Shown here one piece after another: positions 1 through 64,000 of a DNA stretch of 64,000 bases; within the stretch, counting starts at the first letter, position 1; the number at the start of each line of letters is the position of its first letter. The notes under the pieces were generated by a model that worked only from the letters and a program-made list of their open reading frames with translations, made no database searches and had not been told where the DNA came from. This DNA comes from an uncultured bacterium (GTDB taxonomy: Bacteria; Spirochaetota; B62-G9; DRHN01). Made by a program: the position numbers and the translations under genes. Where the stretch lies: positions 847 through 64,846 of the forward strand of contig CBFDDP010000002.1 in assembly GCA_965603595.1 (NCBI GenBank). Reading direction: 5' to 3'.

Positions 1-1
1 T

Positions 2-382
2 GGCACCAACACCTTACAGCTTGCCTACCGAGGTATCCCCGCACTGGTTGTTGCACCGGCAAACAAGCCCGAGATCGTACCGATCGAGGGAGCTGCCAAC
101 ATGGTGAAGTTGATTCCCCTTGCGGGTAAACTGCTGGTTCGCATGGCCATAAAATCCTACATCAAACGCTATCCTCTCACCGCACTCCCAAACATATACA
201 TGAATGCAGAGATACTGCCCGAGCTCGTCGGAGTGCTTGAAACAGATGATATCACCCGGAAGATTCAGGAGCTTTTAACGGGTGATGCCCTCGCGAAAAT
301 AGGGGAAAGGCTTTCCTGTTTTCAATTCGATGCCAATCCCGTAGATATAATCGTACGGGAAGTCTGGGGAAGCCCCTCATAA
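2..382 (+). CDS. lpxB: Lipid-A-disaccharide synthase (LpxB, GT19), C-terminal fragment. The 5' end lies upstream of the window.
   Basis: An open frame (phase 2) runs in from the window edge, containing the listed 93-aa ORF. The translation GTNTLQLAYRGIPALVV...LPNIYMNAEILPELVG resembles the LpxB C-terminal motifs (SGTAxLExxL..PMVV.YR...SLPNLLAGRELVxELLQ). Confidence 0.5.
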   Translation, partial: GTNTLQLAYRGIPALVVAPANKPEIVPIEGAANMVKLIPLAGKLLVRMAIKSYIKRYPLTALPNIYMNAEILPELVGVLETDDITRKIQELLTGDALAKIGERLSCFQFDANPVDIIVREVWGSPS

Positions 383-469
383 CCTTCTGGGGGGGTACCT
401 GTCAGCAACCACACAAGTTTGTATACGCCTCCAGTGATGCCCGGCGGCAACATACTGGCGTTTTTTAGC

Positions 470-496
470 TTGACAAAAAAAAATGCATGGTATACA
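470..496 (+). promoter_or_regulatory. Putative sigma70-type promoter for the ABC transporter operon (TTGACA -35 at 470-475, TATACA -10 at 491-496).
   Basis: A perfect TTGACA hexamer, 15-16 nt from a TATACA/ATACAA box, about 50 nt upstream of the binding-protein ATG. Confidence 0.3.
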
Positions 497-545
497 AAGG
501 CATGGGGGGAATTATGGCTAATTTCAATAGAAAGGAGATTCAACG

Positions 546-1541
546 ATGAAGAACAAAAAGTTAATGGTCATCGCGCTTGTGACCCTTTTCTGCTTTACAG
601 TCATGGTTCCAAGCATGCTCTTTGCAAAGGATGACAAACCGGGCAAGGGGATGTACTTTCGCCTTGTCACACACGGCGGCAACGACCCCTTCTGGGCAGT
701 CTTCCAGCAGGGGATGAGAGATGCTGCCAACGAGCTTGGCTGCAGGGCTGACATCGATCTCGCGGGTTCTGATCTCCAGCTCCAGCAGAAACGATTTCAG
801 GAAGCAGTGGCAATGAGGCCCGATGGAATAGCGCTTGTTATCAATAACAACACGATGTGGGACAAGCCCGTTGCCGATGCCATCGCCAAGGGCATCCTCG
901 TCATCGGCACCAACAACGATGATGAGCAGGGATCGGCTGGCAATGCCAGGCTCGCCTACATCGGGCAGAACGAACGGCGTGCCGGATTGATGATCGGACG
1001 TGCGGTATTGGAGGCTGCCAAGAAATCGGGCAAGAACATGTCGAACCTCAAGGTCGCCGCAGCGGTAGAGGTTCCCGGTGCCAACTACGGTGTCGTCAGG
1101 AGTTCGGGAATCAAGGATGCAATGATAGAATATGGCGTAAAGGGAGACATAGAAATAGTCGACGCAACACTGGAAATGACCACCGCAGAGTCGAGAATCA
1201 CCTCCTATGTGATTGCGAATCCTGACATCGACTGTCTCTTCGGTCTTGGCGGCATCACAACCGACAGAATCACCTCGGCACTGAAGAACGCCAGGAAGAA
1301 ACCGGGACAGGTCCTTGCCGGCGGATTCGATGCCGCACCGGGTACGCTGACCGGCCTCGAGACCAACTACATGGTCGCCTCGATCGATCAGCAGCAGTAC
1401 CTGCAGGGCTACTTCTCGGTGTATGTGCTCTATCTGATGAAGAATTACGGATTTGCACCTCAGATCGACACCGGCGGTTACCTCATCACCAAGGACAACA
1501 TCGAACTGATCAAGAAACTGTCACCGAAACACATCAGGTAA
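546..1541 (+). CDS. Periplasmic sugar-binding protein of an ABC transporter (periplasmic binding protein / LacI-like fold, ribose/xylose type), with a signal peptide.
   Basis: N-terminal hydrophobic signal sequence (MKNKKLMVIALVTLFCFTVMVPSMLFA). Peripla_BP-like composition with the typical GGNDPFW and GTNNDD segments. First gene of an ABC operon. Confidence 0.8.
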   Translation: MKNKKLMVIALVTLFCFTVMVPSMLFAKDDKPGKGMYFRLVTHGGNDPFWAVFQQGMRDAANELGCRADIDLAGSDLQLQQKRFQEAVAMRPDGIALVINNNTMWDKPVADAIAKGILVIGTNNDDEQGSAGNARLAYIGQNERRAGLMIGRAVLEAAKKSGKNMSNLKVAAAVEVPGANYGVVRSSGIKDAMIEYGVKGDIEIVDATLEMTTAESRITSYVIANPDIDCLFGLGGITTDRITSALKNARKKPGQVLAGGFDAAPGTLTGLETNYMVASIDQQQYLQGYFSVYVLYLMKNYGFAPQIDTGGYLITKDNIELIKKLSPKHIR

Positions 1542-1737
1542 CGGTAACGATGAAATAGTCATTGATTCCAACTGCACTGGCCCCGAGTCTCACGGCTCGG
1601 GGCCCGATTTTCAACCGCAGTTTTTAGCGGGTTATGTGTGCAGGAGCACTGCGGCCTATTCGTGGACACTCGATGAGTGGTTGAGTAGCAGGAGGATATT
1701 TCCAAAAACCCTATCCGGGGAAAGGAATGGTTATTTC

Positions 1738-2712
1738 ATGCAACGTTTTTTTAATCGTTTTTTTTCTTTCAGGGCATCATTTACGCTTGTCGTTTTTATT
1801 GCACTGCTCATCTTTTTCGGTATATTTTCCGCCGACCACAGCTTCTTCAAGGCGGCAAATCTTACAGCAATGACACGGCTCGCACCAGACCTGGGACTCG
1901 TCGCCCTCGGTGTCGGGTTGCTCATGATCGCAGGGGAGTTCGATCTCTCCGTTGCATCAACCATACCACTCAGCTCCTTTGTGTTTGTTAAACTACTCAG
2001 CTGGGGAACTCCACTCATATTCTGCCTGCTCGTGACCTTCTTCGCGGGTGCGCTCGTCGGATTCCTGAACGGTATGATAGTCACAAAGACGAAGCTCCCC
2101 TCCTTCATCGTGACGCTGGGCACCATGCTCTTCTGGCGCGGGCTCGTCTATGCGGCCTCGCGCATGATGCCTATCGGTATACGTGCATGGCTCGATTTCG
2201 GATCATGGATCGAAAAGATGTTTGTGGGGAGTGTGTTCGGTGTGATCCCGGTTCAGATACTCTGGCTTCTGTTCTTCGCAATCGTCCTCGGTTTTCTTCT
2301 TCACTTCAATAAGTTCGGCAACTGGGTCTATGTGACCGGCGATAATGTGACCGCAGCCCGTGCAATGGGCGTAAACACGGACGGAGTTAAAATCACCTGT
2401 TACATGATCGTCGGCTTCCTGTGCGCTTTCATGGGCATGATGCAGAATATACGTATCGAATCCTTTGCCGCAAATCAGGGTGTCGGTTTCGAACTCAAGG
2501 CGATTGCTTCCTCAGTTGTGGGGGGAACAGTGCTCAGCGGCGGCATCGGGAGCATACCGGGTATATTCCTGGGAACGCTCACCATACATATAATCGAAAA
2601 TGGCCTCATACTCATGGGTGCGCCTCCCTTCGGTATCAGTGCCTTTATCGGTGCGGCTATCATCATATTTGCGGTACTCAACGTTGCCGCGGCCCGCGTA
2701 AGCGGCAAATAA
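1738..2712 (+). CDS. ABC transporter permease (RbsC/BPD_transp_2 family).
   Basis: Multiple TM segments and the conserved LMIAGEFDLSVAS motif. Start chosen at the ATG at 1738 (MQRFF...), which is preceded by GGAAAGGA. The longer ORF from 1636 has no RBS. Confidence 0.85.
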   Translation: MQRFFNRFFSFRASFTLVVFIALLIFFGIFSADHSFFKAANLTAMTRLAPDLGLVALGVGLLMIAGEFDLSVASTIPLSSFVFVKLLSWGTPLIFCLLVTFFAGALVGFLNGMIVTKTKLPSFIVTLGTMLFWRGLVYAASRMMPIGIRAWLDFGSWIEKMFVGSVFGVIPVQILWLLFFAIVLGFLLHFNKFGNWVYVTGDNVTAARAMGVNTDGVKITCYMIVGFLCAFMGMMQNIRIESFAANQGVGFELKAIASSVVGGTVLSGGIGSIPGIFLGTLTIHIIENGLILMGAPPFGISAFIGAAIIIFAVLNVAAARVSGK

Positions 2713-2732
2713 ACGGTTTTCAGGAGAATGAA

Positions 2733-3530
2733 ATGAGTGATCAAAAATTCCCTGCTGCAAAGAAGGCGTCAATAAAAAGTGCGAAAAAGGATGCTCCGAT
2801 TGTCAGGATGGTCGATATCGACAAGTGGTTCGGCAAGGTATGCGCCTTGAGGAATATTGACTTTCATGTGAACCAAGCTGAGATAGTCGGTCTGGTGGGT
2901 GACAACGGTGCGGGAAAATCCACGCTGATCAAGGTACTGTCGGGCTTCCACCGCGCTGATAAAGGGGAGATCTTCTTTGAGGGAAACCGGGTAAACTTCA
3001 ACAGTCCGAAGGATGCAAAGCGGCTTGGTATAGAAACTGTGTATCAGGAGCAGGCCCTCGCGCCCCACGTTTCCATCGCCCGGAACGTATTCATGGGAAG
3101 GGAACCCACCAGGGGTCTCGGTTTTATGGACCGGAAGAAGATGGATGAGGAGAGCATGGGCGCAATCACCAAACTGGGGCTCCGCATCAAGGATCCGGAA
3201 GCGGTGGTTGAGGCCCTCTCCGGCGGACAGCGGCAGGGAGTGGCAATTGCCCGTGTGCTCTACTTTGAGGCAAAGCTGGTCATACTCGATGAGCCAATCA
3301 TCGCGCTTTCCGTCAAGGAGTCGCAGCAGGTACTTGGTTTCACACAGCAGCTCAAGGCCCAGGGCATCTCGGTCATTTTTATCACGCATAATATATTTCA
3401 TGTTTTCCAGGTGGCCGACCGGTTTTTCATACTATCACACGGCGAGGCGTTGGCCGATGTGAAGAAGGAAGATACGAATATCGATCATCTCATTGAGCTG
3501 ATCGTGAGCGGCACGCTGGAGAAGATGTGA
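2733..3530 (+). CDS. ABC transporter ATP-binding protein with a single nucleotide-binding domain.
   Basis: Walker A GDNGAGKST, signature LSGGQRQ, Walker B ILDEP and H-loop ITHN. The ATG at 2733 is preceded by CAGGAGAA. The listed longer ORF from 2421 overlaps the permease and is rejected as the start. Confidence 0.85.
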   Translation: MSDQKFPAAKKASIKSAKKDAPIVRMVDIDKWFGKVCALRNIDFHVNQAEIVGLVGDNGAGKSTLIKVLSGFHRADKGEIFFEGNRVNFNSPKDAKRLGIETVYQEQALAPHVSIARNVFMGREPTRGLGFMDRKKMDEESMGAITKLGLRIKDPEAVVEALSGGQRQGVAIARVLYFEAKLVILDEPIIALSVKESQQVLGFTQQLKAQGISVIFITHNIFHVFQVADRFFILSHGEALADVKKEDTNIDHLIELIVSGTLEKM

Positions 3531-3568
3531 TCCCCTGAAGGAACAATGTATGAAGAGGGAAGGAGTAT

Positions 3569-4576
3569 ATGGCAGAAAAAGCTTCGAGGAAAAATAAATT
3601 GGGAAGCGCCCTGTTACGGATGCGCGCCCTGAGCGTGTTTATTATTTTCGTACTGCTATTCATCGTGTTTGCCGTATTCTCGCCCGGTCACCGGTTCAGC
3701 AGCGGGGAAAACATGCAGATATTCATGTCCATTGGTGCGGAGTTCAATATCGTGGCAATCGTGGTGGGCATGCTCATGATTGCCGGCGAGTTCGATCTCT
3801 CGGTTGGCTCGATACTCGTGTTTTCAAGCTGGAACTTCTACGTGCTGTACAATGCGGGTGTGCATATACTGCTTACATTCATACTGGTTCTCTGCATCGG
3901 CGGCGTCGTTGGTTTTATCAACGGTATCATCACCGTGAAGGCAAAGATACCCTCATTCATCACCACACTGGGAACAATGCTGTTGTGGCGGGGTGTGACG
4001 CTGATGTGGTCGGGGGGCCTGCAGGCAGGCATGGACCTGGAGCAGAACCCGATCATGTACAAGGCAATTACCGGTTCCATTGGCAACCTCATCCCTGCGC
4101 AGTTCCTATGGTTTCTCCTGATCGCGCTCATTATTGCCCTGGTCATGCACTTTCACAAGTTCGGCAACTGGATCTTCACCACCGGCGACAACAAGATGGC
4201 TGCACGGGCCATGGGAATCAATACTGACCGCATCAAGATCATCTGCTTCATGGTTGTGGGCACTGCAGTCGCCTTTGTGGCTGTCATGCAGATGTACAGG
4301 GCGAGCACCTTTTCAGCCCGTGCAGGTGACGGATGGGAGCTCAAAGCCATTGCCGCTTCCGTGGTTGGCGGGACGGCACTTACCGGCGGTATAGGGAGTA
4401 TGATGGGTATATTCTGGGGTGCCCTGGTTATCTCAATTATCGAGAACGGGCTTATCTTTTTGAGAATCAACTACTGGTGGATCTTTACCGTGTTCGGGGT
4501 GATTATCGTATCTACAGCTATCATATCCAAGTATCTCGAGCAGCGACGCGTTATGGCGGGCGCGGAAAAAACCTGA
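3569..4576 (+). CDS. Second ABC transporter permease (RbsC/BPD_transp_2 family).
   Basis: LMIAGEFDLSVGS motif and multiple TM helices. Paralogous to the 1738..2712 permease. A GGGAAGGAG RBS lies upstream. Confidence 0.85.
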   Translation: MAEKASRKNKLGSALLRMRALSVFIIFVLLFIVFAVFSPGHRFSSGENMQIFMSIGAEFNIVAIVVGMLMIAGEFDLSVGSILVFSSWNFYVLYNAGVHILLTFILVLCIGGVVGFINGIITVKAKIPSFITTLGTMLLWRGVTLMWSGGLQAGMDLEQNPIMYKAITGSIGNLIPAQFLWFLLIALIIALVMHFHKFGNWIFTTGDNKMAARAMGINTDRIKIICFMVVGTAVAFVAVMQMYRASTFSARAGDGWELKAIAASVVGGTALTGGIGSMMGIFWGALVISIIENGLIFLRINYWWIFTVFGVIIVSTAIISKYLEQRRVMAGAEKT

Positions 4577-4655
4577 CTGCTGAGAATGATCAGTTATCCT
4601 TCGATACTCAAGATCTGGACAGGAAGGGGGATGGAAAAAAGCTGAAAAAATATGG

Positions 4656-4684
4656 TTGACAAAAAAGAGTATACATACTAAGAA
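4656..4684 (+). promoter_or_regulatory. Putative promoter for the trpB2 leader transcript (TTGACA -35 at 4656-4661, 17-nt spacer, TAAGAA -10-like).
   Basis: A perfect -35 hexamer with a weak -10, about 35 nt upstream of the leader peptide ATG. Confidence 0.3.
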
Positions 4685-4717
4685 TAGTTTCAATCCTATA
4701 CAAGGGCTGTTCGATAC

Positions 4718-4777
4718 ATGAAGTCAGCACTGTTTAACATCGTGGTTGATTGGTGGTGGTGGACCGGCTCCCGGTAG
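4718..4777 (+). CDS. Trp-operon-type leader peptide of 19 aa, MKSALFNIVVDWWWWTGSR, with four consecutive Trp codons.
   Basis: ATG at 4718. TGG TGG TGG TGG at 4751-4762. TAG at 4775-4777. Immediately followed by alternative hairpins and a terminator upstream of trpB2. Confidence 0.6.
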   Translation: MKSALFNIVVDWWWWTGSR

Positions 4778-4846
4778 GAGTGGTCCATCCGGTTCGAAGA
4801 ACTGCACCGTGGACTTCTCCACCGGGAGAAGCCCACGGTTTTTTTG
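4745..4846 (+). promoter_or_regulatory. Transcription attenuator with Trp-codon control: segments 1:2 pause/anti-antiterminator, 2:3 antiterminator, 3:4 terminator.
   Basis: TGGACC (4759-4764, overlapping the Trp codons) can pair with GGTCCA (4783-4788). GGAGTGGTCCA (4778-4788) is nearly complementary to TGGACTTCTCC (4810-4820). Terminator: CCGTGGACTTCTCC (4807-4820), ACCG, GGAGAAGCCCACGG (4825-4838), then TTTTTTT (4839-4845). Confidence 0.55.
4807..4846 (+). terminator. Rho-independent attenuator terminator (14-bp imperfect stem plus a U7 tract).
   Basis: Inverted repeat CCGTGGACTTCTCC / GGAGAAGCCCACGG followed by TTTTTTT. Confidence 0.6.
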
Positions 4847-4855
4847 TGTACTAGA

Positions 4856-4886
4856 GGCCGTGGGATACACATCCCGCGGCTTTTTT
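4856..4886 (+). terminator. Second, tandem hairpin plus U-tract downstream of the attenuator.
   Basis: GCCGTGGGA (4857-4865), loop, TCCCGCGGC (4872-4880, one mismatch), then TTTTTT (4881-4886). A further perfect hairpin GTGCGCCC/GGGCGCAC lies at 4892-4911. Confidence 0.4.
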
Positions 4887-4972
4887 AAATTGTGCGCCCG
4901 GCAGGGCGCACCATCTGGAAAGAGGCACACATTTTTGAGGGTGTATATAAATCTTTATTGAAGGAGAGTGCA

Positions 4973-6337
4973 ATGGAAAGAACAAAGTATGTTCTGGACG
5001 AAAAGGATTTACCAACGAAGTGGTACAACATTCAGGCGGACCTTCCTGAGCCCCTGCCCCCGCCACTCCATCCGGGAACAGGACAGCCCCTCGGACCGGA
5101 GGATCTGGCTCCCCTGTTTCCCATGGAGCTCATTAAGCAGGAGGTGAGTCAGGAGCGATTCATCGAGATTCCCGAGGAGGTGCTCGATATCTACAAGCTG
5201 TGGCGCCCCACGACTCTGTTCAGGGCCCGCAGGCTCGAGAAGGCCCTCGATACCCCGGCCAAGATCTACTACAAGTACGAGGGGACAAGCCCTCCCGGCA
5301 GCCACAAGCCCAATACCTCTGTACCGCAGGTCTACTACAGCATGAAGGAGGGGATCAAGCGGATTTCCACAGAAACAGGTGCAGGTCAGTGGGGAAGCTC
5401 TCTTGCCTTTGCTGGCGCATGTTTCAATGTTGATATCAAGGTGTATATGGTACGTATTTCCTACAATCAAAAGCCCTATCGCCGGGTCATGATGCAGACA
5501 TGGGGTGCGGAGTGCGTTCCGTCGCCTTCACCGGACACGAATGCCGGAAGGAGCATGCTCGAGCGTGATCCTGACTGCCCCGGAAGCCTCGGGCTTGCCA
5601 TTTCAGAGGCTGTAGAGGATGCCGTGTCCCGCGAAGATACCCATTATTCTCTCGGGAGCGTTCTCAACCATGTGCTGCTGCATCAGACCGTTGTCGGTCT
5701 CGAGGCAAAGGCCGTGCTCGAGGATATCGGCGACTATCCCGACATTCTGGTCGGCTGTGTGGGAGGAGGTTCGAATTTTGCGGGGCTATTCCTGCCCTTC
5801 CTGAAGGACAAGATCGATGGCAAGAAGCCGGACCTGCGTGTCGTCAACGTGGAACCTGCGAGCTGCCCCACTCTGACAAGAGGGCCCTACGCCTACGATT
5901 TCGGTGATGAGGCAGGACTCACACCCCTGTTGAAGATGTTTACCTTGGGGCACGGTTTTATCCCACCGCCCGTGCATGCGGGGGGTTTGCGCTATCACGG
6001 CATGGCGCCCATCGTCTGCCATCTGCTGAACATCGGACTGGTCGAGGCAGTGGCCATACATCAGCTCGAAACCTTCGAGGCAGGCATCACCTTTGCGAAG
6101 AACGAGGGGATCATCGCAGCGCCTGAAACCGACCACGCGATCAGGACAACTATCATAGAAGCTCTGAAGTGCAAGGAGACGGGAGAAAAGAAGACCATAC
6201 TCTTCAACTGCAGCGGCCACGGTCACTTCGACATGAGTGCCTATGAAGCATACCTGGCAGGCAAGCTGCATGATTACGAGTACCCACAGGAAAAAATCGA
6301 GCAGGCACTCAAGGACCTTCCGAAGGTCCCTTCCTGA
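4973..6337 (+). CDS. trpB: TrpB2-type tryptophan synthase beta-like PLP enzyme (stand-alone indole-scavenging type).
   Basis: The [28 protein letters not shown]-terminus is typical of the TrpB2 family. PLP-enzyme motifs ([14 protein letters not shown]) are present. The ATG at 4973 sits behind a perfect AAGGAGA RBS. The listed longer ORF from 4892 has no RBS. Confidence 0.85.
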
Positions 6338-6364
6338 TCAGGGAATAGTTGAGACTCACCATCA

Positions 6365-6403
6365 GGGCAGGGGGGGAGCACTCTTTCCTGCCCGATTATT
6401 TTT
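6365..6403 (+). terminator. Rho-independent terminator after trpB2.
   Basis: GGGCAGG (6365-6371), 15-nt loop, CCTGCCC (6387-6393), then GATTATTTTT. Confidence 0.55.
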
Positions 6404-6511
6404 CAGCTCCTCCATCCCCTGGAACTGAAGCCGGGATATTGACAAATAATCCATTTTGTGTATCGTTTAGAGTGATACGGGAGCATATCAGCAACCGTGA
6501 GGGTGTACTTC

Positions 6512-7762
6512 ATGGACAGAAATGATGAGAAGCGGGACATGAGCCTGGAGGAGCTTGACCTTCTCAACCAAATCGGTAGGGAGTTCTCCTCAACGCTCGA
6601 TCTCGAAAACGTGATAGGCCGTGTGATGAGCAGGGTAAAGGAGGTGCTCTGCTGTGAGGCGAGCTCGGTCATCCTGTACGATGAGGTGAAGGATTCGCTT
6701 GTCTTCTATGCAGCATCGGGGGCAGGGGCACATGATATCATGGGACTCGCTATCCCCCGGGGAAAGGGCATTGCAGGCTGGGTATACAGCCAGGGGACGC
6801 CTCTTGTCGTGGATGATGTGGCCCATGACGAGCGATTCTATTCTGGTATCGATCGGATAACCGGTGTGGAGACGAAATCCCTTGTCTGTGTTCCGATCAT
6901 GAAGAAAAGCCACATGCTCGGTGTACTGGAGGGAATCAACAAACAGGGAAGCCCCTTCGACCAGAAGGATGTGGCTATGCTCACAGCTATATCTCAGCTC
7001 GCTGCAATATCAATCGAAAACTCCAGGATACACAGCAACCTCGAAGAGAGCAACCGTGAGCTCCGCCTGCTGAACCGTGAAATGGAGGAGTTTGTACACA
7101 TGGTCTCCCACGACCTGCAAACTCCGCTCGCCTCAATCGAGGGGTACACCGGCCTCATACGGTCTGAAATGGGAGAGCAGTTGAGTAAAGGGAACACACT
7201 GCGGGGGTATCTGCAGAGAATCGAGGAAAACAGCAGGGATATGCTCCAGTTCGTACGGCGGCTGCTCGAATACGGCAGGCTGCAGCACAGTAAGATAGTT
7301 ATTGATGAGTTTAATCCGCTCGGTATACTGCATGAGGTGCTCACACTTCTCAGTGGAGAAATCGAGGAGAGAAATGCAAAGGTGCTTCACCCGAAACGCA
7401 TGCCCGTCATACGCTATGACCGTCATCTTTTTCATCATATCCTGCTCAACCTCATTCAGAACAGTCTCAAATATGCACACGACACACTTCCCAGACTGAT
7501 CATCGAAATAGGCGTGCACAGGGAGGAGTATGCCTATCACTTCTTTGTGCGGGACAACGGCCCCGGACTTTCCGATGAGGAGCAGCGGAAGGTTTTCAAT
7601 TTATACGAACGGGGTGAAGGAAGGGAGGTCTCCGGCGGCCACGGAATCGGTCTTGCATTCGTGAAGAAGGCAGTACAGCTTCTGAACGGCACTGTGTGGA
7701 TCGAGAGCAGGCAGGGCGGGGGAACCACCTTCTACTTCTCCGTGCAGCGTCCACGGCTGTAG
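6512..7762 (+). CDS. GAF-domain sensor histidine kinase (GAF, HisKA, HATPase_c).
   Basis: GAF-like N-terminal half. H-box MVSHDLQTPL. C-terminal N/G1/G2 boxes (NLIQNSLKYA, DNGPGL, GHGIGL). The ATG at 6512 is in frame with an alternative GTG at 6497. Confidence 0.8.
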   Translation: MDRNDEKRDMSLEELDLLNQIGREFSSTLDLENVIGRVMSRVKEVLCCEASSVILYDEVKDSLVFYAASGAGAHDIMGLAIPRGKGIAGWVYSQGTPLVVDDVAHDERFYSGIDRITGVETKSLVCVPIMKKSHMLGVLEGINKQGSPFDQKDVAMLTAISQLAAISIENSRIHSNLEESNRELRLLNREMEEFVHMVSHDLQTPLASIEGYTGLIRSEMGEQLSKGNTLRGYLQRIEENSRDMLQFVRRLLEYGRLQHSKIVIDEFNPLGILHEVLTLLSGEIEERNAKVLHPKRMPVIRYDRHLFHHILLNLIQNSLKYAHDTLPRLIIEIGVHREEYAYHFFVRDNGPGLSDEEQRKVFNLYERGEGREVSGGHGIGLAFVKKAVQLLNGTVWIESRQGGGTTFYFSVQRPRL

Positions 7763-7924
7763 GACATTGTCTTCGCGAATCGCTGTACGGGGTAAACTGT
7801 CCGCACCTGTACGATGCTTCCTGTAAGAAAGTTGCCACAGCTTTGTTTCGACTTCAGTTCATGACCAGTTGAAAACTCGACAGCTACTTTATATATTATG
7901 GGGGGAGGTACCGGGAGACAATCA

Positions 7925-9994
7925 ATGGAGAGGAAGCAGGCTAAGGAGAGAATGGCCTACCTTCTGGCGGAGGTGACGAGGAATCAGGACCTCTACTACA
8001 GAGATGCGCAGCCCGAAATAGGCGACGGAGAGTATGACGTGCTGTTCGATGAGCTCCAAGAACTGGAGCGACACTACCCCGAATTTGCGTCTCCCGACAG
8101 TCCAACCAAACGAGTCGGCTCTGACCTGGACAACGATTTTCCGGAAGTGGCACACCCGACTCCCATGCTCAGTCTCGAAAAGGTCTACACCACCGATGAC
8201 CTTGAGGAATGGATTGGGAAGGCTGAAAGGGATGGGGGGGGTACACTCTCCTTTGTAGTTGAGGAGAAGGTGGACGGTTCCACTATAGTGCTCCACTACC
8301 GGGAAGGGCTGCTCGTGAGAGCCGTCACGCGCGGTGACGGCTATGTGGGTAACGATATAACGGAGAACGTACGGACTATCCGTGATATCCCACTCCGGCT
8401 CCGCGAACCGGTTACTTCGGTATTCCGCGGTGAGATCTACATCGAGAAGCTCGATTTTGAAAAATTCAACGAGGCAACGGGAAATATCTATGCCAACCCG
8501 AGGAATTTTGCTGCAGGAAATCTAAGGAGAAAGCGCAGCATGGAAGTTGCCGCCATACCCCTCAGGTCCTTCGTGTATGAGGGGCTGAATGCTGAATCTG
8601 ATACGCAGGAACATATCCATGTGCTGCACCGGCTCTCGGGCCTGGGTTTCTTGATCAGTGATAATATAGGATTCTTTTCTCGAGACTTCTTACAGACCAG
8701 CTATGATTCTATATTCAAGGATCATGCATGGTTGCGGGGGGATGTCAAAGGGCTTCCCTCCTTTATTCAGGAACAGCTGGAGAGGAGAGAACTTCTTCCC
8801 TATGAGATTGACGGCTATGTGGTGAAGGTTAACGAGTATGCACAGCGGGAACGTATGGGCTTCACTGCGCATCACCCAAGGTGGGCCATGGCGTACAAGT
8901 TTGAGGCGCCGCAAGCGGTATCGACGATCGAGAATATTGAGGTGCAGGTGGGACGTACGGGCAGAATAACACCGGTGGCACGCATAGCGCCGGTCTGGAT
9001 TGCCGGGAGTACGGTGAGTAACGTGACGCTCCACAATCAGGATTATATACTCGGTCTCGATGCAGCCATAGGTGATCGGGTCAGTGTGAGCAAGCGGGGC
9101 GACGTGATACCGGCGGTTGAAGATGTGCTGGAGAAGAATGATGCAGGGAATGGGGCCTTTGTGCTTCCCGACAACTGCCCTGTGTGCTCCACCCGCCTTG
9201 TGCGTGACGGAGCACATCATTTCTGTCCAAACCTGGGCTGTCCCGCCCGGGTTTTCGGCAGAATCACCTTTTTTGCCGCCAGAGGGCAGATGGATATCTC
9301 AAACCTCGGTTCTGAGACGATCAGGGCACTGCTCGACATGGGGCTCATCAAAGACATACCGGACATCTACACTTTTGACCCCGACCGCCTCATCGATGTG
9401 GAGGGATTCGGCGAGAAAAAGGTGATGTTGCTGCGGGAAGGAATAGAGAAGAGTAGGCAGCAGCCCTTCGTCGTGGTTCTCACAGCGCTGGGACTTGACG
9501 AGGTCGGGCCGAAGATAGTGGAGCTTCTTATCGAGGGAGGGTATGATTCGATCGACAAACTCATCGAAGCATCCCACCGGCAGGACCCTGAACTCTTCAC
9601 CCGGATTCAGGGGATTGGTCCCAAGACAGCACAGAAGCTCATCGATCAGCTGAGGGACCCATTTATCCTTGACATGATCGATCGGCTGCGTAAGGCTGGG
9701 CTGACCTTTCGCCTGACGACATCCCGCGAGAAGGATGACGTTTCCCAGATATTTCATGGCCAGGTCTGGTGTGTGACGGGTAGCTTCAGCCATTTCAAAC
9801 CCCGGGACAGGGCCATGGAAGAGGTGAAACGACGCGGAGGCAGGGTCGTCTCGAGCGTGACTGGGAGCACTTCCCATCTGCTCGTGGGGGAGAATCCTGG
9901 AGGCAAGTATGAAAAAGCTCGAAAGCTTGGGACTGCCCTGGTGTATGAGGAGGATTTTCTTAAACGAATAGCGAACGAAAAGGGAGAACAATGA
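7925..9994 (+). CDS. ligA: NAD-dependent DNA ligase LigA.
   Basis: Adenylation motif KVDG, OB domain, the zinc finger CPVCSTRLVRDGAHHFCPNLGCP, HhH repeats and a C-terminal BRCT. The ATG at 7925 is preceded by GGGAGA. The ORF extends to 7898 without an RBS. Confidence 0.9.
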   Translation: MERKQAKERMAYLLAEVTRNQDLYYRDAQPEIGDGEYDVLFDELQELERHYPEFASPDSPTKRVGSDLDNDFPEVAHPTPMLSLEKVYTTDDLEEWIGKAERDGGGTLSFVVEEKVDGSTIVLHYREGLLVRAVTRGDGYVGNDITENVRTIRDIPLRLREPVTSVFRGEIYIEKLDFEKFNEATGNIYANPRNFAAGNLRRKRSMEVAAIPLRSFVYEGLNAESDTQEHIHVLHRLSGLGFLISDNIGFFSRDFLQTSYDSIFKDHAWLRGDVKGLPSFIQEQLERRELLPYEIDGYVVKVNEYAQRERMGFTAHHPRWAMAYKFEAPQAVSTIENIEVQVGRTGRITPVARIAPVWIAGSTVSNVTLHNQDYILGLDAAIGDRVSVSKRGDVIPAVEDVLEKNDAGNGAFVLPDNCPVCSTRLVRDGAHHFCPNLGCPARVFGRITFFAARGQMDISNLGSETIRALLDMGLIKDIPDIYTFDPDRLIDVEGFGEKKVMLLREGIEKSRQQPFVVVLTALGLDEVGPKIVELLIEGGYDSIDKLIEASHRQDPELFTRIQGIGPKTAQKLIDQLRDPFILDMIDRLRKAGLTFRLTTSREKDDVSQIFHGQVWCVTGSFSHFKPRDRAMEEVKRRGGRVVSSVTGSTSHLLVGENPGGKYEKARKLGTALVYEEDFLKRIANEKGEQ

Positions 9995-10704
9995 GTTACG
10001 CTGAAAAGTATGAACATCAGATGAAGGAGTTTCTGCAGGTGTGCAGGAGACTCAGTGAAAACATGTATGTAACCAGTCATGGTGGGAATCTGGCATGGCG
10101 CCTGGAGGAAGACCTGATCCTCATTACCCCTACCAAACTGAACAAGGGAGATATCAGGATAGAGGACCTGGTATTCATCGATCTCGAAGGAAAGAGGATT
10201 GAAGGTGAGCGAAAACCCACCGGTGAAACGCCCATGTACCTGAACTTCTTTGGGCAACGGCCGGATATTTCATCGGTGATACACTGCCACCCTCCCTACA
10301 CCAATGCCTTTGCCATCGCTGAGGGTAACAACTGGCTCATGCGGCCGACCTTCCCCGAAACATCCACTGAAGTAGGACCGGTCCCGGTGGTTCCCTACGG
10401 AGAGCCGCTCACGCAGAAACTGGCCGATAATTTCCTGCCCTATCTCAGAAAATACAATGCCTTTCTCATGGAAAATCACGGACTGGTCATCATGAGCCCC
10501 GAGGGCATATACCGAACCCTCGAACTCATCGAGATACTTGAAGTGACGTCTCAATCTCTTGTTGCGGCGCTGGCAATCGGAGAGATCAGGGAGATATCGA
10601 GAGAGGATGTGCAGGACCTCGACAACACCATGCGCACCCGAAACCTGCCGCTGTTCGGAGCGCCGGGTGTGAACAGATCACTCGTTGATCTTTATTTTAC
10701 TTAA
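9991..10704 (+). CDS. Class II aldolase/adducin-family protein (fuculose-phosphate aldolase or MTRu-1-P dehydratase-like).
   Basis: Fold-typical segments SHGGNLAWR, HCHPPYTNAF and MENHGLV. The start ATGA overlaps the ligA stop. Confidence 0.7.
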   Translation: MSYAEKYEHQMKEFLQVCRRLSENMYVTSHGGNLAWRLEEDLILITPTKLNKGDIRIEDLVFIDLEGKRIEGERKPTGETPMYLNFFGQRPDISSVIHCHPPYTNAFAIAEGNNWLMRPTFPETSTEVGPVPVVPYGEPLTQKLADNFLPYLRKYNAFLMENHGLVIMSPEGIYRTLELIEILEVTSQSLVAALAIGEIREISREDVQDLDNTMRTRNLPLFGAPGVNRSLVDLYFT

Positions 10705-11828
10705 ATGATGCGTCTTTCCAGGAAAGGGTTTATCCGGGTTACGATCTCGTAGTTGATCGTGCCGGCCCATCCTGCCATGGTCTCTGCAGAGATAGTCTCT
10801 TTTTCACAGGTCCCCAGAAGAACCACCTCGTCCTCTAGGCCCACGCCCTCGATGTCGGTAATGTCGATCATGGTGAGGTTCATGCATACCCTCCCGATGA
10901 CCGGGGCCCGTTTTCCATGTACGAGGACATAGGCGTTGTTCCCCAGCCTCCGATCATACCCGTCGGCATATCCGATGGGAAGGACAGCCATGGTTGTGCG
11001 CCTCGTCGCTCTGTAGGAGCAGCCGTATCCAATATAACTTCCCTCGTGCAGGACCTTGATCTGCGCAATTTTCGTTTTCCAGGTCAGGACAGGGCGCAGA
11101 TCGGGTACGCTGCCCGCTCCCATTTTTGCCGAGATAAAGGTCTCTCTTGAGGGCCAGAGGCCGTATATGCCGATGCCTGCGCGAAGCATGTTGAAGTGTG
11201 TCTGGGGAAAGAGAATGCTCGCTGCCGTGCATGCGGTGTGTACGATGGGAAGGGTGAGTTTCATGCTGTCGAGGATTTGAAGTGCCCGGTGAAAGAGTGA
11301 GAGCTGATGCTCTGAATATTCGTGATTGAGCGTGTCTTCTATATTGGCAAAATGTGTTGAAAGGCCTTCGAGTTTAACCCCCTCTGCCCTCACTATCCCT
11401 TCGACAAAGCTGCCGATTTCCTCGACCTGGATCCCCTGCCGTCCCGTTCCTGTTTCCACTTTCAGGTGCACCCGTGCGGGTTTTTCATCGTGCAGCTTCG
11501 CAAGTGCATCGATGGTTTCACGGTTGTATACCGTGAGGCGGAGGTCTGACTCCACAGCCTCGCGCAGGCGGTTCAGCGGTACATGGCCGAGCAGGAGCAC
11601 CGGTTTCTGAACCCCCAGCTCCCTGAGTTCGAGTCCCTCATCGAGTGAGTTTACGGCAAACCAGTCGGACGAGGGAAGGAGCTTCACCATCTGAGCCACA
11701 CCGTGGCCATAGGCGTTGGATTTCACCACAGCACAGAACTGTACACCATCGCCTGCACAGGCCTTCAGTTCACGTACATTGTGGTCAGGGGCTTCCCTGT
11801 CGAGTTCAATCCACACAAGGCTGCTCAT
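10701..11828 (-). CDS. alr: Alanine racemase.
   Basis: N-terminal PLP-Lys motif AVVKSNAYGHGV and the whole-length Ala racemase pattern. Convergent with, and 4-nt overlapping, the aldolase gene. Confidence 0.9.
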   Translation of the reverse strand: MSSLVWIELDREAPDHNVRELKACAGDGVQFCAVVKSNAYGHGVAQMVKLLPSSDWFAVNSLDEGLELRELGVQKPVLLLGHVPLNRLREAVESDLRLTVYNRETIDALAKLHDEKPARVHLKVETGTGRQGIQVEEIGSFVEGIVRAEGVKLEGLSTHFANIEDTLNHEYSEHQLSLFHRALQILDSMKLTLPIVHTACTAASILFPQTHFNMLRAGIGIYGLWPSRETFISAKMGAGSVPDLRPVLTWKTKIAQIKVLHEGSYIGYGCSYRATRRTTMAVLPIGYADGYDRRLGNNAYVLVHGKRAPVIGRVCMNLTMIDITDIEGVGLEDEVVLLGTCEKETISAETMAGWAGTINYEIVTRINPFLERRII

Positions 11829-12020
11829 GACACCTAAGCATACTATGAGTATTCTTACCTGACAACAGGAAACACTGTTCCGGCCACCCTGCTGCTGTGG
11901 AAAAGTTCTTGCAACTTGAGGCGGTTACATAAATAATAAAGTGACTGTCGCTCTGGTACTTTCGTAACTTTCTGGCAAATCGCGCTATATTAGTATCATA
12001 CATGGAATGCGGGGGCATAT

Positions 12021-13004
12021 ATGCCGGGTAAAGCTGAACTGCTCAAACAGGTACCTATTTTTTCCGAGCTTTCACAGAGAGCGCTGGATACAGTGGCCCG
12101 TTACAGCAGGTATTACAAATATGGCACGGGTGAAGTCATTTTCGATGATAACAGCCGGGGGGAGGAACTCTTTGTCATCAAGAACGGCGAGGTGCTCATC
12201 ACCAAGCATCATGCTGAGGGAGACAGGGACATCGCGCGTTTCATAGCCGGTGAAACCTTCGGTGACCTCGAACTGTTCGATGAAGCTTCCAGGTCCACAG
12301 TGGCGACTGCACTAACAGAAACAGTGCTTCTCCAGTTTCCAGGCAAGGACTTTCTGCTCGAAGACCTGCTTCGGAGGCACGCGAAAATATTCGCTCCCGT
12401 GCTTCACAGCCTGCTCGTTGTTATTGCCCGGCGTATCCGTGATACGAACAAGCTCATCTCTGAGAATGCACCCTGGGTACAGGACCTGCGGAGACAGCTG
12501 CACACCGATAAGCTGACAGGCCTGTACAACCGCACCTACCTCGAGGAGGATTTCTCCGAACTTCTATCCGGATATGGAGAAGGAACAGCACTCATCATGG
12601 TAAAGCCGGACAGATTCAAACATATCAACGATCGATTCGGACATGAAACGGGAGACCGAGTATTGCGGGTCATGGCGCAGACACTGCTCGATGCGGCAGG
12701 CAGTGAAGGGTTGGCTGCACGGTACAGGGGAGATGAATTTGCGGTCATTCTGCCGGCTGCAGGGATTGAACGGTCCCGGAATCTGGCACGGGACATCGGA
12801 AAGGCGATGGGTTCAATCGACATGGGGAAACTGGTGGGAGAAGCGTACGAACCCATAACCGTAAGTACAGGGGTTGCCCTCTATTCCCGTGATGGCAAAA
12901 CGAATATGGAACTGATACAGAGTGCCTTTGAACTGATGTTCATGGCGCAGGAAGCCGGCGGTAATTGTGTTCTCCATGCCGGCGACGCGGTGGAGGTACG
13001 CTAG
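12021..13004 (+). CDS. Cyclic-nucleotide-binding (CAP-like) domain fused to a GGDEF domain with a non-canonical RGDEF active-site motif.
   Basis: The N-terminal cNMP-binding fold (FSELSQRALDTV...GEVIF...GETFGDLELF) is followed by the GGDEF-domain hallmarks LTGLYNR, DRFKHINDRFGHETGD and ARYRGDEFAVILP. There is no RxxD I-site before the motif. Confidence 0.8.
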   Translation: MPGKAELLKQVPIFSELSQRALDTVARYSRYYKYGTGEVIFDDNSRGEELFVIKNGEVLITKHHAEGDRDIARFIAGETFGDLELFDEASRSTVATALTETVLLQFPGKDFLLEDLLRRHAKIFAPVLHSLLVVIARRIRDTNKLISENAPWVQDLRRQLHTDKLTGLYNRTYLEEDFSELLSGYGEGTALIMVKPDRFKHINDRFGHETGDRVLRVMAQTLLDAAGSEGLAARYRGDEFAVILPAAGIERSRNLARDIGKAMGSIDMGKLVGEAYEPITVSTGVALYSRDGKTNMELIQSAFELMFMAQEAGGNCVLHAGDAVEVR

Positions 13005-13985
13005 ATGGCGCGAGAAGCTGTTGAATTCCTGAAACAGGTTGAGCTCTTCTCCCTTCTCGGCGATGAAGAGATTGAATCTATAATAGAGTTTCTTCGTACA
13101 ATCCATGTCGATGAGGCCGGAACGCTGTTCAGGCAGGGGGATGAGGGCCATGAGCTCTACATCGTCCGTTCCGGGAAGATACGGGTTGCAATCACACTGC
13201 ATGACGGCCGGGAAAAGGACATCACCGAGTTTTTGCCTGGAGATTTTTTTGGAGAAATGTCCATTTTCGAGAATGCTCCCCGCTCTGCCACCTGTTACGC
13301 CAGTGAGCAGAGCAGCCTCTACGCGCTCATGGGTAGGGATTTCTACAGACTCATAAAGGATTCGCCGTCGCTTGCCATAAAGATCATGTACAGGATGTCA
13401 AATATTACGACACGCCGTTTACGCAGCACCGGTGAGTTCCTCTCCGACATGGTGGTGTGGGGGAAAAGGGCCCGCAAACGTGCAATAACCGATGAGCTGA
13501 CCGGCGTATACAACCGCCACTTCCTCGATGATGCTCTGGAGAATCAGATACACCGAGCAAGGGAAGGTGGAAGCCCGCTCTCTGTCGTTATGGTCGACCT
13601 GGACCACTTCAGGTCGATCAACGATGCCTATGGTCATGAAGTGGGCGACGAGATTCTCCTCTCAGCGGTCGAGATTTTTAAGAGGCATCTCAGAGAGAGG
13701 GATATCCTGGCCCGCTACGGCGGTGATGAGTTCACCATTCTCCTGCCGCACACGGGAATCGAGAAAGCGAGAAGCCTAGCGCAGATGGTCTGTGATGAGA
13801 TGGAGCAGGTCGAGACGCTGCAGCATCGTGGCGGCACACTGACCCGGGTAACCACTTCGCAGGGCATAGCAGCTTTCCCAACCCACGCGAATAACCTGCC
13901 CGCTCTGATGAAAAAGGCAGATGAGGCACTGTACAGGGCGAAGGAGCTTGGCAGAAACAGAGTTGTCTGTGCCGCAGACAGCTAG
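13005..13985 (+). CDS. Cyclic-nucleotide-binding domain fused to a canonical GGDEF diguanylate cyclase with an RxxD I-site.
   Basis: The cNMP-binding N-terminus is followed by LTGVYNR, DHFRSINDAYGHEVGD and RERDILARYGGDEFTILLP (I-site RERD five residues upstream of GGDEF). The start ATG immediately follows the TAG of the upstream paralogue. Confidence 0.85.
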   Translation: MAREAVEFLKQVELFSLLGDEEIESIIEFLRTIHVDEAGTLFRQGDEGHELYIVRSGKIRVAITLHDGREKDITEFLPGDFFGEMSIFENAPRSATCYASEQSSLYALMGRDFYRLIKDSPSLAIKIMYRMSNITTRRLRSTGEFLSDMVVWGKRARKRAITDELTGVYNRHFLDDALENQIHRAREGGSPLSVVMVDLDHFRSINDAYGHEVGDEILLSAVEIFKRHLRERDILARYGGDEFTILLPHTGIEKARSLAQMVCDEMEQVETLQHRGGTLTRVTTSQGIAAFPTHANNLPALMKKADEALYRAKELGRNRVVCAADS

Positions 13986-14041
13986 GTCGGGCAGTCCTGG
14001 TATTGCGCATGTGAGTGCTTTCATCGATGGAGGGACCATAC

Positions 14042-15202
14042 ATGAAGAAAGTTCCTATCACCACTATTTATGAAAAGAACAGGGTTATCGAAAATATCAT
14101 TGACGCCATGCTTACGAGGAATAAATTCCTGCTTCTGGGTCACCGCAATCCCGATGAAGACTGCATTGCCTCTATGGTTGCCTTCTCACTCCTTCTTGGA
14201 AAAATGTACAAGGATGCCGAGATCTGTCTCGGTGAGAAGGTGCACGAACACTTTCAGTATCTTTTTAATATCTGCCGATACAATTCAATCACCCTCGTCG
14301 ATGCATGCGAGAGCTTTGAAGACAGCATTGACACAATAGTCATATGCGATACGCCGAAACCTTCCATGATTGAGCGCAACCGCATGATTGAGAAGCTCTT
14401 TGAAGACCCGGCGGTACTAAAGATCGAAATCGATCACCATATCGGTGCCGACTCGACCTATATTGGTGATCAGGGCTACTGTCTGGTTACCGATGCCACC
14501 TCCTCGAGCGAGCTCGTTGGACATCTCGCTCTTAAAATGAGGAACCGACGGGGACTTGTTGATCAATTCCAGATCAACGAGGTCCTTTCCCGCAATGTCA
14601 TACTTGCCATACTCACCGGAATTATCGGTGATACCAACATGGGTCAGTTTCTTAAATCACGGCGGGAGAAGAAGTTATACCACATTTTCAGTTCTATGCT
14701 CAACAACCTCCTCGCTGAGGAGACGGTCAAAGAATCAAACTTCAAGAACATGGACGAAATCTTTAAGGAATTGCACCGACTCTCGACAAAGGAAGACCAC
14801 AGTTATCGATACTTTATGGACCGGAAGCAGTTTTCCCAGTCCATCGGCTGGGTCGCACTCGACGAGGGCGATACGGAAAAACTCTTTCGCAATGTAGACG
14901 AGCAAACGGTGGTAAATGTTGTACGGGCGGTTGCAAATGAACTTGCTGAGGAAAGCGGCAGACTGAGTCTCGTTTCCTATTACGATAAACCCGGGCTTTC
15001 AGACCTTATACAGTTCCGCATGCGGAGGAGCCAGGCATACAAGAAGTACGATTTGCGGGAGATGCTCACGCTCTTCTCCATAGAGAACGGAGGCGGCCAT
15101 GAGGGGGCTATCGGATTCCGCCTCCCCCGTTCTGAAATCGATGATTACAATCTGTATGTGCAGGGCCTCATTGGAGGGCTTGAGAAGGTGCTCCCCGCAT
15201 AA
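14042..15202 (+). CDS. DHH/DHHA1-family phosphoesterase (NrnA-like nanoRNase / pAp phosphatase type).
   Basis: Motifs HRNPDEDC, ICDT and EIDHHIG, with a C-terminal DHHA1-like GGGH (ENGGGHEGA). The ATG at 14042 is preceded by GGAGGGA. The ORF extends to 14015. Confidence 0.7.
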   Translation: MKKVPITTIYEKNRVIENIIDAMLTRNKFLLLGHRNPDEDCIASMVAFSLLLGKMYKDAEICLGEKVHEHFQYLFNICRYNSITLVDACESFEDSIDTIVICDTPKPSMIERNRMIEKLFEDPAVLKIEIDHHIGADSTYIGDQGYCLVTDATSSSELVGHLALKMRNRRGLVDQFQINEVLSRNVILAILTGIIGDTNMGQFLKSRREKKLYHIFSSMLNNLLAEETVKESNFKNMDEIFKELHRLSTKEDHSYRYFMDRKQFSQSIGWVALDEGDTEKLFRNVDEQTVVNVVRAVANELAEESGRLSLVSYYDKPGLSDLIQFRMRRSQAYKKYDLREMLTLFSIENGGGHEGAIGFRLPRSEIDDYNLYVQGLIGGLEKVLPA

Positions 15203-15215
15203 GCCTCCCTTTTCG

Positions 15216-15244
15216 TTGACATCCATGGTCTATCATTCTATTTT
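15216..15244 (+). promoter_or_regulatory. Putative promoter for acr3-arsC (TTGACA 15216-15221, 17 nt, TATTTT).
   Basis: Hexamer spacing read directly. No arsR gene lies between it and acr3. Confidence 0.3.
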
Positions 15245-15289
15245 TCTGCACAGATACACACACCTTTTGGTGATGAGGAGGCTTAATCG

Positions 15290-16416
<1,127 letters not shown>

Positions 16417-16420
<4 letters not shown>

Positions 16421-16821
16421 AACAATCGGTACTGTTTATCTGCACCCACAATTCCGCCCGTTCACAGATGGCGGAGGGGCTCTTGAATCACTTCCGCGGT
16501 GACAGTTTCAGGGGATACAGCGCCGGTATCGAGGCGACCCGCGTGCATCCCTATGCAGTGCGCGCACTTGCCGATATCGGTATCGATACAAGCGGGCATC
16601 GTTCTAAAACGGTTGAAGAGTTTCAGGGAGAAACCTTCGATACAGTTGTAACCGTGTGTGACAATGCGCGTGAGTCCTGTCCCTTTTTCCCGGGAAGAAG
16701 GGTGATTCACCGGAGCTTTCGCGACCCGTCGTGCACGGAAGGAAGTGATGCTGAAATACTACAGGACTTCAGAGAGGTGCGGGACGAGATACGGGCCTGG
16801 ATCGATGAGGAGTTTATATGA
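16417..16821 (+). CDS. arsC: Arsenate reductase of the LMW-PTP, thioredoxin-coupled type.
   Basis: The [14 protein letters not shown]-loop (CX5R) with downstream Cys residues. 134 aa. Confidence 0.85.
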
Positions 16822-17570
16822 GCTCCTCCATCTTGTGTTTCACTGCCGCATAGACGCCCTTTCCCCTATTCTCCATGATTGTTCGCACAAAAGCTGAGCC
16901 CACGATTGAGGCGTGCACATGGGGTGCAAGAAGATCTATCTGCTCTCGATGAGAAATCCCGAAACCTGCAAGAATCCTGATCTCCCTCTTACCGGTGGCA
17001 GTGCTGATCCTTCGTAAAAACCCGATGTTGTCGTCTCCTATCTCTGTGACCTTTCCCGTTATACCCTTTCTGAGCGCAGCGTACAGGAAGCGTGGCTCAG
17101 AATGGAGTATGGATTCCAGCCGCTGCGGCCCTATGGTGGGAGCAACCACAGGTACGGCACTCATACCATACTTCTCTGACAGGCGGAACAGGTCTTCATC
17201 ATAGTCAAAGGGCAGGTCAGGAACGATGAGCCCCTGTACCCCCTGCTGCGCGCAGCTATCGATAAAGGCTTCAACACCGCTGTGGAACAGGGTGTTCCCG
17301 TAGCACATGATGAAGATGGGGGTGTCGGATATCGCACGAATACTGCTTACAAGCTCGAACCCGCGCCTGACCTTGAATCCATTTTCAAGGGCTTGTGTAC
17401 AGGCAGTCTGAATGGCAGGCCCGTCTGCTGTTGGGTCGCTGAAGGGGAACTGTATCTCCAGATAGGTACTCCCTCCGTCTATCATGGCAGCGGCGACTTC
17501 CATTGAACTGGCCCCATCGGGATAATAGGCCACCATATGAGTCATCAGCCTATGCTTCATCTTCTCTTCC
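16814..17570 (-). CDS. trpA: Tryptophan synthase alpha chain.
   Basis: MKHRLMTHMVAYYPDG...YLEIQFPFSDPTADGP...GFGIS is the TrpA pattern. The start ATG was mapped at 17570-17568. The listed 419-aa ORF is an upstream in-frame extension overlapping trpB. Confidence 0.9.
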
Positions 17571-18827
17571 TTCCTGCAGGAGAAAATCTCTCCAGCCTTT
17601 TCCGGCAAGCTGCTTTGCCAGTATGAAGAGGTCCTTGTCTCCGCGTCCGGACATGTGGACAATAATCGCCCGGTTTTCGGGCAGTTCAGGTGCCATTTCC
17701 AGTGCCGCTGCTCCCGCATGTGCTGATTCGAGGGCGAATATGAGGCCTTCATGGGAGGCAAAGAACCGAACCGCTGCAAGCGATTCATCGTCGCTCGCAC
17801 TGGTGAATTCGATACGGCCATCCTGCCCCAATCTGGCGAGCTGTGGACCGATTCCTGGATAATCGAGACCGGCCGATATGGAGTGTGTTTTCCCGACCTG
17901 CCCGTCATCGTCGAGCAGGAACAGAGATTTGTAGCCGTGTACAATACCGGGTCTGCCGAAGCCCCCCATCCTCGCAGCGTGTTCTCCCGGGCCTGAGCCT
18001 CTGCCGCCAGCCTCAACCCCGACGAGGCGCGGTTTCTCACGGCCAAGAAAAGGCGCGAAGAACCCGATTGCATTGGACCCTCCGCCCACGCAGGCGATGA
18101 GCGCCTCGACTTCCAGGCCCAGTCTTACCATCTCCTCCTCAACCTCTCTGCCAATGACTGACTGGAACTCCCGGACCATATCGGGGTAGGGTGAGGGCCC
18201 CAGGGCTGAACCGATGAGGTAGTGGGTGGATGTGAAGCTTCCCGCCCAGTCCCTGAGAGCCTCGTTGATAGCATCCTTGAGCGTTTTGGAGCCCGAAACA
18301 ACGGGAACGACCTCGGCCCCGAAAAGCTCCATCCAGAAAACGTTGGGCCGCTGCCGCCACATGTCTATTTCACCCATGTACACACGGCACTTCAGGCCGA
18401 GCTTTGCGCAGGCAGCCGCGGTCGCCACACCATGCTGGCCGGCTCCTGTTTCAGCAATGATTCTTTCCTTACCCATGCGCTTGGCGAGCAGCGCCTGGCC
18501 CAGCGCATTGTTGATCTTGTGGGCTCCCGTGTTTGCAAGGCCTTCGAGCTTGATATAGATTTGGGCGCCACCGCAGCTGTGGGTTGCGTTCTGTGCAAAG
18601 AGAAGAGGTGTCGGTCGTCCCGCATAGGAGACCAGAAGGTCCTGTAGTTCTGAGCAGTATGCATCGCTATCCATGCTCTCTCGCCAGGCTATCTCGAGTT
18701 CATCGAGGGGTGTCCTCAGTATCTCGGCAACGTAACGACCGCCGAAATCACCGAAATAGTCGTTGTATATCCCTTTCACCTGCTTCTCCTCATTACGATG
18801 GGGTTCATGTATCTGTATCCATGCCAT
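17550..18827 (-). CDS. trpB: Tryptophan synthase beta chain (TrpB1 type).
   Basis: NDYFGDFGGRYV, the PLP Lys in GAHKINNALGQ, and GGGSNAIG. Start MAWIQ mapped to the ATG at 18827. The listed 557-aa ORF is an artefactual extension. Confidence 0.9.
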   Translation of the reverse strand: MAWIQIHEPHRNEEKQVKGIYNDYFGDFGGRYVAEILRTPLDELEIAWRESMDSDAYCSELQDLLVSYAGRPTPLLFAQNATHSCGGAQIYIKLEGLANTGAHKINNALGQALLAKRMGKERIIAETGAGQHGVATAAACAKLGLKCRVYMGEIDMWRQRPNVFWMELFGAEVVPVVSGSKTLKDAINEALRDWAGSFTSTHYLIGSALGPSPYPDMVREFQSVIGREVEEEMVRLGLEVEALIACVGGGSNAIGFFAPFLGREKPRLVGVEAGGRGSGPGEHAARMGGFGRPGIVHGYKSLFLLDDDGQVGKTHSISAGLDYPGIGPQLARLGQDGRIEFTSASDDESLAAVRFFASHEGLIFALESAHAGAAALEMAPELPENRAIIVHMSGRGDKDLFILAKQLAGKGWRDFLLQEGREDEA

Positions 18828-20274
18828 AAGAACCGGTGATCTTGCATATGCCTTCGATTTCCTTGAAGAATTGTACCATGATGCTAGAGTCCTTGGTCCC
18901 GGGTTCGGATTCAAGCCTGCTCGAGGCGTCGATGAGTTCCGGCTCAAAGGAGCTGATAATCTCTGCAACGTTATCGGGTCCGATGCCCCCTGCCAGCCAA
19001 AGAGGGTGCAGCCTGCGGACAGACTCGATGAGTTTTGTCGATATCCTCTGCCCTGTGCCCCCGGGTTTTCCGGGAACGAAGGCATCGACCAGGACCCGGG
19101 GGCAGTGGAAGGAGTCGATACGCTCCACATCCTCATCTCCCCCGATCCGCAGGGCCTTGTAATAGGGAAAGGCCGCCCTGTAGCAGTTGTCCGGGTGCTC
19201 ATCACCATGAAACTGCAGGGCATCTATGCATCCTTCCGACAGAAGCCTGTTCACGGCGCTATCGATCGACCGGTCCTCTTCCCCATGCACCACGACTGCC
19301 ACCTTGAGCTGTTTGAGGTCGGTGATTCTTTCGGGAAGTCCGGGATCCGCACATCTGGGTGAATCGGCAAATATGAAACCAAGTACATGGGCACCCAGTT
19401 CCGCGGCGAGCCGGGCATCCCGTTCCCTGGTGATTCCGCATATCTTCACCAGCGGCTTTCCTTCAGCCATGGAGGAGAAGAGGCGGTACCAGAAATCTCC
19501 AATGCCTTCCCGCTCGAGGGCGGTTATCCGTCCGATGAGGTCTGTATCCCTCATCGCACCTTCGCCGATGAGCATTCCTGTAAAACCGCCGGACAGGGCA
19601 ACTGCCGCATCCTCGGTGGAGCGTATACCTGATTCAAAAACCGTACGGGTACTCCAGTCTATGGATTTTTTAAGGGCAAGAGGGACTGCCGGATCAATAC
19701 GAAAGGTCGCTAAGTTCCTGCTGTTTATTCCCGTTATATCAGGCTGCACCAAAGCTGCCTTACTGAGGTCCTCGCGGTCGTGTACTTCAAGGAGAACCTC
19801 GAGACCGAGGCTCTTTGCCCTGCGATACAGTCTGCCCAGTGTGCCTGCGTCATGCATGGAGGCAATGAGGAGTATTGCATCTGCCCCTGCCCTGTAGGAA
19901 ACCGTGATATCATCCTCATCGAGAATGAAATCCTTCCGCATGACGCAGAGGTCAGGGAAGGAGTTCTTGATCCTGAACAGGTCCTCCAGTGAACCGTGAA
20001 AATATGTCTCCTCGGTGAGGACTGAGAGGGTTTTAATTCCCCTCTTGGCGTAGTGTCCGGCCTGGCGGACTGCATCAGCTTCCACTGCAAAGATCCCGCG
20101 AGACGGTGAGCCCCGCTTGACTTCACTGGCAATGAAAAAATCCCTGCCCGGCTGCAGTCTTCCGAAGGGAACAAGGGGTACGGTTCTGCGTCGAGGAAGG
20201 CTGCGCCCCATACTGGGGCCCAGGCGAGCGATACTCCTCTTTCTCGCCTCGACGATTTCATCGATGATACTCAT
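18805..20274 (-). CDS. trpC: Bifunctional indole-3-glycerol-phosphate synthase / phosphoribosylanthranilate isomerase (fused TrpC-TrpF).
   Basis: An N-terminal IGPS pattern followed by a PRAI domain starting near [11 protein letters not shown]. 489 aa. Overlaps trpB by 23 nt. Confidence 0.85.
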
Positions 20275-21887
20275 GCGCCTACCCCCCTCTCCCGTAGTGT
20301 GAGCCCGACCTTTCTGATCTCATCCAGTTTCTCCGCAGTCCTTCCCGATTCCAGAGCCTCAAGGGCAGCCCTGTACCCCTCTGCAATCCCCAAAGCCTTG
20401 CCGGCAACGTAGAGGGCTGCACCTGCATTGAGAGCCACTGATTCTCTCAGGGTGTGATTTCCGCCTCCTCCCAGCAGCTCCAGGGCAATGTCGGCGTTGT
20501 CTTCCGGTGTACCGCCCATGAGATCATCCATGGAACATTCTTTAATACCCAGCTCTTCTGGACGGAGGAGATACTCGACAGCCCCATTCCCACTTCCGGT
20601 TTCCACAACGGTTGTGGGTGCGCACACCGAGATCTCGTCGAGACCGTCGTGGCTATGTACAGCCATGACTTTTTTCCTTCCAAGCATATGGGAAGCCTGT
20701 GCCATGGGTGTACAGAGGTTCCCGCTGTAGACGCCGAGAAGCTGGAAGTCAACGTCAGCAGGATTGATGAGTGGTCCGAGAAGGTTCATCACCGTTTGAA
20801 TACCGAGCTCTCTTCGAACAACTGCAACGTGCTTCATCGAACGGTGATAGAGAGGGGCAAAGAAGAAGGCGAATCCCGTTTGCTGCAGGAGCTTCTCTGC
20901 TTCATCGGGCTGCAGATCGATCGGGATACCGAGCCGCTCATAGAAATCGGCACTCCCGGAACGGGAACTGACGCTTCTGTTCCCATGCTTGGCGACCCGT
21001 ACACCGCAGGATGTGGCAATAAGCGCAGCCATGGATGATATATTGAAGGTCCCGGAATGGTCTCCTCCTGTACCACAGGTATCGATGCAGGGTTCCGTGC
21101 TGTGCACCGACAATTTCTTTCGGTTCAGGACAGAGGCAAGTCCGTAGAGCTCTTCTGCCGTAACCTGCCTCGTGTTCATGGCTGTAAGAAAGGAGGCGGT
21201 TTGCGCTTCGGTGAGTTCTCCGTTTGTCATCTCCTCCATAATCGATGCGGCCTGCTCCCCGGAGAGTTCTTCACCTGAAAGTATGTGTGTTATGATGTCG
21301 GGTATATTGAAAGGTTCCCGAATGTAGTGGATGAAATTTTGCAGGATCTTCTTGCCGTATTCCGACGCGATGGATTCGGGGTGAAACTGAACACCCTCCA
21401 CGACGTGTTCCCGGTGCCGAATACCCATGATTTCCCCGTCTTTTGTGAAAGCGGTTATCTCCAGCTCAGGCGGAAGGGTCTCGCGATACACGGCCAGAGA
21501 ATGATAGCGTGTCAGCCTGACGGGTGAGGGTATGTTTCTGAAGAGACCTTTGCCGTCATGGACGATGTCATCGGTTTTACCGTGCACGATGCTGTTGGCC
21601 CGCTTTATGGAGCCACCGAAGGCGTACCCGATGGCCTGATGGCCAAGACAGACTCCCAGTATCGGTATCCTGCCTGTGAAGTGGGTGATCACTTCAACCG
21701 ATATTCCAGCCTCATCGGGTCTTCCAGGACCGGGTGATATGAGTATGGCTTCCGGACACAGGTCTTCGATGCGGGGGATATCGATACGGTCATTCCTGAA
21801 CACCTGTACCTCGCCGTCGTAGAGCTGCGTTATGTACTGATAGAGGTTGTAGGTAAAAGAGTCATAGTTGTCGATGATGAGAATCAT
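20271..21887 (-). CDS. trpD: Bifunctional anthranilate synthase component II (glutamine amidotransferase) / anthranilate phosphoribosyltransferase (fused TrpG-TrpD).
   Basis: N-terminal class-I GATase ([15 protein letters not shown]...GVCLGHQ) followed by the TrpD motifs DTCGTGGD and KHGNRSVSS. 538 aa. Confidence 0.85.
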
Positions 21888-21889
21888 GA

Positions 21890-23389
21890 TTACACCTCCA
21901 TTCCCAGTGATTTACCGAGGGCACGTAATTTTTCAGATGTTTCCTCGAGCTCCCGTTCCGGGACAGAATCCCACACAATGCCTGCTCCCGCCTGCAGAAT
22001 AAGCAAATCATCCTTGCGCAATGCGCTCCGGATGGTGATACAGGTGTCAAGGGAACCATCGGGTTCGATATACCCCACTAGACCGGCATAGAAGCTGCGG
22101 GCGCACTCTTCGAGTGAGTCAACGATTTCCATGGCTCGTATTTTCGGTGCCCCGGATACCGTCCCTGCGGGGAAGGTTTTTCGTATTGCCTCGATTCCCC
22201 TCCTGTCCGGCCTGAGCTCACCCTCAACCTGCGATACAATATGCATCACATGTGAGTAATGCTCTACTGCATTGAATTCCGTAACCTCCACGGTACCGGG
22301 AACGCACACGCGGCCCAGGTCATTGCGTGCGAGGTCTACGAGCATCAAATGTTCGGCCCGCTCCTTTTCATCGGAAAGAAGTTCTTTCTCCAGTGCCAGG
22401 TCCTCTTCCCGGGTTTCACCTCTCCGGCGCGTGCCGGCGATGGGTCGGGTGATGACGCGATTCCCCTCGACTTTGACGTGCATCTCAGGGGAAGAGCCGA
22501 AGAGCTGAAATGAGCCGAAATCAAGGAAAAACATGTAGGGTGAGGGGTTGAGAGAGCGAAGCCGCCTATAGGCTTCGAGGCCCGGCATCTCGGTTTGAAG
22601 AATGACCCGTCTCGACAGCACACCCTGCAGTATGTTCCCCTTCTTTATTTCCCGACGTATCCTGATAACCCCGTCTGTAAATCGATCCTTTTCTGAATCG
22701 GGACTCAACATGATACACCCATACTCTCTCTGAGAGGGGCTCAGATAATTAAAGTCCAGATCGTGTATGCGTTCTTCGGTCTCGTCAACCGCGCGTTCAA
22801 GGTTTATTTCGAAACCGTCATAGTTCAGGGCCACGATGGAGATAGTGTCAGTGTAGTGATCAAAGATAAGAAACAGGTTGCCGCACATGAATGCCGCCTC
22901 TGGCAAACCCAGGCTGTCGATCTTCGACTTCAGACGTACATCATCGAAATGGCGCGCAAACTCATAGCTAAGATAGCCGATTCCGCCTGCGGGGAAGGGA
23001 AAACTGCGGTGTTCCTCTCTATGCTGGTCTGCCAGGGACTGAAGAACATCAAGGATGTCTCCTGACGGAGAGTGGGCTCCTGACGGTGCGTGAGTACCTG
23101 ATGCAAAATTGGCTCCCGACCATGTACGGGCCCCTGTCGAGGAGTGCTCTGTACCCTGTGGCAGGGGAAACACCTCGCCGTCACGGACAAGGGTTATGGA
23201 CCCGCCATCTTGCTGAACCTTAAATGCTTCCTTCACCAGAATGAGTGAGAACCGTGCCTTGCCCCTGGCAAAGGAAGCTGATTCGAGTAGTGCCCGTCCG
23301 TCCAGCTTTCTATACAGCGAATAGGGGGTGAATTTTTCCCCTGAAATGACCCTGACCATGCTGTTTTTTATCTTTCTCTCAGTTCGCAT
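21890..23389 (-). CDS. trpE: Anthranilate synthase component I.
   Basis: Chorismate-binding-enzyme pattern (LESA, GYLSYE, RGxYAGxVGY). An AGGAGG RBS lies 7 nt upstream of the ATG. Preceded by the attenuator. Confidence 0.9.
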
Positions 23390-23418
23390 GAGCTTTTCCT
23401 CCTGAAGAATATTCCCTC

Positions 23419-23458
23419 AATAGAAAAAGGCCGTAAAACCGAAATCGGTCTTACGGCC
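23419..23458 (-). terminator. Attenuator terminator of the trp operon on the minus strand.
   Basis: Minus-strand transcript GGCCGUAAGACCGA, UUUC, GGUUUUACGGCC, then UUUUUCUAUU, about 30 nt upstream of trpE. Confidence 0.6.
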
Positions 23459-23468
23459 TGTACGAAAC

Positions 23469-23510
23469 AGGCCGCAGAACCTGGCTTGTCTGAGCCAGAA
23501 CCTGCGGCCT
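23469..23510 (-). promoter_or_regulatory. Attenuator upstream hairpin (9-bp AGGCCGCAG/CUGCGGCCU outer stem with a nested CUGGCU/AGCCAG stem). Its 3' arm can alternatively pair with the terminator's 5' arm as an antiterminator.
   Basis: Perfect inverted repeats read directly. CGGCCU (3' arm) is complementary to AGGCCG at the start of the terminator stem. Confidence 0.5.
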
Positions 23511-23534
23511 ATCAGGTGAACGCACTGGTTCCGG

Positions 23535-23612
23535 CTAGTGCCAGAACCACCACCGGTTGTTATTGTTCGATGTAATCACTGTATCGAAACCCTGCATTTT
23601 TTTCTCACTCAT
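23535..23612 (-). CDS. trpL: Trp operon leader peptide of 25 aa, MSEKKMQGFDTVITSNNNNRWWFWH, with 3 Trp codons in the last five positions.
   Basis: Reverse complement of 23535-23612 reads ATG ... CGG TGG TGG TTC TGG CAC TAG. It sits between a TTGACA promoter and the attenuator hairpins. Confidence 0.55.
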   Translation of the reverse strand: MSEKKMQGFDTVITSNNNNRWWFWH

Positions 23613-23635
23613 TTCTACTCTGTAGAAGTTGACCT

Positions 23636-23663
23636 AGGATACCCTATGCTCATGAAATGTCAA
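23636..23663 (-). promoter_or_regulatory. Putative sigma70 promoter of the trp operon (minus strand): TTGACA -35 at 23663-23658, 16-nt spacer, TATCCT -10 at 23641-23636.
   Basis: Reverse complement of 23636-23663 reads TTGACATTTCATGAGCATAGGGTATCCT. Confidence 0.35.
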
Positions 23664-23673
23664 GAGAAATCGG

Positions 23674-24285
23674 TCACATGCGTACAAAATCGTTGTGCCG
23701 CTTCTCCTCTCCAATGGTGGTGTGCTCACCATGTCCGGTATACACCCTGGTGTCATCGGGTAGCACGTAGAGTCTCTGAAGTATACTGACCCGCAGATCT
23801 TCCGCTGAACCTGTGGGAAGGTCCGTCCTTCCCACAGAGTGGTAGAAGAGGGTGTCGCCTGCAAAGAGCATATCCCTGATCCTTATACAGATACTTCCCA
23901 CCGTATGGCCCGGTGTGTGTATGACCTCAAGATCGGTTCCGTCAAAGGGGAGCCTGTCCCCATCTTCGAGAAGCTTATCTGGTGCTACGGAGATATAGGG
24001 AGAGTCAACCATGATAGAGAGGTTCAGCCCCGGATTCAAAAGCATTGTATAATCATACTTGCTGACAACCAGTGTGGTGTCGTAGCGGGCTTTCAGTGCG
24101 TTGTTGCATCCGATATGGTCGTAATGCCCGTGCGTATCAATTATATAGAGGAGTTTTCGCTTGCCTATTTCCGGGTAAATGAGTTCGGGGTTCCCTCCGG
24201 GATCGATTACAACTGCCTCCTGTTCATTTCTCAGGATATAGCAATTTGATGACATGATGCCCAACACTTTTGGTATCAGCTGCAT
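23674..24285 (-). CDS. MBL-fold metallo-hydrolase (hydroxyacylglutathione hydrolase-like).
   Basis: HxHxDH motif IDTHGHYDHIG and downstream His/Asp ligands. 203 aa. Confidence 0.75.
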   Translation of the reverse strand: MQLIPKVLGIMSSNCYILRNEQEAVVIDPGGNPELIYPEIGKRKLLYIIDTHGHYDHIGCNNALKARYDTTLVVSKYDYTMLLNPGLNLSIMVDSPYISVAPDKLLEDGDRLPFDGTDLEVIHTPGHTVGSICIRIRDMLFAGDTLFYHSVGRTDLPTGSAEDLRVSILQRLYVLPDDTRVYTGHGEHTTIGEEKRHNDFVRM

Positions 24286-24294
24286 ACACCTATC

Positions 24295-24750
24295 CTAGAG
24301 TGGATTAAGCTCTCTGGAGTTCACGATGATGGTAACAGGCCCGTCGCCCTTGAGGCTGACTTCCATCTTTGCTCCGAAACACCCTTCCTGCACCCGAATA
24401 TCGTAGCGACGAAACTCCTCGATGGCCATTCGGTAGAGTGGTTCTGCAATCGCTGGCGGAGCGGCACGGGTGAAGGATGGCCGCCTCCCCTTTTTTGTAT
24501 CCGCAAGCAGGGTAAACTGCGACACGATGAGTATTTCGCCGCCTGTATCGATGAGAGAACGGTTGAGATTTCCCTGTGGATCACTGAAAATGCGAAGATA
24601 TACGGTTTTCCGGGTAATATATTCGATGTCTGCCTGACTGTCATCGTGACCAATGCCGAGTAAGAGGAGAATTCCTGGCCCGATTTCAGAGATGGCCTCT
24701 CCCTCTACCGCCACCTTCGCGCTGCATACCCTCTGAATCAATGCAATCAT
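24295..24750 (-). CDS. dtd: D-aminoacyl-tRNA deacylase.
   Basis: MIALIQRV...SQFTLLADTKKGRRPSF matches the Dtd signature (SQFTL, GxRP). 151 aa. Confidence 0.9.
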   Translation of the reverse strand: MIALIQRVCSAKVAVEGEAISEIGPGILLLLGIGHDDSQADIEYITRKTVYLRIFSDPQGNLNRSLIDTGGEILIVSQFTLLADTKKGRRPSFTRAAPPAIAEPLYRMAIEEFRRYDIRVQEGCFGAKMEVSLKGDGPVTIIVNSRELNPL

Positions 24751-24788
24751 GTTTTCGTCTCGGGTTTGCCCCGATTATGCGGCGGGTA

Positions 24789-26876
24789 TTACTTCTCCTT
24801 GGCTTCCTCTTCCTTCCTTCGCTGCGTCTCAGTCACGACGTCTTCGGCAATCTTCCCGCTTATGGGATCGTAGTGGGAGAACTCCATCTCAAAGGATCCC
24901 GTACCCGAAGTAATTGACCTGAGTTCAATGGAGTATTTGAGCAGTTCTGATTGGGGAACCTTGGCCCGGATCTTCTGAATTCCGCCGACGAGATTATCCA
25001 TGCCGAGCACTCTTCCCCTTTTCGAGTTCAGATCACTCATGATATCACCCGTATACTGATCACTTACATAGACGCTGAGATTCATGACCGGTTCGAGCAG
25101 GGTGGGTTTTGACTGCTCCATGGCCAGCTTGAAGGCCTGCCTTCCCGCGATCTTGAAGGAGAGCTCGGAAGAGTCGACATCATGGTAGGAGCCGAAGACA
25201 AGGCTTACCCTGACATCGACGACGGGGTATCCAGCAACTACGCCTTCCTCCATGGCTCCAGCGATACCCTTTTCCACGCCGGGAATATACCCTTTCGGTA
25301 TGACTCCGCCCACGATCTTGTCGACAAACTCGAAACCAACGCTTCGATCAAGCGGTTCGATTTCAAGGTGCACTTCACCGTACTGTCCATGTCCACCCGA
25401 CTGCTTCTTGTGCTTGTAGTTTGCCTTGCCGGCTGCCTGAATGGTCTCGCGATAGGCCACGAGAGGCGTGGATGTTATGAATTCGATACCATGTTTTTCC
25501 TTGATGCGGGAGAGGATGATGTTGAACTGCAGTTCACCCATGCCCGATATGACGGTCTGCTTGGTCTCCTTGTTGTAATCCACATGGAAGGATACGTCCT
25601 CTTCGGTAGCCCGCTGTATGAGCATGTTGAGCTTGTCTTCCTCTTTCTTGTTCTTCGCCTTGATTGCCACACTGTGCACGGGGCTGGGAAGCTTGAAATC
25701 TGGAAAGCTCACCTCCCTGTCGGGAGAGCAGAGCGTATGGCCTGTTTCCGCATAGGGCAGCTTGGTGAGCACAACAATGTCGCCTTCTGAAGCGTCCCCC
25801 TTCAGGGGGATCTGGTTTCTGCCAAAGGGCAGGGCAAGCTTGGAGAGCTTCTCCTTTCTTCCCAGCGTGGCATTGTAGACTTCTTCATCTGAGTGCAGTA
25901 CGCCGGAAAAGATCCTGAGGAACGATATCTTTCCCGCAAATTGATCGATTATGGTTTTAAATACCACTCCGGAGAATTCGGAGTCACTGCTACGGAGGAT
26001 TTCCACTTCCTTGCTGTGGTCGTTTGCGTCCACAGCTGGCATTTTTTTCCGGTAATCCGAGGGAGGTGCTAGAAGCGTTATCATATCGAGGGCATCTGAG
26101 ATCCCGCGGTTCATGGAACTGGACCCGCACAGTACGGGAACCGAATCTCCCTGCATCACCATCTCGCGTAAGCCCTGCATGATTTCATCTTCCGTGAGGG
26201 TCTCACCTTCAAGGTACTTTTCGGTAAGCTCGTCCGTTGATTCTGCTGCGGTTTCGATCAGTTCGTTCTTCAGGTTCTCGGCCTCATCCTTCAGATCATC
26301 AGGGATATCTCCCTCCTTTCCCTCTTTCTGATCGCCGTCGTACAGAAGGGCCTTCATCCTGATGAGGTCCACGACACCCTTGAATCCTGCCTCCTGTCCA
26401 ACAGGAATTTGCACGGGAAAGAGTTTTACCCCCAGGTTCTTTCGTATGTTTTCGAGTACCGAGTTGAAATCTGCCCTCTCCTTGTCCATCTTGTTGATGA
26501 ATATGATGACAGGCTTTTCCATATCCTTTGCCCGGGCCCAGAGCTTCGAGGTCTCTATCTCAACGCCGTTTACCGCATCAATAATGAGGAGGATCGAATC
26601 AACGCCGTAGAGGGAGGAGACGATCTCGCCGGAAAAGTCGGGGGAACCCGGCGTGTCGACGATGTTTACACGGTAGTCATTATGATCAACCGAAAAGACG
26701 GCTGATTTTATCGAGATCTTCCGTTTGATCTCCTCCTCGTCATAGTCGCTCTGGGATTTACCATCGTCAACTTTTCCGAGCGTGTCAATCGCGCCTAGAT
26801 CCCACAGCAGAGTGTCCACAAAGGATGTTTTTCCCACCGATGTGTGTCCGGTAAGCGCGATATTGATCTTCTTCAT
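24789..26876 (-). CDS. fusA: Elongation factor G family GTPase (EF-G paralogue, not in a str-operon context).
   Basis: G1 GHTSVGKTS, DTPGSPDF, NKMD, and EF-G domains II-V. 695 aa. Co-directional with dtd and the MBL hydrolase. Confidence 0.8.
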   Translation of the reverse strand: MKKINIALTGHTSVGKTSFVDTLLWDLGAIDTLGKVDDGKSQSDYDEEEIKRKISIKSAVFSVDHNDYRVNIVDTPGSPDFSGEIVSSLYGVDSILLIIDAVNGVEIETSKLWARAKDMEKPVIIFINKMDKERADFNSVLENIRKNLGVKLFPVQIPVGQEAGFKGVVDLIRMKALLYDGDQKEGKEGDIPDDLKDEAENLKNELIETAAESTDELTEKYLEGETLTEDEIMQGLREMVMQGDSVPVLCGSSSMNRGISDALDMITLLAPPSDYRKKMPAVDANDHSKEVEILRSSDSEFSGVVFKTIIDQFAGKISFLRIFSGVLHSDEEVYNATLGRKEKLSKLALPFGRNQIPLKGDASEGDIVVLTKLPYAETGHTLCSPDREVSFPDFKLPSPVHSVAIKAKNKKEEDKLNMLIQRATEEDVSFHVDYNKETKQTVISGMGELQFNIILSRIKEKHGIEFITSTPLVAYRETIQAAGKANYKHKKQSGGHGQYGEVHLEIEPLDRSVGFEFVDKIVGGVIPKGYIPGVEKGIAGAMEEGVVAGYPVVDVRVSLVFGSYHDVDSSELSFKIAGRQAFKLAMEQSKPTLLEPVMNLSVYVSDQYTGDIMSDLNSKRGRVLGMDNLVGGIQKIRAKVPQSELLKYSIELRSITSGTGSFEMEFSHYDPISGKIAEDVVTETQRRKEEEAKEK

Positions 26877-27050
26877 CCTGTCCTCCAGGTCCAGACTTCC
26901 CGCATGCTATTTAGGGTACGCTCACTATACTCATGCGGAAGGGCATGCGTCAAGATTTTTGTAAATAAGCGATCTTGCAGGCTCTTCCCGTCCCAATCTA
27001 TTGCATTTTGAAGGGTAGAGTGTTATGTTTAACTGTAGTTAATAAGGAGA

Positions 27051-27079
27051 ATAAAAGATAAGAAAAGATATCGCTACGC
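27051..27079. repeat. Direct repeat copy 1 (ATAAAAGATAAGAAAAGATATCGCTACGC).
   Basis: The near-identical core AAAAGATATCGCTACGC recurs at 27171-27200. It is followed by a run of GC-rich GCGCT/GCTAGC palindromic motifs at 27080-27105. Confidence 0.5.
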
Positions 27080-27163
27080 GAGCGCTTCGCTAGCGCTACG
27101 CTAGGTTGAGTTTTCAAACTTGTCAAAAAAAAGAATCAAATTTGACTCAAATGTGCATTGTGT

Positions 27164-27214
27164 TGGCGAACAAAAAGATAATAAAAGATATCGCTACGCT
27201 AGCTTTTTGTTCGC
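27164..27214. repeat. Direct repeat copy 2, enclosed by a perfect 13-bp inverted repeat GGCGAACAAAAAG / CTTTTTGTTCGCC.
   Basis: 27164-27176 and 27202-27214 are exact reverse complements. The loop carries AAAAGATATCGCTACGC. Confidence 0.5.
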
Positions 27215-27240
27215 CCTAATACTCGCGGAGATTCTGCCTG

Positions 27241-29091
27241 ATGAAACTATACCCCGCCCTGCTGCTGGCCGCGCTGGCGTTCGTCTCCTGCGTTTCCTAC
27301 TCCGTACAGGAAAACTCTACCGTTCAGAATGTGGACTCCAAAATACTCGAGGAGTTTGAAGAGCACCGGGAAAATGGTGATTTTTACGGAGCCGCACGGA
27401 GTTATATCGAATTCATGATTTGCTGCCAGGATGAACGTGCCGATGAGCTGCGCGATGAACTCTCCTCACTGTACGGGGAAAAGGTGAAACAGTTCAAGAG
27501 TGAGGGAAATAATCTCGCTCTTATCGAACACACCTACTCCTACATAAACCTTCTGGACGACCACCTCTCCGACGATGATCGATCAACCCTGGAAGGCGAT
27601 ATTGCAACCTATATCGGGCTGTATATCGAGGCTGACCTGAAGGGCAAGGGCGGGCTCGAACAGGCGTCCTGGCTCACGTATCTCGACAGGTTTGCCGTGG
27701 CAGAGGGAGCCGTACACATCAGGTCGTCCCTCGTCGATCTATTTCTGCAGAGAAACAATCCGGTTCTCTCGAAGAAATATCTCGATCTTCTGTCTGCCAG
27801 TGTGGAACAGTCAGGCCAGAACGCAGAGGCGGCCTCAGGGGAGTTTGACACCCTTGCCGACCGGGTTGCAGAGTTGCAATCGAGAAGCAGTGATATCTCG
27901 GAAGTGGCGATCGAGAATGCGGTGAAGAGCAGTGTTAAGATAATCGTTGATCGCGGTATAAAGACTGAAGGTGGTGTGGGAGTACGCGATCAGGCACTTG
28001 GAACAGGTATCGTAATAGATTCGCGGGGCTACATACTGACCAACCATCACATTATTGAGTCAGACGTTGATCCAACCTATGAGGGATACTCAAGAGTGTA
28101 CGTGATTCCAGGCAAGGACGAGAATATCCGCTTTGTGGCCAGGGTCGTCGGATACGATGAGGTGTTCGATCTTGCCCTTCTCAAAGTTGAGAAGCAGCTC
28201 GAATCGCGCATCATGATAGGCGATTCGGACACCCTGAGACAGGGGGAGAAGGTCGTTGCAATCGGGAATCCTGTCGGATTGACGAATACCGTGACATCCG
28301 GGATTGTCAGCTCAACCGATAGGCCCTACCTTCAGATCGGAGGCGTCATACAGATCGATGCTGCGCTCAACCCCGGTAATTCGGGTGGAGCGCTTATTGA
28401 CAATGACGGGTATCTGGTGGGTATCGCATTTGCGGGACTTGCAAGCTTCGAAAATCTTAACTTTGCCATTCCCTCCAAGCACATGCTCTCTATTTTGGGG
28501 CGGCTCTACGCAGGGGACAGGACAGGGCGCAGCTGGATTGGATGTTCACTCGATGAGGGTGAGGAGGGGCTGACCATTGCGTATATCGTACCCAACAGCC
28601 CTGCTGAAGTATCGGGACTGGAGATCGGAGATATCATCCTTTCAGTGAACGGCAAACAGGTGTCGACACTATTTGAGGTTCAGGATGCTTTCTCCAACCT
28701 CAACAGTCCAATGATCGGTATCATGGAAATCCAGCGGGACGGTGAGAGGATTGACAGAAAGCTATATCTTATCGAGCGGCCCGTCTACCCCGCCCTCTAC
28801 ATATATGAACGGGATGCAAGGGAAAAAATCATTACCCCTCTCTATGGCATGGTGCTTTCCCAGATCGAGCAGGAGCGCAAGAAGGTATATGTGGTTTCGA
28901 AAATCCTGAGCGGTTCCGTTGCGATCAGCGTTGGCATTGCGGAAGGTGATGTGCTTAAAATCAGGGACCTGAAATATGACGAAGAAGGCAAGGTATTCTA
29001 TCTGATCGTCGAATTGAAATCAAAACGTTTCGGAAACATCAATAAGGGTATGGTTCTGTACCGATATATCGAGGTAAACGCTTTTATATAA
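27241..29091 (+). CDS. Lipoprotein with a trypsin-like (S1C / HtrA-like) serine protease domain and a PDZ domain.
   Basis: Signal peptide with lipobox (LAFVSC). Catalytic His in TNHHII and Ser in GNSGGAL. PDZ-like region (GLEIGDIILSVNG). Confidence 0.8.
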   Translation: MKLYPALLLAALAFVSCVSYSVQENSTVQNVDSKILEEFEEHRENGDFYGAARSYIEFMICCQDERADELRDELSSLYGEKVKQFKSEGNNLALIEHTYSYINLLDDHLSDDDRSTLEGDIATYIGLYIEADLKGKGGLEQASWLTYLDRFAVAEGAVHIRSSLVDLFLQRNNPVLSKKYLDLLSASVEQSGQNAEAASGEFDTLADRVAELQSRSSDISEVAIENAVKSSVKIIVDRGIKTEGGVGVRDQALGTGIVIDSRGYILTNHHIIESDVDPTYEGYSRVYVIPGKDENIRFVARVVGYDEVFDLALLKVEKQLESRIMIGDSDTLRQGEKVVAIGNPVGLTNTVTSGIVSSTDRPYLQIGGVIQIDAALNPGNSGGALIDNDGYLVGIAFAGLASFENLNFAIPSKHMLSILGRLYAGDRTGRSWIGCSLDEGEEGLTIAYIVPNSPAEVSGLEIGDIILSVNGKQVSTLFEVQDAFSNLNSPMIGIMEIQRDGERIDRKLYLIERPVYPALYIYERDAREKIITPLYGMVLSQIEQERKKVYVVSKILSGSVAISVGIAEGDVLKIRDLKYDEEGKVFYLIVELKSKRFGNINKGMVLYRYIEVNAFI

Positions 29092-29105
29092 GTTGAGGAT
29101 TGTCA

Positions 29106-30191
29106 TCATTGTACGCGGCTGAGGCTTCGCTCTATCCACGCATCGGCCATTCCCTCATAACCCTCTGCATCTTTGCTCAACACGAAATATTTCACCGCCT
29201 CCTCATAATCTCTGAGATAGTAGGAGCACTGTCCGGCGTGGAATGCTGCGGACCCTCGCTCCTCCATGGTCAGATCACCCCTGCTGAGTATGGATCTGAA
29301 ATTGTCGAGTGCCCTGCCGTAGTTGCCCGTGTAGAAGTTGCTTCTCAGATTCTGTTCGATAAGCTCACAGGGTGACAATGTTCCCGCCGCCTTCCTTGGC
29401 TCTTCCACCTCCGGTTTTTCCCTGTCCTCAGGACCGGTTTCCTGCACAGGCTCCATCTCGAGCTTCCTCACGACTGTCTCACCCTCTTCGGCCTCGATGA
29501 GAAATGGTCCTGAGATGACATTTCTACCGGGAATGAGGGTTTTGTTCTCCACACCGAGCCTGTTCAGAGCGGTAATGGCCATGAACACTGGCGTGTTTTC
29601 CCGGACCCTTAATTCGAAACGCCCATCATCCCCAGTAACAGTTGCATAGGGCTCTGTATCATCCACCTTTGTGATGGGTATCATGCCTGTATAGAGATTG
29701 TAGGTATACTCATCGGTTGCCGGTATGAATTGAATGGAAAGCCGGTGCTCACCATTTTCATGATCGAGTTCTGTTATGTTAAAGGTGTCGATCACCTCGG
29801 GCAAGGGTGAAAAGTCAATAGGGCTGGTTGTGGTGTTTAGATACGGTATGAGGTCGGGGAACTCCTCAGTTACAGTGACAGCGTAGTAGAACCGGCCGTC
29901 AACCCCGGGAGAATCTTTCAGTGGGATTTCCCCGGCACTGATTTCACCGATCAGGGTCGAACGCTCAATATCCGCCTGCGATATGATCGGCTTATCAGAT
30001 CTGTACACGCGATACTGCAGCTTAGGGTCTTCAATTGGTTCGAAACTCAGGCTCACAAAGCCCTCCTCGTACTTCGGGCTTATGAGTGTGACAAACCTGT
30101 CTTTGGTGACCAATCCCTCATGGCCGATAAGCGGCAGTGCTGCAATGGAGAAGAATATGCCGATGAGCTGTAATACCCTTGGAATTTTCAT
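29106..30191 (-). CDS. Hypothetical secreted/membrane-anchored protein with a TPR-like C-terminus.
   Basis: N-terminal hydrophobic segment and no recognisable catalytic motif. The ORF is long with good codon periodicity. Confidence 0.45.
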   Translation of the reverse strand: MKIPRVLQLIGIFFSIAALPLIGHEGLVTKDRFVTLISPKYEEGFVSLSFEPIEDPKLQYRVYRSDKPIISQADIERSTLIGEISAGEIPLKDSPGVDGRFYYAVTVTEEFPDLIPYLNTTTSPIDFSPLPEVIDTFNITELDHENGEHRLSIQFIPATDEYTYNLYTGMIPITKVDDTEPYATVTGDDGRFELRVRENTPVFMAITALNRLGVENKTLIPGRNVISGPFLIEAEEGETVVRKLEMEPVQETGPEDREKPEVEEPRKAAGTLSPCELIEQNLRSNFYTGNYGRALDNFRSILSRGDLTMEERGSAAFHAGQCSYYLRDYEEAVKYFVLSKDAEGYEGMADAWIERSLSRVQ

Positions 30192-30247
30192 GAACCTGTT
30201 CCCGTACTAGCAGTATCGACAGGTCGAGCATGTTTTTTGATGGTGGG

Positions 30248-31411
30248 TTATTTTATGGCGTCCTTGATATCCTTCACTCTGTCAGTGCGTTCCCAAGTGA
30301 AAGAATCACGGCCGAAATGTCCGTATGCGGCCGTTTCACGATACACCGGTTTCCTGAGGTCGAGGGTCTCAATTATACTGTGCGGTGTGAGGTCGAATAC
30401 CTTCTTTATTGCATGAACAATCGCCTCATCCTCCACCTCACTGGTTCCATGGGTGTCAACCGTGACTGATATGGGCTCTGCGACACCGATAGCGTAGGCG
30501 AGCTGTATCTCGCACTCCGCCGCGATGCCTGCAGCAACAATATTTTTTGCAACGTATCGGGCCATGTACGCTGCACTCCTGTCAACCTTGGTCGGGTCCT
30601 TTCCGGAGAAAGCCCCGCCGCCGTGACTGCCGAAACCGCCATAGGTATCAACCATTATTTTCCTGCCTGTGAGTCCAGTATCACCATGGGGCCCCCCGAT
30701 GACGAAACGACCGGTCGGATTGATGTGGTAGGTGATCTGTTTTTCATCTATATACTTAGCAGGCACCACTTTTGTGATAACCTGCTCGATCATGTCGCGT
30801 CGGATCTCTTCATGGGTCACATCAGCGGAATGCTGTGTGGAGATGACCACTGTATCGACCCGTAAAGGTTTTCCGCCGTCATACTCAACGGTGACCTGGG
30901 ATTTCGCGTCCGGTTTGAGGTAGGTAATTTTACCTGTCTTCCGAAGGTCTGCAAGCCTGAGGAGAAGCTTGTGTGCGAGCATGATGGGGAGGGGCATCAG
31001 TTCATCAGTCTGGTTCACTGCATACCCGAACATCATTCCCTGATCGCCCGCACCTTCTTCCTTGTGGAACCCCTTGCCGCCGGTGACGCCCTGCGAAATG
31101 TCCGGTGACTGCTCATCGATGCTTGTGATGACCGAGCATGCCTCCCAGTCGAAGGCCAGTTCAGGTTCAGTATACCCAATGGATTTTATGGTACCACGCA
31201 CCACCTTTGGAATATCCACATAGGCTTCGGTTGTGAGCTCGCCTGCTACAAAGGCGAGTCCTGTGGTGACAAGCGTTTCAATGGCGACCCTGCTGTGTGG
31301 ATCTTTGTCGATGCACGCATCGAGTATGGCGTCAGACACCTGGTCGGCAATCTTGTCCGGATGGCCTTCCGACACTGATTCTGAGGTGAAGAGGTGTCGA
31401 GATTTATTCAT
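30248..31411 (-). CDS. metK: S-adenosylmethionine synthetase.
   Basis: [24 protein letters not shown], plus [16 protein letters not shown]. The ATG maps to 31411. The ORF extension to 31513 is rejected. Confidence 0.9.
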
Positions 31412-31616
31412 GTGGGTATGCTCCCTGTTGACAGAGTTTTGTGAGGTGTAAAAATTATAAACAAACCTTGATTTGTCAAGACAATATTGGACAACTCCGA
31501 TATATGTGTACACGCACTGGCATAGCCCTCGAAGGACCTTTCGCTATTGCCTGCTACAGGGTGATAGACCTTGACACGGGCCCGGGTGCCTAGTACCTTT
31601 TTTTGGGTCCTCTATC

Positions 31617-32489
31617 ATGGTGCATATGAATGTTCGAGACAGACCAATAGGTATATTCGATTCCGGTATCGGCGGCTTAACTGTTGCAGCGGCCATCAAA
31701 GAGGCTCTCCCTTCTGAGGAAATCGTCTATTTCGGCGACCTCCTGCATCTTCCATACGGCTCCAAATCGAGCAGGGCTGTTCTGGATTTCACAAGGGCGG
31801 CTGTACAGTTTCTTCTGGCGAGGGCGGTTAAACTCGTTGTAATCGCCTGCAACACGGCAACCTCTGTCGCCAAGGAAAGTATTGAGCGCGAAATCGATGT
31901 TCCCGTTGTGGGGGTGATCGAGCCTGGTGCACGGGCTGCCTGTAAAGTCACGAGATCAGACCGAATCGGTGTAATCGGTACACAGAGGACAATTGCGAGC
32001 AATGCCTACCGGGATGCGATTCATGTATTTGATCCCGGGATGTCAGTTTATCAGAAAGCCACGCCTCTTCTCGTGCCACTTATCGAGGAAGGCTGGCAGT
32101 CCCATCCTGTTATGCAGATGGTGCTCTCAGAATACCTGAAGGACTTCGCTGATGGGGGAGTTGATACAGTGGTGCTTGGATGTACACATTATCCTCTGAT
32201 AAAATCGGAGGTACAGGATATATTGAAGGGTGTGCAGGTTGTCGATTCAGCAGACACCACGGTCCAGGCGATTATCAGCATCATGAGAGATGCTGGTATT
32301 CAGCGTGAAAACCCGCCGGGGTTTACAGAGAAGAAGGGCTCCTATGAAATCTATCTGACAGACTATACTGATGTGTTCAAGTCAATGGGGGAGCAGATAC
32401 TCGGCAGGGCGCTCGATGATTTGAGCATTATTACCCTGAACTGGACGGAAGGGAAGATCAACTACCACGTACCCCTGAAACAGCTGTAA
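31617..32489 (+). CDS. murI: Glutamate racemase.
   Basis: IGIFDSGIGGLTV and VIACNTAT motifs. 290 aa. Confidence 0.9.
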   Translation: MVHMNVRDRPIGIFDSGIGGLTVAAAIKEALPSEEIVYFGDLLHLPYGSKSSRAVLDFTRAAVQFLLARAVKLVVIACNTATSVAKESIEREIDVPVVGVIEPGARAACKVTRSDRIGVIGTQRTIASNAYRDAIHVFDPGMSVYQKATPLLVPLIEEGWQSHPVMQMVLSEYLKDFADGGVDTVVLGCTHYPLIKSEVQDILKGVQVVDSADTTVQAIISIMRDAGIQRENPPGFTEKKGSYEIYLTDYTDVFKSMGEQILGRALDDLSIITLNWTEGKINYHVPLKQL

Positions 32490-32508
32490 GGAGTAAAGAG
32501 GAGACGGT

Positions 32509-33501
32509 ATGAGGACGATACAAAGGTTGGCTGTCGCAGCCGGCGTCTCTATGTGCGTTGTGACCCTTGCGGTCACAACCGCTAGGGCAGAGATCATTAA
32601 TGGAATCGCCTGTAAGGTGGGCAGGGATATCATCACGGTCAATGAATTCAACAACACCTATGAGCAGCTAAAGGCGAGGGCATATATGTTTGGCATGCCC
32701 GTTCCCGGCAGGCAGGAGGTGATGGATGGGCTCATAGAAAACCTCCTCATCAAACGTGAAGCTGAGAGGAGGGGGCTCGTTGTGTCGGAGAGTGAGCTCG
32801 ATGAGATCATTAACAATATAAAAGAGCAGGGAAATATCAGCGATGAAGAGTTTCAGGCCCAGCTCCGCCAGGAGGGGTTGACGGAGGAGGAACTCCGCGA
32901 CCATTTCAGATCTGAACGTCTTAGGGACCGCCTTGTCAATTTATTCATATCGGGGAGCGATTATGGTATTTCGGAGAAGGAACTGAAAGATTTCTATGAG
33001 GACCCGGCAAACCGACGTCTCTTTGCGACCCCGGGCACGGTCACACTTGCCCAGATCTACATTCCCGTGCCCAACGAACTGAGCTATCAGGAGGCCCTCG
33101 AGCTCAAGGAACGGGCCAACATGATCTCAGAAGAGGCACAGAGCGGTAAGAGTTTCGAAGAACTCGTTATGCAGTATTCGGCTGCTGCGAACAAGGAAAG
33201 AAACCGGGGGAATCTTGGGTCCTTTACGGAGGAACAGTTGCTCTCATTCATGAATCCGCAGGATGTGAATCTCATATTTTCTATGGAAAAGGGAGATGTT
33301 ACCCCACCAATAAGGATGCAGGACGGTTACTACATATTCAGGATCAATGACATTGTCGAGGCCAAGCAGCTCTCCTATGAGGAATCACAGGAAAGGATAC
33401 AGAGCTTCCTCCTGAAACTGAAGGGCGAGAAGAGACTGGAAACCTGGCTGGATGAAGAGAGAGTTGCGACGAGAATTGAGATCGTCATGGAAATGGAGTA
33501 G
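32509..33501 (+). CDS. SurA/PrsA-like periplasmic peptidyl-prolyl isomerase (parvulin/PpiC domain) with a signal peptide.
   Basis: N-terminal signal sequence, SurA-N-like helical region and a rotamase-like C-terminal half. Confidence 0.6.
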   Translation: MRTIQRLAVAAGVSMCVVTLAVTTARAEIINGIACKVGRDIITVNEFNNTYEQLKARAYMFGMPVPGRQEVMDGLIENLLIKREAERRGLVVSESELDEIINNIKEQGNISDEEFQAQLRQEGLTEEELRDHFRSERLRDRLVNLFISGSDYGISEKELKDFYEDPANRRLFATPGTVTLAQIYIPVPNELSYQEALELKERANMISEEAQSGKSFEELVMQYSAAANKERNRGNLGSFTEEQLLSFMNPQDVNLIFSMEKGDVTPPIRMQDGYYIFRINDIVEAKQLSYEESQERIQSFLLKLKGEKRLETWLDEERVATRIEIVMEME

Positions 33502-33504
33502 CGG

Positions 33505-33930
33505 TTGGGTTCACGGAGAAGTGCACGTATTATAGCGCTTCAGACTCTTTATCAGATCGATATGAGCGGTGTGCATAGGGATGAAATTCTTACATTTGAC
33601 TGGCTCGATAAGAAGTATGATGATGCCACCATTGATTTTGCCCGCCGCCTTGTGCAAGGTACGATCAACGACCTGCGCAAAATCGATGATCACATCAAGA
33701 GACAGCTCGAGCATTGGGACCTGGACCGTGTGTCCTATGTTGACCGGGCGATCCTGAGATTCTCCACCTATTCACTCTTCTCTCAGAATGATGTGCCCGA
33801 TACGGTCATCATCAATGAGGCTATCGACATTGCAAAGATTTTTGGATCCGATGACTCCTACCGGTTTGTCAATGGAGTTCTGGACGGTATACGAAAGGAA
33901 AAAAACAGGGAGAAAGAAGGGCTTGTGTGA
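33505..33930 (+). CDS. nusB: Transcription antitermination factor NusB.
   Basis: RRSARIIALQTLYQID is the NusB signature N-terminus. 141 aa. Confidence 0.9.
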   Translation: MGSRRSARIIALQTLYQIDMSGVHRDEILTFDWLDKKYDDATIDFARRLVQGTINDLRKIDDHIKRQLEHWDLDRVSYVDRAILRFSTYSLFSQNDVPDTVIINEAIDIAKIFGSDDSYRFVNGVLDGIRKEKNREKEGLV

Positions 33931-35780
33931 ACCCTTTTAAGGATATGGGGAAACGCACCCGCAAGGCTATTGGTTACGCGGTCGTTGCCTCTCTTATCGG
34001 ACTGGGCATTCTCACCTATTTCATTCTGCAAAACCGCATAGTTCCATCTTCCCCCCCTCAGCGCGAAAGAGCGGATACATCTCTGCAGGACGGCATTAAC
34101 CATTACAGGCAGGGAGAATACGAGCAGTCCCGGTTGTTCCTCATAAACGTGGTCGATGCGTCTTGGGATCGAAGGACGAAAAGTACCGCTGCTCTGTACC
34201 TCGGCAATATCTCCTATCGAAAAGGCGACTATGAAGACGCAATCCACTGGTATGGGGAATCATTTCATTTCGATGATGAAAACATGTTTGCTTATTACAA
34301 TGCGGCACTGGTGTCTTCAAAAACAGGTAATCTCCAGAAGGCGTTGAGATACGCCAAAGGTGCCGCCCAACTCTGGGGTGATGACTCGCGCGCGGGCCTC
34401 CTTCTCGCCAATATATACTTCAGCATGGGACGCCTTGGGAGGGCCTCACAACACTACATGAAATTAACGTATGAGAAGGGTATCTCGCAGTACAACCTTT
34501 CCCTGACACTGCTATGTGAGGGAAAGAGACCTGAAGCGCTTGATATACTGCAAACCATCGCCTCCGATCAGAACACAGATGTACTCATGAGAGCGCTGAG
34601 CTCCTATACCGCCGCAACGGTCGGATCTGATATGTATGATGGGGTTCCGGCCCTGCCCGCCAAAGAGGCTTCTGACCATATGGAACAGGCCTTTCTCATT
34701 TTCGATGCACACCCCGCGGTAAATTATAACCGTGCCCTCCTGTTCCTTCGTGAAAGAAGGCATGATGAGGCCATCGATCTGCTGCGCTCACGGGCGACCG
34801 GTTCTGAACATACACTGCTTCTAGGCTATGCGCTGTATCAGTATGGTGACTACCGTAAGGCATTGCAAATCTGGGAGGAACTGTACGAAGAGAATGATGA
34901 GGATGATGGCCGGATTGCCCATGTATTGGGAGATATTCATTACCATCTCAGCAACTACCGTTCCGCCGCAACATATTATCAGGTGGCTGTACGCAGCGGA
35001 CACGCTGTGGGAGCCTATGGCAATCTTGTATATACCTATGTGCAGATGGGAGAATATGAGCAGGCCTTTCAGGCATGCGATGCATACGCTGAAGCGGCCG
35101 TAGATGATGTAAAACCCTTACTCTGCCTTGCAGACCTATATTTTTACACAGGTCACCAAAAACAAGCCATGGACACGCTCGAAAATGCGGTCAGGCTCAT
35201 CGGTGATGATGAAGATGGACTCGAGAGGGTTGCTGCACTCTACGCACGACACGGTATGTATAACAGTGCCCTCCGCCAGTATGTGCGAATTCTCTCCGAG
35301 CAGTCCGACCGCAGCGACATACACGGGAGAATCGCAGAGATATACCTGCGTACCGGGCATGCTGCCCGGGCTCGCGATGAGCTCGAATTGCTTCTGCAGA
35401 ATGAACAGAACAGTGATATACTGTACAGAACTTCCATACTCCTTGCCGGGGTAGAGGGGGGAGCTGAAGCGAGAGAACGGTTGGACCGATTGGTCCTGGA
35501 TTTTCCAGACCGTTATGAGGCCTACTACAATACCGCTGTTCTGCTCTTCCAGGAGGGTGAGTATGGGGAAACACTGGAGATTATTGACGGGTATCTGGAA
35601 AGTGAGGGGGAACTCGATGGCAAAGCTGCCTCGCTCATGCACACCCTTTCGGGTGTTGCCAGCGCCCGGCTCGGCATGAAGGACAGGGCGGCTGTCCTCT
35701 TTTCGAAAGCTGTAGAGCTCGATGAGGATAATGAGCTCGCTGTCATTAATCTGAAGCTGGTTCAGGAATACCCATTTTAG
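33927..35780 (+). CDS. Membrane-anchored tetratricopeptide-repeat protein.
   Basis: One N-terminal TM helix followed by more than 10 TPR-like repeats. No enzymatic motif. Confidence 0.55.
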   Translation: MNPFKDMGKRTRKAIGYAVVASLIGLGILTYFILQNRIVPSSPPQRERADTSLQDGINHYRQGEYEQSRLFLINVVDASWDRRTKSTAALYLGNISYRKGDYEDAIHWYGESFHFDDENMFAYYNAALVSSKTGNLQKALRYAKGAAQLWGDDSRAGLLLANIYFSMGRLGRASQHYMKLTYEKGISQYNLSLTLLCEGKRPEALDILQTIASDQNTDVLMRALSSYTAATVGSDMYDGVPALPAKEASDHMEQAFLIFDAHPAVNYNRALLFLRERRHDEAIDLLRSRATGSEHTLLLGYALYQYGDYRKALQIWEELYEENDEDDGRIAHVLGDIHYHLSNYRSAATYYQVAVRSGHAVGAYGNLVYTYVQMGEYEQAFQACDAYAEAAVDDVKPLLCLADLYFYTGHQKQAMDTLENAVRLIGDDEDGLERVAALYARHGMYNSALRQYVRILSEQSDRSDIHGRIAEIYLRTGHAARARDELELLLQNEQNSDILYRTSILLAGVEGGAEARERLDRLVLDFPDRYEAYYNTAVLLFQEGEYGETLEIIDGYLESEGELDGKAASLMHTLSGVASARLGMKDRAAVLFSKAVELDEDNELAVINLKLVQEYPF

Positions 35781-35984
35781 GCCCTTGTTCAAACTTCTGG
35801 GCTCTGCTATACTAATGAGGAGTAATGTGTATCATATATGGTTAGCCACTGACGATACTTAAAATATGAGGGCTGCCACGTGCATCTGTAGCAGAGGGGA
35901 AGGTTTACCCTGCAGGGTACAGATACCCTTAGGGGCACAGAGGCCTGTAAGAAGCCGCGTGTCAATCTCTGAGAAGCTTTCATT

Positions 35985-38381
35985 ATGAAGATCAACACTA
36001 AGAAAAAAATCAACCTCAGTGCAGAAAGCAAGAACCTGATCAAGGTGCGTGACTTTGTGGTGAAGTATGGCCGCAAGATGGGCCTTCTCCCAAAGCAGGT
36101 GAGTGAAGTGAAGCTTGCGGTCGACGAGGCGGTGTCGAACATCATCCGCCATGCCTACGGTGGTGGGAGGGGTAATTTCCAGGTCGAGATGACAAAATTC
36201 GAAAGTGCCGTGGAATTGAAGATCATTGATCAGGGAGTTGAGTTTGACTGGTATTCAGTCCTGGAACCCGACCTTTACAAGTATGTGGAGACGAGGCGAA
36301 AGGGTGGCCTGGGGATCTGGCTCATAAAGAAACTCATCGATGAGGTGGAGTATAAGAGGCTCGAGAACAACAATATCCTTACCATGAAGATATACATCGA
36401 TGAGGTGGTCGCCAAAGAGTTCGCCCGTGAGGTCCGGGGGCGGTTCAGCATCAGGATACGCTATGCGGTCTACGCGCTTGGTATGGTTGGTATCATAGTA
36501 TTAACGGCCTTTATTATTGGAAGCAGGGTGCAGAGCACCATTATTGAGAAAAGGTTGAATGAACGCTACGAATCGGTAACCAGACAGGTTTCGGAAACTG
36601 CGTCCGACCTCATTCTCGACGGCGATGATCTTGCCCTTGCAAACCTGGCAGTCTCGGTCCGCCAGAATGACAACACCCTTGGGTATGTCATTGTCACGGA
36701 TACGGATAATCTGATACTTGCCCACACCGATGTGAAGCGAATATACACAACCTACAATAAGCCCTCCGGGATTTTGGATAATGCAGTGTTCGAACTGAGG
36801 GAAGTCGAGTACAGAAGTGCAGGGAGTACGGCCAGATTCAAGCACTTTGCTGCACGTGTGGTATATGTAAACACTGCAGAGGGACAGTCGAGAAATCTCG
36901 GGGAAGTGCACATCGGAATCGACCAGAATGTGTTCCTCCAGAGAATCGACGCTGCAAAGGAAAACACAAGGGTGGCCCTCATAGCCGTGTTCTTTGGAGG
37001 TACGACCATCATCGGGGTCATCCTTATCGGCTCCACCTTCATCTCTCCAATCACCAAGCTTGCCGATGAAATCTCCCGTATCAGTGCCACCGGGCAGGCC
37101 CGTGAGCTGAGCTTCGCAACGAGGAACCCGGAGGTAGGCAGGATTGGTCAGGCTTTCAACGAGATCATGCGCAATCTGCGCATGACGCAGGGTCAGCTTA
37201 CCGACCAGACACGTCTGCGGCGCGAACTGCAGCTCGCTCAGGAGATACAGAATGCCCTTCTGCCCAAGCAGGTGCCGACCCTGGATGGGTTTGACATAGA
37301 TGCTGCCTACCGGGCCGCTCTGGAGGTGGGTGGTGACTACTACGATTTCTTCGAGGTGGACAAAAATTCCATCGGCATCGTGGTTGCCGACGTTTCTGGT
37401 AAGGGAATCGGAAGTTCGATGGTCATGACCATGATCAGGACTTCCATGCGTCTGGAGGCACGCGGGAACAAACGTGCGTCCTTTGTGCTCGACAAGGTGA
37501 ACCGTATCGCAGTGGAGGATATCAAAAAGGGCATGTACGTCACCATGTACTATGTAATCCTCGATGCCAAGAAGCGCATCGTGAATTACGCAAGTGCCGG
37601 GCACAACCCCATGATTATTTACCGGAGTGATACGAAAACGGTGAGCTTCCTCAATCCCGTGGGTATAGCTGTGGGCATCGACCTGGGGAACACCGACGAG
37701 TTCAAGAAGCGTATCACCAGTGAGAAGCTGAAGCTGAAAAAGGGGGATCTGTTATTTATCTATACGGACGGCATCACCGAGGCGATGGACGAGAAACGCG
37801 AACAGTTTGGGGAGAATCGGCTCATTGACTTCATACAGCAATACGCGCATCTGCCCGCAAGTGAGTTCAAGGCGAAGCTGAACGAGGAGCTCACCGCCTT
37901 TACCAAGGGCTATCCGCAGAGCGATGATATCACCTTCGTTGTCATCAAGCTCGAGATGAGCCCGGCCGAGATCAGGCAGGCCAAGATACTCCGTCTCTTT
38001 GAGCTGCTCGAGGAGGAAGTTCCCCTTGACGATGTCCTCGAGCAGACTGGTATCTCCCATGAGGAGTATCAGGAACTCAATGAGAAACGGGAGCAGCTCG
38101 GTGACGAGGCGATCAAGGTTGTGGCGGAGGAGGAAAAGGAGGAGGCAGAGCTGGGCCATGCGTCGCACGAACAGGTCAAGCTGCTTACCCAGATCATACG
38201 GCAGAATCCCGAGTACGGGGTGACGCGGTTGACAAACCTCCTGAACAGCGAGGAGTACGGGTCACAGGGCGTGAAGGAGAGTGTGGTCAAGAGGGAGCTC
38301 GTGCGTATGAAGCTCGATAGTCGGGAGAAGCGCGAGGCCTTTTCCAAGCGTGAGCTTCCCACCTGGGCTTCCTACAAGTAG
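35985..38381 (+). CDS. Fusion protein: RsbW/SpoIIAB-like anti-sigma Ser kinase domain (HATPase_c_2), TM, sensor, TM, HAMP, PP2C/SpoIIE Ser phosphatase, and a C-terminal acidic helical extension.
   Basis: N-terminus AVDEAVSNIIRHAY...GGLGIWLIKKLIDEVEY (kinase). Two TM helices flanking a ~150-aa segment. HAMP (TKLADEISRISATGQ...). PP2C motifs DVSGKGIGSSMVMT and YTDGITEAMDE. 798 aa. Confidence 0.8.
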   Translation: MKINTKKKINLSAESKNLIKVRDFVVKYGRKMGLLPKQVSEVKLAVDEAVSNIIRHAYGGGRGNFQVEMTKFESAVELKIIDQGVEFDWYSVLEPDLYKYVETRRKGGLGIWLIKKLIDEVEYKRLENNNILTMKIYIDEVVAKEFAREVRGRFSIRIRYAVYALGMVGIIVLTAFIIGSRVQSTIIEKRLNERYESVTRQVSETASDLILDGDDLALANLAVSVRQNDNTLGYVIVTDTDNLILAHTDVKRIYTTYNKPSGILDNAVFELREVEYRSAGSTARFKHFAARVVYVNTAEGQSRNLGEVHIGIDQNVFLQRIDAAKENTRVALIAVFFGGTTIIGVILIGSTFISPITKLADEISRISATGQARELSFATRNPEVGRIGQAFNEIMRNLRMTQGQLTDQTRLRRELQLAQEIQNALLPKQVPTLDGFDIDAAYRAALEVGGDYYDFFEVDKNSIGIVVADVSGKGIGSSMVMTMIRTSMRLEARGNKRASFVLDKVNRIAVEDIKKGMYVTMYYVILDAKKRIVNYASAGHNPMIIYRSDTKTVSFLNPVGIAVGIDLGNTDEFKKRITSEKLKLKKGDLLFIYTDGITEAMDEKREQFGENRLIDFIQQYAHLPASEFKAKLNEELTAFTKGYPQSDDITFVVIKLEMSPAEIRQAKILRLFELLEEEVPLDDVLEQTGISHEEYQELNEKREQLGDEAIKVVAEEEKEEAELGHASHEQVKLLTQIIRQNPEYGVTRLTNLLNSEEYGSQGVKESVVKRELVRMKLDSREKREAFSKRELPTWASYK

Positions 38382-38640
38382 GGATAATGCGTTGTATGTG
38401 AACTTTTCAGTTGCTTTTCAATTTCGGTTTGGAGTACAATTATTCTATGTATAGTAAATAATGACGCATCATGAAGCCTTTTTCATTTTTTTATCTGAGA
38501 ATAAGGGTTATGTTGATGGGTGCCTTGTTACGCGATGCTGCGAAAATACAGGGCTGCCTATAAATTCACTATGTTCAAGTGGCGATATATACTATATTGA
38601 GTCGAAGCGATAGAGCTTCCGAGGTACTGAGGAGGAGTGG

Positions 38641-39351
38641 ATGCCAGATATTCAGGTTGATGTCAGATACGACGGTGACAGCGATGAGATAGCCATTATC
38701 GATGCGAAGGGTTTCATCGACACCACCACTGCTCCCGAGCTCGAGAAGAAGCTCGAAGAGCAGTTGGCACTTAATAAATACAGGATAGTCGTGAATCTTG
38801 AAAATATCGACTACGTGAGCAGTGCAGGATGGGGTGTTTTCGTTTCTGAGATCCGGGAAATTCGGGAGAACAGCGGTGACCTCGTTCTTGTGAACATGTC
38901 TCCCGATGTGTATGATGTCTATGAGCTCATGGAGTTTTCATCCATACTGAAGTCCTACGACAGTGTGGAAGAGGCTATTGCAGGTTTCACAGGTAAGGAG
39001 TTCAAGAAGGAGGAGCCGAAACTTGCACCTGGGCCAGCTCTCCCACCGAGGCCTGAGCCTGTACAACCCCAAGTGCAACCAGAGCAGCAGGCGCCTGCCC
39101 AGACCGCACAGCCACAGGCTACATCGGGTACCGATGTCTATTCCTATGCTCAGAGTGAACTCGGCAAACGTATCATACATATCATCGTCGATAATCCCTA
39201 CTACAAAGTGAAGGAGATCGCAAAGGCACTAAGGCTCCCCAACTACGGTGGTATGAAGGTGGGCGGTGGTGCCGTTAAAAAAGAATTGAAGAGCATGGGA
39301 TTGTCAGACAAACAGCAGCGTTTTGAGCTCGCTTTGAAGGGACGCGGCTAA
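38641..39351 (+). CDS. STAS-domain anti-sigma-factor antagonist (SpoIIAA/RsbV-like) with a Pro/Gln-rich linker and an extra ~60-aa C-terminal domain (possible helix-turn-helix).
   Basis: STAS fold with the phosphorylatable Ser motif IDYVSSAGWG. Linker PGPALPPRPEPVQPQVQPEQQAPAQTAQPQ. C-terminus RIIHIIVDNPYYKVKEIAKALRLP. Confidence 0.8.
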   Translation: MPDIQVDVRYDGDSDEIAIIDAKGFIDTTTAPELEKKLEEQLALNKYRIVVNLENIDYVSSAGWGVFVSEIREIRENSGDLVLVNMSPDVYDVYELMEFSSILKSYDSVEEAIAGFTGKEFKKEEPKLAPGPALPPRPEPVQPQVQPEQQAPAQTAQPQATSGTDVYSYAQSELGKRIIHIIVDNPYYKVKEIAKALRLPNYGGMKVGGGAVKKELKSMGLSDKQQRFELALKGRG

Positions 39352-39415
39352 TCCAGGCCTATTTAGCCACCCTATCCACAGTGCAACAAAAACTTCAGAA
39401 TAGCGGGTGAGAAGC

Positions 39416-41647
39416 ATGGAAACCAAGGTGGCCGATTACCTGATAACAGTTGAAAAGGTAACCAGGGAACTCTCACAGATAGAGTCCATAAAACAGCTGC
39501 CACAGTATATTGCAAGTCAGCTTTCATCCGCATTGAATGATAACGTTCAATATGCCTTCGTTGACAGGGAATCAAACAATATCTATGAATCCTCCCACAT
39601 TGACAGCAATGTCAAGAATTTACTGCCCTTTTTCCTGGACGACAGGTTTACGGACGAGTTGAAGAAGCTCGACTGGAGCGTGGTTGACTCGAGGGGGGTG
39701 CGTTTTCTTTTCAAGGAGGTTTTTGGCCACGAATCAGACCTGGAGGCATCCTTTCTCATCCTGCCAAAGAAACGGGGTGACCTGATCGTCTACTTCTCTG
39801 TGCTCTGGGGGAGCAATAAACTCGAGAAGATCGACAAGGAGGAGGTCGATTTCATTTCCTCTGTGTGCAGTGCTGCTGAACTGAAGATTGTGAGCCTGCT
39901 TGGCGTTGCCAATCAGGCAGGAGACAGGGATTTAAGGCGCAAGGCCTTTGAGCTGAAAGAAATTTCCGGTATGGGCGTCGATCTAACCTCACTTGGCAAG
40001 GAGGATTTTTTTGGCAGTTTTCTCCTGAACGTCATGGGGAGAGCGCTCAGTAAGACGGCTGTTATCTTCCTTTCGACCAATGAAAACAACACTGAGTATG
40101 CACCTGTCGCGTCCAGAGGTGTGCTCAAGAAATTTGTGGAGAATATCCATTTCACAGATAAAAACTCATTCATTCAGGAGCTGAGAAAGCGGCAGGAAGC
40201 AATGGCTATACCGGATATGCTTGACATACTGGACGATGAGGAGAAAGACAGCTTCATCAAACTCGAGGCTGCTGTTCTCGTCCCCCTCATCTCTAAGAAT
40301 GGATTGATCGGCCTGCTCACACTCGGCGAACGTATGAATATGCAGCCCTACTCTGAAAAGGTCTATGACTCTATTAAGATCTATAGTAACCAGATGGTGA
40401 TGGCGATCGAAAACTCCAAACTTTCCAACCTTCGCTATGCCTTTTCGCGTTATGTTTCCCATCAGCTCGTCGACGGCATTCTTTCCGATCTGGATAAGGT
40501 TAAGCTAGGAGGAGAGCGGCGGAAGGTCACCGTTCTCTTTGCAGATATTCGAGGGTTCACCTCGATGGCCGAGAAGATGAAGCCTGAGGAGGTTGTAGAC
40601 CTGCTCAACACCTATCTATCGGGACTGACCGATATCGTATTCAAGTTCGAGGGAACCCTCGACAAGTATATTGGCGACTGCCTTATGGCTGTGTTCGGCA
40701 CACCCATCTCTCACTACAATGATGCGGAGCGGGCGACCATAACCGCCATAGAGATGCAGAAATATGTGGAGGAGATCAACGCCAAGAGGGAAAAGAAAGG
40801 CCTCCCCGAGGTGGCGATAGGTGTCGGGCTCAACACCGGTCATGCCATATCAGGAAATATGGGCTCGGTAGACCGGATGGACCTTACGGTCATCGGTGAT
40901 GTAGTCAATATTGCCTCAAGGCTTGAAGGGATTGCCGGTCGCGGCCAGATACTGGCCACCCGTGAAGTGTATGAAGAGGTGAAGTATGTTGTAGACGCCG
41001 AGTTTCTGGACAGTGTGACGGTGAAGGGTAGAGCACAGGCCGTTGACGTGTATGAGATCAAGGGTCTTATGGCAGGGAGGTTCCTGAGTGTGCTCGAACG
41101 GGTGGAACCCTACAAGGTTGGCCACTATCTCAATATTGCCGGGGATGCAGAGCTCATAGGCCAGAAGCTTGGATTTCCCATGGAAGAACTCATCAAACTC
41201 CGTTCCGCAATCCTGCTTATCGATATCGGCAGAATCGGACTGAGTGAGGGTATATTCAATAAGAAAGATAAGTTAACCCCCGAAGAGTTTGAAGTGGTGA
41301 AGAGTCATGTCATTCGGGGTGCTGAGTATGTTGAAAAGAAGCTGAATCTCTTCAAGGAGGGTATTGAACTCGTGAAGTATCATCACGAGTTTTACGACGG
41401 CAGTGGGTATCCCGACGGTCTCAAGGGTGAGGATATCCCACTCTGGGCACGGATCGTTTCAGTAGTCGATTCTTACTATGCCATGATCTCCAGCCGGCCA
41501 TTTAGAGAGCCCCTCAAAGAGGAGCAGGCCATAGCCATTCTCAATGATGAGAAGGGCAAGAAATACGATCCGAAAATAGTTGACGTCTATACTGGAATCC
41601 TTAGAAAACGGCTGCACGAAAACGTCGAAGCGGGTACCCCTGCATGA
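39416..41647 (+). CDS. GAF-like N-terminal region, class III adenylate/guanylate cyclase catalytic domain, and HD-GYP phosphodiesterase domain.
   Basis: Cyclase motifs VTVLFADIRGFT, KYIGDCLMAVFG and VGLNTGHAISGNMGS. HD-GYP motifs (H..HHEFYDGSGYPDGL). The ATG at 39416 is in frame with a GTG at 39407. Confidence 0.85.
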   Translation: METKVADYLITVEKVTRELSQIESIKQLPQYIASQLSSALNDNVQYAFVDRESNNIYESSHIDSNVKNLLPFFLDDRFTDELKKLDWSVVDSRGVRFLFKEVFGHESDLEASFLILPKKRGDLIVYFSVLWGSNKLEKIDKEEVDFISSVCSAAELKIVSLLGVANQAGDRDLRRKAFELKEISGMGVDLTSLGKEDFFGSFLLNVMGRALSKTAVIFLSTNENNTEYAPVASRGVLKKFVENIHFTDKNSFIQELRKRQEAMAIPDMLDILDDEEKDSFIKLEAAVLVPLISKNGLIGLLTLGERMNMQPYSEKVYDSIKIYSNQMVMAIENSKLSNLRYAFSRYVSHQLVDGILSDLDKVKLGGERRKVTVLFADIRGFTSMAEKMKPEEVVDLLNTYLSGLTDIVFKFEGTLDKYIGDCLMAVFGTPISHYNDAERATITAIEMQKYVEEINAKREKKGLPEVAIGVGLNTGHAISGNMGSVDRMDLTVIGDVVNIASRLEGIAGRGQILATREVYEEVKYVVDAEFLDSVTVKGRAQAVDVYEIKGLMAGRFLSVLERVEPYKVGHYLNIAGDAELIGQKLGFPMEELIKLRSAILLIDIGRIGLSEGIFNKKDKLTPEEFEVVKSHVIRGAEYVEKKLNLFKEGIELVKYHHEFYDGSGYPDGLKGEDIPLWARIVSVVDSYYAMISSRPFREPLKEEQAIAILNDEKGKKYDPKIVDVYTGILRKRLHENVEAGTPA

Positions 41648-42843
41648 GTGAAATCTCCAAAAAGCTGGTCGTTTCTAGCGATCTGGAGAAGAACCTCATC
41701 TTTCAGAGTCTCCTCAGGATGAAGGAGCCGATCGAACTGGAGCTTGGCGGATTTCGTTATCCGGGTTTCGTGAAACGCTATGATAGGAAGAGCATTCTCC
41801 TCGACATGCAGACCCCTCTGAAAATGGATGTTGGGGGGCCTGTTCGCGCCCATTTTATCTTCCACAACAGTTACCATTATTTTGACACCGCCGCGCAGAA
41901 GAAGGATGATAGCCATATTCAGCTTCTGCTCCCCGAGAAGATCAACAGGAATATGCTCCGCGCCAATGACCGTATTGATGGGCTGAACCGTGTGTTCATG
42001 CGATTCAAGATCCTGATTCATTCAAAGCGAAAAGAACTCTTGAGCTCCTCTCTCCTAGATGAACGAGTAATCATGCAGGAGGTGAGTAAGCCAAAGCCCG
42101 CCGTGGACAAGATACTTGCCGGGATCAAGCGGCTCGTCTCCGATTTTGCCCAGAACTTTCAGGTCAAAATATTCAAAGAGGATGAAAAACTTTCCTTTGA
42201 TGAGAGTATTCTCAAGCAGTCCGGGAAGATCTTTCTTATCTATGACTCTTTTGAGGACAACATCGAGGGCAGAAGGCATTTTGAGCAGGAGGTCATTGGC
42301 ATCAGTGATGCATATGCGCTCCTGATTCATGCAGGAGAATCGAGAAAGAACGCTGAAAGTAAACTGCTAGATCTGCTTCAGCAGAAGAGAAACGGCAATG
42401 TCTTTTCTGAGAGTCTCATACCGCTCATGCTGGAAGGCGAGGTTGTGGGATATATCCGCCTGTTCAACGACATGGATTATCATCGAAGCATAAAACCCGC
42501 ATTCGCTCTTCGCGCGGCAAAGTATGCCACTGTTCTCGTGGAAGCTCTTGTGAAGTATGATTACTTCACTCTCGAAAGCGGGGAGGAATTCGATGTACCT
42601 GTTATCAATGTGAGTGCGGGAGGACTCCTGTTCAAGCTCGACAGGTCTGCGGTAAAACAGTATCTTATTCTCCGCACCACGCTCATGATGACGATTCAAT
42701 TTACCACACATCTGGTTGAGGCGAGCGGTGTTATACACCGCATCGATAAGGAACGGTCCGAATTCGGCGTTAAATTTTTTATGATAAACGAGGTTGACAG
42801 CCAGTTTATCGATGATGTGGTGCATGGCAAGGTAAAGGTGTAG
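41644..42843 (+). CDS. PilZ-domain protein (YcgR-like N-terminal domain plus a C-terminal PilZ with a DxSxGG-like motif).
   Basis: The C-terminus VINVSAGGLLFKL matches the (D/N)xSxGG c-di-GMP-binding motif. An upstream RxxxR is not obvious. The ATGA overlaps the stop of the cyclase/HD-GYP gene. Confidence 0.6.
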   Translation: MSEISKKLVVSSDLEKNLIFQSLLRMKEPIELELGGFRYPGFVKRYDRKSILLDMQTPLKMDVGGPVRAHFIFHNSYHYFDTAAQKKDDSHIQLLLPEKINRNMLRANDRIDGLNRVFMRFKILIHSKRKELLSSSLLDERVIMQEVSKPKPAVDKILAGIKRLVSDFAQNFQVKIFKEDEKLSFDESILKQSGKIFLIYDSFEDNIEGRRHFEQEVIGISDAYALLIHAGESRKNAESKLLDLLQQKRNGNVFSESLIPLMLEGEVVGYIRLFNDMDYHRSIKPAFALRAAKYATVLVEALVKYDYFTLESGEEFDVPVINVSAGGLLFKLDRSAVKQYLILRTTLMMTIQFTTHLVEASGVIHRIDKERSEFGVKFFMINEVDSQFIDDVVHGKVKV

Positions 42844-42867
42844 CTGTGTACCCTGTGGGAGGCACAT

Positions 42868-43326
42868 ATGGCAGCAAAAAATGGACAGGAGATGAACAGT
42901 GTAATCGGTGAGGGTTCCATCTTCGAGGGGAAGTTTTACATCAACGGTTCTCTGCAGATAGATGGAAGGTTCGAGGGGGATATTCGTACTGATGAACATG
43001 TTTTGGTCGGTGAAACAGGCAAGGTTAAAACCGATATTGTTGCGCGGAGAGTCATCGTCGCCGGTACAGTCATAGGCAATATTGAGGCTGATGAAGAGGT
43101 GCATCTGCTTACCACGGGACGTGCGCTCGGGAATATCCGTGCTCCAAAAGTGAACGTTGAAGACGGCGCTATCATAGAGGGTGAGGTATCGATCAGCGCA
43201 GGTCAGAAGAAAGATGTGAAGCGGGTAATCGAAGAGTCCTTCTCGGCAGGACCGAAACTGAACGACATGCTCAAGGGACAGAAACGCATCAGTGAAGAGG
43301 AGAAGGAAACACCGCAGGATGCATGA
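42868..43326 (+). CDS. Bactofilin (polymer-forming cytoskeletal protein, DUF583).
   Basis: Repetitive beta-helical pattern (GxVxGxIxA...) typical of bactofilins, with an N-terminal short tail. 152 aa. Confidence 0.8.
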   Translation: MAAKNGQEMNSVIGEGSIFEGKFYINGSLQIDGRFEGDIRTDEHVLVGETGKVKTDIVARRVIVAGTVIGNIEADEEVHLLTTGRALGNIRAPKVNVEDGAIIEGEVSISAGQKKDVKRVIEESFSAGPKLNDMLKGQKRISEEEKETPQDA

Positions 43327-44065
43327 GCTGAAGAACGGAACCGAGATTGAGTACATCAGGCAGTCCTGCAGGATCGTTGCTGAGCTGCTTGAGTACTTGA
43401 GGGAGATTGTAAAAAATGGTGTTACCACAGGGTGGCTCGATCAGGAGGCAGAAGAATTTATTGAGAAGCGTGGTGCAATACCGGCCTTCAAGAACTACAA
43501 CGGATTCCCTGCATCAATCTGTTCATCGATCAATGAAGAGGTCATTCATGGCATACCAGGTGAGTACCGACTTCAGGAAGGCGATATACTGAGTGTTGAT
43601 GTGGGTGTGAACAAGGCCAGATATTTCGGTGATGCAGCCGTTACCATCCCTGTCGGACAAATCTCAGATGGAAAGAGAAAACTTCTGGAGACGACTGAGC
43701 GTGCCCTCTATGCGGGAATAGAAAAAGCGGTTCACCACAACCATGTGTCCGATATATCTCGGGCCGTCCAGAACGTGGTGGAAGGAGAGGGATTTTCGGT
43801 GGTTCGGGATTTTGTAGGGCATGGTGTTGGTAAGAGGCTGCACGAGGAACCTCCCATACCCAACTATAAAACACCAGGCAGAGGGCCGCAATTGCTCGAA
43901 GGGATGACACTCGCCATTGAACCTATGGTGAACATGGGTGGGTATGAAGTGTACATCAGGGACGACAACTGGACAGTTGTCACAAAGGACGGTACACCCT
44001 CGGCCCACTTTGAACATACCATACTGGTGCGCGACGGGGAGCCCGATATCCTCACCCTGCTCTAA
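43319..44065 (+). CDS. map: Methionine aminopeptidase type I.
   Basis: Metal-ligand pattern (D..D, H, E..E) and pita-bread fold motifs. The ATG at 43319 overlaps the bactofilin stop by 8 nt. Confidence 0.9.
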   Translation: MHELKNGTEIEYIRQSCRIVAELLEYLREIVKNGVTTGWLDQEAEEFIEKRGAIPAFKNYNGFPASICSSINEEVIHGIPGEYRLQEGDILSVDVGVNKARYFGDAAVTIPVGQISDGKRKLLETTERALYAGIEKAVHHNHVSDISRAVQNVVEGEGFSVVRDFVGHGVGKRLHEEPPIPNYKTPGRGPQLLEGMTLAIEPMVNMGGYEVYIRDDNWTVVTKDGTPSAHFEHTILVRDGEPDILTLL

Positions 44066-44085
44066 GAATTAAGGTGAATTATGGG

Positions 44086-44270
44086 AACACATCACTTAAT
44101 TAGTCGCTGGTGAACAATTCATTTTTATACATTGTTTATCATTCACCAGCTCAATCATTAGTGCTTAACGTATTAACTTTCAAGTATTTATTGTAATGAC
44201 AGTGATTACATACGGTGAAAATGCGAATTAATCACCACGCACTAATTATTTGTAATGGTGACAGCTCATC
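44086..44270. repeat. AT-rich (~30% GC) intergenic island with two perfect inverted repeats (CTGGTGAA/TTCACCAG with a 27-nt loop, and GTGATTA/TAATCAC) and repeated TAATTA motifs.
   Basis: Read directly. It contrasts with the flanking ~52% GC sequence. Lies upstream of asnS. Confidence 0.4.
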
Positions 44271-44303
44271 ATAGGAATGTGCAGACAGAAGGGGGAGTGA
44301 TTC

Positions 44304-45608
44304 GTGGGTATCAATGGCTTTTCCATTGTCCATGCGGCCCGTTATGTCGGTCAGGAGGTTGTACTGAGGGGGTGGGTGCGCCACATTCGCTCGAGCGGGT
44401 CCCTCTTCTTCATTGAGATGAGGGACGGGACCGGCATACTACAGGTGGTTGTCGCAAAAGATGAGTTGTCCCAAGAGGCATTCCAGAATTGCACCCAAAT
44501 GCGTATCGAGGCCTCCCTGGAGATTCGCGGCACGTTAAAGGAGGAGAGGCGCGCCCCGGGAGGTTATGAGATTTCAGCCACGGATGTGAAGCTCATACAG
44601 GTTCCCACCCATGAGTATCCCCTGTCCAAGAAGGGACACGGTACTGATTTTCTCATGGAACACCGGCATCTGTGGATTCGGTCGAGCAGGCAGCTTGCGA
44701 TCCTCAGGGTCAGAAGCGAGCTCGTACGGCTGCTCAGGGACTATTTCCATGAAAAGGGATTTGTGCTCATTGATACACCAATATTGACGGGTTCCATCGG
44801 GGAGAGCGCAGGCAACCTCTTTCAAACGAAATATTTCGACCTGGGAAATGCATATCTCGCACAGACGGGTCAGCTCTATCTCGAGGCAGCGGCAAGCGCG
44901 CTTGGGAAGGTTTTTTGTCTCGGGCCAACCTTCCGTGCTGAAAAATCCAAGACGAGGCGGCATCTCACCGAGTTCTGGATGCTCGAGGCTGAAATGGCTT
45001 TCTACGATGCGAATATGAACATGGACCTTCAGGAGGACATGATTGCTACGGTCGTGCGTGGTGTTCTCGCTTCCTGTGAAACTGAACTCTCGGTCCTGAA
45101 ACGGGATGTGGAGCCCCTGAAAAAGATCCACACCCCCTTTCCACGTATCGACTATGGGGAGGCGATTCAGCTTCTACAAGAAAAGGGTTTCACCGTCTCT
45201 TGGGGTGACGATATCGGCGGTGATGAGGAAACATGCCTTTCAGAGAGTTTCGAGAATCCGGTGTTCGTGTGCAACTATCCGCGAGAGATCAAGGCTTTCT
45301 ATATGATGCCGAATCTCGAGGATGAACGGACTGTATTGAACAACGATCTGCTTGCACCTGAGAGCTACGGTGAGATTATCGGGGGATCGCAGCGGAACCA
45401 TGATTACGGTTCACTGCGGCAGAGAATAGAGAAAGAGGGCCTCGACCCGGCATCCTATCGCTGGTACCTGGATCTCCGACAGTACGGGAGTGTGCCTCAC
45501 GCGGGTTTTGGGCTGGGTATCGAGAGGATGCTCAGCTGGATCTGTAAGCTCCCCCATGTGCGGGAGGCAATTCCATTTCCCCGATTGATCAACAGAATCT
45601 ACCCCTAG
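44304..45608 (+). CDS. asnS: Asparagine--tRNA ligase (class IIb aaRS).
   Basis: N-terminal OB anticodon-binding domain, class II motifs 1-3 (GFGLGIERM) and a typical AsnRS C-terminus. GTG start at 44304 with a GGGGGAG RBS. Confidence 0.7.
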   Translation: MGINGFSIVHAARYVGQEVVLRGWVRHIRSSGSLFFIEMRDGTGILQVVVAKDELSQEAFQNCTQMRIEASLEIRGTLKEERRAPGGYEISATDVKLIQVPTHEYPLSKKGHGTDFLMEHRHLWIRSSRQLAILRVRSELVRLLRDYFHEKGFVLIDTPILTGSIGESAGNLFQTKYFDLGNAYLAQTGQLYLEAAASALGKVFCLGPTFRAEKSKTRRHLTEFWMLEAEMAFYDANMNMDLQEDMIATVVRGVLASCETELSVLKRDVEPLKKIHTPFPRIDYGEAIQLLQEKGFTVSWGDDIGGDEETCLSESFENPVFVCNYPREIKAFYMMPNLEDERTVLNNDLLAPESYGEIIGGSQRNHDYGSLRQRIEKEGLDPASYRWYLDLRQYGSVPHAGFGLGIERMLSWICKLPHVREAIPFPRLINRIYP

Positions 45609-45634
45609 TACCGAGAAGAAAGGCCCGGGGTTTC

Positions 45635-46768
45635 GTGTTCAGAAGGATTGCACTCCCCATATCCATCGTCCTCACTTTCATGGCCCTGGAGCTGAATGCT
45701 TCGCACTTTTCGGTCTACGAGATCAGGGGCCGGGTCAGTATCTCCTATGCTTCAGGCGAAACCTTGACCCCACAACTCCACGACCCGATCGAGGGTCAAG
45801 CGACTATTCGTACCTACCACGACAGTTCCATCTCCTTCACGGGAAACGGGCATCATTACCGGGTATATGCCTCGAGTCTGGTTAGGCTGCAGGATGAACC
45901 CCTTCTCGTGTATGGAAAGCTCTCAAAATCCACGGGCAAAGACTTTGTTGACCTGCACTTCTACTATGTCCCTGCACCGGCGCAGGGGAGAACCATGAAG
46001 GTGGTGGTCCGCTCCAGTGATGATGGTATTGAGGTGAAAGCGTCACTCCTCACTGATAGCGGCAACGGCAGAACGCTCACGGTGTACCATCTCGGCGGGG
46101 GAAAGTACAGGGCCCTTACCGGTTTTGACTGTGAAGCCCCGGCTTTCCGGTACAAGCTTGATATAGTGGCAACGAGGGACAGCTTCAGCTACACGAAGGT
46201 AATCTATCCCTTCTATCTGCGGGAAACCAAGTTTCCCACCGGCAGGGTGATGCTGGCTCCAGCTAAGAGCAACCTCTTACAGCCGTCTGAGAGGAAGCGA
46301 AGGGAAAGCGACCGTCTTATGCAGGTCCTTGCCACATCTTCGGAACAGAGCCTGTGGGACGGCCCCTTTATCCAGCCTCTTGCGGTGTCTGAAATCATTT
46401 CATCCTTCGGGAAGAAACGTACGTACTATATTGGTAGGAAACGCATCAGTGTACGGCATCACCGGGGTATCGATTACAGAGCTGCACGGGGAACACCCGT
46501 CTTTGCACCGAATCACGGTATCGTTGTTCTCACCGCGGACAGGGTAACCACCGGCAGCACCCTGGTTATCGATCATGGGCACGGTGTTTTTTCCCTCTTC
46601 TTCCACCTTGATTCCATTTCAGTGGAAGAGGGTGCCCGAGTGAGATCGGGAGACAAAGTCGCAGAGGCAGGCTCAACGGGAATTGCAGTCGGCTCACACC
46701 TGCACTGGGGTATTTGGGTCGATGGTACATACGTGAACCCGCTTGATTGGCTGAAAAGAAATTTTTAG
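45635..46768 (+). CDS. M23-family (LytM-type) peptidoglycan metalloendopeptidase.
   Basis: HxxxD (HRGIDY) and HxH (HLHWGIW) motifs. N-terminal signal/TM. GTG start. Confidence 0.8.
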   Translation: MFRRIALPISIVLTFMALELNASHFSVYEIRGRVSISYASGETLTPQLHDPIEGQATIRTYHDSSISFTGNGHHYRVYASSLVRLQDEPLLVYGKLSKSTGKDFVDLHFYYVPAPAQGRTMKVVVRSSDDGIEVKASLLTDSGNGRTLTVYHLGGGKYRALTGFDCEAPAFRYKLDIVATRDSFSYTKVIYPFYLRETKFPTGRVMLAPAKSNLLQPSERKRRESDRLMQVLATSSEQSLWDGPFIQPLAVSEIISSFGKKRTYYIGRKRISVRHHRGIDYRAARGTPVFAPNHGIVVLTADRVTTGSTLVIDHGHGVFSLFFHLDSISVEEGARVRSGDKVAEAGSTGIAVGSHLHWGIWVDGTYVNPLDWLKRNF

Positions 46769-46778
46769 GGGGACCGAT

Positions 46779-47612
46779 ATGGACAGTTATTCGGAGAAAA
46801 TTGATCAGGCGCTGCATTTTCTGGAGGAACAGGCGGTTGGCGATGTGCAAAACGCCATGATTCTCGGCTCCGGGCTGGGTGGGATTGCCGATGAGGTCCT
46901 GGAGGGGATTGTTATGCCTTATGCTGAAATTCCGGGTTTTCCCGTCGCGACCATACCGGGACACCGCGGCGAGGCGATTTTCGGTAAACTGGGTGGTAAA
47001 CCGGTACTTATTTTCAGCGGGAGATTTCATTTCTATCAGGGATTTTCATTACAAGAAGTCACCCTCCCCGTACGGGTGGCGGCCCGGCTCGGCGTGAAGA
47101 ACATGATCATCACCAATGCCTGCGGGGGAATCAACGATGCATTGAATCCAGGTGATATCATGATCATCAGGGACCATATCAATCTCATGGGAAGCAATCC
47201 ACTCATCGGTATCGATACGGGTACCTTCGGGACCCCCTTTATCGACATGAGTGACCCCTACGACGGTGAACTACGAGAAGTTGTGCACGAGCTCGCGTTA
47301 AAAAAGCCTGAGATCGGTGAGCTCAGGGAGGGAGTGTATGTGGCCGTGACCGGTCCGAGCTATGAGACAAAGGCTGAAATTTCCTTTTTTAAACAGGTCG
47401 GAGCGGATGCTGTGGGCATGTCGACAGTACCCGAAGTGATCGTGTGCCGACAGGAGGGCATCAGGGTCATCGGTATATCGGCTGTGTCCAACATGGCGGC
47501 GGGTATACAAAAGGCAGCACTGAGCCATCAGAAAGTACTCGACACGACGGCAAAGATGAGAGCCCGTCTTATTCTTCTGGTCAAGGAACTGCTCGAACAT
47601 GTCCTCACCTGA
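46779..47612 (+). CDS. Purine nucleoside phosphorylase of the PNP/MTAP (trimeric) family.
   Basis: The GSGLGG phosphate-binding loop, ITNACGG and MSTVPE motifs. 277 aa. Confidence 0.75.
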   Translation: MDSYSEKIDQALHFLEEQAVGDVQNAMILGSGLGGIADEVLEGIVMPYAEIPGFPVATIPGHRGEAIFGKLGGKPVLIFSGRFHFYQGFSLQEVTLPVRVAARLGVKNMIITNACGGINDALNPGDIMIIRDHINLMGSNPLIGIDTGTFGTPFIDMSDPYDGELREVVHELALKKPEIGELREGVYVAVTGPSYETKAEISFFKQVGADAVGMSTVPEVIVCRQEGIRVIGISAVSNMAAGIQKAALSHQKVLDTTAKMRARLILLVKELLEHVLT

Positions 47613-50049
47613 AACGGACCCAATGAAAGACCTGTTCAGAGAAGAGGCCATTACCGCCATGCGTGAGGAGATCCGCAGTTCCCGAGGGCAGGAAGTTCTT
47701 TTCTTCGGGTGGATGGATTTTCAAAACAGGGTAGACCGGGTGGAGGTTATTGCCCGGGGCAACGATGAAAGCGTGGGGCTTCCGCTCGAGAGGAGCTATC
47801 TTCCCGATGTCATCATACACAACCATCCCGCTGACAGTGTGACACCCTCCGAGCAGGATATCCGCATATCCTCTCACCTTGCCGACCGCGGTGTGGGGTT
47901 CGTCATCGTCAATAGCTCCTGCAGCGATGCATACGTGGTCGTGGAGCCTGTGGAGAAAAGGGAGCGTACGCCTCTTGACGCAGATGAACTCGCCGCATGG
48001 GTCACAGAAGGCGGCCCCTTCAGCTCTGCTCTGGAAAACTTCGAAGAGCGTGAAGGCCAGAAGGAGATGATCGCACACATATGTGATGCCTTTAACGGGG
48101 ATGCAAGGGCCTTAATAGAGGCAGGAACCGGCATCGGCAAATCGCTCGCCTATCTTATACCCGCGGTCCACTGGTCGCTGACCAATAATGAGAAGGTTGT
48201 TATCTCCACCAATACAATTAATCTGCAGGAGCAGCTGCTCTACAAGGACATACCTGACCTACACTCTGTGATGGACGAGGATTTTTCCTATATCCTTATG
48301 AAGGGACGGGGCAACTACATCTGCTTCAACAGGCTGGACGAGGCGCGTCAGGATCTCTTCTCTCTCATCGATGAGGAGGAACTGCATCAGTTCAATGCAA
48401 TTGTGGACTGGCTGAACACAGCCGAAGAGGAGAGCCTCTCACATCTCCCCTTCATTCCCAAACCCTCCCTCTGGGAAAAGATCAATTCGCAGTCCGGTAC
48501 CTGTGTCGGTGGCAGATGCGCGTATTTCAGTAGATGCCCGGTCAACAGGATCAGGCGGGATGCAGCGCGGGCACATGTTCTCGTTACCAACCACCATTAC
48601 CTGCTGGCCGACGCGCAGCTTGGCGAGGGCAGTGCGTCTCTTCTCCCCTCCTACAGGCGGGTCATTTTCGATGAGGCGCACAACCTGGAGGATTCGGCAA
48701 CTTCCTTTTTTACGAGAATGGTGAAACTCTCCTCGACCTTAAAACTGATGGGCCGTATCTATTCCGGGGCACGGAAGAGCAGGGGATATCTGGTATTTCT
48801 TCAGAAGAAAAAAAGCCTCTCCGACAGTGATACGTTGAAGCGCCTCATGGCTGCCACGGTGGAGGTACGCTCCCTCCTGTTTGACATGTTTGAGAAGCTG
48901 GGGGAGTTTTTCTCGCTCCATACACCGTCAAGCGGAAATGATCGAAGACCCGTGATCGAGATCAACGAGGAGGTAAAAAACAACCCTTACTGGACGCAGG
49001 ATCTTCTCCCGTCCATAGGCCGCTTCTACAGGGGATGCACACAGCTTGCCGGCGACCTGGTCGATCTGCGTCAGATGCTCGATACGAAAACCGATGACAT
49101 GGCCGGACGACAGGTGGACGGTCTCGTTATGGGCCTCATGGAGGCAGCCCATACAATCGATTTTTTCCTCGGCGAGGGCGAAGAGCGATACGTACGGTGG
49201 ATTGAGAAAAAGGCTGAGATAGGGATGGTGGTTGCCCCTGTAGAAATCGGGGATTCATTGCAGGATCTGGTATTTCACAGAATGCGAAGTGCCATTCTGA
49301 CCTCAGCGACTCTCACCGTCGGAGGTAGTTTCCAATTCCTGAAGGACAGGCTTTCTATGGAGGGGACCGATATTGAGGTAAGCATTCCGTCCTCATTCGA
49401 GTATAACCGTCAGATGAAGGTGCTCATTCCCAGCGATGTGGCAGAGCCCGGACATCCCCGCTGTGCAGATGACATCAGCAGGGCAATTCTGGGTATCCTG
49501 CAGAGGACCCGGGGAAGGGCATTTGTGCTTTTTACGTCCTACAAGATGCTCGAGGTCACCCACAACATGATCGGTGATGCCCTGAGAGATATGGGATGCA
49601 CGGTATTCAGGCAGGGGTCGGACTCCAGGAGAAATCTCCTCGATCATTTCAAGGCTGATATACACTCCGTTCTCTTTGGAACCGTGAGTTTCTGGGAGGG
49701 GGTCGATGCCCCCGGTCGTACACTCGAGTGTGTTATCATTACGAAACTTCCTTTCAAAGTACCGACCGAACCGATCATCAAGGCCCGTTCGGGGAAGATA
49801 CTTCAGCAGGGCGGCAATCCCTTTCTCGATTATCAGGTTCCCCTTGCCGTGATCAAGCTGCGGCAGGGGGTCGGCCGTTTGATCAGAAACCGCAGTGACC
49901 GGGGAATTATTGTCATACTGGACCCCCGAATTCTTCTCAAGAAATACGGTTCTATCTTTCTCGATTCCATTCCCACCTCCAACGTATTTCAGGGAACACT
50001 GCAGGGCGTTCTCGAGCAGACTGAAGGCTTCATCGGCATTACTCCTTGA
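47599..50049 (+). CDS. dinG: DinG/Rad3-family Fe-S DNA helicase with an N-terminal RadC-like JAB/MPN domain.
   Basis: The N-terminal HNHPADSVTPSEQD fits the RadC/JAMM HxHx7Sx2D motif. Walker A GTGIGKS, DEAH box DEAH, and an Fe-S Cys cluster (C..CVGGRC..C). 816 aa. Confidence 0.8.
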   Translation: MSSPETDPMKDLFREEAITAMREEIRSSRGQEVLFFGWMDFQNRVDRVEVIARGNDESVGLPLERSYLPDVIIHNHPADSVTPSEQDIRISSHLADRGVGFVIVNSSCSDAYVVVEPVEKRERTPLDADELAAWVTEGGPFSSALENFEEREGQKEMIAHICDAFNGDARALIEAGTGIGKSLAYLIPAVHWSLTNNEKVVISTNTINLQEQLLYKDIPDLHSVMDEDFSYILMKGRGNYICFNRLDEARQDLFSLIDEEELHQFNAIVDWLNTAEEESLSHLPFIPKPSLWEKINSQSGTCVGGRCAYFSRCPVNRIRRDAARAHVLVTNHHYLLADAQLGEGSASLLPSYRRVIFDEAHNLEDSATSFFTRMVKLSSTLKLMGRIYSGARKSRGYLVFLQKKKSLSDSDTLKRLMAATVEVRSLLFDMFEKLGEFFSLHTPSSGNDRRPVIEINEEVKNNPYWTQDLLPSIGRFYRGCTQLAGDLVDLRQMLDTKTDDMAGRQVDGLVMGLMEAAHTIDFFLGEGEERYVRWIEKKAEIGMVVAPVEIGDSLQDLVFHRMRSAILTSATLTVGGSFQFLKDRLSMEGTDIEVSIPSSFEYNRQMKVLIPSDVAEPGHPRCADDISRAILGILQRTRGRAFVLFTSYKMLEVTHNMIGDALRDMGCTVFRQGSDSRRNLLDHFKADIHSVLFGTVSFWEGVDAPGRTLECVIITKLPFKVPTEPIIKARSGKILQQGGNPFLDYQVPLAVIKLRQGVGRLIRNRSDRGIIVILDPRILLKKYGSIFLDSIPTSNVFQGTLQGVLEQTEGFIGITP

Positions 50050-50097
50050 CAATTTAGCATTTATCCATACTATATAGATCGAAGTGAACTCGCCGAC

Positions 50098-52008
50098 ATG
50101 AGGATCCAGCCCTTGGGCAATTTCTATATTACTACACCTATCTACTATGTGAACGATGAGCCTCATATAGGGCATGCCTACTCCACCATACTTGCAGATG
50201 TTCTGTCGCGATATCACCGTCTTTTCGGGGAAGAGGTGTTCTTCTCCACCGGTACAGATGAGCACGGGCAGAAGGTGAAGGAGGCTGCTGAGCGGAGGAA
50301 CATCACCCCTAAGGAACACGTTGACGAGATGGTGACCAGGTTTCTGAAACTCTGGAAGAAGCTGGACATCAGCTATTCCCGCTTTATACGCACAACCGAG
50401 AGACGCCATCAGTTCGTGGTCCAGAGTATGCTTACCTATCTCTATGAGCGCGGAGATATATACTTCGACACCTACGTGGGCAGGTACTGCGTTTCAGAGG
50501 AGCGTTTTTTCACTGAAAAGGACCTTGTCGAGGGTTTCTGTCCCTCCTGCGGCGGTGAGGTCATCACCATCGAGGAGAAGAACTATTTCTTCAAACTTGC
50601 AAAGTACCGGGACTGGCTCACCGATTATATTAAATCCCATGCTGATTTTATTAAGCCCAGAACGAGAAAGAACGAGATACTGGGTTTTCTCAAGAACGGG
50701 CTCACAGATCTCTGCATATCCCGTCCCAAGCAGAGAATGGACTGGGGTATTGAGATCCCCTTTGACAAGAAATTCGTCACCTATGTGTGGTTCGATGCGC
50801 TCATCAACTACGTCAGCAATATCGGCGTGTACAGGGACAACATCTCCTTTCAGAAATGGTGGCCCTGCAATGTACACCTGATCGGCAAGGACATTGTAAC
50901 GACCCATGCTGTGTACTGGCCCATTATGCTCAAGTCCGGTGGTTTCGAGCTTCCTGAAACGATCTTTGCCCATGGCTGGTGGCTGCTCCAGGATGAGAAG
51001 ATGAGCAAGTCAAGGGGCAATGTGGTGAAGCCCATCAAACTCATCGATAGGTACGGACCTGAGTCCTTCCGGTACGTGCTCATGAAGAACATGAGCCTCG
51101 GCTCGGATGCAAGCTTTTCAGAAGAGCTCATGCAGAGTACCATCAATACCGATTTGGCCAATGATTATGGAAACCTGCTCTCCCGCATATTGAAGATGGT
51201 CCACAAGTATTTCGATGGCGTAGTCCCCGAACCTGCCCGGACAGAAGAGCGTTTCGTGAAGAAGGTTGGGTCACTACACAAAAGTGTGAAAAACAATATT
51301 GAAAAGTTGGAGCTGAACAAGGCAATAGATTCCATACTCAATTTTGTAAAATTGATCAATAAGTATATCGAAGACAAGGCGCCCTGGGAGCTGCAGAAGA
51401 ACGGAAAGATTGATGCGTTAAAAACAGTGATGTACACGGCCCTGGAGGCCTTCAGGATCGCCACGCTGTATCTGGCACCCATAATCGTGAAGAAGGCGGA
51501 TGAAGCCCTCTCGCTCATCGGCGGGGAGGCATCAGCCCGTACAGATAAGACAAACGGGGATCCGGAGAGGCTTGCTTGGGGAAAACTCGAGCCGGGGAAA
51601 AAGGTAGGTGAAACCGGGGGGCTGTTCCCCAGGATTCTGGTTGAACCCTCTCGAAAGAAAGGAAAAGAGATGGCAAAGGATGACGGGAGAATCGACATCG
51701 ATTACCTGAAAGAGGTCGATCTCAGAATCGGCACGGTACTTGAGGCTGAAAAAGTCGCTAAATCAAAAAAACTGCTAAGGCTGACTGTGGATATTGGGAA
51801 GGAGAAACGAAACCTCGTAGCCGGTGTTGCCGAGTACTATAAACCGGCTGAGTTGATTGGAAAACAGATTGTCATCGTTGCAAACCTGAAGCCGACAACC
51901 ATTATGGGCATTGAATCCAATGGCATGCTCCTTGCCGCATCAAAGGGGAAAAAGCTTACCGTTCTGAGTGTGGACAGGGAAATCGATCCTGGAAGCGCGG
52001 TAAGCTGA
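50098..52008 (+). CDS. metG: Methionine--tRNA ligase with a C-terminal EMAP/Trbp111-type tRNA-binding domain.
   Basis: HIGH (HIGHAYS), KMSKS, a zinc knuckle (CPSCGGE) and a C-terminal OB domain. Confidence 0.9.
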   Translation: MRIQPLGNFYITTPIYYVNDEPHIGHAYSTILADVLSRYHRLFGEEVFFSTGTDEHGQKVKEAAERRNITPKEHVDEMVTRFLKLWKKLDISYSRFIRTTERRHQFVVQSMLTYLYERGDIYFDTYVGRYCVSEERFFTEKDLVEGFCPSCGGEVITIEEKNYFFKLAKYRDWLTDYIKSHADFIKPRTRKNEILGFLKNGLTDLCISRPKQRMDWGIEIPFDKKFVTYVWFDALINYVSNIGVYRDNISFQKWWPCNVHLIGKDIVTTHAVYWPIMLKSGGFELPETIFAHGWWLLQDEKMSKSRGNVVKPIKLIDRYGPESFRYVLMKNMSLGSDASFSEELMQSTINTDLANDYGNLLSRILKMVHKYFDGVVPEPARTEERFVKKVGSLHKSVKNNIEKLELNKAIDSILNFVKLINKYIEDKAPWELQKNGKIDALKTVMYTALEAFRIATLYLAPIIVKKADEALSLIGGEASARTDKTNGDPERLAWGKLEPGKKVGETGGLFPRILVEPSRKKGKEMAKDDGRIDIDYLKEVDLRIGTVLEAEKVAKSKKLLRLTVDIGKEKRNLVAGVAEYYKPAELIGKQIVIVANLKPTTIMGIESNGMLLAASKGKKLTVLSVDREIDPGSAVS

Positions 52009-52037
52009 CCATACCTCAATTTACATGACACTGCCAC

Positions 52038-52079
52038 ATGAAATGCAGACCCCGCCCCCAGGCAGGGCCTGCATTTCAT
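52038..52079 (+). promoter_or_regulatory. Perfect 11-bp inverted repeat ATGAAATGCAG / CTGCATTTCAT with a GC-rich 20-nt loop, downstream of metG.
   Basis: Read directly. There is no immediate U-tract; a T6 run follows about 20 nt later. Confidence 0.3.
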
Positions 52080-52178
52080 TAGCCACTTTCGGCATTGGGG
52101 TTATTTTTTACCATGTCTTTTGTGCCGATATATTAAGCAGGCAACATCCCTGAGTATGGGGATATCACATGCTACCCA

Positions 52179-53636
52179 GTGTGGAGCAGCTATATGAGAC
52201 GGGTACTCATTTACGGTGCCGGTGAAGCCGGCGAGATGGTCCTTGCGGAAATCAGGCGGCGTCCCGAGGAAAACATCGAGGTACAGGGGTTCATGGATGA
52301 TGACGCAGCCAAACTGGGGACCTCTCGGGGAAATGTACCCGTATATGGGGGCAGGAAAAACCTTCGAAAAGTGATTCGTGCACATGCCATAAACGAAGTA
52401 ATCATAGCCATGCCCTCCATAGCGAAAACTGCCATACGAGAAATTGTCCGTACCTGTAAACAGGAAAAGGTCAAACTCCTCATCGTTCCTTCGACGCGGG
52501 AAATCATCGAGGGGAATGTAAGCTATGAACAGATCAAGAGCATCCACCCCGCTGACCTGCTTGACAGGGAGGAGGTGCGCATCGAATCTGAAAAGATTCG
52601 GGGTTATGTCAGAGGGCGGGTGGTGCTCGTCACCGGTGCAGCCGGATCGATCGGTTCAGAGCTCGTAAAAAAACTTCTTACCTACGAGCCGGCGGAGCTG
52701 GTGCTTCTGGATATCAGTGAGAATGGACTCTTCTATCTCCTTCAGACCATCGGGGAAGGCGGTCCTAAGAAGGCCGGAGTTGTCAGAGCGAGGGTATCGG
52801 ACATCAAGAATGGCCCCATGATTGAAGAGATCTTCATGAAGCACAGGCCTGAAATCCTCTTTCATGCTGCCGCCTATAAACATGTACCGATCATGGAGGA
52901 CAATATCCGTATGATCTTTCTCAACAATGTGGTCGGGACAGCAAACCTCCTGCGGTTTGCGCTGTACTACGGCGTTGAACGGTTTATCGGTATTTCAACG
53001 GACAAGGCCGTGTGCCCGGTTTCCGTCATGGGAAAGACCAAACGTATTGGCGAGCTCCTCGTGAAGTGTTATGCCGCGAAGGGACTGAGGGCGAGCAGTG
53101 TACGGTTCGGCAATGTACTCGGTTCCAACGGCAGTGTCATAACGGTATTCAAGCGGCAGATCGAGCGCGGAGGTCCCGTAACTATCACCTCACCCGGAAT
53201 GGAACGCTACTTCATGACCGTCGATGAGGCAGTAAGCCTTGTCCTTCAGGCCGGAACCCTTGAAGGACGGGGAGACATCTATGTGCTCGAAATGGGAGAC
53301 CCCATTCGCATTCGCGACCTGGCGGAGAACCTGATAATTCTTTCAGGCTGCACACCCGCTGTGGATATGGAGATTCAATATACCGGTGTGCGCGCTGGAG
53401 AGAAGCTCACCGAAGAGCTCTTCCATAAAGGGGCAAAGGTCTCAGAGAGCCCTCACAGGGGCATATACATAGAGGAATGTAACCCTGACTGCAGCGGGCT
53501 CGTTAAGCTTGTCCAAAGTACAGAGAAAGAGATACATCTCCTGGAAGAGCATGCATTGAACGGGATCATGGACAGTATAATCGGAAGCAGCTTGCCACTT
53601 CTCCATCCTCCATCGCTTCAACATAAAAATCCCTGA
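52179..53636 (+). CDS. Polysaccharide biosynthesis protein of the CapD/WbpM/PglF type (NDP-sugar 4,6-dehydratase / epimerase, SDR family).
   Basis: Rossmann motif TGAAGSIG and a YxxxK catalytic pair (AAYKH). CapD-like overall. Confidence 0.8.
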   Translation: MWSSYMRRVLIYGAGEAGEMVLAEIRRRPEENIEVQGFMDDDAAKLGTSRGNVPVYGGRKNLRKVIRAHAINEVIIAMPSIAKTAIREIVRTCKQEKVKLLIVPSTREIIEGNVSYEQIKSIHPADLLDREEVRIESEKIRGYVRGRVVLVTGAAGSIGSELVKKLLTYEPAELVLLDISENGLFYLLQTIGEGGPKKAGVVRARVSDIKNGPMIEEIFMKHRPEILFHAAAYKHVPIMEDNIRMIFLNNVVGTANLLRFALYYGVERFIGISTDKAVCPVSVMGKTKRIGELLVKCYAAKGLRASSVRFGNVLGSNGSVITVFKRQIERGGPVTITSPGMERYFMTVDEAVSLVLQAGTLEGRGDIYVLEMGDPIRIRDLAENLIILSGCTPAVDMEIQYTGVRAGEKLTEELFHKGAKVSESPHRGIYIEECNPDCSGLVKLVQSTEKEIHLLEEHALNGIMDSIIGSSLPLLHPPSLQHKNP

Positions 53637-53698
53637 AAAAGTATTGACAAATAGGCATCTTTCGTTAGTCTTTAGTATAGAGTACCCTGGAGCATAAT

Positions 53699-53929
53699 AT
53701 GGACTTTCCTGAGGAACACGGGGACCCTGAGGTTTCTAGTGATGTAGAAGAATCGGAAGATCTCGACACTGAACCCTGCATCAACAAGACTTTCGTTTGT
53801 GAGGATTGTGACTTCCGCTGGCAGGAAAAGATATATCCGGAAAGAAACGACTTTCCGGACTACGAGGACGAGCTCGGCGGTGTCCATGCCTGTCCAATGT
53901 GTGGCTCTGTGAACGTCTCGTTCTATTAG
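53699..53929 (+). CDS. Small acidic zinc-ribbon protein (CxxC...CxxC).
   Basis: 76 aa with a very acidic N-terminus, CEDC at residues 44-47 and CPMC at residues 65-68. The end overlaps the miaB upstream region. Confidence 0.45.
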   Translation: MDFPEEHGDPEVSSDVEESEDLDTEPCINKTFVCEDCDFRWQEKIYPERNDFPDYEDELGGVHACPMCGSVNVSFY

Positions 53930-54042
53930 TTGTCTCTTACCTCCATTCATCAACTCTTCTGAAAACCACGCCCGTGTTTTTCATTCTGCCAGGATGGCAA
54001 AAGGGTATTATCATATGCGCAGTAATCAAACCTGTGCAATGG

Positions 54043-55371
54043 ATGAGCAGAATGGCCGCCACATATTTTATAGAAACATACGGATGTGAGATGAACAAGT
54101 CGGATTCAATCGACATCGCCCTCTCCTTCCAGGCAAGGGGATTTGAGGAGGCCTCCTGTGAGGATGATGCTGATGTTATCGTGCTCAACACCTGTTCGGT
54201 GCGCAGGCATGCAGAGGAGCGTGTCTTCGGCCGGCTGGGCTACTATCGCTCACTTTGTACCAGGCGCCGCGGAGAGCCTCTCATTGTGCTGGCAGGATGC
54301 ATGGCACAGGAGCAAAGCGATCGAATCAGGGAACTATTTCCCGAGATAAAGGTGGTGGCCGGAACCTATCACTATATGCATATCCCCGATGCAGTCCGGA
54401 AGTACAGCCGAACCGGAAACCCTGTGGTACTGACAGACAGGGAGCAGTACGATTTTTCCCCCTTCAAAGGTTCGAGAGCAGAGGGGCACAGCGCATGGGT
54501 CAACATCATCATGGGGTGCAGCAATTACTGCAGCTACTGCATTGTCCCCCATCTGCGCGGTCCAGAGAAGAGTAAACCTGCTGGAGCGGTGATCGATGAA
54601 GTGCGCCAGCTGGCCGATCGGGGGGTGGTGGAAATAACACTGCTGGGCCAGAATGTCAATGCATACGGAAGAGACAGCGGCGATATAAGCTTTACAGACC
54701 TACTTGAAAGGATCAATGATATTGAGGGCATTCAGTGGATTCGCTTCCTCACCTCCCATCCAAGAGACTTCGACCATGACATCGTCAGGCGTATAGCCGG
54801 GCTTGAGAAGGTCTGCAGTCATGTGCATCTTCCTCTGCAAAGCGGTTCGGACAGGATACTTTCGTTGATGAACCGGCAGTATACGCTGGACCATTACCGG
54901 TCGATTGTGGATGCAATCCGCACTCATTTTTCCGATGCGGCGATTATCACAGACCTCATCGTCGGATTTCCCACTGAGTCTGATGAAGATTTTTCCATGA
55001 CCCTCGATGTGGTGCGTGAAATACGCTACGATGATGCCTTCACCTATCGCTATTCATCCCGCCCCTTTACGAGGGCGTCGGCGCTTCCGACCTCCTCCGA
55101 TACTGCTGCTGCTGCAGGTCGGCGGCTTGAAGAACTGATTGAACTGCAGCGAAGTATCTCCCATCAGAGAAATGAGGATGAGATAGGTAAGCGCGTCACC
55201 GTTTTGATTGAGCGTGAGAGCAAGAAGAATAGTTCTGAAATGCTGTGCAAGACTGAGAAAAACAAGATGGTGGTTGTTCCTACCGATATGGGGCCGGGTA
55301 GATTCATCGATGTGGAGATAGAAAGTGTTTCCGGAAACACCCTGCGCGCCCGTGAAGTGCGCGCAGTCTGA
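54043..55371 (+). CDS. miaB: tRNA-i6A37 methylthiotransferase MiaB (radical SAM).
   Basis: N-terminal MTTase Cys (YGCEMN, NTCSVR), radical-SAM CxxxCxxC (CSNYCSYC) and a TRAM domain. The ATG at 54043 was chosen within the longer ORF. Confidence 0.85.
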   Translation: MSRMAATYFIETYGCEMNKSDSIDIALSFQARGFEEASCEDDADVIVLNTCSVRRHAEERVFGRLGYYRSLCTRRRGEPLIVLAGCMAQEQSDRIRELFPEIKVVAGTYHYMHIPDAVRKYSRTGNPVVLTDREQYDFSPFKGSRAEGHSAWVNIIMGCSNYCSYCIVPHLRGPEKSKPAGAVIDEVRQLADRGVVEITLLGQNVNAYGRDSGDISFTDLLERINDIEGIQWIRFLTSHPRDFDHDIVRRIAGLEKVCSHVHLPLQSGSDRILSLMNRQYTLDHYRSIVDAIRTHFSDAAIITDLIVGFPTESDEDFSMTLDVVREIRYDDAFTYRYSSRPFTRASALPTSSDTAAAAGRRLEELIELQRSISHQRNEDEIGKRVTVLIERESKKNSSEMLCKTEKNKMVVVPTDMGPGRFIDVEIESVSGNTLRAREVRAV

Positions 55372-55416
55372 GCTGCAGTCTTCGGTACGAGAGGGAAGAT
55401 TTTTAGGAGGTATGGC

Positions 55417-56664
55417 ATGATGCGGCCGCATGGGGCATATCTGTGTATATCTCTACTCTTCTGCACACTCCTCTTTCCCTCCTATGCCATCCGCATGCAT
55501 GCCGAAGACGGTGGCCAGGTTCACCGCATGAGGTTTTTACCCCATGACATTGCCAACTCATACTTTCCATCCGGTGATGATTATATGATTCCCGTGGACA
55601 GGAAGACAGAAACCCTCATCGAGCGCGCCCAGGACTACGAATCCACAGGTAACTACCGCCAGGCCCTGAGATATTATTCCATGGCATACAGGAGGGCGGC
55701 AACCCCTGCGGCTCCCTATATAGGATTTAAACGGTGCACCATGGAGGAGCAGAGCGGGGATGCCACCCAATGCCTGAAAGATCTGATAGAAAATGCACCC
55801 GGCTTTCCTCTCATCGATGCTGTCCGATTCGAGCTCTCTTTCCGTCTTTTCCTGAAAGGTAGGTCCGCAGATGCACTGGAATATCTGTTCGCCATCGAGC
55901 AGAATGAGATGGGGGGAGCTATGATATTCACTCCCTCAGTGTACTACTTCTCCGGCATCATACTTGCGGACGATGGGGATCCTTCTGGAGCCCTCACTTT
56001 CTTTGCACAGGCGATTGAGTCTATGAACGCTACAGGCGGTGAAGAATATAGGGACATCTATCCTGGGCTCTATCTGGAGATTGCAAAATCTTTAATTGCT
56101 GTCGGGAGCTATGACCGGGCAGAGGATCTGCTCAAAGGTCTCTACGGTACCGCACCGCTGCTCATAGAGCAGTCCGAAGCGCTGTGGTACCTCGGCCAGG
56201 TCTACGCAGCGCAGACTCAATGGGATATGGCCCATGCCGTATATGCGGTGATCGTGACGCAGTATGCAGGCACCCCCTTTGCTCTGCTGGCACAGGCCGA
56301 ATTGGAAGGGATAGATGCTGACGGGTATGATACCCTGGCAGTACAGCCGGTGTATGATGAATCCCTCCTCACAGGCCGCCATGTGTATGGAGATGATGAG
56401 GCGGAAGACGTGGATGACTCAGCGGTGATCCGTGGAGGATATGCCCTGCAGCTTGGCTCTTTTTCCAGTGAAGGGAATGCTCAGAAGCTTGTCGGTCAGC
56501 TGCAAAATTTGGGTTATCCAGCCTTTCTTATTCAGGCACAGGTTGAGGATGTGGATTACTACAGGGTACGTGTGGGCTACTACTCCACAAAAGAAGAAGC
56601 CCGTACAGTCCTGAATGATCTTCAGGATCGGGGCTTCAACGGATTTATCATAGGGGATCAGTGA
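55417..56664 (+). CDS. TPR-repeat protein with a C-terminal SPOR (septal peptidoglycan-binding) domain and a signal peptide.
   Basis: Signal sequence, then TPR-like helical repeats. The C-terminus GYALQLGSFSSEGNAQKLVGQLQNLGYPAFL...YYRVRVGYYSTKEEA is the SPOR pattern. An AGGAGG RBS lies upstream. Confidence 0.65.
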   Translation: MMRPHGAYLCISLLFCTLLFPSYAIRMHAEDGGQVHRMRFLPHDIANSYFPSGDDYMIPVDRKTETLIERAQDYESTGNYRQALRYYSMAYRRAATPAAPYIGFKRCTMEEQSGDATQCLKDLIENAPGFPLIDAVRFELSFRLFLKGRSADALEYLFAIEQNEMGGAMIFTPSVYYFSGIILADDGDPSGALTFFAQAIESMNATGGEEYRDIYPGLYLEIAKSLIAVGSYDRAEDLLKGLYGTAPLLIEQSEALWYLGQVYAAQTQWDMAHAVYAVIVTQYAGTPFALLAQAELEGIDADGYDTLAVQPVYDESLLTGRHVYGDDEAEDVDDSAVIRGGYALQLGSFSSEGNAQKLVGQLQNLGYPAFLIQAQVEDVDYYRVRVGYYSTKEEARTVLNDLQDRGFNGFIIGDQ

Positions 56665-56665
56665 T

Positions 56666-59320
56666 ATGGCCATGCAGACCCCACTGATGGAACAGTACAC
56701 CCGGATCAAGCGGGAAAACGATGACTCCGTACTCCTCTTCAGACTGGGTGATTTCTACGAGATGTTCGAGAAGGATGCGGTGTACGCCTCGAGGGTCCTC
56801 AACATTACACTCACCAACCGAAACGGCATTCCAATGTGCGGTTTTCCCTTTCATGCTGCTGACACCTACATTGCAAAACTGCTGGGAGAGGGCAACAGAA
56901 TAGCTATTTGTGAACAGACAGAAGACCCCTCTCATGCGCGTGGTATTGTTAAACGGGAGGTCGTGGAGATTATTTCACCGGGTATTATTACCGATCCTGA
57001 GCTTCTGGACAACAAGAGCGCGAACTGCATCGCAGCGCTTCTCGGTACTGAGAGTAAGGGAGAACGGAAACTTGCAGTCGCATCGCTGGATGTTTCCACC
57101 GGTGAGTTTGTGTCGAGTCTTATCCGCGATGGAGATGTGATTGACCATGTGCTGAATGAAATCGAGGAGAACGGCATACGGGAAATCATCTATCCCGAAT
57201 CCCTCGATGAAGGGTCACTGCTGTCTGGAATTTTGGGCGGGGTCAGGAAGATGTATGCCGATGTGGTATTCCGCTCGAGGGAGGATCATCTCTTCAACGC
57301 TACGGATGCAGAGAGGTCACTTAAAAAGCATTATGCAGTTAAGAATACGGATGTATTCGAGCTGCGAGATAAGCTGGAAGTCACGGCCTGTGGTTCGCTG
57401 CTCTCATATGTGATGCAAAATGTCAAGCAGGAACTGAGGCATGTGCAGTGGGTGAGAGGTATTCAAAGAGAGCGGGCGCTGTTCATTGACAATGCCACGA
57501 AAAAACATCTGGAACTCACGCAGAATCAAACAGACGGCGGTAGTGCAGGGACTCTTCTCCACATCCTGGATCGAACCCAAACGGCAATGGGTGGACGCCT
57601 CATGCGCAGGAATCTGAGCAGCCCCTTCGGTACGAAAGAGCAGATTCAGGAACGGCTGCAAAAGGTATCCTTTTTCTATAAAAGAGGAGAAGCGGCGTCA
57701 TCAGCCAGGTCCTACCTTGCATGCATACTGGATATCGAACGCATCGTGTCCAAACTCTCGGTGGCAAAGGGGAATGCCCGTGATGCAATCGGATTGAAGG
57801 ATTCACTTCGTGCTGCTGCCGGGATGCGGGATGGGTTGACTGCTGTGGGTACGGAGCTCTTCCAGAGGGAACTGGAGGGGCTGGGCAATTTCAGTGGAAT
57901 CATCGACCTCATCGAAAAAGCAATCGATGCTGCACCGCCATTGAGTGTACATGAGGGGCGGATAATTCGGGATGGCTATGATGAACAGCTCGACAGGTAT
58001 CGAAGGCTTGGGCGTGAGAACAGGGAATGGATAAACAGGTATCAGCTGGAGGAACAGCGTCGACATGGCATTGCATCACTGAAGGTGCGGTACAACAAGA
58101 TCATTGGCTATTATATCGAGGTCACAAAACCAAACCTGCACCTGATACCCGCACACTATATCAAGAAACAGACCCTCGTCAACGCGGAGCGTTTTACGAC
58201 CGAGGAACTGGAGGAACATGAGACGCTTCTCATGGAGGCCAGGGACAAATCGGACACACTTGAGTACGAACTTTTCGAAAATATTCGAAGGGAAATCCTG
58301 CAGCATATGGAAAGGCTGTATCGGGCCGCGGAGGTGATTGCTTCTGTAGATGTGTGTGTAACTCTTGCAACTGGGGCCAAGGATAACGATTATACCGAGC
58401 CGGAAATAGTAGAGGAAAACATCATTGACATTGAAGGGGGGAGGCATCCCGTTGTGGAGGCCCTCGGTGAGGAGGCATTCATTGCCAATGACCTTGTCCT
58501 CAACGACAGTGACCGTCGTATCATGATTCTCACCGGACCAAATATGGCCGGTAAATCGACCTTCCTCAGACAGGCGGCCCTCATTATCATAATGGCGCAT
58601 ATGGGAGGTTATGTGCCGGCCAGACGAGCCCGCATAGGACTTGTCGATCGTGTATTTTCCCGAATCGGTGCCACTGACCGGCTCATCAAGGGCGAATCCA
58701 CCTTTCTTGTGGAGATGATCGAAACTTCGCGCATCCTCCACTATGCAACGGAGCGAAGCTTCATCATAATGGATGAGATCGGGCGTGGCACATCCACCTA
58801 TGACGGCCTTTCGATCGCCTGGGCAGTCCTCGAGTATCTGCTCGACGATACGGTTGGGGCGAAAGTACTGTTCGCCACTCATTATCATGAAATTACGGCC
58901 TTGAGAGATCGCTACGGTATTGTCAATTGCAATGTGACTGTGAAAGAGTGGAACAACAATGTGATTTTCCTGCGAAAAATCGTGCCGGGATCAGCCTCAA
59001 AAAGCTACGGTATAGAGGTCGCACGAATGGCGGGTATCCCTGACAGTGTAATCGAAAGGGCGAAATCCATTCTCAGCAGACTGGAAACAAATTTTGGAGG
59101 ACATATCCCCCTCTTTGTGGGAGAGAGAACCGATAGACCCGGCGGTCTTCAAGGGGATAGGGAAATCACCGATAGGGCGAAGCCCGATACACAGCTCGAC
59201 CTCTTTCCCTCCCCATATGAGATACTCATGAAGGAACTGGGGGAGGTTGATATAGAAAGTATAACGCCTCTTGAGGCGCTCAATATTCTCGATCGGCTGA
59301 AAAGAAGCATCTCAACTTGA
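56666..59320 (+). CDS. mutS: DNA mismatch repair protein MutS.
   Basis: Mismatch-binding N-terminus (GDFYEMF), Walker A GPNMAGKST, DEIGRGTST, and a C-terminal HTH. 884 aa. Confidence 0.95.
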   Translation: MAMQTPLMEQYTRIKRENDDSVLLFRLGDFYEMFEKDAVYASRVLNITLTNRNGIPMCGFPFHAADTYIAKLLGEGNRIAICEQTEDPSHARGIVKREVVEIISPGIITDPELLDNKSANCIAALLGTESKGERKLAVASLDVSTGEFVSSLIRDGDVIDHVLNEIEENGIREIIYPESLDEGSLLSGILGGVRKMYADVVFRSREDHLFNATDAERSLKKHYAVKNTDVFELRDKLEVTACGSLLSYVMQNVKQELRHVQWVRGIQRERALFIDNATKKHLELTQNQTDGGSAGTLLHILDRTQTAMGGRLMRRNLSSPFGTKEQIQERLQKVSFFYKRGEAASSARSYLACILDIERIVSKLSVAKGNARDAIGLKDSLRAAAGMRDGLTAVGTELFQRELEGLGNFSGIIDLIEKAIDAAPPLSVHEGRIIRDGYDEQLDRYRRLGRENREWINRYQLEEQRRHGIASLKVRYNKIIGYYIEVTKPNLHLIPAHYIKKQTLVNAERFTTEELEEHETLLMEARDKSDTLEYELFENIRREILQHMERLYRAAEVIASVDVCVTLATGAKDNDYTEPEIVEENIIDIEGGRHPVVEALGEEAFIANDLVLNDSDRRIMILTGPNMAGKSTFLRQAALIIIMAHMGGYVPARRARIGLVDRVFSRIGATDRLIKGESTFLVEMIETSRILHYATERSFIIMDEIGRGTSTYDGLSIAWAVLEYLLDDTVGAKVLFATHYHEITALRDRYGIVNCNVTVKEWNNNVIFLRKIVPGSASKSYGIEVARMAGIPDSVIERAKSILSRLETNFGGHIPLFVGERTDRPGGLQGDREITDRAKPDTQLDLFPSPYEILMKELGEVDIESITPLEALNILDRLKRSIST

Positions 59321-60715
59321 GGGTATTATGGCGGGTTTTTTAATTTCCACCCTTTTCAGGAGACGGTTAAACTGTGCTCCGCTGTAGAGCTCCAGTGCGC
59401 GTCCCTCGACGAAGTTTAATGCCTCGTCGGTGAACTCCGTATTCGTTATGCAGATCCCAAGCTTCGCTTTCGTTTCCTTCACTTTTTCGTAGAACTCACG
59501 TATTGCCAGCTGACCTACCTTTGAGGTTCCTCTGAAGAATTTGAAAAGAATGGTCATGTTTCTGTGCTTGTAAACTGCCTGTGCGAATATCTCAACAGAT
59601 GAGTCGCGCGGGCTGCCAACACGTATGATCACCACATTTTCGGCGAACTTAACCGCAATATGTCGGCACACTTTCAAAAAGCTGGACTGGGGGGCTGTCA
59701 TATATGCCTTGAGCACATTCGAGTACTTCATCTTTTCATACTTTTCCACCTTGGCACGAACGTCCCTGTAGTTCGGCGAACGAGCGAGGATTCGCTCCCA
59801 CTGTTTGAGGGCATTATGAATATCGCCATGTGCGAGATACACTTCCGCAATCTCATATATGATTTCAAACTTCTTGTCTCTCTGCAGCCCCTCTGATTTC
59901 AGTGCAAGTGTGAGCACCTTCAGTGCATCCGCATACTTCTTGTATGCACTGAGTAGCTTACCTGCTTCCATGAGGCTTACGGCTGTGAACCGCGAGTCCA
60001 CCCTCGCTTTGAGATAGTGTTTCAGTGCATCGTTGTGATTATCAAACTCATTGTGCACCTCGGCGAGATAAAAATGAACTTCGGGGTCCTGTGGGTTCAT
60101 GTTGTGAGCAAGCTTTAATACCCGGAGCGCATCAGCATATTTCTTCAGCTGATAAAAGATGATACCAATCTCCTTGAGTACTGTATAGTTGTCTCTCTGA
60201 ATGGAGAGGGCTTTCTTGAAGTACTTCAGGGCCTCGTTTAGCGCTTTGCGCTGTACTTCCAGCCTTCCGAGCTCTATATAGGGTTCTCCATCATCGGGGT
60301 CCAGCTTTCTTATGACCGTGTATGCCTTGTAGGCTTCATCAACATTACCGAGCTTTTTGTGGCAATCGGCAAGGAGTCCGTATATCTCCTTCTGGTCACT
60401 ATCTTCTCTGCCGCGGCTGTAGGTGAGCAGGTTCTGAAGCTGTACAACTGCCTCGCTATAATTACCGATCTCCATGAGCAGATGGCCAGCCTGTTTCCGC
60501 TTTTCCACGTCAAAGGGGTCTTTCCTGATCATTGCGAGCAATGTCTTTGCTGCATGTTCCTTTGAACCCGTCGCTATGCTCTTATGAATTGAGGATTTCA
60601 GTTTAACTTTTCTGAGGAGACGTATGACGTAGAAGGCACCAAGAAAGATGGCTGTGAAGATTGCAATAAAAACTATGGTAGGTAGCATGTTTCGTCCCAA
60701 CCCTATTGTAAGCAA
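59312..60715 (-). CDS. Membrane-anchored TPR-repeat protein with a C-terminal domain weakly suggestive of a Mrr-like restriction-endonuclease fold.
   Basis: N-terminal TM helix and 7 or more TPR repeats. The C-terminal ~130 aa (..VEIFAQAVYKH..KLGICITNTEFTDEA..) has a low-specificity, Mrr_cat-like pattern. Convergent overlap with mutS. Confidence 0.5.
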   Translation of the reverse strand: MLTIGLGRNMLPTIVFIAIFTAIFLGAFYVIRLLRKVKLKSSIHKSIATGSKEHAAKTLLAMIRKDPFDVEKRKQAGHLLMEIGNYSEAVVQLQNLLTYSRGREDSDQKEIYGLLADCHKKLGNVDEAYKAYTVIRKLDPDDGEPYIELGRLEVQRKALNEALKYFKKALSIQRDNYTVLKEIGIIFYQLKKYADALRVLKLAHNMNPQDPEVHFYLAEVHNEFDNHNDALKHYLKARVDSRFTAVSLMEAGKLLSAYKKYADALKVLTLALKSEGLQRDKKFEIIYEIAEVYLAHGDIHNALKQWERILARSPNYRDVRAKVEKYEKMKYSNVLKAYMTAPQSSFLKVCRHIAVKFAENVVIIRVGSPRDSSVEIFAQAVYKHRNMTILFKFFRGTSKVGQLAIREFYEKVKETKAKLGICITNTEFTDEALNFVEGRALELYSGAQFNRLLKRVEIKKPAIIPSS

Positions 60716-60847
60716 TGGTCAGGGGGCTGTCAATAAAAGTGGTAAAGGGCTGCTAAATACTACAAGAGTCTTGGCGTAGGAAGTGCGTCCTTATAGTGGA
60801 GAGAGGTTGCCAAGGCGTACCAAAGTGGTTACAATAGGTGTGAACCG

Positions 60848-61138
60848 ATGTTTCAATTTCCCTTTACACCTACCGTGTACTTCCACCTGTTTGATCTTGC
60901 ACTCGCGGTCTGTATATATGGAATTTCCATCGTGCTCTTTCTCACCTATAAACGTGGCAAACTGGGGCCGATACTATTCCTGGGACTCTTCATCTTCCCC
61001 CTGCAGTTCAGCATATGGTTTCTTCAGAGCAGGATCAGTCTGTCATTTCCCATGCAGATCGACATACTCGAAGTGTTTTATCTCTTCTTCGTGAAGTTCA
61101 GCGTTCTTGTGACCCTGATTCTTGCCAGACGCACATAG
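60848..61138 (+). CDS. Small hypothetical membrane protein (3 predicted TM helices).
   Basis: ATG start and strongly hydrophobic content. No homology is inferable. Confidence 0.3.
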   Translation: MFQFPFTPTVYFHLFDLALAVCIYGISIVLFLTYKRGKLGPILFLGLFIFPLQFSIWFLQSRISLSFPMQIDILEVFYLFFVKFSVLVTLILARRT

Positions 61139-61275
61139 ATGGCACATTTTTGCAGCTTGGAGGAACCCTTCGGGGGTGGTACCTATGTATGTGCCCCTAT
61201 ATCTTTGAGAAGCGAAAGTTGTATTGACTTTGCAGGGTGAATCCTATATCTTACTATAGGTTTTTGGAGGAGTGT

Positions 61276-61581
61276 ATGTACTGGCTGGTTGAATTGAATA
61301 ATAAACAGTATAAGATCGAAGCGGGTGAACCGGTACTTGTCGATAAGCTCGATGCGAAACAGGACAGTGAAATAAACATCGACAAGGTGCTGCTGATGAG
61401 AGGCGACAAGGATGAGGTCAAGGTCGGAACACCCTATCTGAAGGATGTCAAGCTCAAGGCCAAAATTCTTGGTAATGTAAGCGGGAAGAAGGTTCGGGTT
61501 TTCAAGTATAAACGCCGGAAAGATTACCGAAGAACGATTGGTTCAAGACCTCAGTACACTCAAATAATCGTTCAGGGCTAA
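61276..61581 (+). CDS. rplU: 50S ribosomal protein L21.
   Basis: [17 protein letters not shown]...[27 protein letters not shown] at 61266-61271. The listed ORF start at 61237 is rejected. Confidence 0.9.
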
Positions 61582-61597
61582 ACAGAGGGACAGTCCC

Positions 61598-61852
61598 ATG
61601 GCACACAAAAAGGGCGGCGGCAGCACAAAAAACAGTACGGACAGCAACTCCAAAAGGCTGGGTGTGAAACGATTTGCCGGTGAAGCTGTTACCGGTGGTT
61701 CAATTCTCGTCCGCCAGCGTGGCACCCGTATACACCCTGGAAAAAATGTGGGAAGAGGCAAAGACGATACCCTCTTCGCAAAAATGGACGGAGTAGTGAA
61801 ATTCGAAACATTCGGACATGGAAAGAGAAGGGTTTCCGTATATTCGGAATAA
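61598..61852 (+). CDS. rpmA: 50S ribosomal protein L27.
   Basis: [12 protein letters not shown]...[10 protein letters not shown] is the L27 signature. Confidence 0.95.
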
Positions 61853-61977
61853 ACCCTATTTTCCCCTTATTCTCACCCCAGAAACATTTTCAACATATCC
61901 GATCTATCCGGCAGTTGGGCTTACCATTTCTTAAAAAAATCGATATTATTATGATGATCTTCAACTTCGGTTAGCCT

Positions 61978-62970
61978 ATGTCGCGTTTTGTAGATGAGGT
62001 CGTTATAACTGTATGTTCCGGAAAAGGCGGAGCAGGGGCTGTTTCATTCAGGCGGGAGAAGTACGTCCCAAAGGGTGGACCAGACGGCGGTGATGGCGGG
62101 AAGGGTGGCGATGTCATCATACGTGTGAGAAGGGATCTTAAGACACTGTACCATCTCAAGGTGAAGGGCCTTATAAGAGCTAAAAACGGTATGCCCGGAA
62201 GGGACAGAAATCGACATGGTGCAGACGGAGGAGACAGCATTGTCAATGTACCTCCAGGTACCGTTATTCTCGATTCCCTGACAGGAAGGACACTCGCAGA
62301 TCTGACCATGGGTGGCGAGTCCTACACTGCTGTGCGGGGAGGCAGGGGGGGCAGGGGTAATACACGGTTTGCGACAGCAACCAACCAGGCGCCGCGTTAT
62401 GCACAGGGCGGCGAACCTGGCAGTGAGATCGTACTCACTCTCCACATCAAGGTCATTGCCGACATCGGGCTCGTGGGCCTTCCCAATGCTGGTAAATCCA
62501 CGCTTCTCTCTGTGATCACCAATGCTCGACCGAAAATTGCAGGATATCCCTTCACCACCCTTACCCCAAACCTTGGTGTCATGCAGTATGGGGACAGGAG
62601 TGAATACATCATTGCCGATATTCCCGGACTAATCGAGGGGGCAAGCTCAGGCCAGGGGCTTGGTATCCGGTTTCTCAAACATATAGAACGTACAAAAATA
62701 CTGCTTTTCCTTCTCGATCTCTTTGAGGAAAACTATGAGGAGCATTACCGGACCCTCATGGCAGAGTTGAAGAGCCACTCAAACATGCTGATCAACAAAC
62801 CTCGCCTTGTCGTGGGAACAAAGCTCGATGTTGTGGATGACGATCGTGTGGAGGCCTTTTTCTCCTCCGCTATCGAGGGAAGGAAGGTTGCCATATCATC
62901 GGTCATGGGAAGGGGTATCGATGAGCTGAAGGATGCGATTGTGCATCTCATGGAGGATCTCGGTGAGTGA
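61978..62970 (+). CDS. obg: GTPase Obg/CgtA.
   Basis: Gly-rich Obg fold (GGDGGKGGDV) and G-domain motifs GLPNAGKST and DIPGLIEGA. Confidence 0.9.
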   Translation: MSRFVDEVVITVCSGKGGAGAVSFRREKYVPKGGPDGGDGGKGGDVIIRVRRDLKTLYHLKVKGLIRAKNGMPGRDRNRHGADGGDSIVNVPPGTVILDSLTGRTLADLTMGGESYTAVRGGRGGRGNTRFATATNQAPRYAQGGEPGSEIVLTLHIKVIADIGLVGLPNAGKSTLLSVITNARPKIAGYPFTTLTPNLGVMQYGDRSEYIIADIPGLIEGASSGQGLGIRFLKHIERTKILLFLLDLFEENYEEHYRTLMAELKSHSNMLINKPRLVVGTKLDVVDDDRVEAFFSSAIEGRKVAISSVMGRGIDELKDAIVHLMEDLGE

Positions 62971-63559
62971 AAGACTTGGGATTTTTGGGGGGACCTTCAA
63001 TCCAATACATATTGGCCATTTGCGGCTTGCCGAAGATGTGCGCGAGCAATTTTTCATAGACCGCATACTCTTTATACCGACCAATAATCCTCCCCATAAA
63101 TCGCTGGAGTACAAGATCGATCCCCGGCATCGCCTGCATATGGTAAATATTGCCATTCAGGGAAACGACGCATTCTGCTGTGAGGATGTGGAGCTTGGGC
63201 GGGGCGGAAACTCCTATACTATAGACACAGTCGAGTATATCTATGCACATTACCAGTTCGAGGACAGGCCCTACTTTATACTCGGTTCCGATCTGATGCC
63301 GGAACTTCCCACCTGGAAGGATGTGGAGAGGCTGGTTGAGCTGGTGCACTTCATCGTATTGGTCCGGGCCAATTATCCATTTGCTAGCGGGAAGAGTAAT
63401 GATATAATAGGCTTGAAATACAGCCTCTACGAGGGCAGAAAAATAGAGATAAATTCTTCGGAAATACGGGATCTGATGCGGAAGGGCGAGAGTGTTCGTT
63501 ATCTCGTGACAGATCCCGTACTTGAATATATAGAGGATAATGGACTCTACAGACAGTAA
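62963..63559 (+). CDS. nadD: Nicotinate-nucleotide adenylyltransferase.
   Basis: GIFGGTFNPIHIGH (HxGH nucleotidyltransferase motif). A GTG start at 62963 is preferred; the listed ORF runs from 62933. Confidence 0.85.
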   Translation: MSERLGIFGGTFNPIHIGHLRLAEDVREQFFIDRILFIPTNNPPHKSLEYKIDPRHRLHMVNIAIQGNDAFCCEDVELGRGGNSYTIDTVEYIYAHYQFEDRPYFILGSDLMPELPTWKDVERLVELVHFIVLVRANYPFASGKSNDIIGLKYSLYEGRKIEINSSEIRDLMRKGESVRYLVTDPVLEYIEDNGLYRQ

Positions 63560-64000
63560 GGCTGAAATCCAGAAACGGGTGCGGGAGCTTCTCAGCCGAG
63601 AACGGTACGAGCACACCCTCGGCGTCTGCGATACTGCAGAGAGTCTCGCACGCCAGTACGGCTGTGATGTCGGGAAGGTAGTAAAATCAGCACTCCTTCA
63701 TGATATAGCCCGTGATTTTTCCGAGGATGAGATGCAGCGTGTGATCCGACAGGATGAACCGGATGCTGTTTTTTCCGAAACATTTCAGCATGAACCGCTG
63801 CTCCTCCATGCACGTGCAGGTGCGGTAGTTGCAAGGAATCAGTTTGGTATTGATGATAGGGAAATCCTTCGCGGTATTGAGCTCCATACAACGGGCGGCC
63901 CCGACATGGGCCTGCTTGAGCGAATTATTTTTGTGGCGGATTTCATTGAACCGGGAAGAACCATGCGTGGTGTGAAAAAGGCACGGCAACTAGCTCGGGA
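63540..64000 (+). CDS. yqeK: HD-domain hydrolase YqeK (bis(5'-nucleosyl)-tetraphosphatase-like). The 3' end lies beyond the window.
   Basis: ATG at 63540. The frame is open to the window end. LLHDIARDFS is an HD motif. Canonical position after nadD. Confidence 0.6.
   Translation, partial: MDSTDSKAEIQKRVRELLSRERYEHTLGVCDTAESLARQYGCDVGKVVKSALLHDIARDFSEDEMQRVIRQDEPDAVFSETFQHEPLLLHARAGAVVARNQFGIDDREILRGIELHTTGGPDMGLLERIIFVADFIEPGRTMRGVKKARQLAR

Follow-up and report, generated by a model that had tools for sequence, protein, structure and literature searches.

A predicted tryptophan leader-peptide attenuator with two mutually complementary terminators upstream of a stand-alone trpB2 gene

A stand-alone trpB2 gene is located in a 64-kb stretch of DNA from an uncultured bacterium, here called the window. 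The TrpB-like PLP enzyme that it encodes scores 733.8 bits against NCBIfam PRK12391 (cut-off 366) and 650.1 bits against TIGR01415 (cut-off 518.85), but only 140.1 bits against the TrpB1 model TIGR00263 (cut-off 392.45). By these profile scores, the gene is a bona fide TrpB2, distinct from TrpB1. The TrpB2 family corresponds to COG1350. GTG 4892, which would open an ORF of 481 aa, was rejected as the start codon because the models align from residue 2 of the protein that begins at ATG 4973. The AAGGAG motif, 6 nt 5' of ATG 4973, also supports this start. A terminator-like hairpin lies at the end of the trpB2 transcript and the following gene has its own promoter-like site, so trpB2 is predicted to be monocistronic. 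This genome also has a main trp operon, which lies about 17 kb away on the opposite strand and carries a separate TrpB1. Among the matches listed from reference genomes, the best TrpB2 match (82% identical) is locus L002, in a Spirochaetota bin with which the window is also syntenic. From this synteny, the host probably belongs to Spirochaetota.

Table 1. Features of the trpB2 leader, its surroundings and the trpE leader (positions in the window)
Feature	Position	Strand	Remarks
Sugar ABC-transporter operon upstream of the leader	546-4576		permease stop at 4576
Sigma-70-like promoter	4656-4685	+	TTGACA 4656-4661 and AAGAAT 4680-4685; 18-nt spacer; 10/12 positions match
Shine-Dalgarno-like site of the leader ORF	4702-4706	+	AAGGG, 11 nt 5' of ATG; read from the sequence
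Leader peptide ORF	4718-4777	+	19 codons, MKSALFNIVVDWWWWTGSR; ATG 4718, TAG 4775-4777
Four consecutive TGG codons	4751-4762	+	Trp codons; regulatory codons
Segment 1	4758-4771	+	5' side of 1:2; shares bases with Trp codons 3 and 4
Segment 2	4777-4794	+	partner of segment 1 or segment 3; its first base is the third base of the stop codon
Terminator T1	4807-4845	+	segment 3 4807-4820, loop, segment 4 4825-4838, U7 4839-4845
Proposed 4:5 helix	4832-4864	+	4832-4843 (T1 3' arm and U-run) with 4853-4864 (T2 5' arm)
Terminator T2	4854-4886	+	segment 5 4854-4866, loop, segment 6 4871-4883, U6 4881-4886
Hairpin 3	4892-4911	+	GTGCGCCC-GGCA-GGGCGCAC; perfect 8-bp palindrome without U-run; -14.6 kcal/mol
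Conserved block with weak helix	4925-4971	+	4925-4937 with 4959-4971, over AAGGAG 4961-4966
Shine-Dalgarno site of trpB2	4961-4966	+	AAGGAG
trpB2 (TrpB-like PLP enzyme)	4973-6337	+	454 aa; PRK12391, TIGR01415
Terminator-like hairpin	6365-6393	+	end of the trpB2 transcript
Main trp operon	16814-23389	-	trpE, trpGD, trpCF, trpB1, trpA
Second Trp attenuator, upstream of trpE	23420-23612	-	leader MSEKKMQGFDTVITSNNNNRWWFWH 23612-23535; T1 23513-23467; T2 23460-23427

The leader, hairpins and ribosome-binding site described in the original prediction were all found within 4656-4972, with slightly corrected coordinates (Table 1). The promoter at 4656 is the sole plus-strand match in a promoter scan of 4400-5200, and its TTGACA is invariant across the related loci L087, L145 and L153. 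The ORF of 19 codons with four consecutive TGG is present as predicted. TGGTGGTGGTGG is found once in the window, where shuffles give an expectation of 0.02. An ORF of equal length is present in L145 (MKSALFDIPVDWWWWTGSR) and L153 (MESTVPHILVDWWWWTGSR), and both retain a purine-rich AGGG/GAGG at the Shine-Dalgarno position. The modest Shine-Dalgarno sequence of the leader, 11 nt from the ATG, counts against the attenuator reading. The proposed overlap of the Trp codons with segment 1 holds for codons 3 and 4.

The leader RNA can adopt alternative structures. Region 4690-4975 folds at -119.5 kcal/mol, compared with -88.3 +/- 4.9 kcal/mol for dinucleotide shuffles (z = -6.4; 0/200 as low). The 1:2 hairpin within 4757-4790 has -20.2 kcal/mol. 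Because the final stop-codon base is also the first base of segment 2, a ribosome that terminates there would mask this segment. The 2:3 duplex, formed by 4767-4794 with 4805-4829, reaches -38.4 kcal/mol. T1 (4807-4838, -22.3 kcal/mol) has the expected U7, but its stem consists of 13 pairs and one A/C mismatch rather than the 14 bp first described. A second hairpin with a U-tract had also been proposed, and it is found as T2 (4854-4883, -22.0 kcal/mol). The 3' arm of T1 together with its U-run can pair with the 5' arm of T2, and this 4:5 helix has 12 pairs and -17.9 kcal/mol as a hairpin in cis. All five helices (1:2, 2:3, T1, 4:5 and T2) were noted to be of comparable strength. T1 and T2 were not reported by a simple terminator pattern scan, probably because of the internal mismatch in T1 and because the T2 stem runs into its own U-run. 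This miss is not evidence against the hairpins, and the calls rest on energy folding and U-runs independently of that scan.

Folding under constraints revealed mutually exclusive 2:3 and T1 structures, as had been anticipated. When a ribosome mask is placed on the first or second Trp codon, the minimum-energy structure is the 2:3 antiterminator, which replaces T1. With the mask at the third or fourth Trp codon or at the stop codon, the minimum-energy structure keeps T1. Therefore, the antiterminator must win kinetically when the ribosome is on the third or fourth codon. T2 is folded at equilibrium for every ribosome position. Equilibrium folding thus fails as a demonstration of the 4:5 helix, and a relay through this helix needs kinetically controlled folding. 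Refolding barriers were estimated instead. The barrier from 4:5 to T2 obtained with findpath is 7.7 kcal/mol, and the same method gives 5.8 kcal/mol for the 2:3-to-3:4 transition of E. coli trpL. The classical E. coli trp switch likewise depends on kinetically controlled folding.

Several elements lie between T2 and trpB2. A third perfect hairpin was part of the original prediction. It is present but does not belong to the conserved design: L153 carries a deletion of it, and L145 has unrelated sequence in its place. It was therefore rejected as a conserved third lock, and it is probably lineage-specific and outside the switch. An AT-rich block (TGTATATAAAT, 4942-4952) is conserved between T2 and the trpB2 Shine-Dalgarno site. 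The weak helix that surrounds this block has a consensus energy of -8.95 kcal/mol and its 14 pairs are retained in three sequences with one-sided changes only, which gives a weak indication that the helix would occlude the Shine-Dalgarno site.

Relatives of the leader are abundant in metagenomes. A DNA pattern that requires only WWW and the T1 stem matches at least 120 loci; since it fixes the outer T1 stem, T1 diversity in this sample is censored. Approximately 117 of these loci have a short ORF whose stop codon lies close behind the W-run, and L096, L097 and L162 are apparent chance matches. The downstream genes are trpE (37 loci), trpD (28), trpB2 (23) and an aminotransferase (3). Nearly all of the approximately 120 members keep the in-frame start, the W-run and a stop just before or after segment 2, while their peptides differ. 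In L145 and L153, the sequence from the W-run to the T1 U-run is almost invariant, T1 itself is invariant, and the N-terminal leader codons and the flanks diverge; the length of the ORF is held despite many codon changes. W-rich leaders are also seen in relatives found by protein homology alone, namely the trpB2 leaders of L002, L014, L020 and L042. The leader of L002 contains NNWWWWAESP.

After removal of redundancy, the architecture recurs upstream of trpE, trpD and trpB2 in 99 metagenome loci, with covariation. The Trp codons and hairpins are thus conserved and covarying in relatives, as the comparative alignment suggested at the outset was meant to reveal. Attenuation of trpB2 had been called unusual; this description does not hold, because 18 non-redundant metagenome loci and several genome bins have an attenuator in front of trpB2. 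T2 is present in 95/99 relatives (18/18 trpB2, 25/25 trpD and 32/32 trpE loci). T1 and T2 are separated by only 0-25 nt (median 12 nt). In 78/95 loci, CCGUGG is found in the 5' arm of T2 and is exactly complementary to the 3' arm of T1. The original prediction read the tandem terminators as a very tight shut-off. The tandem arrangement stands, and there is more to it than was noticed then: it is family-wide and its arms are mutually complementary. In the proposed chain of six segments of this class, which would be seeded by the UGG codons themselves, the segments read UGGUGG, CCAC.., CCGUGGG, CCCACGG, CCGUGGG and CCCACGG. A Spirochaetota bin is among the hosts.

Covariation was computed on 70 non-redundant sequences, which are phylogenetically related. 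The T1 stem interior covaries family-wide, and T2 has changes on both sides at 11/14 pairs. In the terminated structure, 89.0% of cells are paired, compared with 39-54% when the partners are slid. This structure has 161 double-change cells against 59.6 +/- 6.7 in shuffles, and 0/500 shuffles reach 161. In the antiterminated structure (2:3 and 4:5), 85.7% of cells are paired against 44-56% when slid, and there are 80 double-change cells against 42.4 +/- 6.2 in shuffles (0/500). At the variable interior positions of 4:5, 92/134 cells pair, whereas permutation across loci gives 60.4 +/- 4.7 (P < 2e-4). Segment 5 differs from segment 3 in 34/50 paired cases at one position, so the 4:5 pairing is not just identity inherited from a duplication.

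The trpE gene of the window is preceded by a second Trp leader. It scores 25.3 bits (E = 8.6e-4) with the covariance model R1, for which the trpB2 leader of the window scores 92.8 bits as a seed sequence. The proposed R1 family is defined by a W-run ORF, T1, T2 within 0-25 nt, and complementarity of the T1 3' arm and U-run to the T2 5' arm. The trpB2 leader has each of these, with 12 pairs in 4:5. The stems of the trpE leader (GGCCGCAGG and GGCCGUAAG) differ in sequence from those of the trpB2 leader. Nevertheless, the same 4:5 complementarity is found in both leaders. As a hairpin, 4:5 of the trpE leader has 14 pairs and -23.8 kcal/mol, compared with -24.7 kcal/mol for its T2.

No Rfam family covers either leader. 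The Rfam Trp_leader model (RF00513) gave no match with E up to 10 in 4000-6000 or 23300-23750, and across the whole window no Rfam family scored at its gathering threshold. A literature search, with most subscription journals outside its range, found no description of trpB2 attenuation and no direct precedent for tandem terminators in leader-peptide attenuators.

The closest classical counterpart is trpL of E. coli and Salmonella. Like the present locus, it has a short ORF with tandem Trp codons upstream of a trp-pathway gene, a stop codon that lets the terminating ribosome mask segment 2, mutually exclusive 2:3 and 3:4 plus U-run structures, and a 1:2 hairpin that overlaps the regulatory codons. 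The two differ in that there is no sequence or covariance-model similarity, trpL has two Trp codons rather than four, and E. coli controls trpE in place of a monocistronic trpB2. Two consecutive terminators and the proposed 4:5 helix are also found only here. The his attenuator of Salmonella and E. coli has six segments, in which A:B, C:D and E:F compete with B:C and D:E, and E:F alone is the terminator; it was reportedly described by Johnston, Barnes, Chumley, Bossi and Roth in 1980. In both the his attenuator and the present locus, a chain of alternating helices relays the ribosome position over a long distance, with three consecutive hairpins in the off state and two interleaved ones in the on state. 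Here, in contrast to his, U-runs follow both the middle hairpin (3:4) and the last (5:6), giving two termination points.

Serial decisions in one leader are seen in tandem T-boxes and riboswitches and in the tandem attenuators of Salmonella mgtCBR (PMC3641672), where, as here, a sharper or deeper response is expected. Those systems use two sensors (ligand or tRNA sites, or leader ORFs), whereas here a single leader ORF would pass its signal on by RNA pairing. Candidate Trp attenuators have been predicted by comparative genomics in Actinobacteria, including 'trpB2A' of Corynebacterium diphtheriae (PMC1262725). In these, as here, a second trpB is preceded by a leader peptide (with 2-3 UGG codons) and a GC-rich terminator; the conserved motifs, gGCC-rGCy-GGCC, are different, and tandem terminators are not reported (PMC1262725). 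The name 'trpB2' in C. diphtheriae appears to be a mere numbering of the second, trpA-linked trpB, whose family is unstated in that paper (PMC1262725). The rimP leader of some Gammaproteobacteria has a second tandem terminator (PMC2965389). It resembles the present locus in having two serial terminators with related stem motifs, and differs in that it is without a leader peptide, answers another signal, has stems made of inverse motifs and shows no complementary 4:5 relay (PMC2965389).

The features of a leader-peptide attenuator occur together at the locus: a Trp-codon ORF before a TrpB2 gene, hairpins with U-runs at T1 and T2, an exclusive antiterminator, and conservation with covariation. 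Sequence elements, alternative pairings with their energies, conservation, covariation and gene identity were computed directly. From these we infer translation of the leader, a response to tryptophan, and a kinetic competition that lets 4:5 block T2. The proposal is that trpB2 expression is tied to the supply of charged tRNA-Trp by ribosome-mediated transcription attenuation. Transcription would start from the promoter at 4656-4685, and the 19-codon leader would be translated during RNA synthesis. When Trp is plentiful, the ribosome would reach the UAG codon (4775-4777) and mask segment 2 (4777-4794), 3:4 would pair, and T1 (4807-4838 and U7) would halt the polymerase. A polymerase that escapes T1 would meet T2 (5:6, 4854-4883 and U6), which could form because segment 4, locked in T1, would be unavailable to segment 5. 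Under Trp scarcity, the ribosome would stall at the UGG codons (4751-4762) and mask segment 1, allowing the long 2:3 antiterminator to exclude T1. The freed segment 4 and the U-run (4832-4843) would then pair with segment 5 (4853-4864) as it emerges, T2 would not form in time, and the polymerase would enter trpB2. The result would be a relay of six segments, off as 1:2, 3:4 and 5:6 and on as 2:3 and 4:5. A single stall would govern two terminators, and basal read-through would be lowered multiplicatively without a second sensor. The mutual complementarity of the T1 and T2 arms thus implies that T2 itself is antiterminated, via the 4:5 helix.

We put the probability of this whole explanation, a leader-peptide attenuator with a 4:5 relay to T2, at roughly 0.7. 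Gene identity, exclusive folds, conservation and covariation support the original reading of a classical Trp leader peptide and attenuator on a stand-alone trpB2, and this part is highly probable. The 4:5 relay, taken separately, is reasonably likely. Alternatively, in an ordinary Trp attenuator of leader and T1, T2 could be an independent, unregulated back-up or the remnant of a T1 duplication, which reduces expression by a constant factor, and 4:5 would be a by-product of shared stems. The equilibrium fold, in which T2 always forms, fits this account. In most loci, CCGUGGG and CCCACGG indeed occur as arm motifs in T1 as well as in T2, and 4:5 complementarity is automatic if the stems are shared through duplication or gene conversion; covariation reduces this confound without removing it. 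In about 12/95 loci, moreover, the 5' arm of T2 weakens 4:5, for example through CCAUGG opposite CCCACGG (L090, L108, L112 and L173) or through an inverted arm (L168 and L169). Trp leaders with a single terminator also exist (L014, L020, L030 and the second leader of L121), so two terminators are not required for Trp attenuation. A constitutive terminator, however, would cut induced and basal expression alike with no regulatory gain, and yet nearly all loci keep T2 in three gene contexts within a constrained spacer. The covariation inside 4:5, often at positions where segment 5 is unlike segment 3, also speaks against an independent T2, as does the strong 4:5 helix that the trpE leader of the window keeps with unrelated stems. 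A single terminator follows the Phe/Tyr-rich leaders of the same contigs, which argues that doubling is not a general habit of these genomes. On balance, an unregulated T2 is unlikely. The idea that these genomes use CCGUGGG..CCCACGG as a generic terminator, or carry it as a mobile element, was rejected, since 352/366 copies of the CCGUGG..CCACGG stem lie within 400 nt of a W leader and the window has only one copy.

Two further accounts dispense with the leader peptide. The sensor could be something other than a translating ribosome, such as uncharged tRNA bound in the T-box manner, a TRAP-like protein or a small-molecule riboswitch, with the W-rich ORF incidental. Nothing specific favours this beyond the presence of several (G/U)AG triplets. 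TRAP-regulated trp leaders of the Bacillus type have nine to eleven (G/U)AG repeats, 2-3 nt apart and overlapping the antiterminator. TRAP-type control was rejected here, as the leader has only nine such triplets (at 4775, 4778, 4826, 4852, 4854, 4922, 4937, 4964 and 4966), scattered irregularly over 283 nt. The Rfam T-box model (specifier loop, T-box sequence and Stem I) gave no match, nor did any other Rfam family with E up to 10. Against a different sensor, too, stand the retention of start, W-run and stop position across differing peptides and the constant ORF length in L145 and L153, and we regard it as very improbable. Alternatively, T1 and T2 could terminate the sugar ABC-transporter operon, with an unrecognised trpB2 promoter 3' of T2 and a W-rich ORF that arose by chance. 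No terminator-like hairpin is seen by eye between the permease stop and the leader, and the conserved AT-rich block between T2 and the Shine-Dalgarno site could be taken in favour of such a promoter. The promoter scan does not support an internal promoter between T2 and trpB2, its only plus-strand match being the 4656 site. Furthermore, a WWW ORF with T1 and T2 stands before trpE of the window and before trp genes at no fewer than 75 non-redundant loci, and the chance expectation for the W-run is low. This account is the least probable, with hardly any weight.

On computational evidence, the locus is a known mechanism in a new, widespread variant. We lean slightly towards a broader view, in which the locus represents a class of Trp attenuators that is widespread among uncultured bacteria and still unannotated. 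In this class, one stall would disarm two terminators through a six-segment domino, and the same genomes would apply the design to trpE, trpD and the indole-salvage gene trpB2, which would form one charged-tRNA-Trp regulon. Covariance model R1 is supplied for this family, which is absent from Rfam. If the 4:5 relay is true, dynamic range would be gained from one sensor via two serial terminators, a design that could be reused in synthetic biology. If it is wrong, the locus is still a well-supported Trp attenuator of the ordinary type, in a gene context that is new. Ribosome-mediated attenuation would also reach many uncultured bacteria and a lineage that probably belongs to Spirochaetota. What stand-alone TrpB2 enzymes do physiologically is still debated. 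In this genome, trpB2 is predicted to be under the same charged-tRNA-Trp signal as the main trp operon. This shared signal argues that TrpB2 would be a genuine tryptophan-starvation enzyme rather than a housekeeping or unrelated PLP enzyme, a role consistent with indole rescue.

The gene downstream of the leader is assigned to TrpB2 by its family-model scores (PRK12391, 733.8 bits against a cut-off of 366; TIGR01415, 650.1 bits), and the TrpB1 model gives only 140 bits. A longer ORF from GTG 4892 in the mechanical ORF list is an artefact and was rejected, since the protein starting at ATG 4973 is matched by the models from its residue 2 on. trpB2 is monocistronic. The gene that follows it encodes a GAF histidine kinase and has a promoter-like site of its own. 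Upstream of the leader lies a sugar ABC-transporter operon. The mechanical ORFs of its genes overlap (2421-3530 and 1636-2712); the ATPase matches its family only from about residue 126, and its true start therefore probably lies downstream of the listed GTG at 2421. As originally predicted, trpB2 stands apart from the main trp operon, which is complete and located 17 kb away on the minus strand. Since that operon also encodes trpB1, the genome carries both TrpB1 and TrpB2.

The trpB2 leader is very likely a classical Trp leader-peptide attenuator (probability about 0.9), as supported by its anatomy, alternative folds, covariation and the identity of TrpB2. Its elements are listed in the table. 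The predicted 19-codon ORF with four consecutive TGG codons is present, and the TGG 12-mer occurs once in the window against 0.02 occurrences expected from shuffles. The promoter-like site at 4656 is the sole plus-strand match of a promoter scan in 4400-5200. Six consecutive pairing stretches of the leader RNA (segments 1-6) form the helices 1:2, 2:3, 3:4, 4:5 and 5:6. The first terminator (T1) is helix 3:4 with U7, and the second (T2) is helix 5:6 with U6. The hairpin and U7 of T1 stand as predicted, but its stem is not the 14 bp proposed, as one position is mismatched. The second hairpin with its U-tract was correctly foreseen. The entire leader folds much more stably than shuffles (z = -6.4).

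Features of the trpB2 and trpE leaders, their genes and nearby leaders in related loci (L-numbers; genome collection or metagenomes)
Feature	Position	Strand	Details
Promoter-like site	4656-4661, 4680-4685	+	TTGACA, 18-nt spacer, AAGAAT; 10/12 positions matched
Purine-rich AAGGG	4702-4706	+	read from sequence
Leader ORF, ATG to TAG	4718 to 4775-4777	+	MKSALFNIVVDWWWWTGSR; translation
Four TGG codons	4751-4762	+	
T1 hairpin	4807-4838, U7 4839-4845	+	13 pairs, one A/C mismatch; -22.3 kcal/mol
T2 hairpin	4854-4883, U6 4881-4886	+	-22.0 kcal/mol
Hairpin 3, between T2 and trpB2	4892-4911		perfect 8-bp palindrome GTGCGCCC-GGCA-GGGCGCAC; -14.6 kcal/mol; without U-run
trpB2 Shine-Dalgarno site	4961-4966	+	AAGGAG
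trpB2 start ATG	4973	+	family-model alignment from residue 2
Terminator-like hairpin after trpB2	6365-6393		
trp operon with fusions	23389-16814	-	trpE, trpG-trpD, trpC-trpF, trpB1, trpA
trpE attenuator region	23420-23612	-	promoter-like TTGACA, leader, two hairpins with U-rich tails, AGGAGG, trpE start
trpE leader ORF	23612-23535	-	MSEKKMQGFDTVITSNNNNRWWFWH; upstream of trpE (23389-21890)
trpE-leader T1	23513-23467	-	-34.0 kcal/mol
trpE-leader T2	23460-23427	-	-24.7 kcal/mol
Tyr/Phe-rich leader, L179	1229-1317	+	
Tyr/Phe-rich leader, L132	2520-2633	-	
Tyr/Phe-rich leader, L140	1019-1139	-	
Tyr/Phe-rich leader, L135	2186-2307	+	
Tyr/Phe-rich leader, L093	1861-1947	-	
Tyr/Phe-rich leader, L156	476-595	+	
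Tyr/Phe-rich leader, L103	2623-2736	+	

A built-in terminator pattern scan reported neither T1 nor T2 in 4780-4930, probably because the T1 stem has a mismatch and the T2 stem enters its own U-run. We treated this miss as a limitation of the pattern, not of the hairpins. That two hairpins of -22 kcal/mol with 6-7 U went unreported cautions against sole reliance on such a scan.

Alternative structures were examined by masking the ribosome-covered RNA at each stall position and computing the minimum-energy fold. When the ribosome occupies Trp codon 1 or 2, a long antiterminator (helix 2:3; 4767-4794 paired with 4805-4829, duplex -38.4 kcal/mol) supplants T1. When it has reached the stop codon, it masks segment 2, which starts at the last base of that codon, and T1 forms. 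This alternation agrees with the mutually exclusive hairpins of the original prediction. The Trp codons also overlap segment 1 as proposed, since the 1:2 hairpin (-20.2 kcal/mol) covers codons 3 and 4. For stalls on codons 3 and 4, T1 is still in the equilibrium fold, and the shortened antiterminator (-21.2 kcal/mol) must therefore win kinetically, as in the textbook attenuator. The barrier for refolding from 2:3 to T1 is estimated at 10-16 kcal/mol. The antiterminator/T1 switch and the 1:2 hairpin over the Trp codons in these modelled folds are the hallmarks by which a classical leader-peptide attenuator is recognised.

The identical TrpB2 protein is found on 12 metagenome contigs. The leader is the same at all nine places retrieved apart from L087, whose four substitutions all lie 5' of the leader ATG. 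L002, a Spirochaetota bin and the best genome-collection relative among the matches listed, has the same leader architecture and upstream synteny (ABC ATPase 82% identical, permease 72%). On this ground the window probably comes from a member of Spirochaetota. In an alignment with the closest relatives, L145 and L153, the stretch that begins with the W-run and ends with the U-run of T1 is near-invariant; divergence is seen in the promoter flank, in the N-terminal codons of the leader and past T2. Hairpin 3, whose predicted perfect stem is present in the window, has no counterpart in either: L153 has a deletion there, and L145 has unrelated sequence in its place. On this comparison it is demoted to a lineage-specific feature, and could be a stem in the RNA or a DNA palindrome bound by a protein. 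The block GCACACATTTTTGAGGGTGTATATAAA at 4925-4971 is conserved in both relatives. A weak helix there (4925-4937 with 4959-4971, about -9 kcal/mol) would mask the trpB2 Shine-Dalgarno site; its compatible changes are one-sided only in the three sequences.

Control of trpB2 by a Trp leader had been thought unusual, which was not borne out. Among the best 80 genome-collection TrpB2 loci, picked by protein homology regardless of any leader, four are preceded by a W-rich leader ORF (L002, NNWWWWAESP; L014, NWNWWWH; L020, NQNWWWRR; L042, NWCWWNN). A fifth leader, in a Cytophagia bin (L030, 1973-2091, +; WRWWWW, MNYNPSKIAALSNRVNVSWRWWWWTVFSGLRPFIFF), has a single terminator and lies about 1 kb upstream of trpB2. 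A DNA pattern whose sole requirements were three TGG codons, CCGTGG, CCACGG and a T-run matched at least 120 metagenome loci, nearly all with a short ORF ending soon past the W-run; L096, L097 and L162 are likely chance matches. Among the matches listed, the leader precedes trpE at 37 loci, trpD at 28, trpB2 at 23 and a class I/II aminotransferase at 3, assignments confirmed by Pfam and phmmer. A trpB2 gene under a Trp leader is thus a recurrent arrangement in nature.

Both alternative structures covary in an alignment of 70 non-redundant family members, the comparison that the original prediction called for. In the terminated structure (1:2, T1, T2), 89.0% of cells are paired, against 39-54% with partners slid, and in the antiterminated structure (2:3, 4:5) 85.7%, against 44-56%. 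Cells changed on both sides number 161 (59.6 +/- 6.7 shuffled) and 80 (42.4 +/- 6.2), values reached by none of 500 shuffles in either case, although the aligned sequences share ancestry and these counts are not strict probabilities. The T2 stem has both-sided changes in 11 of 14 pairs. The five helices have almost the same mean duplex energy (-19.8, -21.1, -20.7, -19.3 and -22.6 kcal/mol).

A T2 follows the T1 U-run by 0-25 nt (median 12) at 95 of 99 non-redundant loci (18/18 trpB2, 25/25 trpD, 32/32 trpE). A constitutive terminator behind a regulated one would lower induced and basal expression equally, so T2 must be relieved under starvation if trpB2 is to be inducible. The clear candidate for this is helix 4:5, since segment 4 becomes available only once 2:3 blocks T1. 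In the window, CCCACGGUUUUU (4832-4843) and AGAGGCCGUGGG (4853-4864) form 12 pairs, worth -17.9 kcal/mol as a cis hairpin, against -22.0 for T2. In 78 of the 95 loci the T2 5' arm contains CCGUGG, which complements the T1 3' arm exactly, and five more have wobble-compatible variants; the search pattern itself fixed the outer T1 stem. The motif is not that of a generic terminator, a reading ruled out by the 352 of 366 copies of the CCGUGG..CCACGG stem in 770 kb of loci that adjoin W leaders; the window has one. At the variable interior positions of 4:5, 92 of 134 cells pair, compared with 60.4 +/- 4.7 when partners are permuted among loci (P < 2e-4), and pairing reaches 2.39 pairs past the conserved core (permuted, 1.62 +/- 0.13).

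Some of this signal could have been produced by duplication followed by gene conversion. At one variable position, however, segment 5 differs from segment 3 in 34 of 50 paired cases, and identity inherited from a duplication therefore does not by itself account for the 4:5 pairing. Against the relay, T2 always folds at equilibrium, about 12 of the 95 loci weaken 4:5 (e.g., CCAUGG or an inverted arm), and some Trp leaders have a single terminator. Refolding from 4:5 to T2 has a findpath barrier of 7.7 kcal/mol; the same method yields 5.8 kcal/mol for the switch from 2:3 to 3:4 in E. coli trpL. We consider that T2 is not incidental and that the tandem terminators are conserved and probably relay-controlled, with control of T2 by 4:5 itself being somewhat favoured.

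The window contains a second Trp leader, before trpE. Its stems (GGCCGCAGG... and GGCCGUAAG...) differ from those of the trpB2 leader, and its segments 4 and 5 form a 14-pair hairpin (-23.8 kcal/mol). Model R1, a covariance model of the proposed family, scores it at 25.3 bits (E = 8.6e-4). Judged by sequence, it is an independent case of 4:5 complementarity.

Other small ORFs accompany the relatives. In a subgroup of trpB2 leaders (L207, ~6225-6320, -; L133, L201, L131, L205, L202, L160), a second small ORF that is absent from the window follows T2 (MRKRYFAIIWWPRRGRKRE, MAQTSRRWPPPGA, MKNFKYWPPLGAMEIKKI, MRILRSVRILWPLGG...). It has a strong Shine-Dalgarno site in most members, L160 excepted, and a conserved Trp-Pro motif overlapping a GGCCCC..GGGGCC hairpin; it may add a translational or arrest-peptide control layer. 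Tyr/Phe-rich leader ORFs (MAKVVINNQSWQGFYFYFERRGLPMD, MTTQQSWQNYYYFYFWRGGSLSMG), presumably aromatic-amino-acid attenuators, are encoded about 300-1300 nt away from trp leaders of the same contigs and on the other strand. Each has one terminator, with the stem GCCGUGGGCAG..CCCACGGC as in Trp leaders; on these contigs, doubling is therefore specific to Trp leaders. In L042 (1150-1400, -), a Phe/Tyr-rich leader (MLFYFANLIFKTFCWRFYFIFIKSAQHP) divergent from the trpB2 leader has two terminators, both with CCAUGGG..CCCAUGG stems, and its T1 3' arm is perfectly complementary to the T2 5' arm in changed sequence.

As a class, the mechanism is a textbook one. For the helix relay, the closest precedent is the his attenuator, with six segments of which only the last hairpin terminates, whereas T1 and T2 are both terminator-like. 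The element matched no Rfam family. The searchable literature, of incomplete coverage, yielded neither Trp-leader attenuation of a TrpB2-family (TrpB-like) gene nor leader-peptide attenuators with relay-coupled tandem terminators, and the novelty of both is provisional. Three reports come closest. In C. diphtheriae an attenuator was predicted before 'trpB2A', a name that appears to mean a second copy of trpB, one linked to trpA (PMC1262725). The tandem attenuators of mgtCBR have two leader ORFs (PMC3641672), and some rimP leaders have a tandem terminator (PMC2965389).

In the proposed mechanism, complementarity would run in a chain from the UGG codons (UGGUGG.. to ..CCA.C, CCGUGG, CCCACGG, CCGUGGG and CCCRCGG). 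The off state would consist of 1:2, 3:4 and 5:6, and the on state of 2:3 and 4:5. A single stalled ribosome would open both gates; without a stall, polymerase escaping T1 would be caught by T2. The expected gain would be a multiplicatively lower basal level from one sensor.

Follow-up and report, generated by a model that had tools for sequence, protein, structure and literature searches.

We found that three adjacent genes on the forward strand of the window, by which we mean the whole 64-kb stretch of DNA that was analysed, are best explained as one operon-like signalling module conserved in Spirochaetota. The first gene (ORF1, or A-type; positions 12021..13004) encodes a 327-aa protein in which a cNMP-binding domain and a helical linker precede a degenerate GGDEF domain, so that it is a predicted pseudo-diguanylate cyclase. 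The second (ORF2, or B-type; 13005..13985) encodes a 326-aa protein with a cNMP-binding domain and a canonical GGDEF diguanylate cyclase domain, and the third (ORF3, or D-type; 14042..15202) a 386-aa DHH/DHHA1 phosphoesterase. On balance, we lean slightly towards the view that this conserved module is a cNMP-gated pseudo-cyclase/cyclase heteromer with a dedicated hydrolase of pGpG or c-di-GMP.

The stop codon of ORF1 directly abuts the start codon of ORF2 in the hexamer TAGATG (13002..13007), and the ORF2 ATG is preceded by GGAGG, 8-12 nt upstream. The two proteins are paralogues, with 30% identity over their full length (E = 2e-52). The first-pass annotation had described this abutting junction and a tandem pair of cNMP-GGDEF paralogues followed by a DHH/DHHA1 gene, and the domains, the motifs and the junction all agree with that description. 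The true start of ORF3 is most likely the ATG at 14042, judging from a GGAGGG 8 nt upstream and from the resulting 386 aa, which is the length of the orthologues; this ribosome-binding site position and length disfavour the GTG at 14015. The intergenic region between ORF1 and a divergent alanine racemase gene (11829..12020) presumably contains the promoter of the three-gene unit, and the sigma-70-like matches within it (11909-11937 and 11972-11999) are no commoner than in shuffled sequence. None of the three proteins has a stretch hydrophobic enough for a transmembrane helix (maximum KD 1.43 over 19 residues). All three are predicted to be small and soluble, and should therefore express easily. 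Genes for a class III nucleotidyl cyclase and for a PilZ protein are also present in the window.

ORF2 has the residues expected of a working diguanylate cyclase. The catalytic positions that we considered were D327, N335, D344, GG(D/E)EF, K442 and R446 in PleD numbering, and the corresponding residues of ORF2 are all canonical (D198, N206, D215, G239-G-D-E-F243, K313 and R317). The I-site was defined as RxxD five residues ahead of the GGDEF signature. In ORF2 a single stretch (13692..13733) contains RERD (13692-13703; residues 230-233), ILARY and the signature itself, with RYGGDEF at 13713-13733, so that every catalytic and I-site RxxD position is canonical, as had been claimed for the second copy; the position of the secondary I-site residue R390 is occupied by Met. 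ORF2 scored 175.8 bits against TIGR00254 (cut-off 37.4) and 166.2 bits against Pfam GGDEF (PF00990; gathering score 23.8), and its PDB matches, which include PleD and WspR, have E-values of 2e-35 to 1e-25. Its phosphate-binding cassette, FGEMSIFENAPRSATC (13248..13295), carries the canonical Glu and Arg (FGE84...PR93SA). Among 120 ORF2-family sequences selected by homology, D327, N335, D344, GGDEF and K442 are found in 120/120 and R446 in 116/120, and the Glu/Arg pair of the cassette is kept in 110 of the 120 orthologues.

ORF1 has a GGDEF fold, yet it lacks both the GG(D/E)EF signature and the metal-binding Asp (D327) of active cyclases. Pfam matches cover residues 33-112 (cNMP_binding, 57.3 bits) and 161-315 (PF00990, 115.6 bits), and the AF2 model (pLDDT 89.9) resembles sensor-helix-GGDEF cyclases and CRP. 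We aligned ORF1 with PleD, for which the roles of D327, E370, N335, D344, K442 and R446 have been described (PMC12943098). In this alignment, K195-P196-D197 (12603..12611) replaces the metal-binding D327-I328-D329 of PleD, and R236 in the motif RYRGDEF (12720-12740) replaces G368. In AQEAGGN (12945..12965), Gln (Q310) stands for K442 and Gly (G314) for R446, so that the triphosphate binders are lost. The RxxD is also missing: GSEG (residues 227-230; 12699-12710) occupies the I-site position and D258 that of R390. N335 and D344, which bind guanine, are retained, and positions 370 and 371 are still D and E. The first-pass annotation had read RYRGDEF without an I-site in the first copy, had suspected that this copy is catalytically impaired and had proposed comparison with PleD; the alignment uncovers more lesions than RGDEF alone and strengthens the suspicion. 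RGDEF alone is not proof of inactivity because a single substitution of the first Gly can leave a cyclase active, as for AGDEF in VCA0965 (PMC3974145). The argument for an inactive ORF1 instead rests on RGDEF combined with D327K and R446G, and annotation of the protein as an active diguanylate cyclase should be avoided.

CAP-type cNMP-binding domains had been predicted in both proteins, and both score well above the Pfam gathering score of 27.5 (57.3 bits for ORF1 and 83.2 bits for ORF2). The phosphate-binding Arg and Glu that were to be looked for in these domains are both present in ORF2, whereas ORF1 has only the Arg: its cassette, FGDLELFDEASRST (12258..12299), reads FGD...SRST, with Arg91 present and Asp82 in place of Glu. 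Cyclic-nucleotide binding by ORF1 therefore appears less certain.

RGDEF is not a local mutation: it marks a family that is both old and conserved. At 50% identity, the 'KPD...RGDEF...GGN' family forms at least 110 clusters; its named members are all from Spirochaetota metagenome-assembled genomes, and every relative is metagenome-derived. KPD was found in 112/112 ORF1 orthologues that were picked by homology alone and that are 42-99% identical. Among 177 distinct sequences of the A family, position 368 is Arg in 142, Met in 12, Lys in 8, Gln in 7, Leu in 3 and Gly in 2, position 370 is Asp in 135 and Asn in 41, and position 446 is Gly in 175. The guanine binders are almost completely conserved in this set (N335 in 177/177 and D344 in 176/177). 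The cassette has Glu in 165/177 and Asp in 12/177, and Arg in 131/177 and Met in 26/177. Given the Asp of ORF1 and these 26 Met-bearing sequences, cNMP binding by the dead subunit would not be universal. About 57-66% of the A family retain R359 or D362 of RxxD, whereas the whole clade of ORF1 has GxxG at this position and D258 at that of R390. When compared at the same loci, the ORF1 family diverges faster (43-51% identity) than its partners (53-57% and 54-67%).

ORF3 carries motifs I-IV, RxRR and GGGH of the DHH/DHHA1 superfamily and is predicted to have its two-domain fold. The motifs are DxD (14153-14161), DHH (14432-14440), GDT (14627-14635), RMRR (15017-15028) and GGGH (15089-15100), and the residues concerned are D38/D40, D103, D131-H-H133, D197, R326/R328/R329 and G350-G-G-H353; in a 50-sequence alignment all of these motifs are invariant or nearly so. 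The Pfam DHH match (43.2 bits) is above threshold, whereas the DHHA1 sequence match (16.7 bits) is under the threshold of 25.9. The AF2 model (pLDDT 85.4) nevertheless folds as DHH plus DHHA1, and its top Foldseek matches (E = 4e-17 to 1e-13) are TmPDE, Pde2/NrnA, DhhP, GdpP-C and Rv2837c, with TmPDE represented by pApA/GMP complexes and GdpP-C by a c-di-GMP complex. However, ORF3 shares no more than 14-19% identity with the solved DHH/DHHA1 enzymes, contains an additional helical stretch of ~60 residues (at about 205-260) and scores 29.1 bits against the NCBIfam NrnA equivalog NF053633, for which the cut-off is 350. Thus, the earlier assignment to the 'NrnA type' holds for fold and motifs and fails for family membership. 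ORF3 represents a conserved subfamily of its own, with repeated fusions to the live cyclase.

The arrangement of these genes recurs in the relatives far beyond chance. Of 58 informative non-redundant metagenome loci, 54 have a B-type gene immediately downstream of the A-type gene and in the same orientation, and this order was seen in 7/7 loci found by homology; four KPD-type genes (L107, L111, L118 and L125) have no B-type neighbour. Of 53 A-B junctions, 31 overlap or abut (18 as ATGA) and 15 are spaced by 1-20 nt. Single polypeptides that join the dead and the live cyclase occur at L106, L114/L161 and L121, and also in the representatives P0373-P0375 and P0425. With these fusions, and with stop/start overlap as the rule, the idea of hetero-dimerisation put forward in the first-pass annotation is supported by genomic evidence. 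The live cyclase is also fused to the DHH enzyme (L085, L088, L001 and 7 metagenome loci, as well as P0497, P0511 and P0518). These fusions are in frame with a linker of ~8 residues, occur independently in at least 10 loci or clusters and involve a canonical GGDEF domain. Of the 36 loci that could be assessed, 20 have a DHH gene beside the A/B pair; because the gene is absent from the other 16 (about 44%), we regard it as an accessory and not a core component.

In the scheme that we favour slightly, ORF2 would be a working diguanylate cyclase, and its N-terminal CAP-type domain would sense a cyclic mononucleotide (cAMP or cGMP). ORF1 would be an ancient paralogue turned pseudo-cyclase, which kept the fold and the guanine-recognition residues; since its Mg2+-binding Asp is changed to Lys, its first Gly to Arg and its triphosphate clamp remodelled, it is probably unable to catalyse phosphodiester formation. 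The two proteins would be co-produced from coupled reading frames, and we infer that they form a heteromer via their CRP-like helical linkers, in which the dead subunit may set or gate the activity of the live one and contribute a second sensor domain. ORF3 is a predicted active DHH/DHHA1 phosphodiesterase with a dinucleotide-hydrolase fold; physically associated with the live cyclase, it may remove the guanine dinucleotide of the module, pGpG and/or c-di-GMP. Because one half-site is dead, standard symmetric c-di-GMP synthesis would be impossible for a GGDEF heterodimer. The heteromer could therefore be inhibitory, belong to a higher-order assembly or perform a different chemistry.

The last of these options deserves comment. 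In the dead family, N335, D344, K332, D336, H340 and R366 are invariant or nearly so, and they are better conserved than in the live family, which argues for a functional nucleotide pocket. The A:B heterodimer might then be the catalytic unit itself: the dead subunit would hold a guanine nucleotide metal-free and offer its 3'-OH to the GTP of the live subunit, one phosphodiester bond would be formed, and the linear product (pppGpG or pGpG-like) would be hydrolysed by the linked DHH/DHHA1 enzyme. The replacement of K442 by Arg is conservative, and the new basic residues (Lys at 327 and Arg at 368) could take over phosphate binding in the absence of metal; the dead-live fusions provide one domain of each kind per chain, and the DHH partner has RxRR and linear-dinucleotide hydrolases as its nearest folds. 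Even so, we consider such catalysis unlikely. It has no precedent as a dedicated linear-dinucleotide synthase made of GGDEF domains, a GTP- or nucleotide-sensing regulatory site would explain the pocket conservation equally well, and the DHH gene is missing from a large share of the loci. The same doubt applies to its specific form, in which the KPD/RGDEF protein would present the acceptor as one half of an asymmetric, obligatory GGDEF heterodimer under dual cNMP control, Lys and Arg would replace Mg2+ and R446 in metal-free guanine nucleotide binding, the product would be pppGpG or pGpG-like, or c-di-GMP made by a sequential one-site mechanism, and the fused or adjacent DHH/DHHA1 protein would be the dedicated hydrolase of this product.

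Three other readings depart further from the gated heteromer. It is rather improbable that the DHH gene is a housekeeping nanoRNase/pAp phosphatase, an NrnA orthologue that adjoins the cyclases by accident. The relatives of ORF3 do carry the JGI annotation 'nanoRNase/pAp phosphatase', the fold and motifs are NrnA-like and the gene is often absent, but accident would not account for the repeated in-frame fusions to the live cyclase, and the low equivalog score, the low identity to solved enzymes and the extra insert also speak against orthology. We also see little chance that ORF1, instead of being a partner subunit, serves as a receptor or effector for c-di-GMP and senses the ORF2 product via an inhibitory-site-like pocket, as used by the degenerate GGDEF receptors PopA, PelD and SgmT. 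Such receptors are well known (discussed in PMC12943098), and part of RxxD survives in more than half of the A family. However, the GxxG and D258 of the ORF1 clade indicate that the family as a whole does not depend on the I-site, ORF1 has no output domain, and this reading leaves the dead-live fusions and the stop/start overlaps unexplained. Finally, ORF1 is very unlikely to be still active with an unusual signature, the two paralogues being redundant and under different sensory control. The active AGDEF of VCA0965 (PMC3974145), the occurrence of SGDEF in 3 B-type sequences and the D and E at positions 370/371 of ORF1 would be compatible with activity; against it, Lys replaces the metal-binding Asp throughout the family, R446 is almost always Gly, the catalytic position 370 is Asn in 41/177, and the family diverges faster than its partners.

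The closest known parallel to ORF2 is XC_0249 of Xanthomonas campestris (An et al. 2013, PMC3770947), a cNMP-GGDEF diguanylate cyclase with a cGMP-specific N145/E146 diad; its c-di-GMP synthesis is increased directly by this cyclic mononucleotide. The likeness is one of architecture only: in both proteins, a CAP-type cNMP domain precedes a GGDEF domain competent for catalysis. Each genome also encodes a class III cyclase. XC_0249 differs in acting as a single protein whose gene adjoins that of its guanylate cyclase, in lacking a degenerate paralogue or DHH enzyme, and in coming from another phylum. GdpP/YybT, a TM-PAS-degenerate GGDEF-DHH/DHHA1 c-di-AMP phosphodiesterase, also joins a GGDEF domain to a DHH/DHHA1 phosphodiesterase, and its catalytic domain (5xsp, 5xt3 and 5xsi) is among the best structural matches of ORF3. 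We rejected membership of this family: GdpP has a degenerate GGDEF domain, a PAS sensor and a membrane anchor, whereas in the window the genes are separate, the proteins are soluble and without TM helix or PAS, the DHH-fused or adjacent GGDEF domain of the module and its relatives is canonical with a cNMP sensor, and the degenerate GGDEF domain is a separate protein. The stand-alone enzymes TmPDE (TM1595), Pde2/NrnA, Borrelia DhhP, Rv2837c/CnpB and PggH share the two-domain fold and DxD, D, DHH, GDT, RxRR and GGGH with ORF3. They hydrolyse pApA, pGpG (PggH is a pGpG-specific DHH/DHHA1 hydrolase, PMC8861645) or cyclic dinucleotides, and ORF3 differs from them in its low identity, its insert and its sub-threshold Pfam DHHA1 match. 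In the literature searched, fusion or linkage to a diguanylate cyclase is unreported for these enzymes.

A precedent for the role proposed for ORF1 is Caulobacter PdeA/CC3396, whose GTP-binding GEDEF domain activates an EAL domain. Like ORF1, this GEDEF domain has lost the catalytic signature, has kept guanine recognition and plausibly regulates a neighbouring catalytic domain. The regulated partner of PdeA is the EAL domain of the same chain, whereas that of ORF1 would be a paralogous active GGDEF protein, and the set of lesions (Lys for the metal Asp, Arg for the first Gly and Gly for R446) is specific to the ORF1 family. Mammalian adenylyl cyclase C1/C2 and soluble guanylate cyclase alpha/beta are a conceptual parallel only. 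These pseudo-heterodimeric class III cyclases pair one catalytic with one degenerate copy, obligatory or regulatory, in separate-subunit and single-chain forms; however, their fold and chemistry are unrelated and their sites are built from both subunits, whereas a GGDEF half-site binds its own GTP. We also considered anti-phage Pycsar, CBASS and type III CRISPR systems and rejected them, since PADLOC models gave only weak CNB/palm-domain matches (20-36 bits), with no match for ORF3, and the neighbouring genes are housekeeping genes.

These results point to a previously undescribed module that links cAMP/cGMP sensing to c-di-GMP turnover in Spirochaetota. From its sequence, it would be a second, independent example of direct cNMP-to-c-di-GMP coupling after XC_0249. 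Degenerate GGDEF domains are common and are usually interpreted one at a time, as receptors or as relics; in the present case, a Lys in place of a metal ligand together with an intact guanine pocket is the state of a whole family. The pseudo-cyclase almost always lies directly upstream of its intact paralogue and is sometimes fused to it, so that the module offers a clean natural test system for the control of a cyclase by a pseudo-cyclase. That canonical cyclases are repeatedly fused to a DHH/DHHA1 hydrolase suggests that DHH enzymes may serve c-di-GMP turnover in Spirochaetota as GGDEF-EAL proteins do elsewhere. If the asymmetric heterodimer were true after all, the three genes would constitute a second-messenger circuit that is complete in itself and specific to Spirochaetota.

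The module consists of three co-directional genes. ORF1 (12021-13004, 327 aa) and ORF2 (13005-13985, 326 aa) both carry cNMP_binding and GGDEF domains above the Pfam gathering scores, and the two proteins share 30% identity over their full length (E = 2e-52). The first-pass annotation described this tandem pair as being followed by a DHH gene, and the arrangement held; only the start coordinate of the DHH gene (ORF3) had to be corrected. The mechanical listing began that gene at GTG 14015, which we dropped in favor of ATG 14042, because GGAGGG lies 8 nt upstream of the latter and the orthologues are called at 386 aa. The gene therefore most likely spans 14042 to 15202 (386 aa). In the hexamer TAGATG at 13002-13007, with GGAGG upstream, the stop codon of ORF1 runs straight into the start codon of ORF2, confirming that the two genes abut. 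The signatures also agreed with the earlier description: ORF1 reads RYRGDEF, with GSEG at the position of the RxxD I-site, and ORF2 reads RERD-ILARY-GGDEF, a complete signature with its I-site. Rfam and tRNA scans of the window found no c-di-GMP riboswitch and no tRNA associated with the module, and promoter and terminator scans were uninformative, with promoter-like matches at chance level. A defence-system reading of the module was rejected, since PADLOC returned weak, domain-level matches only and no defence-system signal tied to these genes.

It had been suggested that the first copy may be catalytically impaired. We aligned ORF1 to PleD using the 2wb4 numbering, which agrees with the literature; for the roles of the PleD residues we follow the summary in PMC12943098. 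K195 stands in place of the Mg2+-binding D327, P196 in place of I328, R236 in place of G368, Q310 in place of K442 and G314 in place of R446, and at the I-site GSEG lies where PleD has R359..D362, and D258 where it has R390. Retained are N203 and D212, equivalent to the guanine binders N335 and D344, together with K200, H208, R234 and D238/E239 (E370/E371 in PleD). Single changes of the first glycine may be tolerated, as in the AGDEF of VCA0965 (PMC3974145); in ORF1, four residues that hold GTP-Mg are missing, not merely one. Judged from this alignment, the combination is incompatible with the standard cyclase mechanism, so that the suspected impairment is supported well beyond the RGDEF change. 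ORF2 is canonical at all the PleD positions compared. The confident AlphaFold2 model of ORF1 (pLDDT 89.9) has a cyclic-nucleotide-binding barrel followed by a long helix (121-148) and a GGDEF domain whose fold is intact; structurally it most resembles the sensor-helix-GGDEF cyclases PadC, DgcB, DgcR, SiaD and GCN4-WspR, and CRP-family proteins.

The homology search recovered ORF1 orthologues at 42-99% identity. All the source names given were Spirochaetes or a Spirochaetota MAG, and cluster-member labels read 'Spirochaetes/Spirochaetota bacterium'. In an alignment of 112 homology-selected sequences, the Lys-Pro-Asp (KPD) at PleD 327-329 was invariant, as were N203 and D212 (112/112 each), while R236 occurred in 105 and G314 in 111. 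Adding metagenome members gave 177 distinct sequences of this catalytically dead family, in which position 368 was R in 142, M in 12, K in 8, Q in 7 and L in 3, with Gly in 2 only; position 370 was D in 135 and N in 41, position 442 was R in 153, and position 446 was G in 175. Because KPD...ND..GH was itself the search pattern for the metagenome-derived subset, invariance of these residues is circular there, and the 112 homology-selected sequences are unaffected. When 1.84 billion representatives were searched exhaustively with a profile, the best 150 matches included at least 110 clusters (50% identity) bearing KPD, which scored ahead of the live, ORF2-like (B-type) proteins. These sequence data indicate that the dead state of ORF1 is a family trait, not a single mutation.

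Across the same loci, divergence is faster in the dead family (43-51% identity) than in its partners (53-57% and 54-67%), and yet its nucleotide-pocket residues K332, N335, D336, H340, D344 and R366 are more conserved than those of the live family. Such a pattern is consistent with a pseudoenzyme in which guanine-nucleotide binding persists. PDB entries 9g85/9g86, released in 2025, show PleD with c-di-GMP and (p)ppGpp, which makes (p)ppGpp a candidate ligand for the guanine pocket that the dead subunit keeps without metal. In one relative (L081) the module has a RelA/SpoT gene 5 kb downstream, perhaps by coincidence. In another locus (L111, 6988-7986, minus strand), KPD occurs together with an intact GGDEF signature, and this may represent an intermediate or reverted state.

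The ORF2 family was examined in 120 homology-selected sequences (52-100% identity), all Spirochaetota by name. D327, N335, D344, GGDEF and K442 were retained in all 120 and R446 in 116, and RxxD was largely kept (R in 95, D in 108). The Glu/Arg pair of a cAMP/cGMP-type phosphate-binding cassette was found in 110 of 120. This live-family cassette, FFGEMSIFENAPRSATC, is nearly invariant, and that of the dead family is looser: Glu in 165 of 177 sequences, and Arg in 131 with Met in 26. The ORF1 of the window carries Asp and Arg at these positions. Cassette and DxLTG, where the GGDEF domain starts, are a constant distance apart in each family (83 and 81 residues), which fits rigid helical linkers. 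In the MAG GCA_043803405.1 (L086, 6103-7074), the B-type protein keeps GGDEF and has lost the guanine-binding stretch, reading FKQYSEMFTQSQVN instead of FRSINDAYGHEVGD, and the DHH gene is absent after it; both partners may be inactive there. 'Large' B-type proteins of 650-1345 aa (L146, L165 and others) were rejected as stop-free artefacts of high-GC DNA and do not represent extra domains.

In the loci reached via orthologous proteins (L081, L083/L084, L085, L086, L087, L088 and L001), the live gene always directly follows the dead gene, and this order holds across quite different gene neighbourhoods. L001 was the only true relative among the matches listed from a genome-contig scan with generic GGDEF peptide patterns. 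A hallmark-specific DNA pattern applied to metagenome contigs then sampled at least 80 loci, which collapsed to 74 clusters at 90% identity; in 54 of the 58 informative non-redundant loci of this sample, a B-type gene lies directly downstream on the same strand. Four KPD-type genes (L107, L111, L118 and L125) had no B-type neighbour although their flanks were long enough. Out of 53 dead/live junctions, 31 overlap or abut (18 of them as ATGA) and 15 are spaced by 1-20 nt. The two genes are also found fused, giving one polypeptide of about 665 aa (L106, 4324-6333; L114, 3019-5025, equivalent to L161; L121, 2486-4489; cluster representatives P0373-P0375 and P0425). The fusions in these loci consist of a cyclic-nucleotide-binding domain with KPD/RGNEF-GGDEF, then another with canonical GGDEF, and no DHH gene was found near them. 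Other chains, of about 720 aa, join the live protein to DHH through roughly 8 linker residues (L085, L088, L001, seven metagenome loci, P0497, P0511 and P0518). Of the 36 loci that could be assessed, 20 have DHH with the pair, fused or separate, and the loci without it contained no conserved replacement third gene (EAL or HD-GYP). Gene context thus argues that the core unit is the dead/live pair, often joined by the DHH enzyme as a third component, as in the lineage of the window.

Of the two Pfam domains, the DHH protein passed DHH only, its DHHA1 score of 16.7 bits falling short of the 25.9 required. Its sequence is distant from all characterised proteins, with matches in the PDB reaching E-values no better than about 1e-4. 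Its own family is tightly conserved, at 54-94% identity with invariant DxD, D103, DHH, RxRR and GGGH. The AlphaFold2 model (pLDDT 85.4, with an additional helical stretch near residues 205-260 that is modelled less confidently) matched TmPDE/TM1595 (pApA or GMP), S. aureus Pde2/NrnA, Borrelia DhhP, the GdpP catalytic domain (including its c-di-GMP complex), Rv2837c and B. subtilis NrnA, with E = 4e-17 to 1e-13 at 14-19% identity. From this model, the protein is therefore predicted to be a phosphodiesterase of the dinucleotide or cyclic-dinucleotide type. The earlier assignment to the NrnA type stands as regards the fold and the conserved motifs but not as orthology, since the NCBIfam NrnA equivalog gave 29 bits against a cut-off of 350. 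pGpG is degraded by NrnA, NrnB and NrnC (PMC6256023), and PggH is a pGpG-specific DHH/DHHA1 enzyme in c-di-GMP turnover (PMC8861645).

Directly after the DHH gene, 15290-16821 (+) encodes an ACR3-type SBF transporter and an ArsC-type low-molecular-weight phosphatase. In the 81% identical relatives L083/L084 the transporter is absent and the LMWPc gene directly follows the DHH gene, a difference due to recent insertion or loss. At 16814-19223 (-), trpA and trpB were listed at 419 and 557 aa versus 240 and 406 aa in the close relative L083; their N-terminal extensions were rejected as stop-free read-through, the L083 genes being far shorter. The window also encodes an 816-aa DinG-like helicase (47599-50049, +; DEAD, ResIII, Helicase_C_2) with a weak N-terminal RadC-like JAB match (30.5 bits), an unusual combination, and a TPR-repeat protein with a C-terminal Mrr_cat restriction-endonuclease-like domain (59312-60715, -; 35.9 bits). 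A partner-switching-type pair at 35985-39351 (+), comprising a 798-aa HATPase_c_2-sCache-HAMP-SpoIIE (PP2C) protein and then a STAS-domain protein, lies just upstream of a gene for a GAF-class III cyclase-HD-GYP-like protein (39407-41647, +). The latter contains the HHExxDGxGYP motif, and its HD dyad reads 'LLIDIGR', a His-to-Ile change suggesting that this HD-GYP domain may be degenerate. A 399-aa protein whose C-terminus carries a PilZ domain (24.1 bits versus a GA of 22.5; NVSAGG motif) is encoded next, its start overlapping the stop of the cyclase-HD-GYP gene by 4 nt. This pair, spanning 39407-42843, is a second cNMP/c-di-GMP crosstalk node within the window, and its presence shows both messenger types to be in use in the organism.

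Cyclic-nucleotide-binding GGDEF cyclases, degenerate GGDEF domains and DHH/DHHA1 hydrolases are all known kinds. In the searchable literature, mostly without subscription journals, we found no paper on the KPD/RGDEF family ('RGDEF' matched unrelated peptides), no conserved pseudo-cyclase family in which Lys replaces the metal-binding Asp and the signature begins with a residue other than Gly, and no near-obligatory pairing or fusion of such a pseudo-cyclase with an intact paralogue. The same literature gave GdpP as the only GGDEF-DHH fusion, and no fusion of a canonical GGDEF to DHH/DHHA1. GdpP has a degenerate GGDEF domain, and the live-DHH fusions described here have a canonical one, which is the reverse.

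The module is known here from sequence, predicted structure and the gene context of uncultured organisms. The cyclase activity of XC_0249 rises when cGMP binds its cNMP domain (PMC3770947), and by analogy ORF2 would be a cNMP-gated cyclase. ORF1, predicted to be co-translated with ORF2 and fused to it in some lineages, most likely pairs with it through CRP-like helices. It would then most likely provide another sensor together with a GGDEF domain that binds nucleotide but does not catalyse, and this domain would set how active the live half is, whether by inhibiting it, activating it or, less probably, joining in asymmetric chemistry. The DHH enzyme, tethered to the live cyclase in many lineages, would most likely clear pGpG and/or c-di-GMP locally.

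Follow-up and report, generated by a model that had tools for sequence, protein, structure and literature searches.

When an uncultured spirochaete carries a trp operon that resembles that of Escherichia coli in its gene order, in its G-D and C-F fusions and in a Trp-rich leader ahead of trpE, two questions arise: whether the leader is a working attenuator, and whether the whole arrangement was acquired from the Enterobacteriaceae. Ribosome-dependent Trp attenuators have been described outside the enterics in Sinorhizobium meliloti, Corynebacterium and Streptomyces, and the mechanism is widespread (PMC6614838, PMC1262725, PMC4833913). In one of these sources, Spirochaetes are listed among the phyla with split trp operons, after a 2008 trp-operon review (PMC6614838), and our literature searches on trp regulation in Spirochaetes gave nothing apart from that secondary citation. 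Here, we analyzed the locus within its window, by which we mean the whole stretch of 64,000 nucleotides under study, starting from a sequence-only reading that had taken the architecture for an enterobacterial hallmark. Our main reading, to which we give a probability of about 0.88, is that a transcription attenuator mediated by the ribosome, working in the manner of E. coli trpL, governs a complete trpE-trpGD-trpCF-trpB-trpA operon of Spirochaetota and was inherited within that lineage.

All five genes lie on the minus strand, and Pfam bears out the operon that had been read from the sequence, with both fusions each contained in one ORF. trpE (anthranilate synthase component I; 21890..23389, 499 aa) has the Anth_synt_I_N and Chorismate_bind domains, is 69% identical to its counterpart in L001, a Spirochaetota MAG and the nearest relative, and is preceded by an AGGAGG Shine-Dalgarno 8 nt upstream of its ATG. 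Gene callers start the TrpE of this operon at Met11. The fused trpG-trpD gene (20271..21887, 538 aa) has a GATase domain at residues 3-186 and Glycos_trans_3N plus Glycos_transf_3 at 197-517, and the fused trpC-trpF gene (18805..20274, 489 aa) has IGPS at residues 48-251 and PRAI at 276-471. trpB (tryptophan synthase beta; 17550..18827, Pfam PALP), which starts at the ATG at 18827 or at a GTG near 18779, encodes a protein 77% identical to that of L001 and 53% to that of E. coli, and trpA (tryptophan synthase alpha; 16814..17560, Pfam Trp_syntA) ends the operon.

Upstream of trpE, on the same strand, the TTGACA element and the 25-codon Trp-rich leader of the sequence-only reading are both present. 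A consensus scan places a sigma-70-like site at 23636..23663 (score 10/12), with TTGACA at 23663-23658, a 16-nt spacer and TATCCT at 23641-23636. This -10 hexamer is weak; the -35 hexamer and the spacing are kept in L001 and L088, both with TATATT as -10, and from its sequence we regard the site as a putative promoter. The trpL-like leader peptide ORF, identified from the sequence and an ORF scan at 23535..23612 (minus strand), reads MSEKKMQGFDTVITSNNNNRWWFWH followed by a stop. Three of the last five residues are Trp, with codons at 23552-23550, 23549-23547 and 23543-23541. Starting at a second in-frame ATG (23597) would shorten the ORF to 20 codons; L082 and L088 have their start codon at this position of the alignment. 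The Shine-Dalgarno of the ORF is poor, and its translation is a prediction from the reading frame. Of all the window's ORFs of 8-45 codons, counted on both strands over the full 64 kb, 14 have a WW or spaced triple-W pattern, and only two have at least 3 Trp within five residues; these two lie directly upstream of trpE and of trpB2.

The 251-nt leader folds far better than shuffled sequence (z = -8.3; 0 of 200 shuffles fold as well), and its MFE structure divides the RNA into six segments with the default pairings 1:2, 3:4 and 5:6, the last being the terminator. Hairpin 1:2 (23526..23549, minus strand; -17.4 kcal/mol) joins segment 1 at 23549-23540 to segment 2 at 23535-23526; segment 1 overlaps the Trp codons in W22-F23-W24, and the stop codon lies in the loop. 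Hairpin 3:4 (23467..23512, minus strand; -33.6 kcal/mol) corresponds to the long nested hairpin of the sequence-only reading. The intrinsic terminator 5:6 (23424..23459, minus strand; -24.1 kcal/mol), also found by a terminator scan, consists of a 14-bp GC-rich stem (23459..23428), a 4-nt loop and a U-run, and lies approximately 34 nt upstream of the trpE ATG at 23389, close enough to the 30 nt first given for it.

A second set of helices competes with this fold. The GGUUCUGGC of segment 1 is repeated in segment 3, so segment 2 is able to pair with either, and the 2:3 helix has a free energy of -22.0 kcal/mol. In the antiterminator 4:5 (23447..23481, minus strand; -23.8 kcal/mol), 23481-23467, the 3' arm of 3:4, pairs with 23461-23447, the 5' arm of the terminator, and the CGGCCU/AGGCCG pairing suggested in the sequence-only reading forms its core. 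The terminated and antiterminated folds are mutually exclusive. When a ribosome masks the RNA through 23537 and the transcript is cut off at 23445, the MFE fold is 2:3 plus 4:5, and with the ribosome placed on the stop codon masked folding retains 3:4. The full-length leader folded with the stalled-ribosome mask gave no MFE switch, the terminated fold always being the thermodynamic minimum. Since the alternative appears only if the transcript ends before segment 6, the switch has to be kinetic, as in E. coli. In the truncated-transcript simulation, 3:4 was kept in 4 of the 9 homologues.

We propose the following course of events. Initiation would be at the TTGACA promoter, with translation of the leader ORF under way while the RNA is still growing. 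If charged tRNA-Trp is plentiful, the ribosome would reach the UAG stop in the loop of 1:2 and cover segment 2, so segment 3 would pair with segment 4; segment 5 would then be free for segment 6, and RNA polymerase would stop at the terminator about 34 nt before trpE. If charged tRNA-Trp is scarce, a stall with W21 or W22 in the A site would cover segment 1 and free segment 2 for pairing with segment 3, which holds the copy of segment 1's repeat. Segment 4, thereby released, would pair with segment 5, and this antiterminator would block the terminator and allow transcription of the operon. Of the three Trp codons, only the first two suit this geometry well, since a ribosome stalled at W24 would mask the greater part of segment 2 and is not expected to give read-through. 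Trp-dependent read-through is in this sense what the folding model predicts. The leader has the features by which an attenuator was recognized: a Trp-enriched short ORF, a terminator before the first gene, an exclusive antiterminator and Trp codons that are kept in relatives.

Conservation bears directly on the attenuator reading, which, according to the sequence-only reading, absence of the leader ORF from close relatives would weaken. The ORF is present in close relatives, so this objection falls away. The same leader occurs in eight relatives (WWWFWQ, WWWFWM, WWWWT and similar), and at least 15 related loci have W-rich leaders. In Spirochaetota, the peptides encoded upstream of trpE read ...FFWWWFWQ in L001, ...AWWWFWM in L033 and L085, ...NWWWWT in L003, ...YWWWFWQ in L082, ...NWWWFWG in L084, ...YWWGFWH in L088, ...CWWCWI in L083, ...AWWWPVV in L002 and L004, and ...LWWW.SG in L006 and L008. 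W-rich uORFs precede trpE in 32 of 137 loci, compared with 2 of 137 in a reverse-complement control.

The RNA structure is conserved together with the peptide. In an alignment of only 9 leader sequences, with an effective number of 1.8, the terminated fold is 93.4% paired and has compensatory changes at 15 of its 41 pairs, which none of 500 shuffles reached; covariation, which the sequence-only reading had named as a check, thus agrees with the predicted fold. The alternative fold is 93.0% paired in the same alignment, against 30-55% in slid controls. Across these homologues, hairpin 1:2 has 92.6% of cells paired, hairpin 3:4 is 95.7% paired with compensatory changes at 5 pairs, and the terminator has compensatory changes at 8 of 16 pairs, while the 2:3 helix is 100% paired in all 9 sequences and the 4:5 helix 87.7% paired with 3 covarying pairs. 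Column 106 covaries with both of its alternative partners, column 66 in 3:4 and column 121 in 4:5. There is little covariation in segments 1-3 because the UGG codons constrain them.

These observations also decide between the attenuator and two other ways of explaining the leader. The hairpin with its U-run could simply be the terminator of the upstream cluster of an EF-G paralogue, dtd and an MBL gene, with the W-rich ORF a coincidence that senses nothing, and no more than some 215 nt separate the end of the MBL gene at 23674 from the terminator, while the weak -10 hexamer would fit such a reading. However, relatives with a different upstream gene (L003, L033 and L082-L085) keep the W-rich ORF as well as its three hairpins and both sets of pairings, and searches for MBL, dtd and EF-G within 10 kb of the L003 or L033 leader locus gave no match. 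Coincidence is further opposed by the excess of W-rich uORFs before trpE over the control and by the repetition of this design ahead of trpB2, and a consensus scan found no promoter-like site between the terminator and trpE. We therefore rejected, on conservation grounds, a terminator that merely ends the upstream operon and consider it very improbable. Control by something other than a ribosome is a comparably slim prospect, although a T-box for tRNA-Trp, a TRAP-like RNA-binding protein and a Trp riboswitch have to be weighed as other known routes of trp operon attenuation (PMC6614838). Rfam showed neither a T-box nor another cis-regulatory family, whether in the window at gathering thresholds or in the leader at E <= 10, where it returned chance matches only (scaRNA, miRNA and similar), and on reading the leader by eye no TRAP-type GAG/UAG repeat array was seen. 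In turn, a conserved short ORF whose UGG codons fall in segment 1 is exactly what the ribosome-mediated model requires, and control of the trpE leader by TRAP, T-box or riboswitch was rejected.

The second copy stands on the plus strand. The trpB2 attenuator (4718..4893) comprises a leader ORF at 4718..4777, MKSALFNIVVDWWWWTGSR (...DWWWWTGSR), and then three hairpins, two of them U-tailed, upstream of trpB2 at 4892..6337. Its fold has z = -6.4, and the stalled-ribosome simulation gives 2:3 plus 4:5. To compare leaders we used R1, a model built in this analysis from trpE leaders only, the window's own included. Its training sequences L001, L003, L033, L082-L085 and L088 score 103-133 bits, and the window's trpE leader, itself a training sequence, scores 132.9 bits. 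Outside its training set, R1 matches the trpB2 leader at 43.2 bits (E 1.5e-8), L002 at 37.5, L006 at 33.8, and L089 and L090 at 31.9; L004 is also among the R1 matches at 32-43 bits. Because the trpB2 leader matches a model of trpE leaders, the window holds two Trp attenuators, and the two independent Trp sensors that the sequence-only reading had counted remain two. The trpB2 leader differs from the trpE leader in having two U-tailed hairpins in tandem, and the pair offers a natural comparison of two Trp-sensing leaders with different terminator arrangements.

We then turn to the origin of the operon. Horizontal acquisition of the whole regulated operon from the Enterobacteriaceae, leader, fusions and order included, would account for its resemblance to E. 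coli trpLEDCBA in gene order, in two fusions with the same domain order and in a leader peptide with a terminator, yet it is hardly credible given the proteins themselves. Identities to E. coli K-12 are 35% for TrpE, 39% for TrpGD, 32% for TrpCF, 53% for TrpB and 28% for TrpA, whereas L001 shares a 10-gene synteny, trp genes and flanks together, at 51-77% identity. The flanks shared with L001 (EF-G paralogue, dtd and MBL hydrolase upstream; DHH downstream) have identities similar to those of the trp genes. The best matches of TrpE and of each G, D, C, F, B and A domain are Spirochaetota MAGs, and the best 80 GTDB matches to TrpE include no enterobacterial genome. In an NJ tree of TrpE (372 columns, without support values), the window's protein falls inside a Spirochaetota clade, with E. 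coli 79th of 80 by distance. In the comparison by domain, E. coli is outscored by 67 of 68 TrpG, 58 of 61 TrpD, 50 of 54 TrpC, 32 of 40 TrpF and 34 of 34 TrpA loci; the exception is TrpB, for which E. coli is mid-range, with 15 of 37 loci above it.

The fusions tell the same story. Identity of the G domain is 55-61% with TrpG of Chloroflexota and Omnitrophota and only 40% with the G domain of the E. coli fusion, and TrpG is a separate gene in the Dehalococcoidia loci for which the frame was checked (L016, L040). That the G domain is nearer to separate TrpG than to the fused E. coli domain argues for an independent origin of the G-D fusion, and the domain-wise identities led us to reject E. coli as a recent source of either fusion. 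Composition is likewise that of the surroundings: GC3 is 0.603 in the trp genes and 0.602 +/- 0.040 elsewhere in the window (Mann-Whitney p = 0.71), and codon-usage distance between the trp genes and the rest of the window shows no difference (p = 0.75), which speaks against the horizontal acquisition that this comparison had been proposed to detect. The sequence-only reading had itself said that flank-like composition and Trp trees following those of the host would argue for vertical inheritance; as far as the TrpE tree and the comparisons by domain can tell, this is what we find, and its proposal of an enterobacterial import is not supported. The leader gives no sign of enteric ancestry either. 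Rfam Trp_leader (RF00513) has no match in the window at its gathering threshold (41 bits), nor in 23300..23750 at E <= 10, although E. coli trpL as positive control scores 93.1 bits, and R1 does not match the E. coli trp leader.

An earlier movement of this operon type between phyla, from Spirochaetota to Planctomycetota or the reverse, with enterics not involved and nothing recent here, is a possibility that we take seriously but consider rather unlikely. The TrpE proteins of the Planctomycetota MAGs L007, L010 and L011 nest within the Spirochaetota clade, L010 matches the operon here in its E-GD-CF-B-A order and in both fusions, with identities of 44-66%, and all three loci carry W-rich leader ORFs followed by terminators. 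The nesting, however, comes from the same NJ tree of 372 columns without support values, and the genomes, being MAGs, could be mis-binned. The planctomycete leaders are longer, run past the Trp codons and escape R1, so the leader does not look co-transferred, and nothing puts the genome of this window at the receiving end.

We take the leader to be a real Trp-sensing leader-peptide attenuator, native to the spirochaete lineage and not imported from enterics. The mechanism is the textbook one, here in a less familiar group, and no new mechanism is involved. Like the trpL of E. coli and Salmonella, the window leader has an ORF with Trp codons, a terminator before trpE, an exclusive antiterminator and a stall at UGG that would decide between them. 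The E. coli trp leader has four pairing segments. The window leader has six, forming three hairpins and two alternative helices, and in contrast to E. coli, with two Trp codons in a 14-residue peptide, it has three Trp codons (WWFW) in a peptide of 25 or 20 residues and its stop codon in the loop of hairpin 1:2. As judged by RF00513 and R1 there is no detectable homology of sequence or structure between the two leaders, and the window's Trp proteins are only 28-53% identical to those of E. coli. The enterobacterial his leader, with seven His codons, has six segments that pair as A:B, C:D and E:F or alternatively as B:C and D:E. The likeness would lie in three hairpins, two alternative helices and a stall signal relayed via the middle hairpin; it senses His, in another operon and another lineage, and we claim no homology. 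The attenuators of Sinorhizobium and the actinobacteria also belong to other lineages, and similarity of sequence to them was sought through Rfam only. The Sinorhizobium attenuator controls only trpE(G), and the RNA and peptide that it releases have additional roles in trans (PMC6614838, PMC7298713). By analogy with rnTrpL and peTrpL of Sinorhizobium, it is a bolder extension of our reading that the released attenuator RNA or the conserved WW.FW-stop peptide of the spirochaetes might act in trans as well.

Leader-peptide attenuation of a complete trp operon is hence no enterobacterial signature, being native in Spirochaetota with both fusions included, and operon architecture alone gives no ground to infer horizontal transfer. 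The window leader and the trpE leaders of Spirochaetota MAGs and metagenome contigs have in common a C-terminal WW.FW-type motif and GGUUCUGG repeated in segments 1 and 3, and the two features examined for membership of the R1 family, Trp codons in segment 1 and the repeat in segment 3, are both found in the window leader. We lean somewhat towards an uncatalogued six-segment Trp attenuator family that extends across Spirochaetota, is not in Rfam and has two copies in this genome, at the trp operon and at the stand-alone trpB2, with the E. coli-like package of gene order, G-D and C-F fusions and attenuation convergent in spirochaetes. Annotating such a well-supported RNA family, absent from curated libraries, should lead to better regulon prediction in uncultured spirochaetes. 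Related W-rich leaders also occur in Planctomycetota, Armatimonadota, Desulfobacterota and other phyla. Within the Spirochaetota, the L002 and L004 leaders are unlike the window leader in that they apparently have four segments, the second hairpin being itself the terminator.

The complete trp operon on the minus strand of the window is preceded by a predicted ribosome-mediated tryptophan (Trp) attenuator that, judged from sequence comparison, is genuine, well conserved and built as a six-segment relay, and the operon itself appears native to a Spirochaetota lineage. Reading of the minus strand (23300..23800), folding and Pfam searches bear out the leader, attenuator and operon proposed in the sequence-only reading. 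Pfam assigns the five genes downstream of the leader to trpE, a trpG-D (GATase-phosphoribosyltransferase) fusion, a trpC-F (IGPS-PRAI) fusion, trpB and trpA, and its upstream neighbours to an MBL-fold hydrolase, dtd and an EF-G paralogue. A hexamer scan places a promoter-like site at TTGACA (23663-23658, minus), followed after 16 nt by TATCCT, with approximately 17 nt between the predicted start of transcription and the first leader ATG. The leader ORF runs from ATG 23612 to TAG 23535 (minus) and encodes MSEKKMQGFDTVITSNNNNRWWFWH in 25 codons, or 20 codons from an alternative in-frame ATG at 23597. Among all ORFs of 8-45 codons on both strands of the window, only two have at least three Trp within five residues; one immediately precedes trpE and the other a trpB paralogue. 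In the closest relative (locus L001, 3420..3460) the leader ATG is only about 8 nt past a conserved -10 hexamer, TATATT, so that the mRNA translated into its leader peptide may be leaderless or nearly so.

The trpE ATG at 23389 is preceded, 8 nt upstream, by an AGGAGG Shine-Dalgarno sequence. An identical locus occurs in metagenome assemblies (Logan SRR26215687, SRR26215680 and SRR26538809; ENA ERZ25073477), for which public gene calls start TrpE at Met11, giving 489 aa (window 23359..23389, minus; L163-L165); of the two starts, ATG 23389 has by far the better Shine-Dalgarno sequence. The Pfam match to the TrpE N-terminal domain spans 164 residues over 136 model positions, and a low-complexity insert is seen in this domain at residues 83-111 or thereabouts (about 23057..23143, minus).

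Three hairpins in a row make up the predicted fold of the leader region (23390..23640), whose energy of -105 kcal/mol corresponds to z = -8.3 relative to 200 dinucleotide-shuffled sequences. Segment 1 (23549-23540, minus) lies inside the Trp codons and segment 2 (23535-23526, minus) begins at the third base of the stop codon, which sits in the loop of hairpin 1:2. A long, nested hairpin 3:4 follows (23512-23467, minus), and then, some 34 nt ahead of the trpE ATG, the terminator, segments 5 and 6, with a 14-bp stem (23459..23428, minus) and a U-run. Segments 1 and 3 share GGUUCUGGC, so segment 2 (GCCGGAACC) is able to pair with either, and the 5' arm of the terminator is complementary to the 3' arm of hairpin 3:4. 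Isolated helix energies are comparable (1:2, -17.4; 2:3, -22.0; 3:4, -33.6; 4:5, -23.8; 5:6, -24.1 kcal/mol). For the full-length RNA, the terminated fold came out as the most stable one in every case, so the choice between folds has to be kinetic, as it is in the classical model.

Masked folding supports such a switch. When a ribosome stalled with W21 in its A site is simulated on a transcript that stops at 23445, short of segment 6, the minimum free energy (MFE) fold is 2:3 + 4:5; when the ribosome is instead placed on the stop codon, 3:4 is kept and segment 5 is free for the terminator. A ribosome stalled at W21 would thus allow the antiterminating pairs to form before segment 6 exists, and one reaching the stop codon would let 3:4 form and leave segment 5 to 5:6. 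This geometry suits stalls at the first two Trp codons; a ribosome stopped at W24 would mask the greater part of segment 2. In E. coli the trp leader has four segments; the relay through a middle hairpin is a topology like that of the enterobacterial his leader. In the MFE fold the terminator U-tail (23427-23422) also pairs with the trpE Shine-Dalgarno region (AGGAAA, 23400-23395, minus) around a small hairpin, and this pairing could give read-through transcripts a further, translational level of control.

Both folds were evaluated on an alignment of nine leaders (window, L001, L082, L088, L033, L085, L084, L083 and L003), from which RNAalifold recovers the three hairpins. The terminated fold has 93.4% of cells paired versus 32-52% in slid controls, with compensatory changes in 15 of 41 pairs; none of 500 shuffles reached the observed values. 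The alternative fold has 93.0% paired versus 30-55%, and four of its pairs changed on both sides. Changes at column 106 are matched at both column 66 (helix 3:4) and column 121 (helix 4:5), as would be expected of an element that switches. Variation in segments 1-3 is low owing to the constraint from the UGG codons. With an effective number of sequences of 1.8, covariation support for the two folds is good but not exhaustive.

Relatives and metagenome contigs also have Trp-rich leader ORFs ahead of trpE, with a terminator after each (FFWWWFWQ, AWWWFWM, NWWWWT, AWWWPVV, LWWWVSG, YWWWFWQ, NWWWFWG, YWWGFWH, CWWCWI). The Rfam Trp_leader model matches E. coli trpL at 93 bits and finds neither the window's leader nor those of six relatives; conversely, R1, a covariance model of the nine leaders, does not match the E. 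coli leader. Outside its training set R1 matches the leaders of L002, L004, L006, L089 and L090 and, more weakly, sites upstream of trpE in one Desulfobacteraceae MAG (L070 2087-2202) and two Armatimonadia MAGs (L049 9450-9553 and L071 5019-5125); these have ...RNWWWHNS... and ...CWAWCWP* leader ORFs with terminators. Two other loci, L078 and L079, also carry Trp-rich leader ORFs and terminators before trpE (...SWWWAM..., ...YWWYWRK...). These five loci extend Trp-rich trpE leaders to additional phyla. In two Spirochaetia loci (L002 9876-9994, L004 9875-9992) the leader is apparently shorter, with four segments, the second hairpin (GCCGCAGGUUCCGG...CCGGGUCCUGCGGC plus U-run) apparently being itself the terminator; the family thus ranges between four and six segments. 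Overall, 32 of 137 loci have an ORF with at least three Trp in seven residues ahead of trpE, versus 2 of 137 on the reverse complement, so leader-peptide control of trpE is probably phylogenetically widespread, in agreement with general statements in PMC6614838, PMC4833913 and PMC1262725. We found no description of a trp leader in Spirochaetes in the literature, although the 2008 trp-operon review, Xie et al. 2003 or the Russian-language surveys cited in PMC4833913 might mention one. PMC6614838, citing the 2008 review, names Spirochaeta as one of the groups whose trp genes are distributed over several operons.

The proposal of two Trp-sensing attenuators in one cell is likewise supported. The gene trpB2 (4892..6337, plus; 32% identical to TrpB) is preceded by a leader ORF (4718..4777, plus) encoding MKSALFNIVVDWWWWTGSR, within a predicted attenuator (4718..4893, plus) of the same six-segment design. 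This leader folds with z = -6.4, is matched over its full length by R1 (43.2 bits), which was trained on trpE leaders only, and switches to 2:3 + 4:5 in the stall simulation. The two leaders look like members of one family. Either or both of two tandem U-tailed hairpins (about 4806-4845 and 4863-4893) may terminate transcription.

The suggested enterobacterial origin of the operon is not supported: identity to E. coli K-12 (L081) is 28-53% (TrpE 35%, TrpGD 39%, TrpCF 32%, TrpB 53%, TrpA 28%), against 51-77% to L001, a range that holds for the flanking genes as well. Synteny with L001 is complete (EF-G paralogue, dtd, MBL, trpE, trpGD, trpCF, trpB, trpA, DHH gene). In a TrpE scan of GTDB species representatives the best matches are Spirochaetota MAGs (L033 70%, a partial match; L001 69%; L003 59%; L002 and L004 57%; L005, Sediminispirochaetaceae, and L008 55%; L006 53%), followed by Treponemataceae (43-51%) and then some Planctomycetota (48-51%), with no enterobacteria among the best 80. 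A neighbour-joining tree of 81 TrpE sequences places the window as sister to L001 inside a Spirochaetota clade, with E. coli 79th of 80 by distance. Domain by domain, every best match is again from Spirochaetota; nearly all compared loci outscore E. coli for G, D, C and A and most of them for F, and E. coli TrpB is mid-range (15 of 37 loci score higher). The window's G domain shares 55-61% identity with TrpG of Chloroflexota and Omnitrophota, a separate gene in the Dehalococcoidia loci whose reading frames were checked, but just 40% with the fused domain of E. coli, which argues for independent origins of the fusions. Nor does composition point to transfer: GC3 of the trp genes is 0.603 versus 0.602 +/- 0.040 in the window's other 39 ORFs, and codon-usage distance is no different. 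As far as vertical inheritance is testable here, the TrpE tree and the flank-like composition both favour it. The likeness to the E. coli operon is probably convergent or ancient rather than a mark of recent transfer. The main use of the finding is in annotation, and it cautions against reading horizontal transfer from operon architecture.

Many Spirochaetota loci have the E-GD-CF-B-A order with both fusions, as do two from Planctomycetota. Transfer of the operon between these phyla is possible, given that TrpE of three Planctomycetota MAGs (L007, L010, L011) nests within the Spirochaetota clade and that L010 has this operon with both fusions. The tree behind the nesting is, however, a simple neighbour-joining one, mis-binning of the MAGs could explain it, and the leaders of these three loci do not match R1. 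These Planctomycetota leaders are Trp-rich (for example CWWRGNWWR... and LLWWRNNWWWR...) and extend well beyond the Trp codons.
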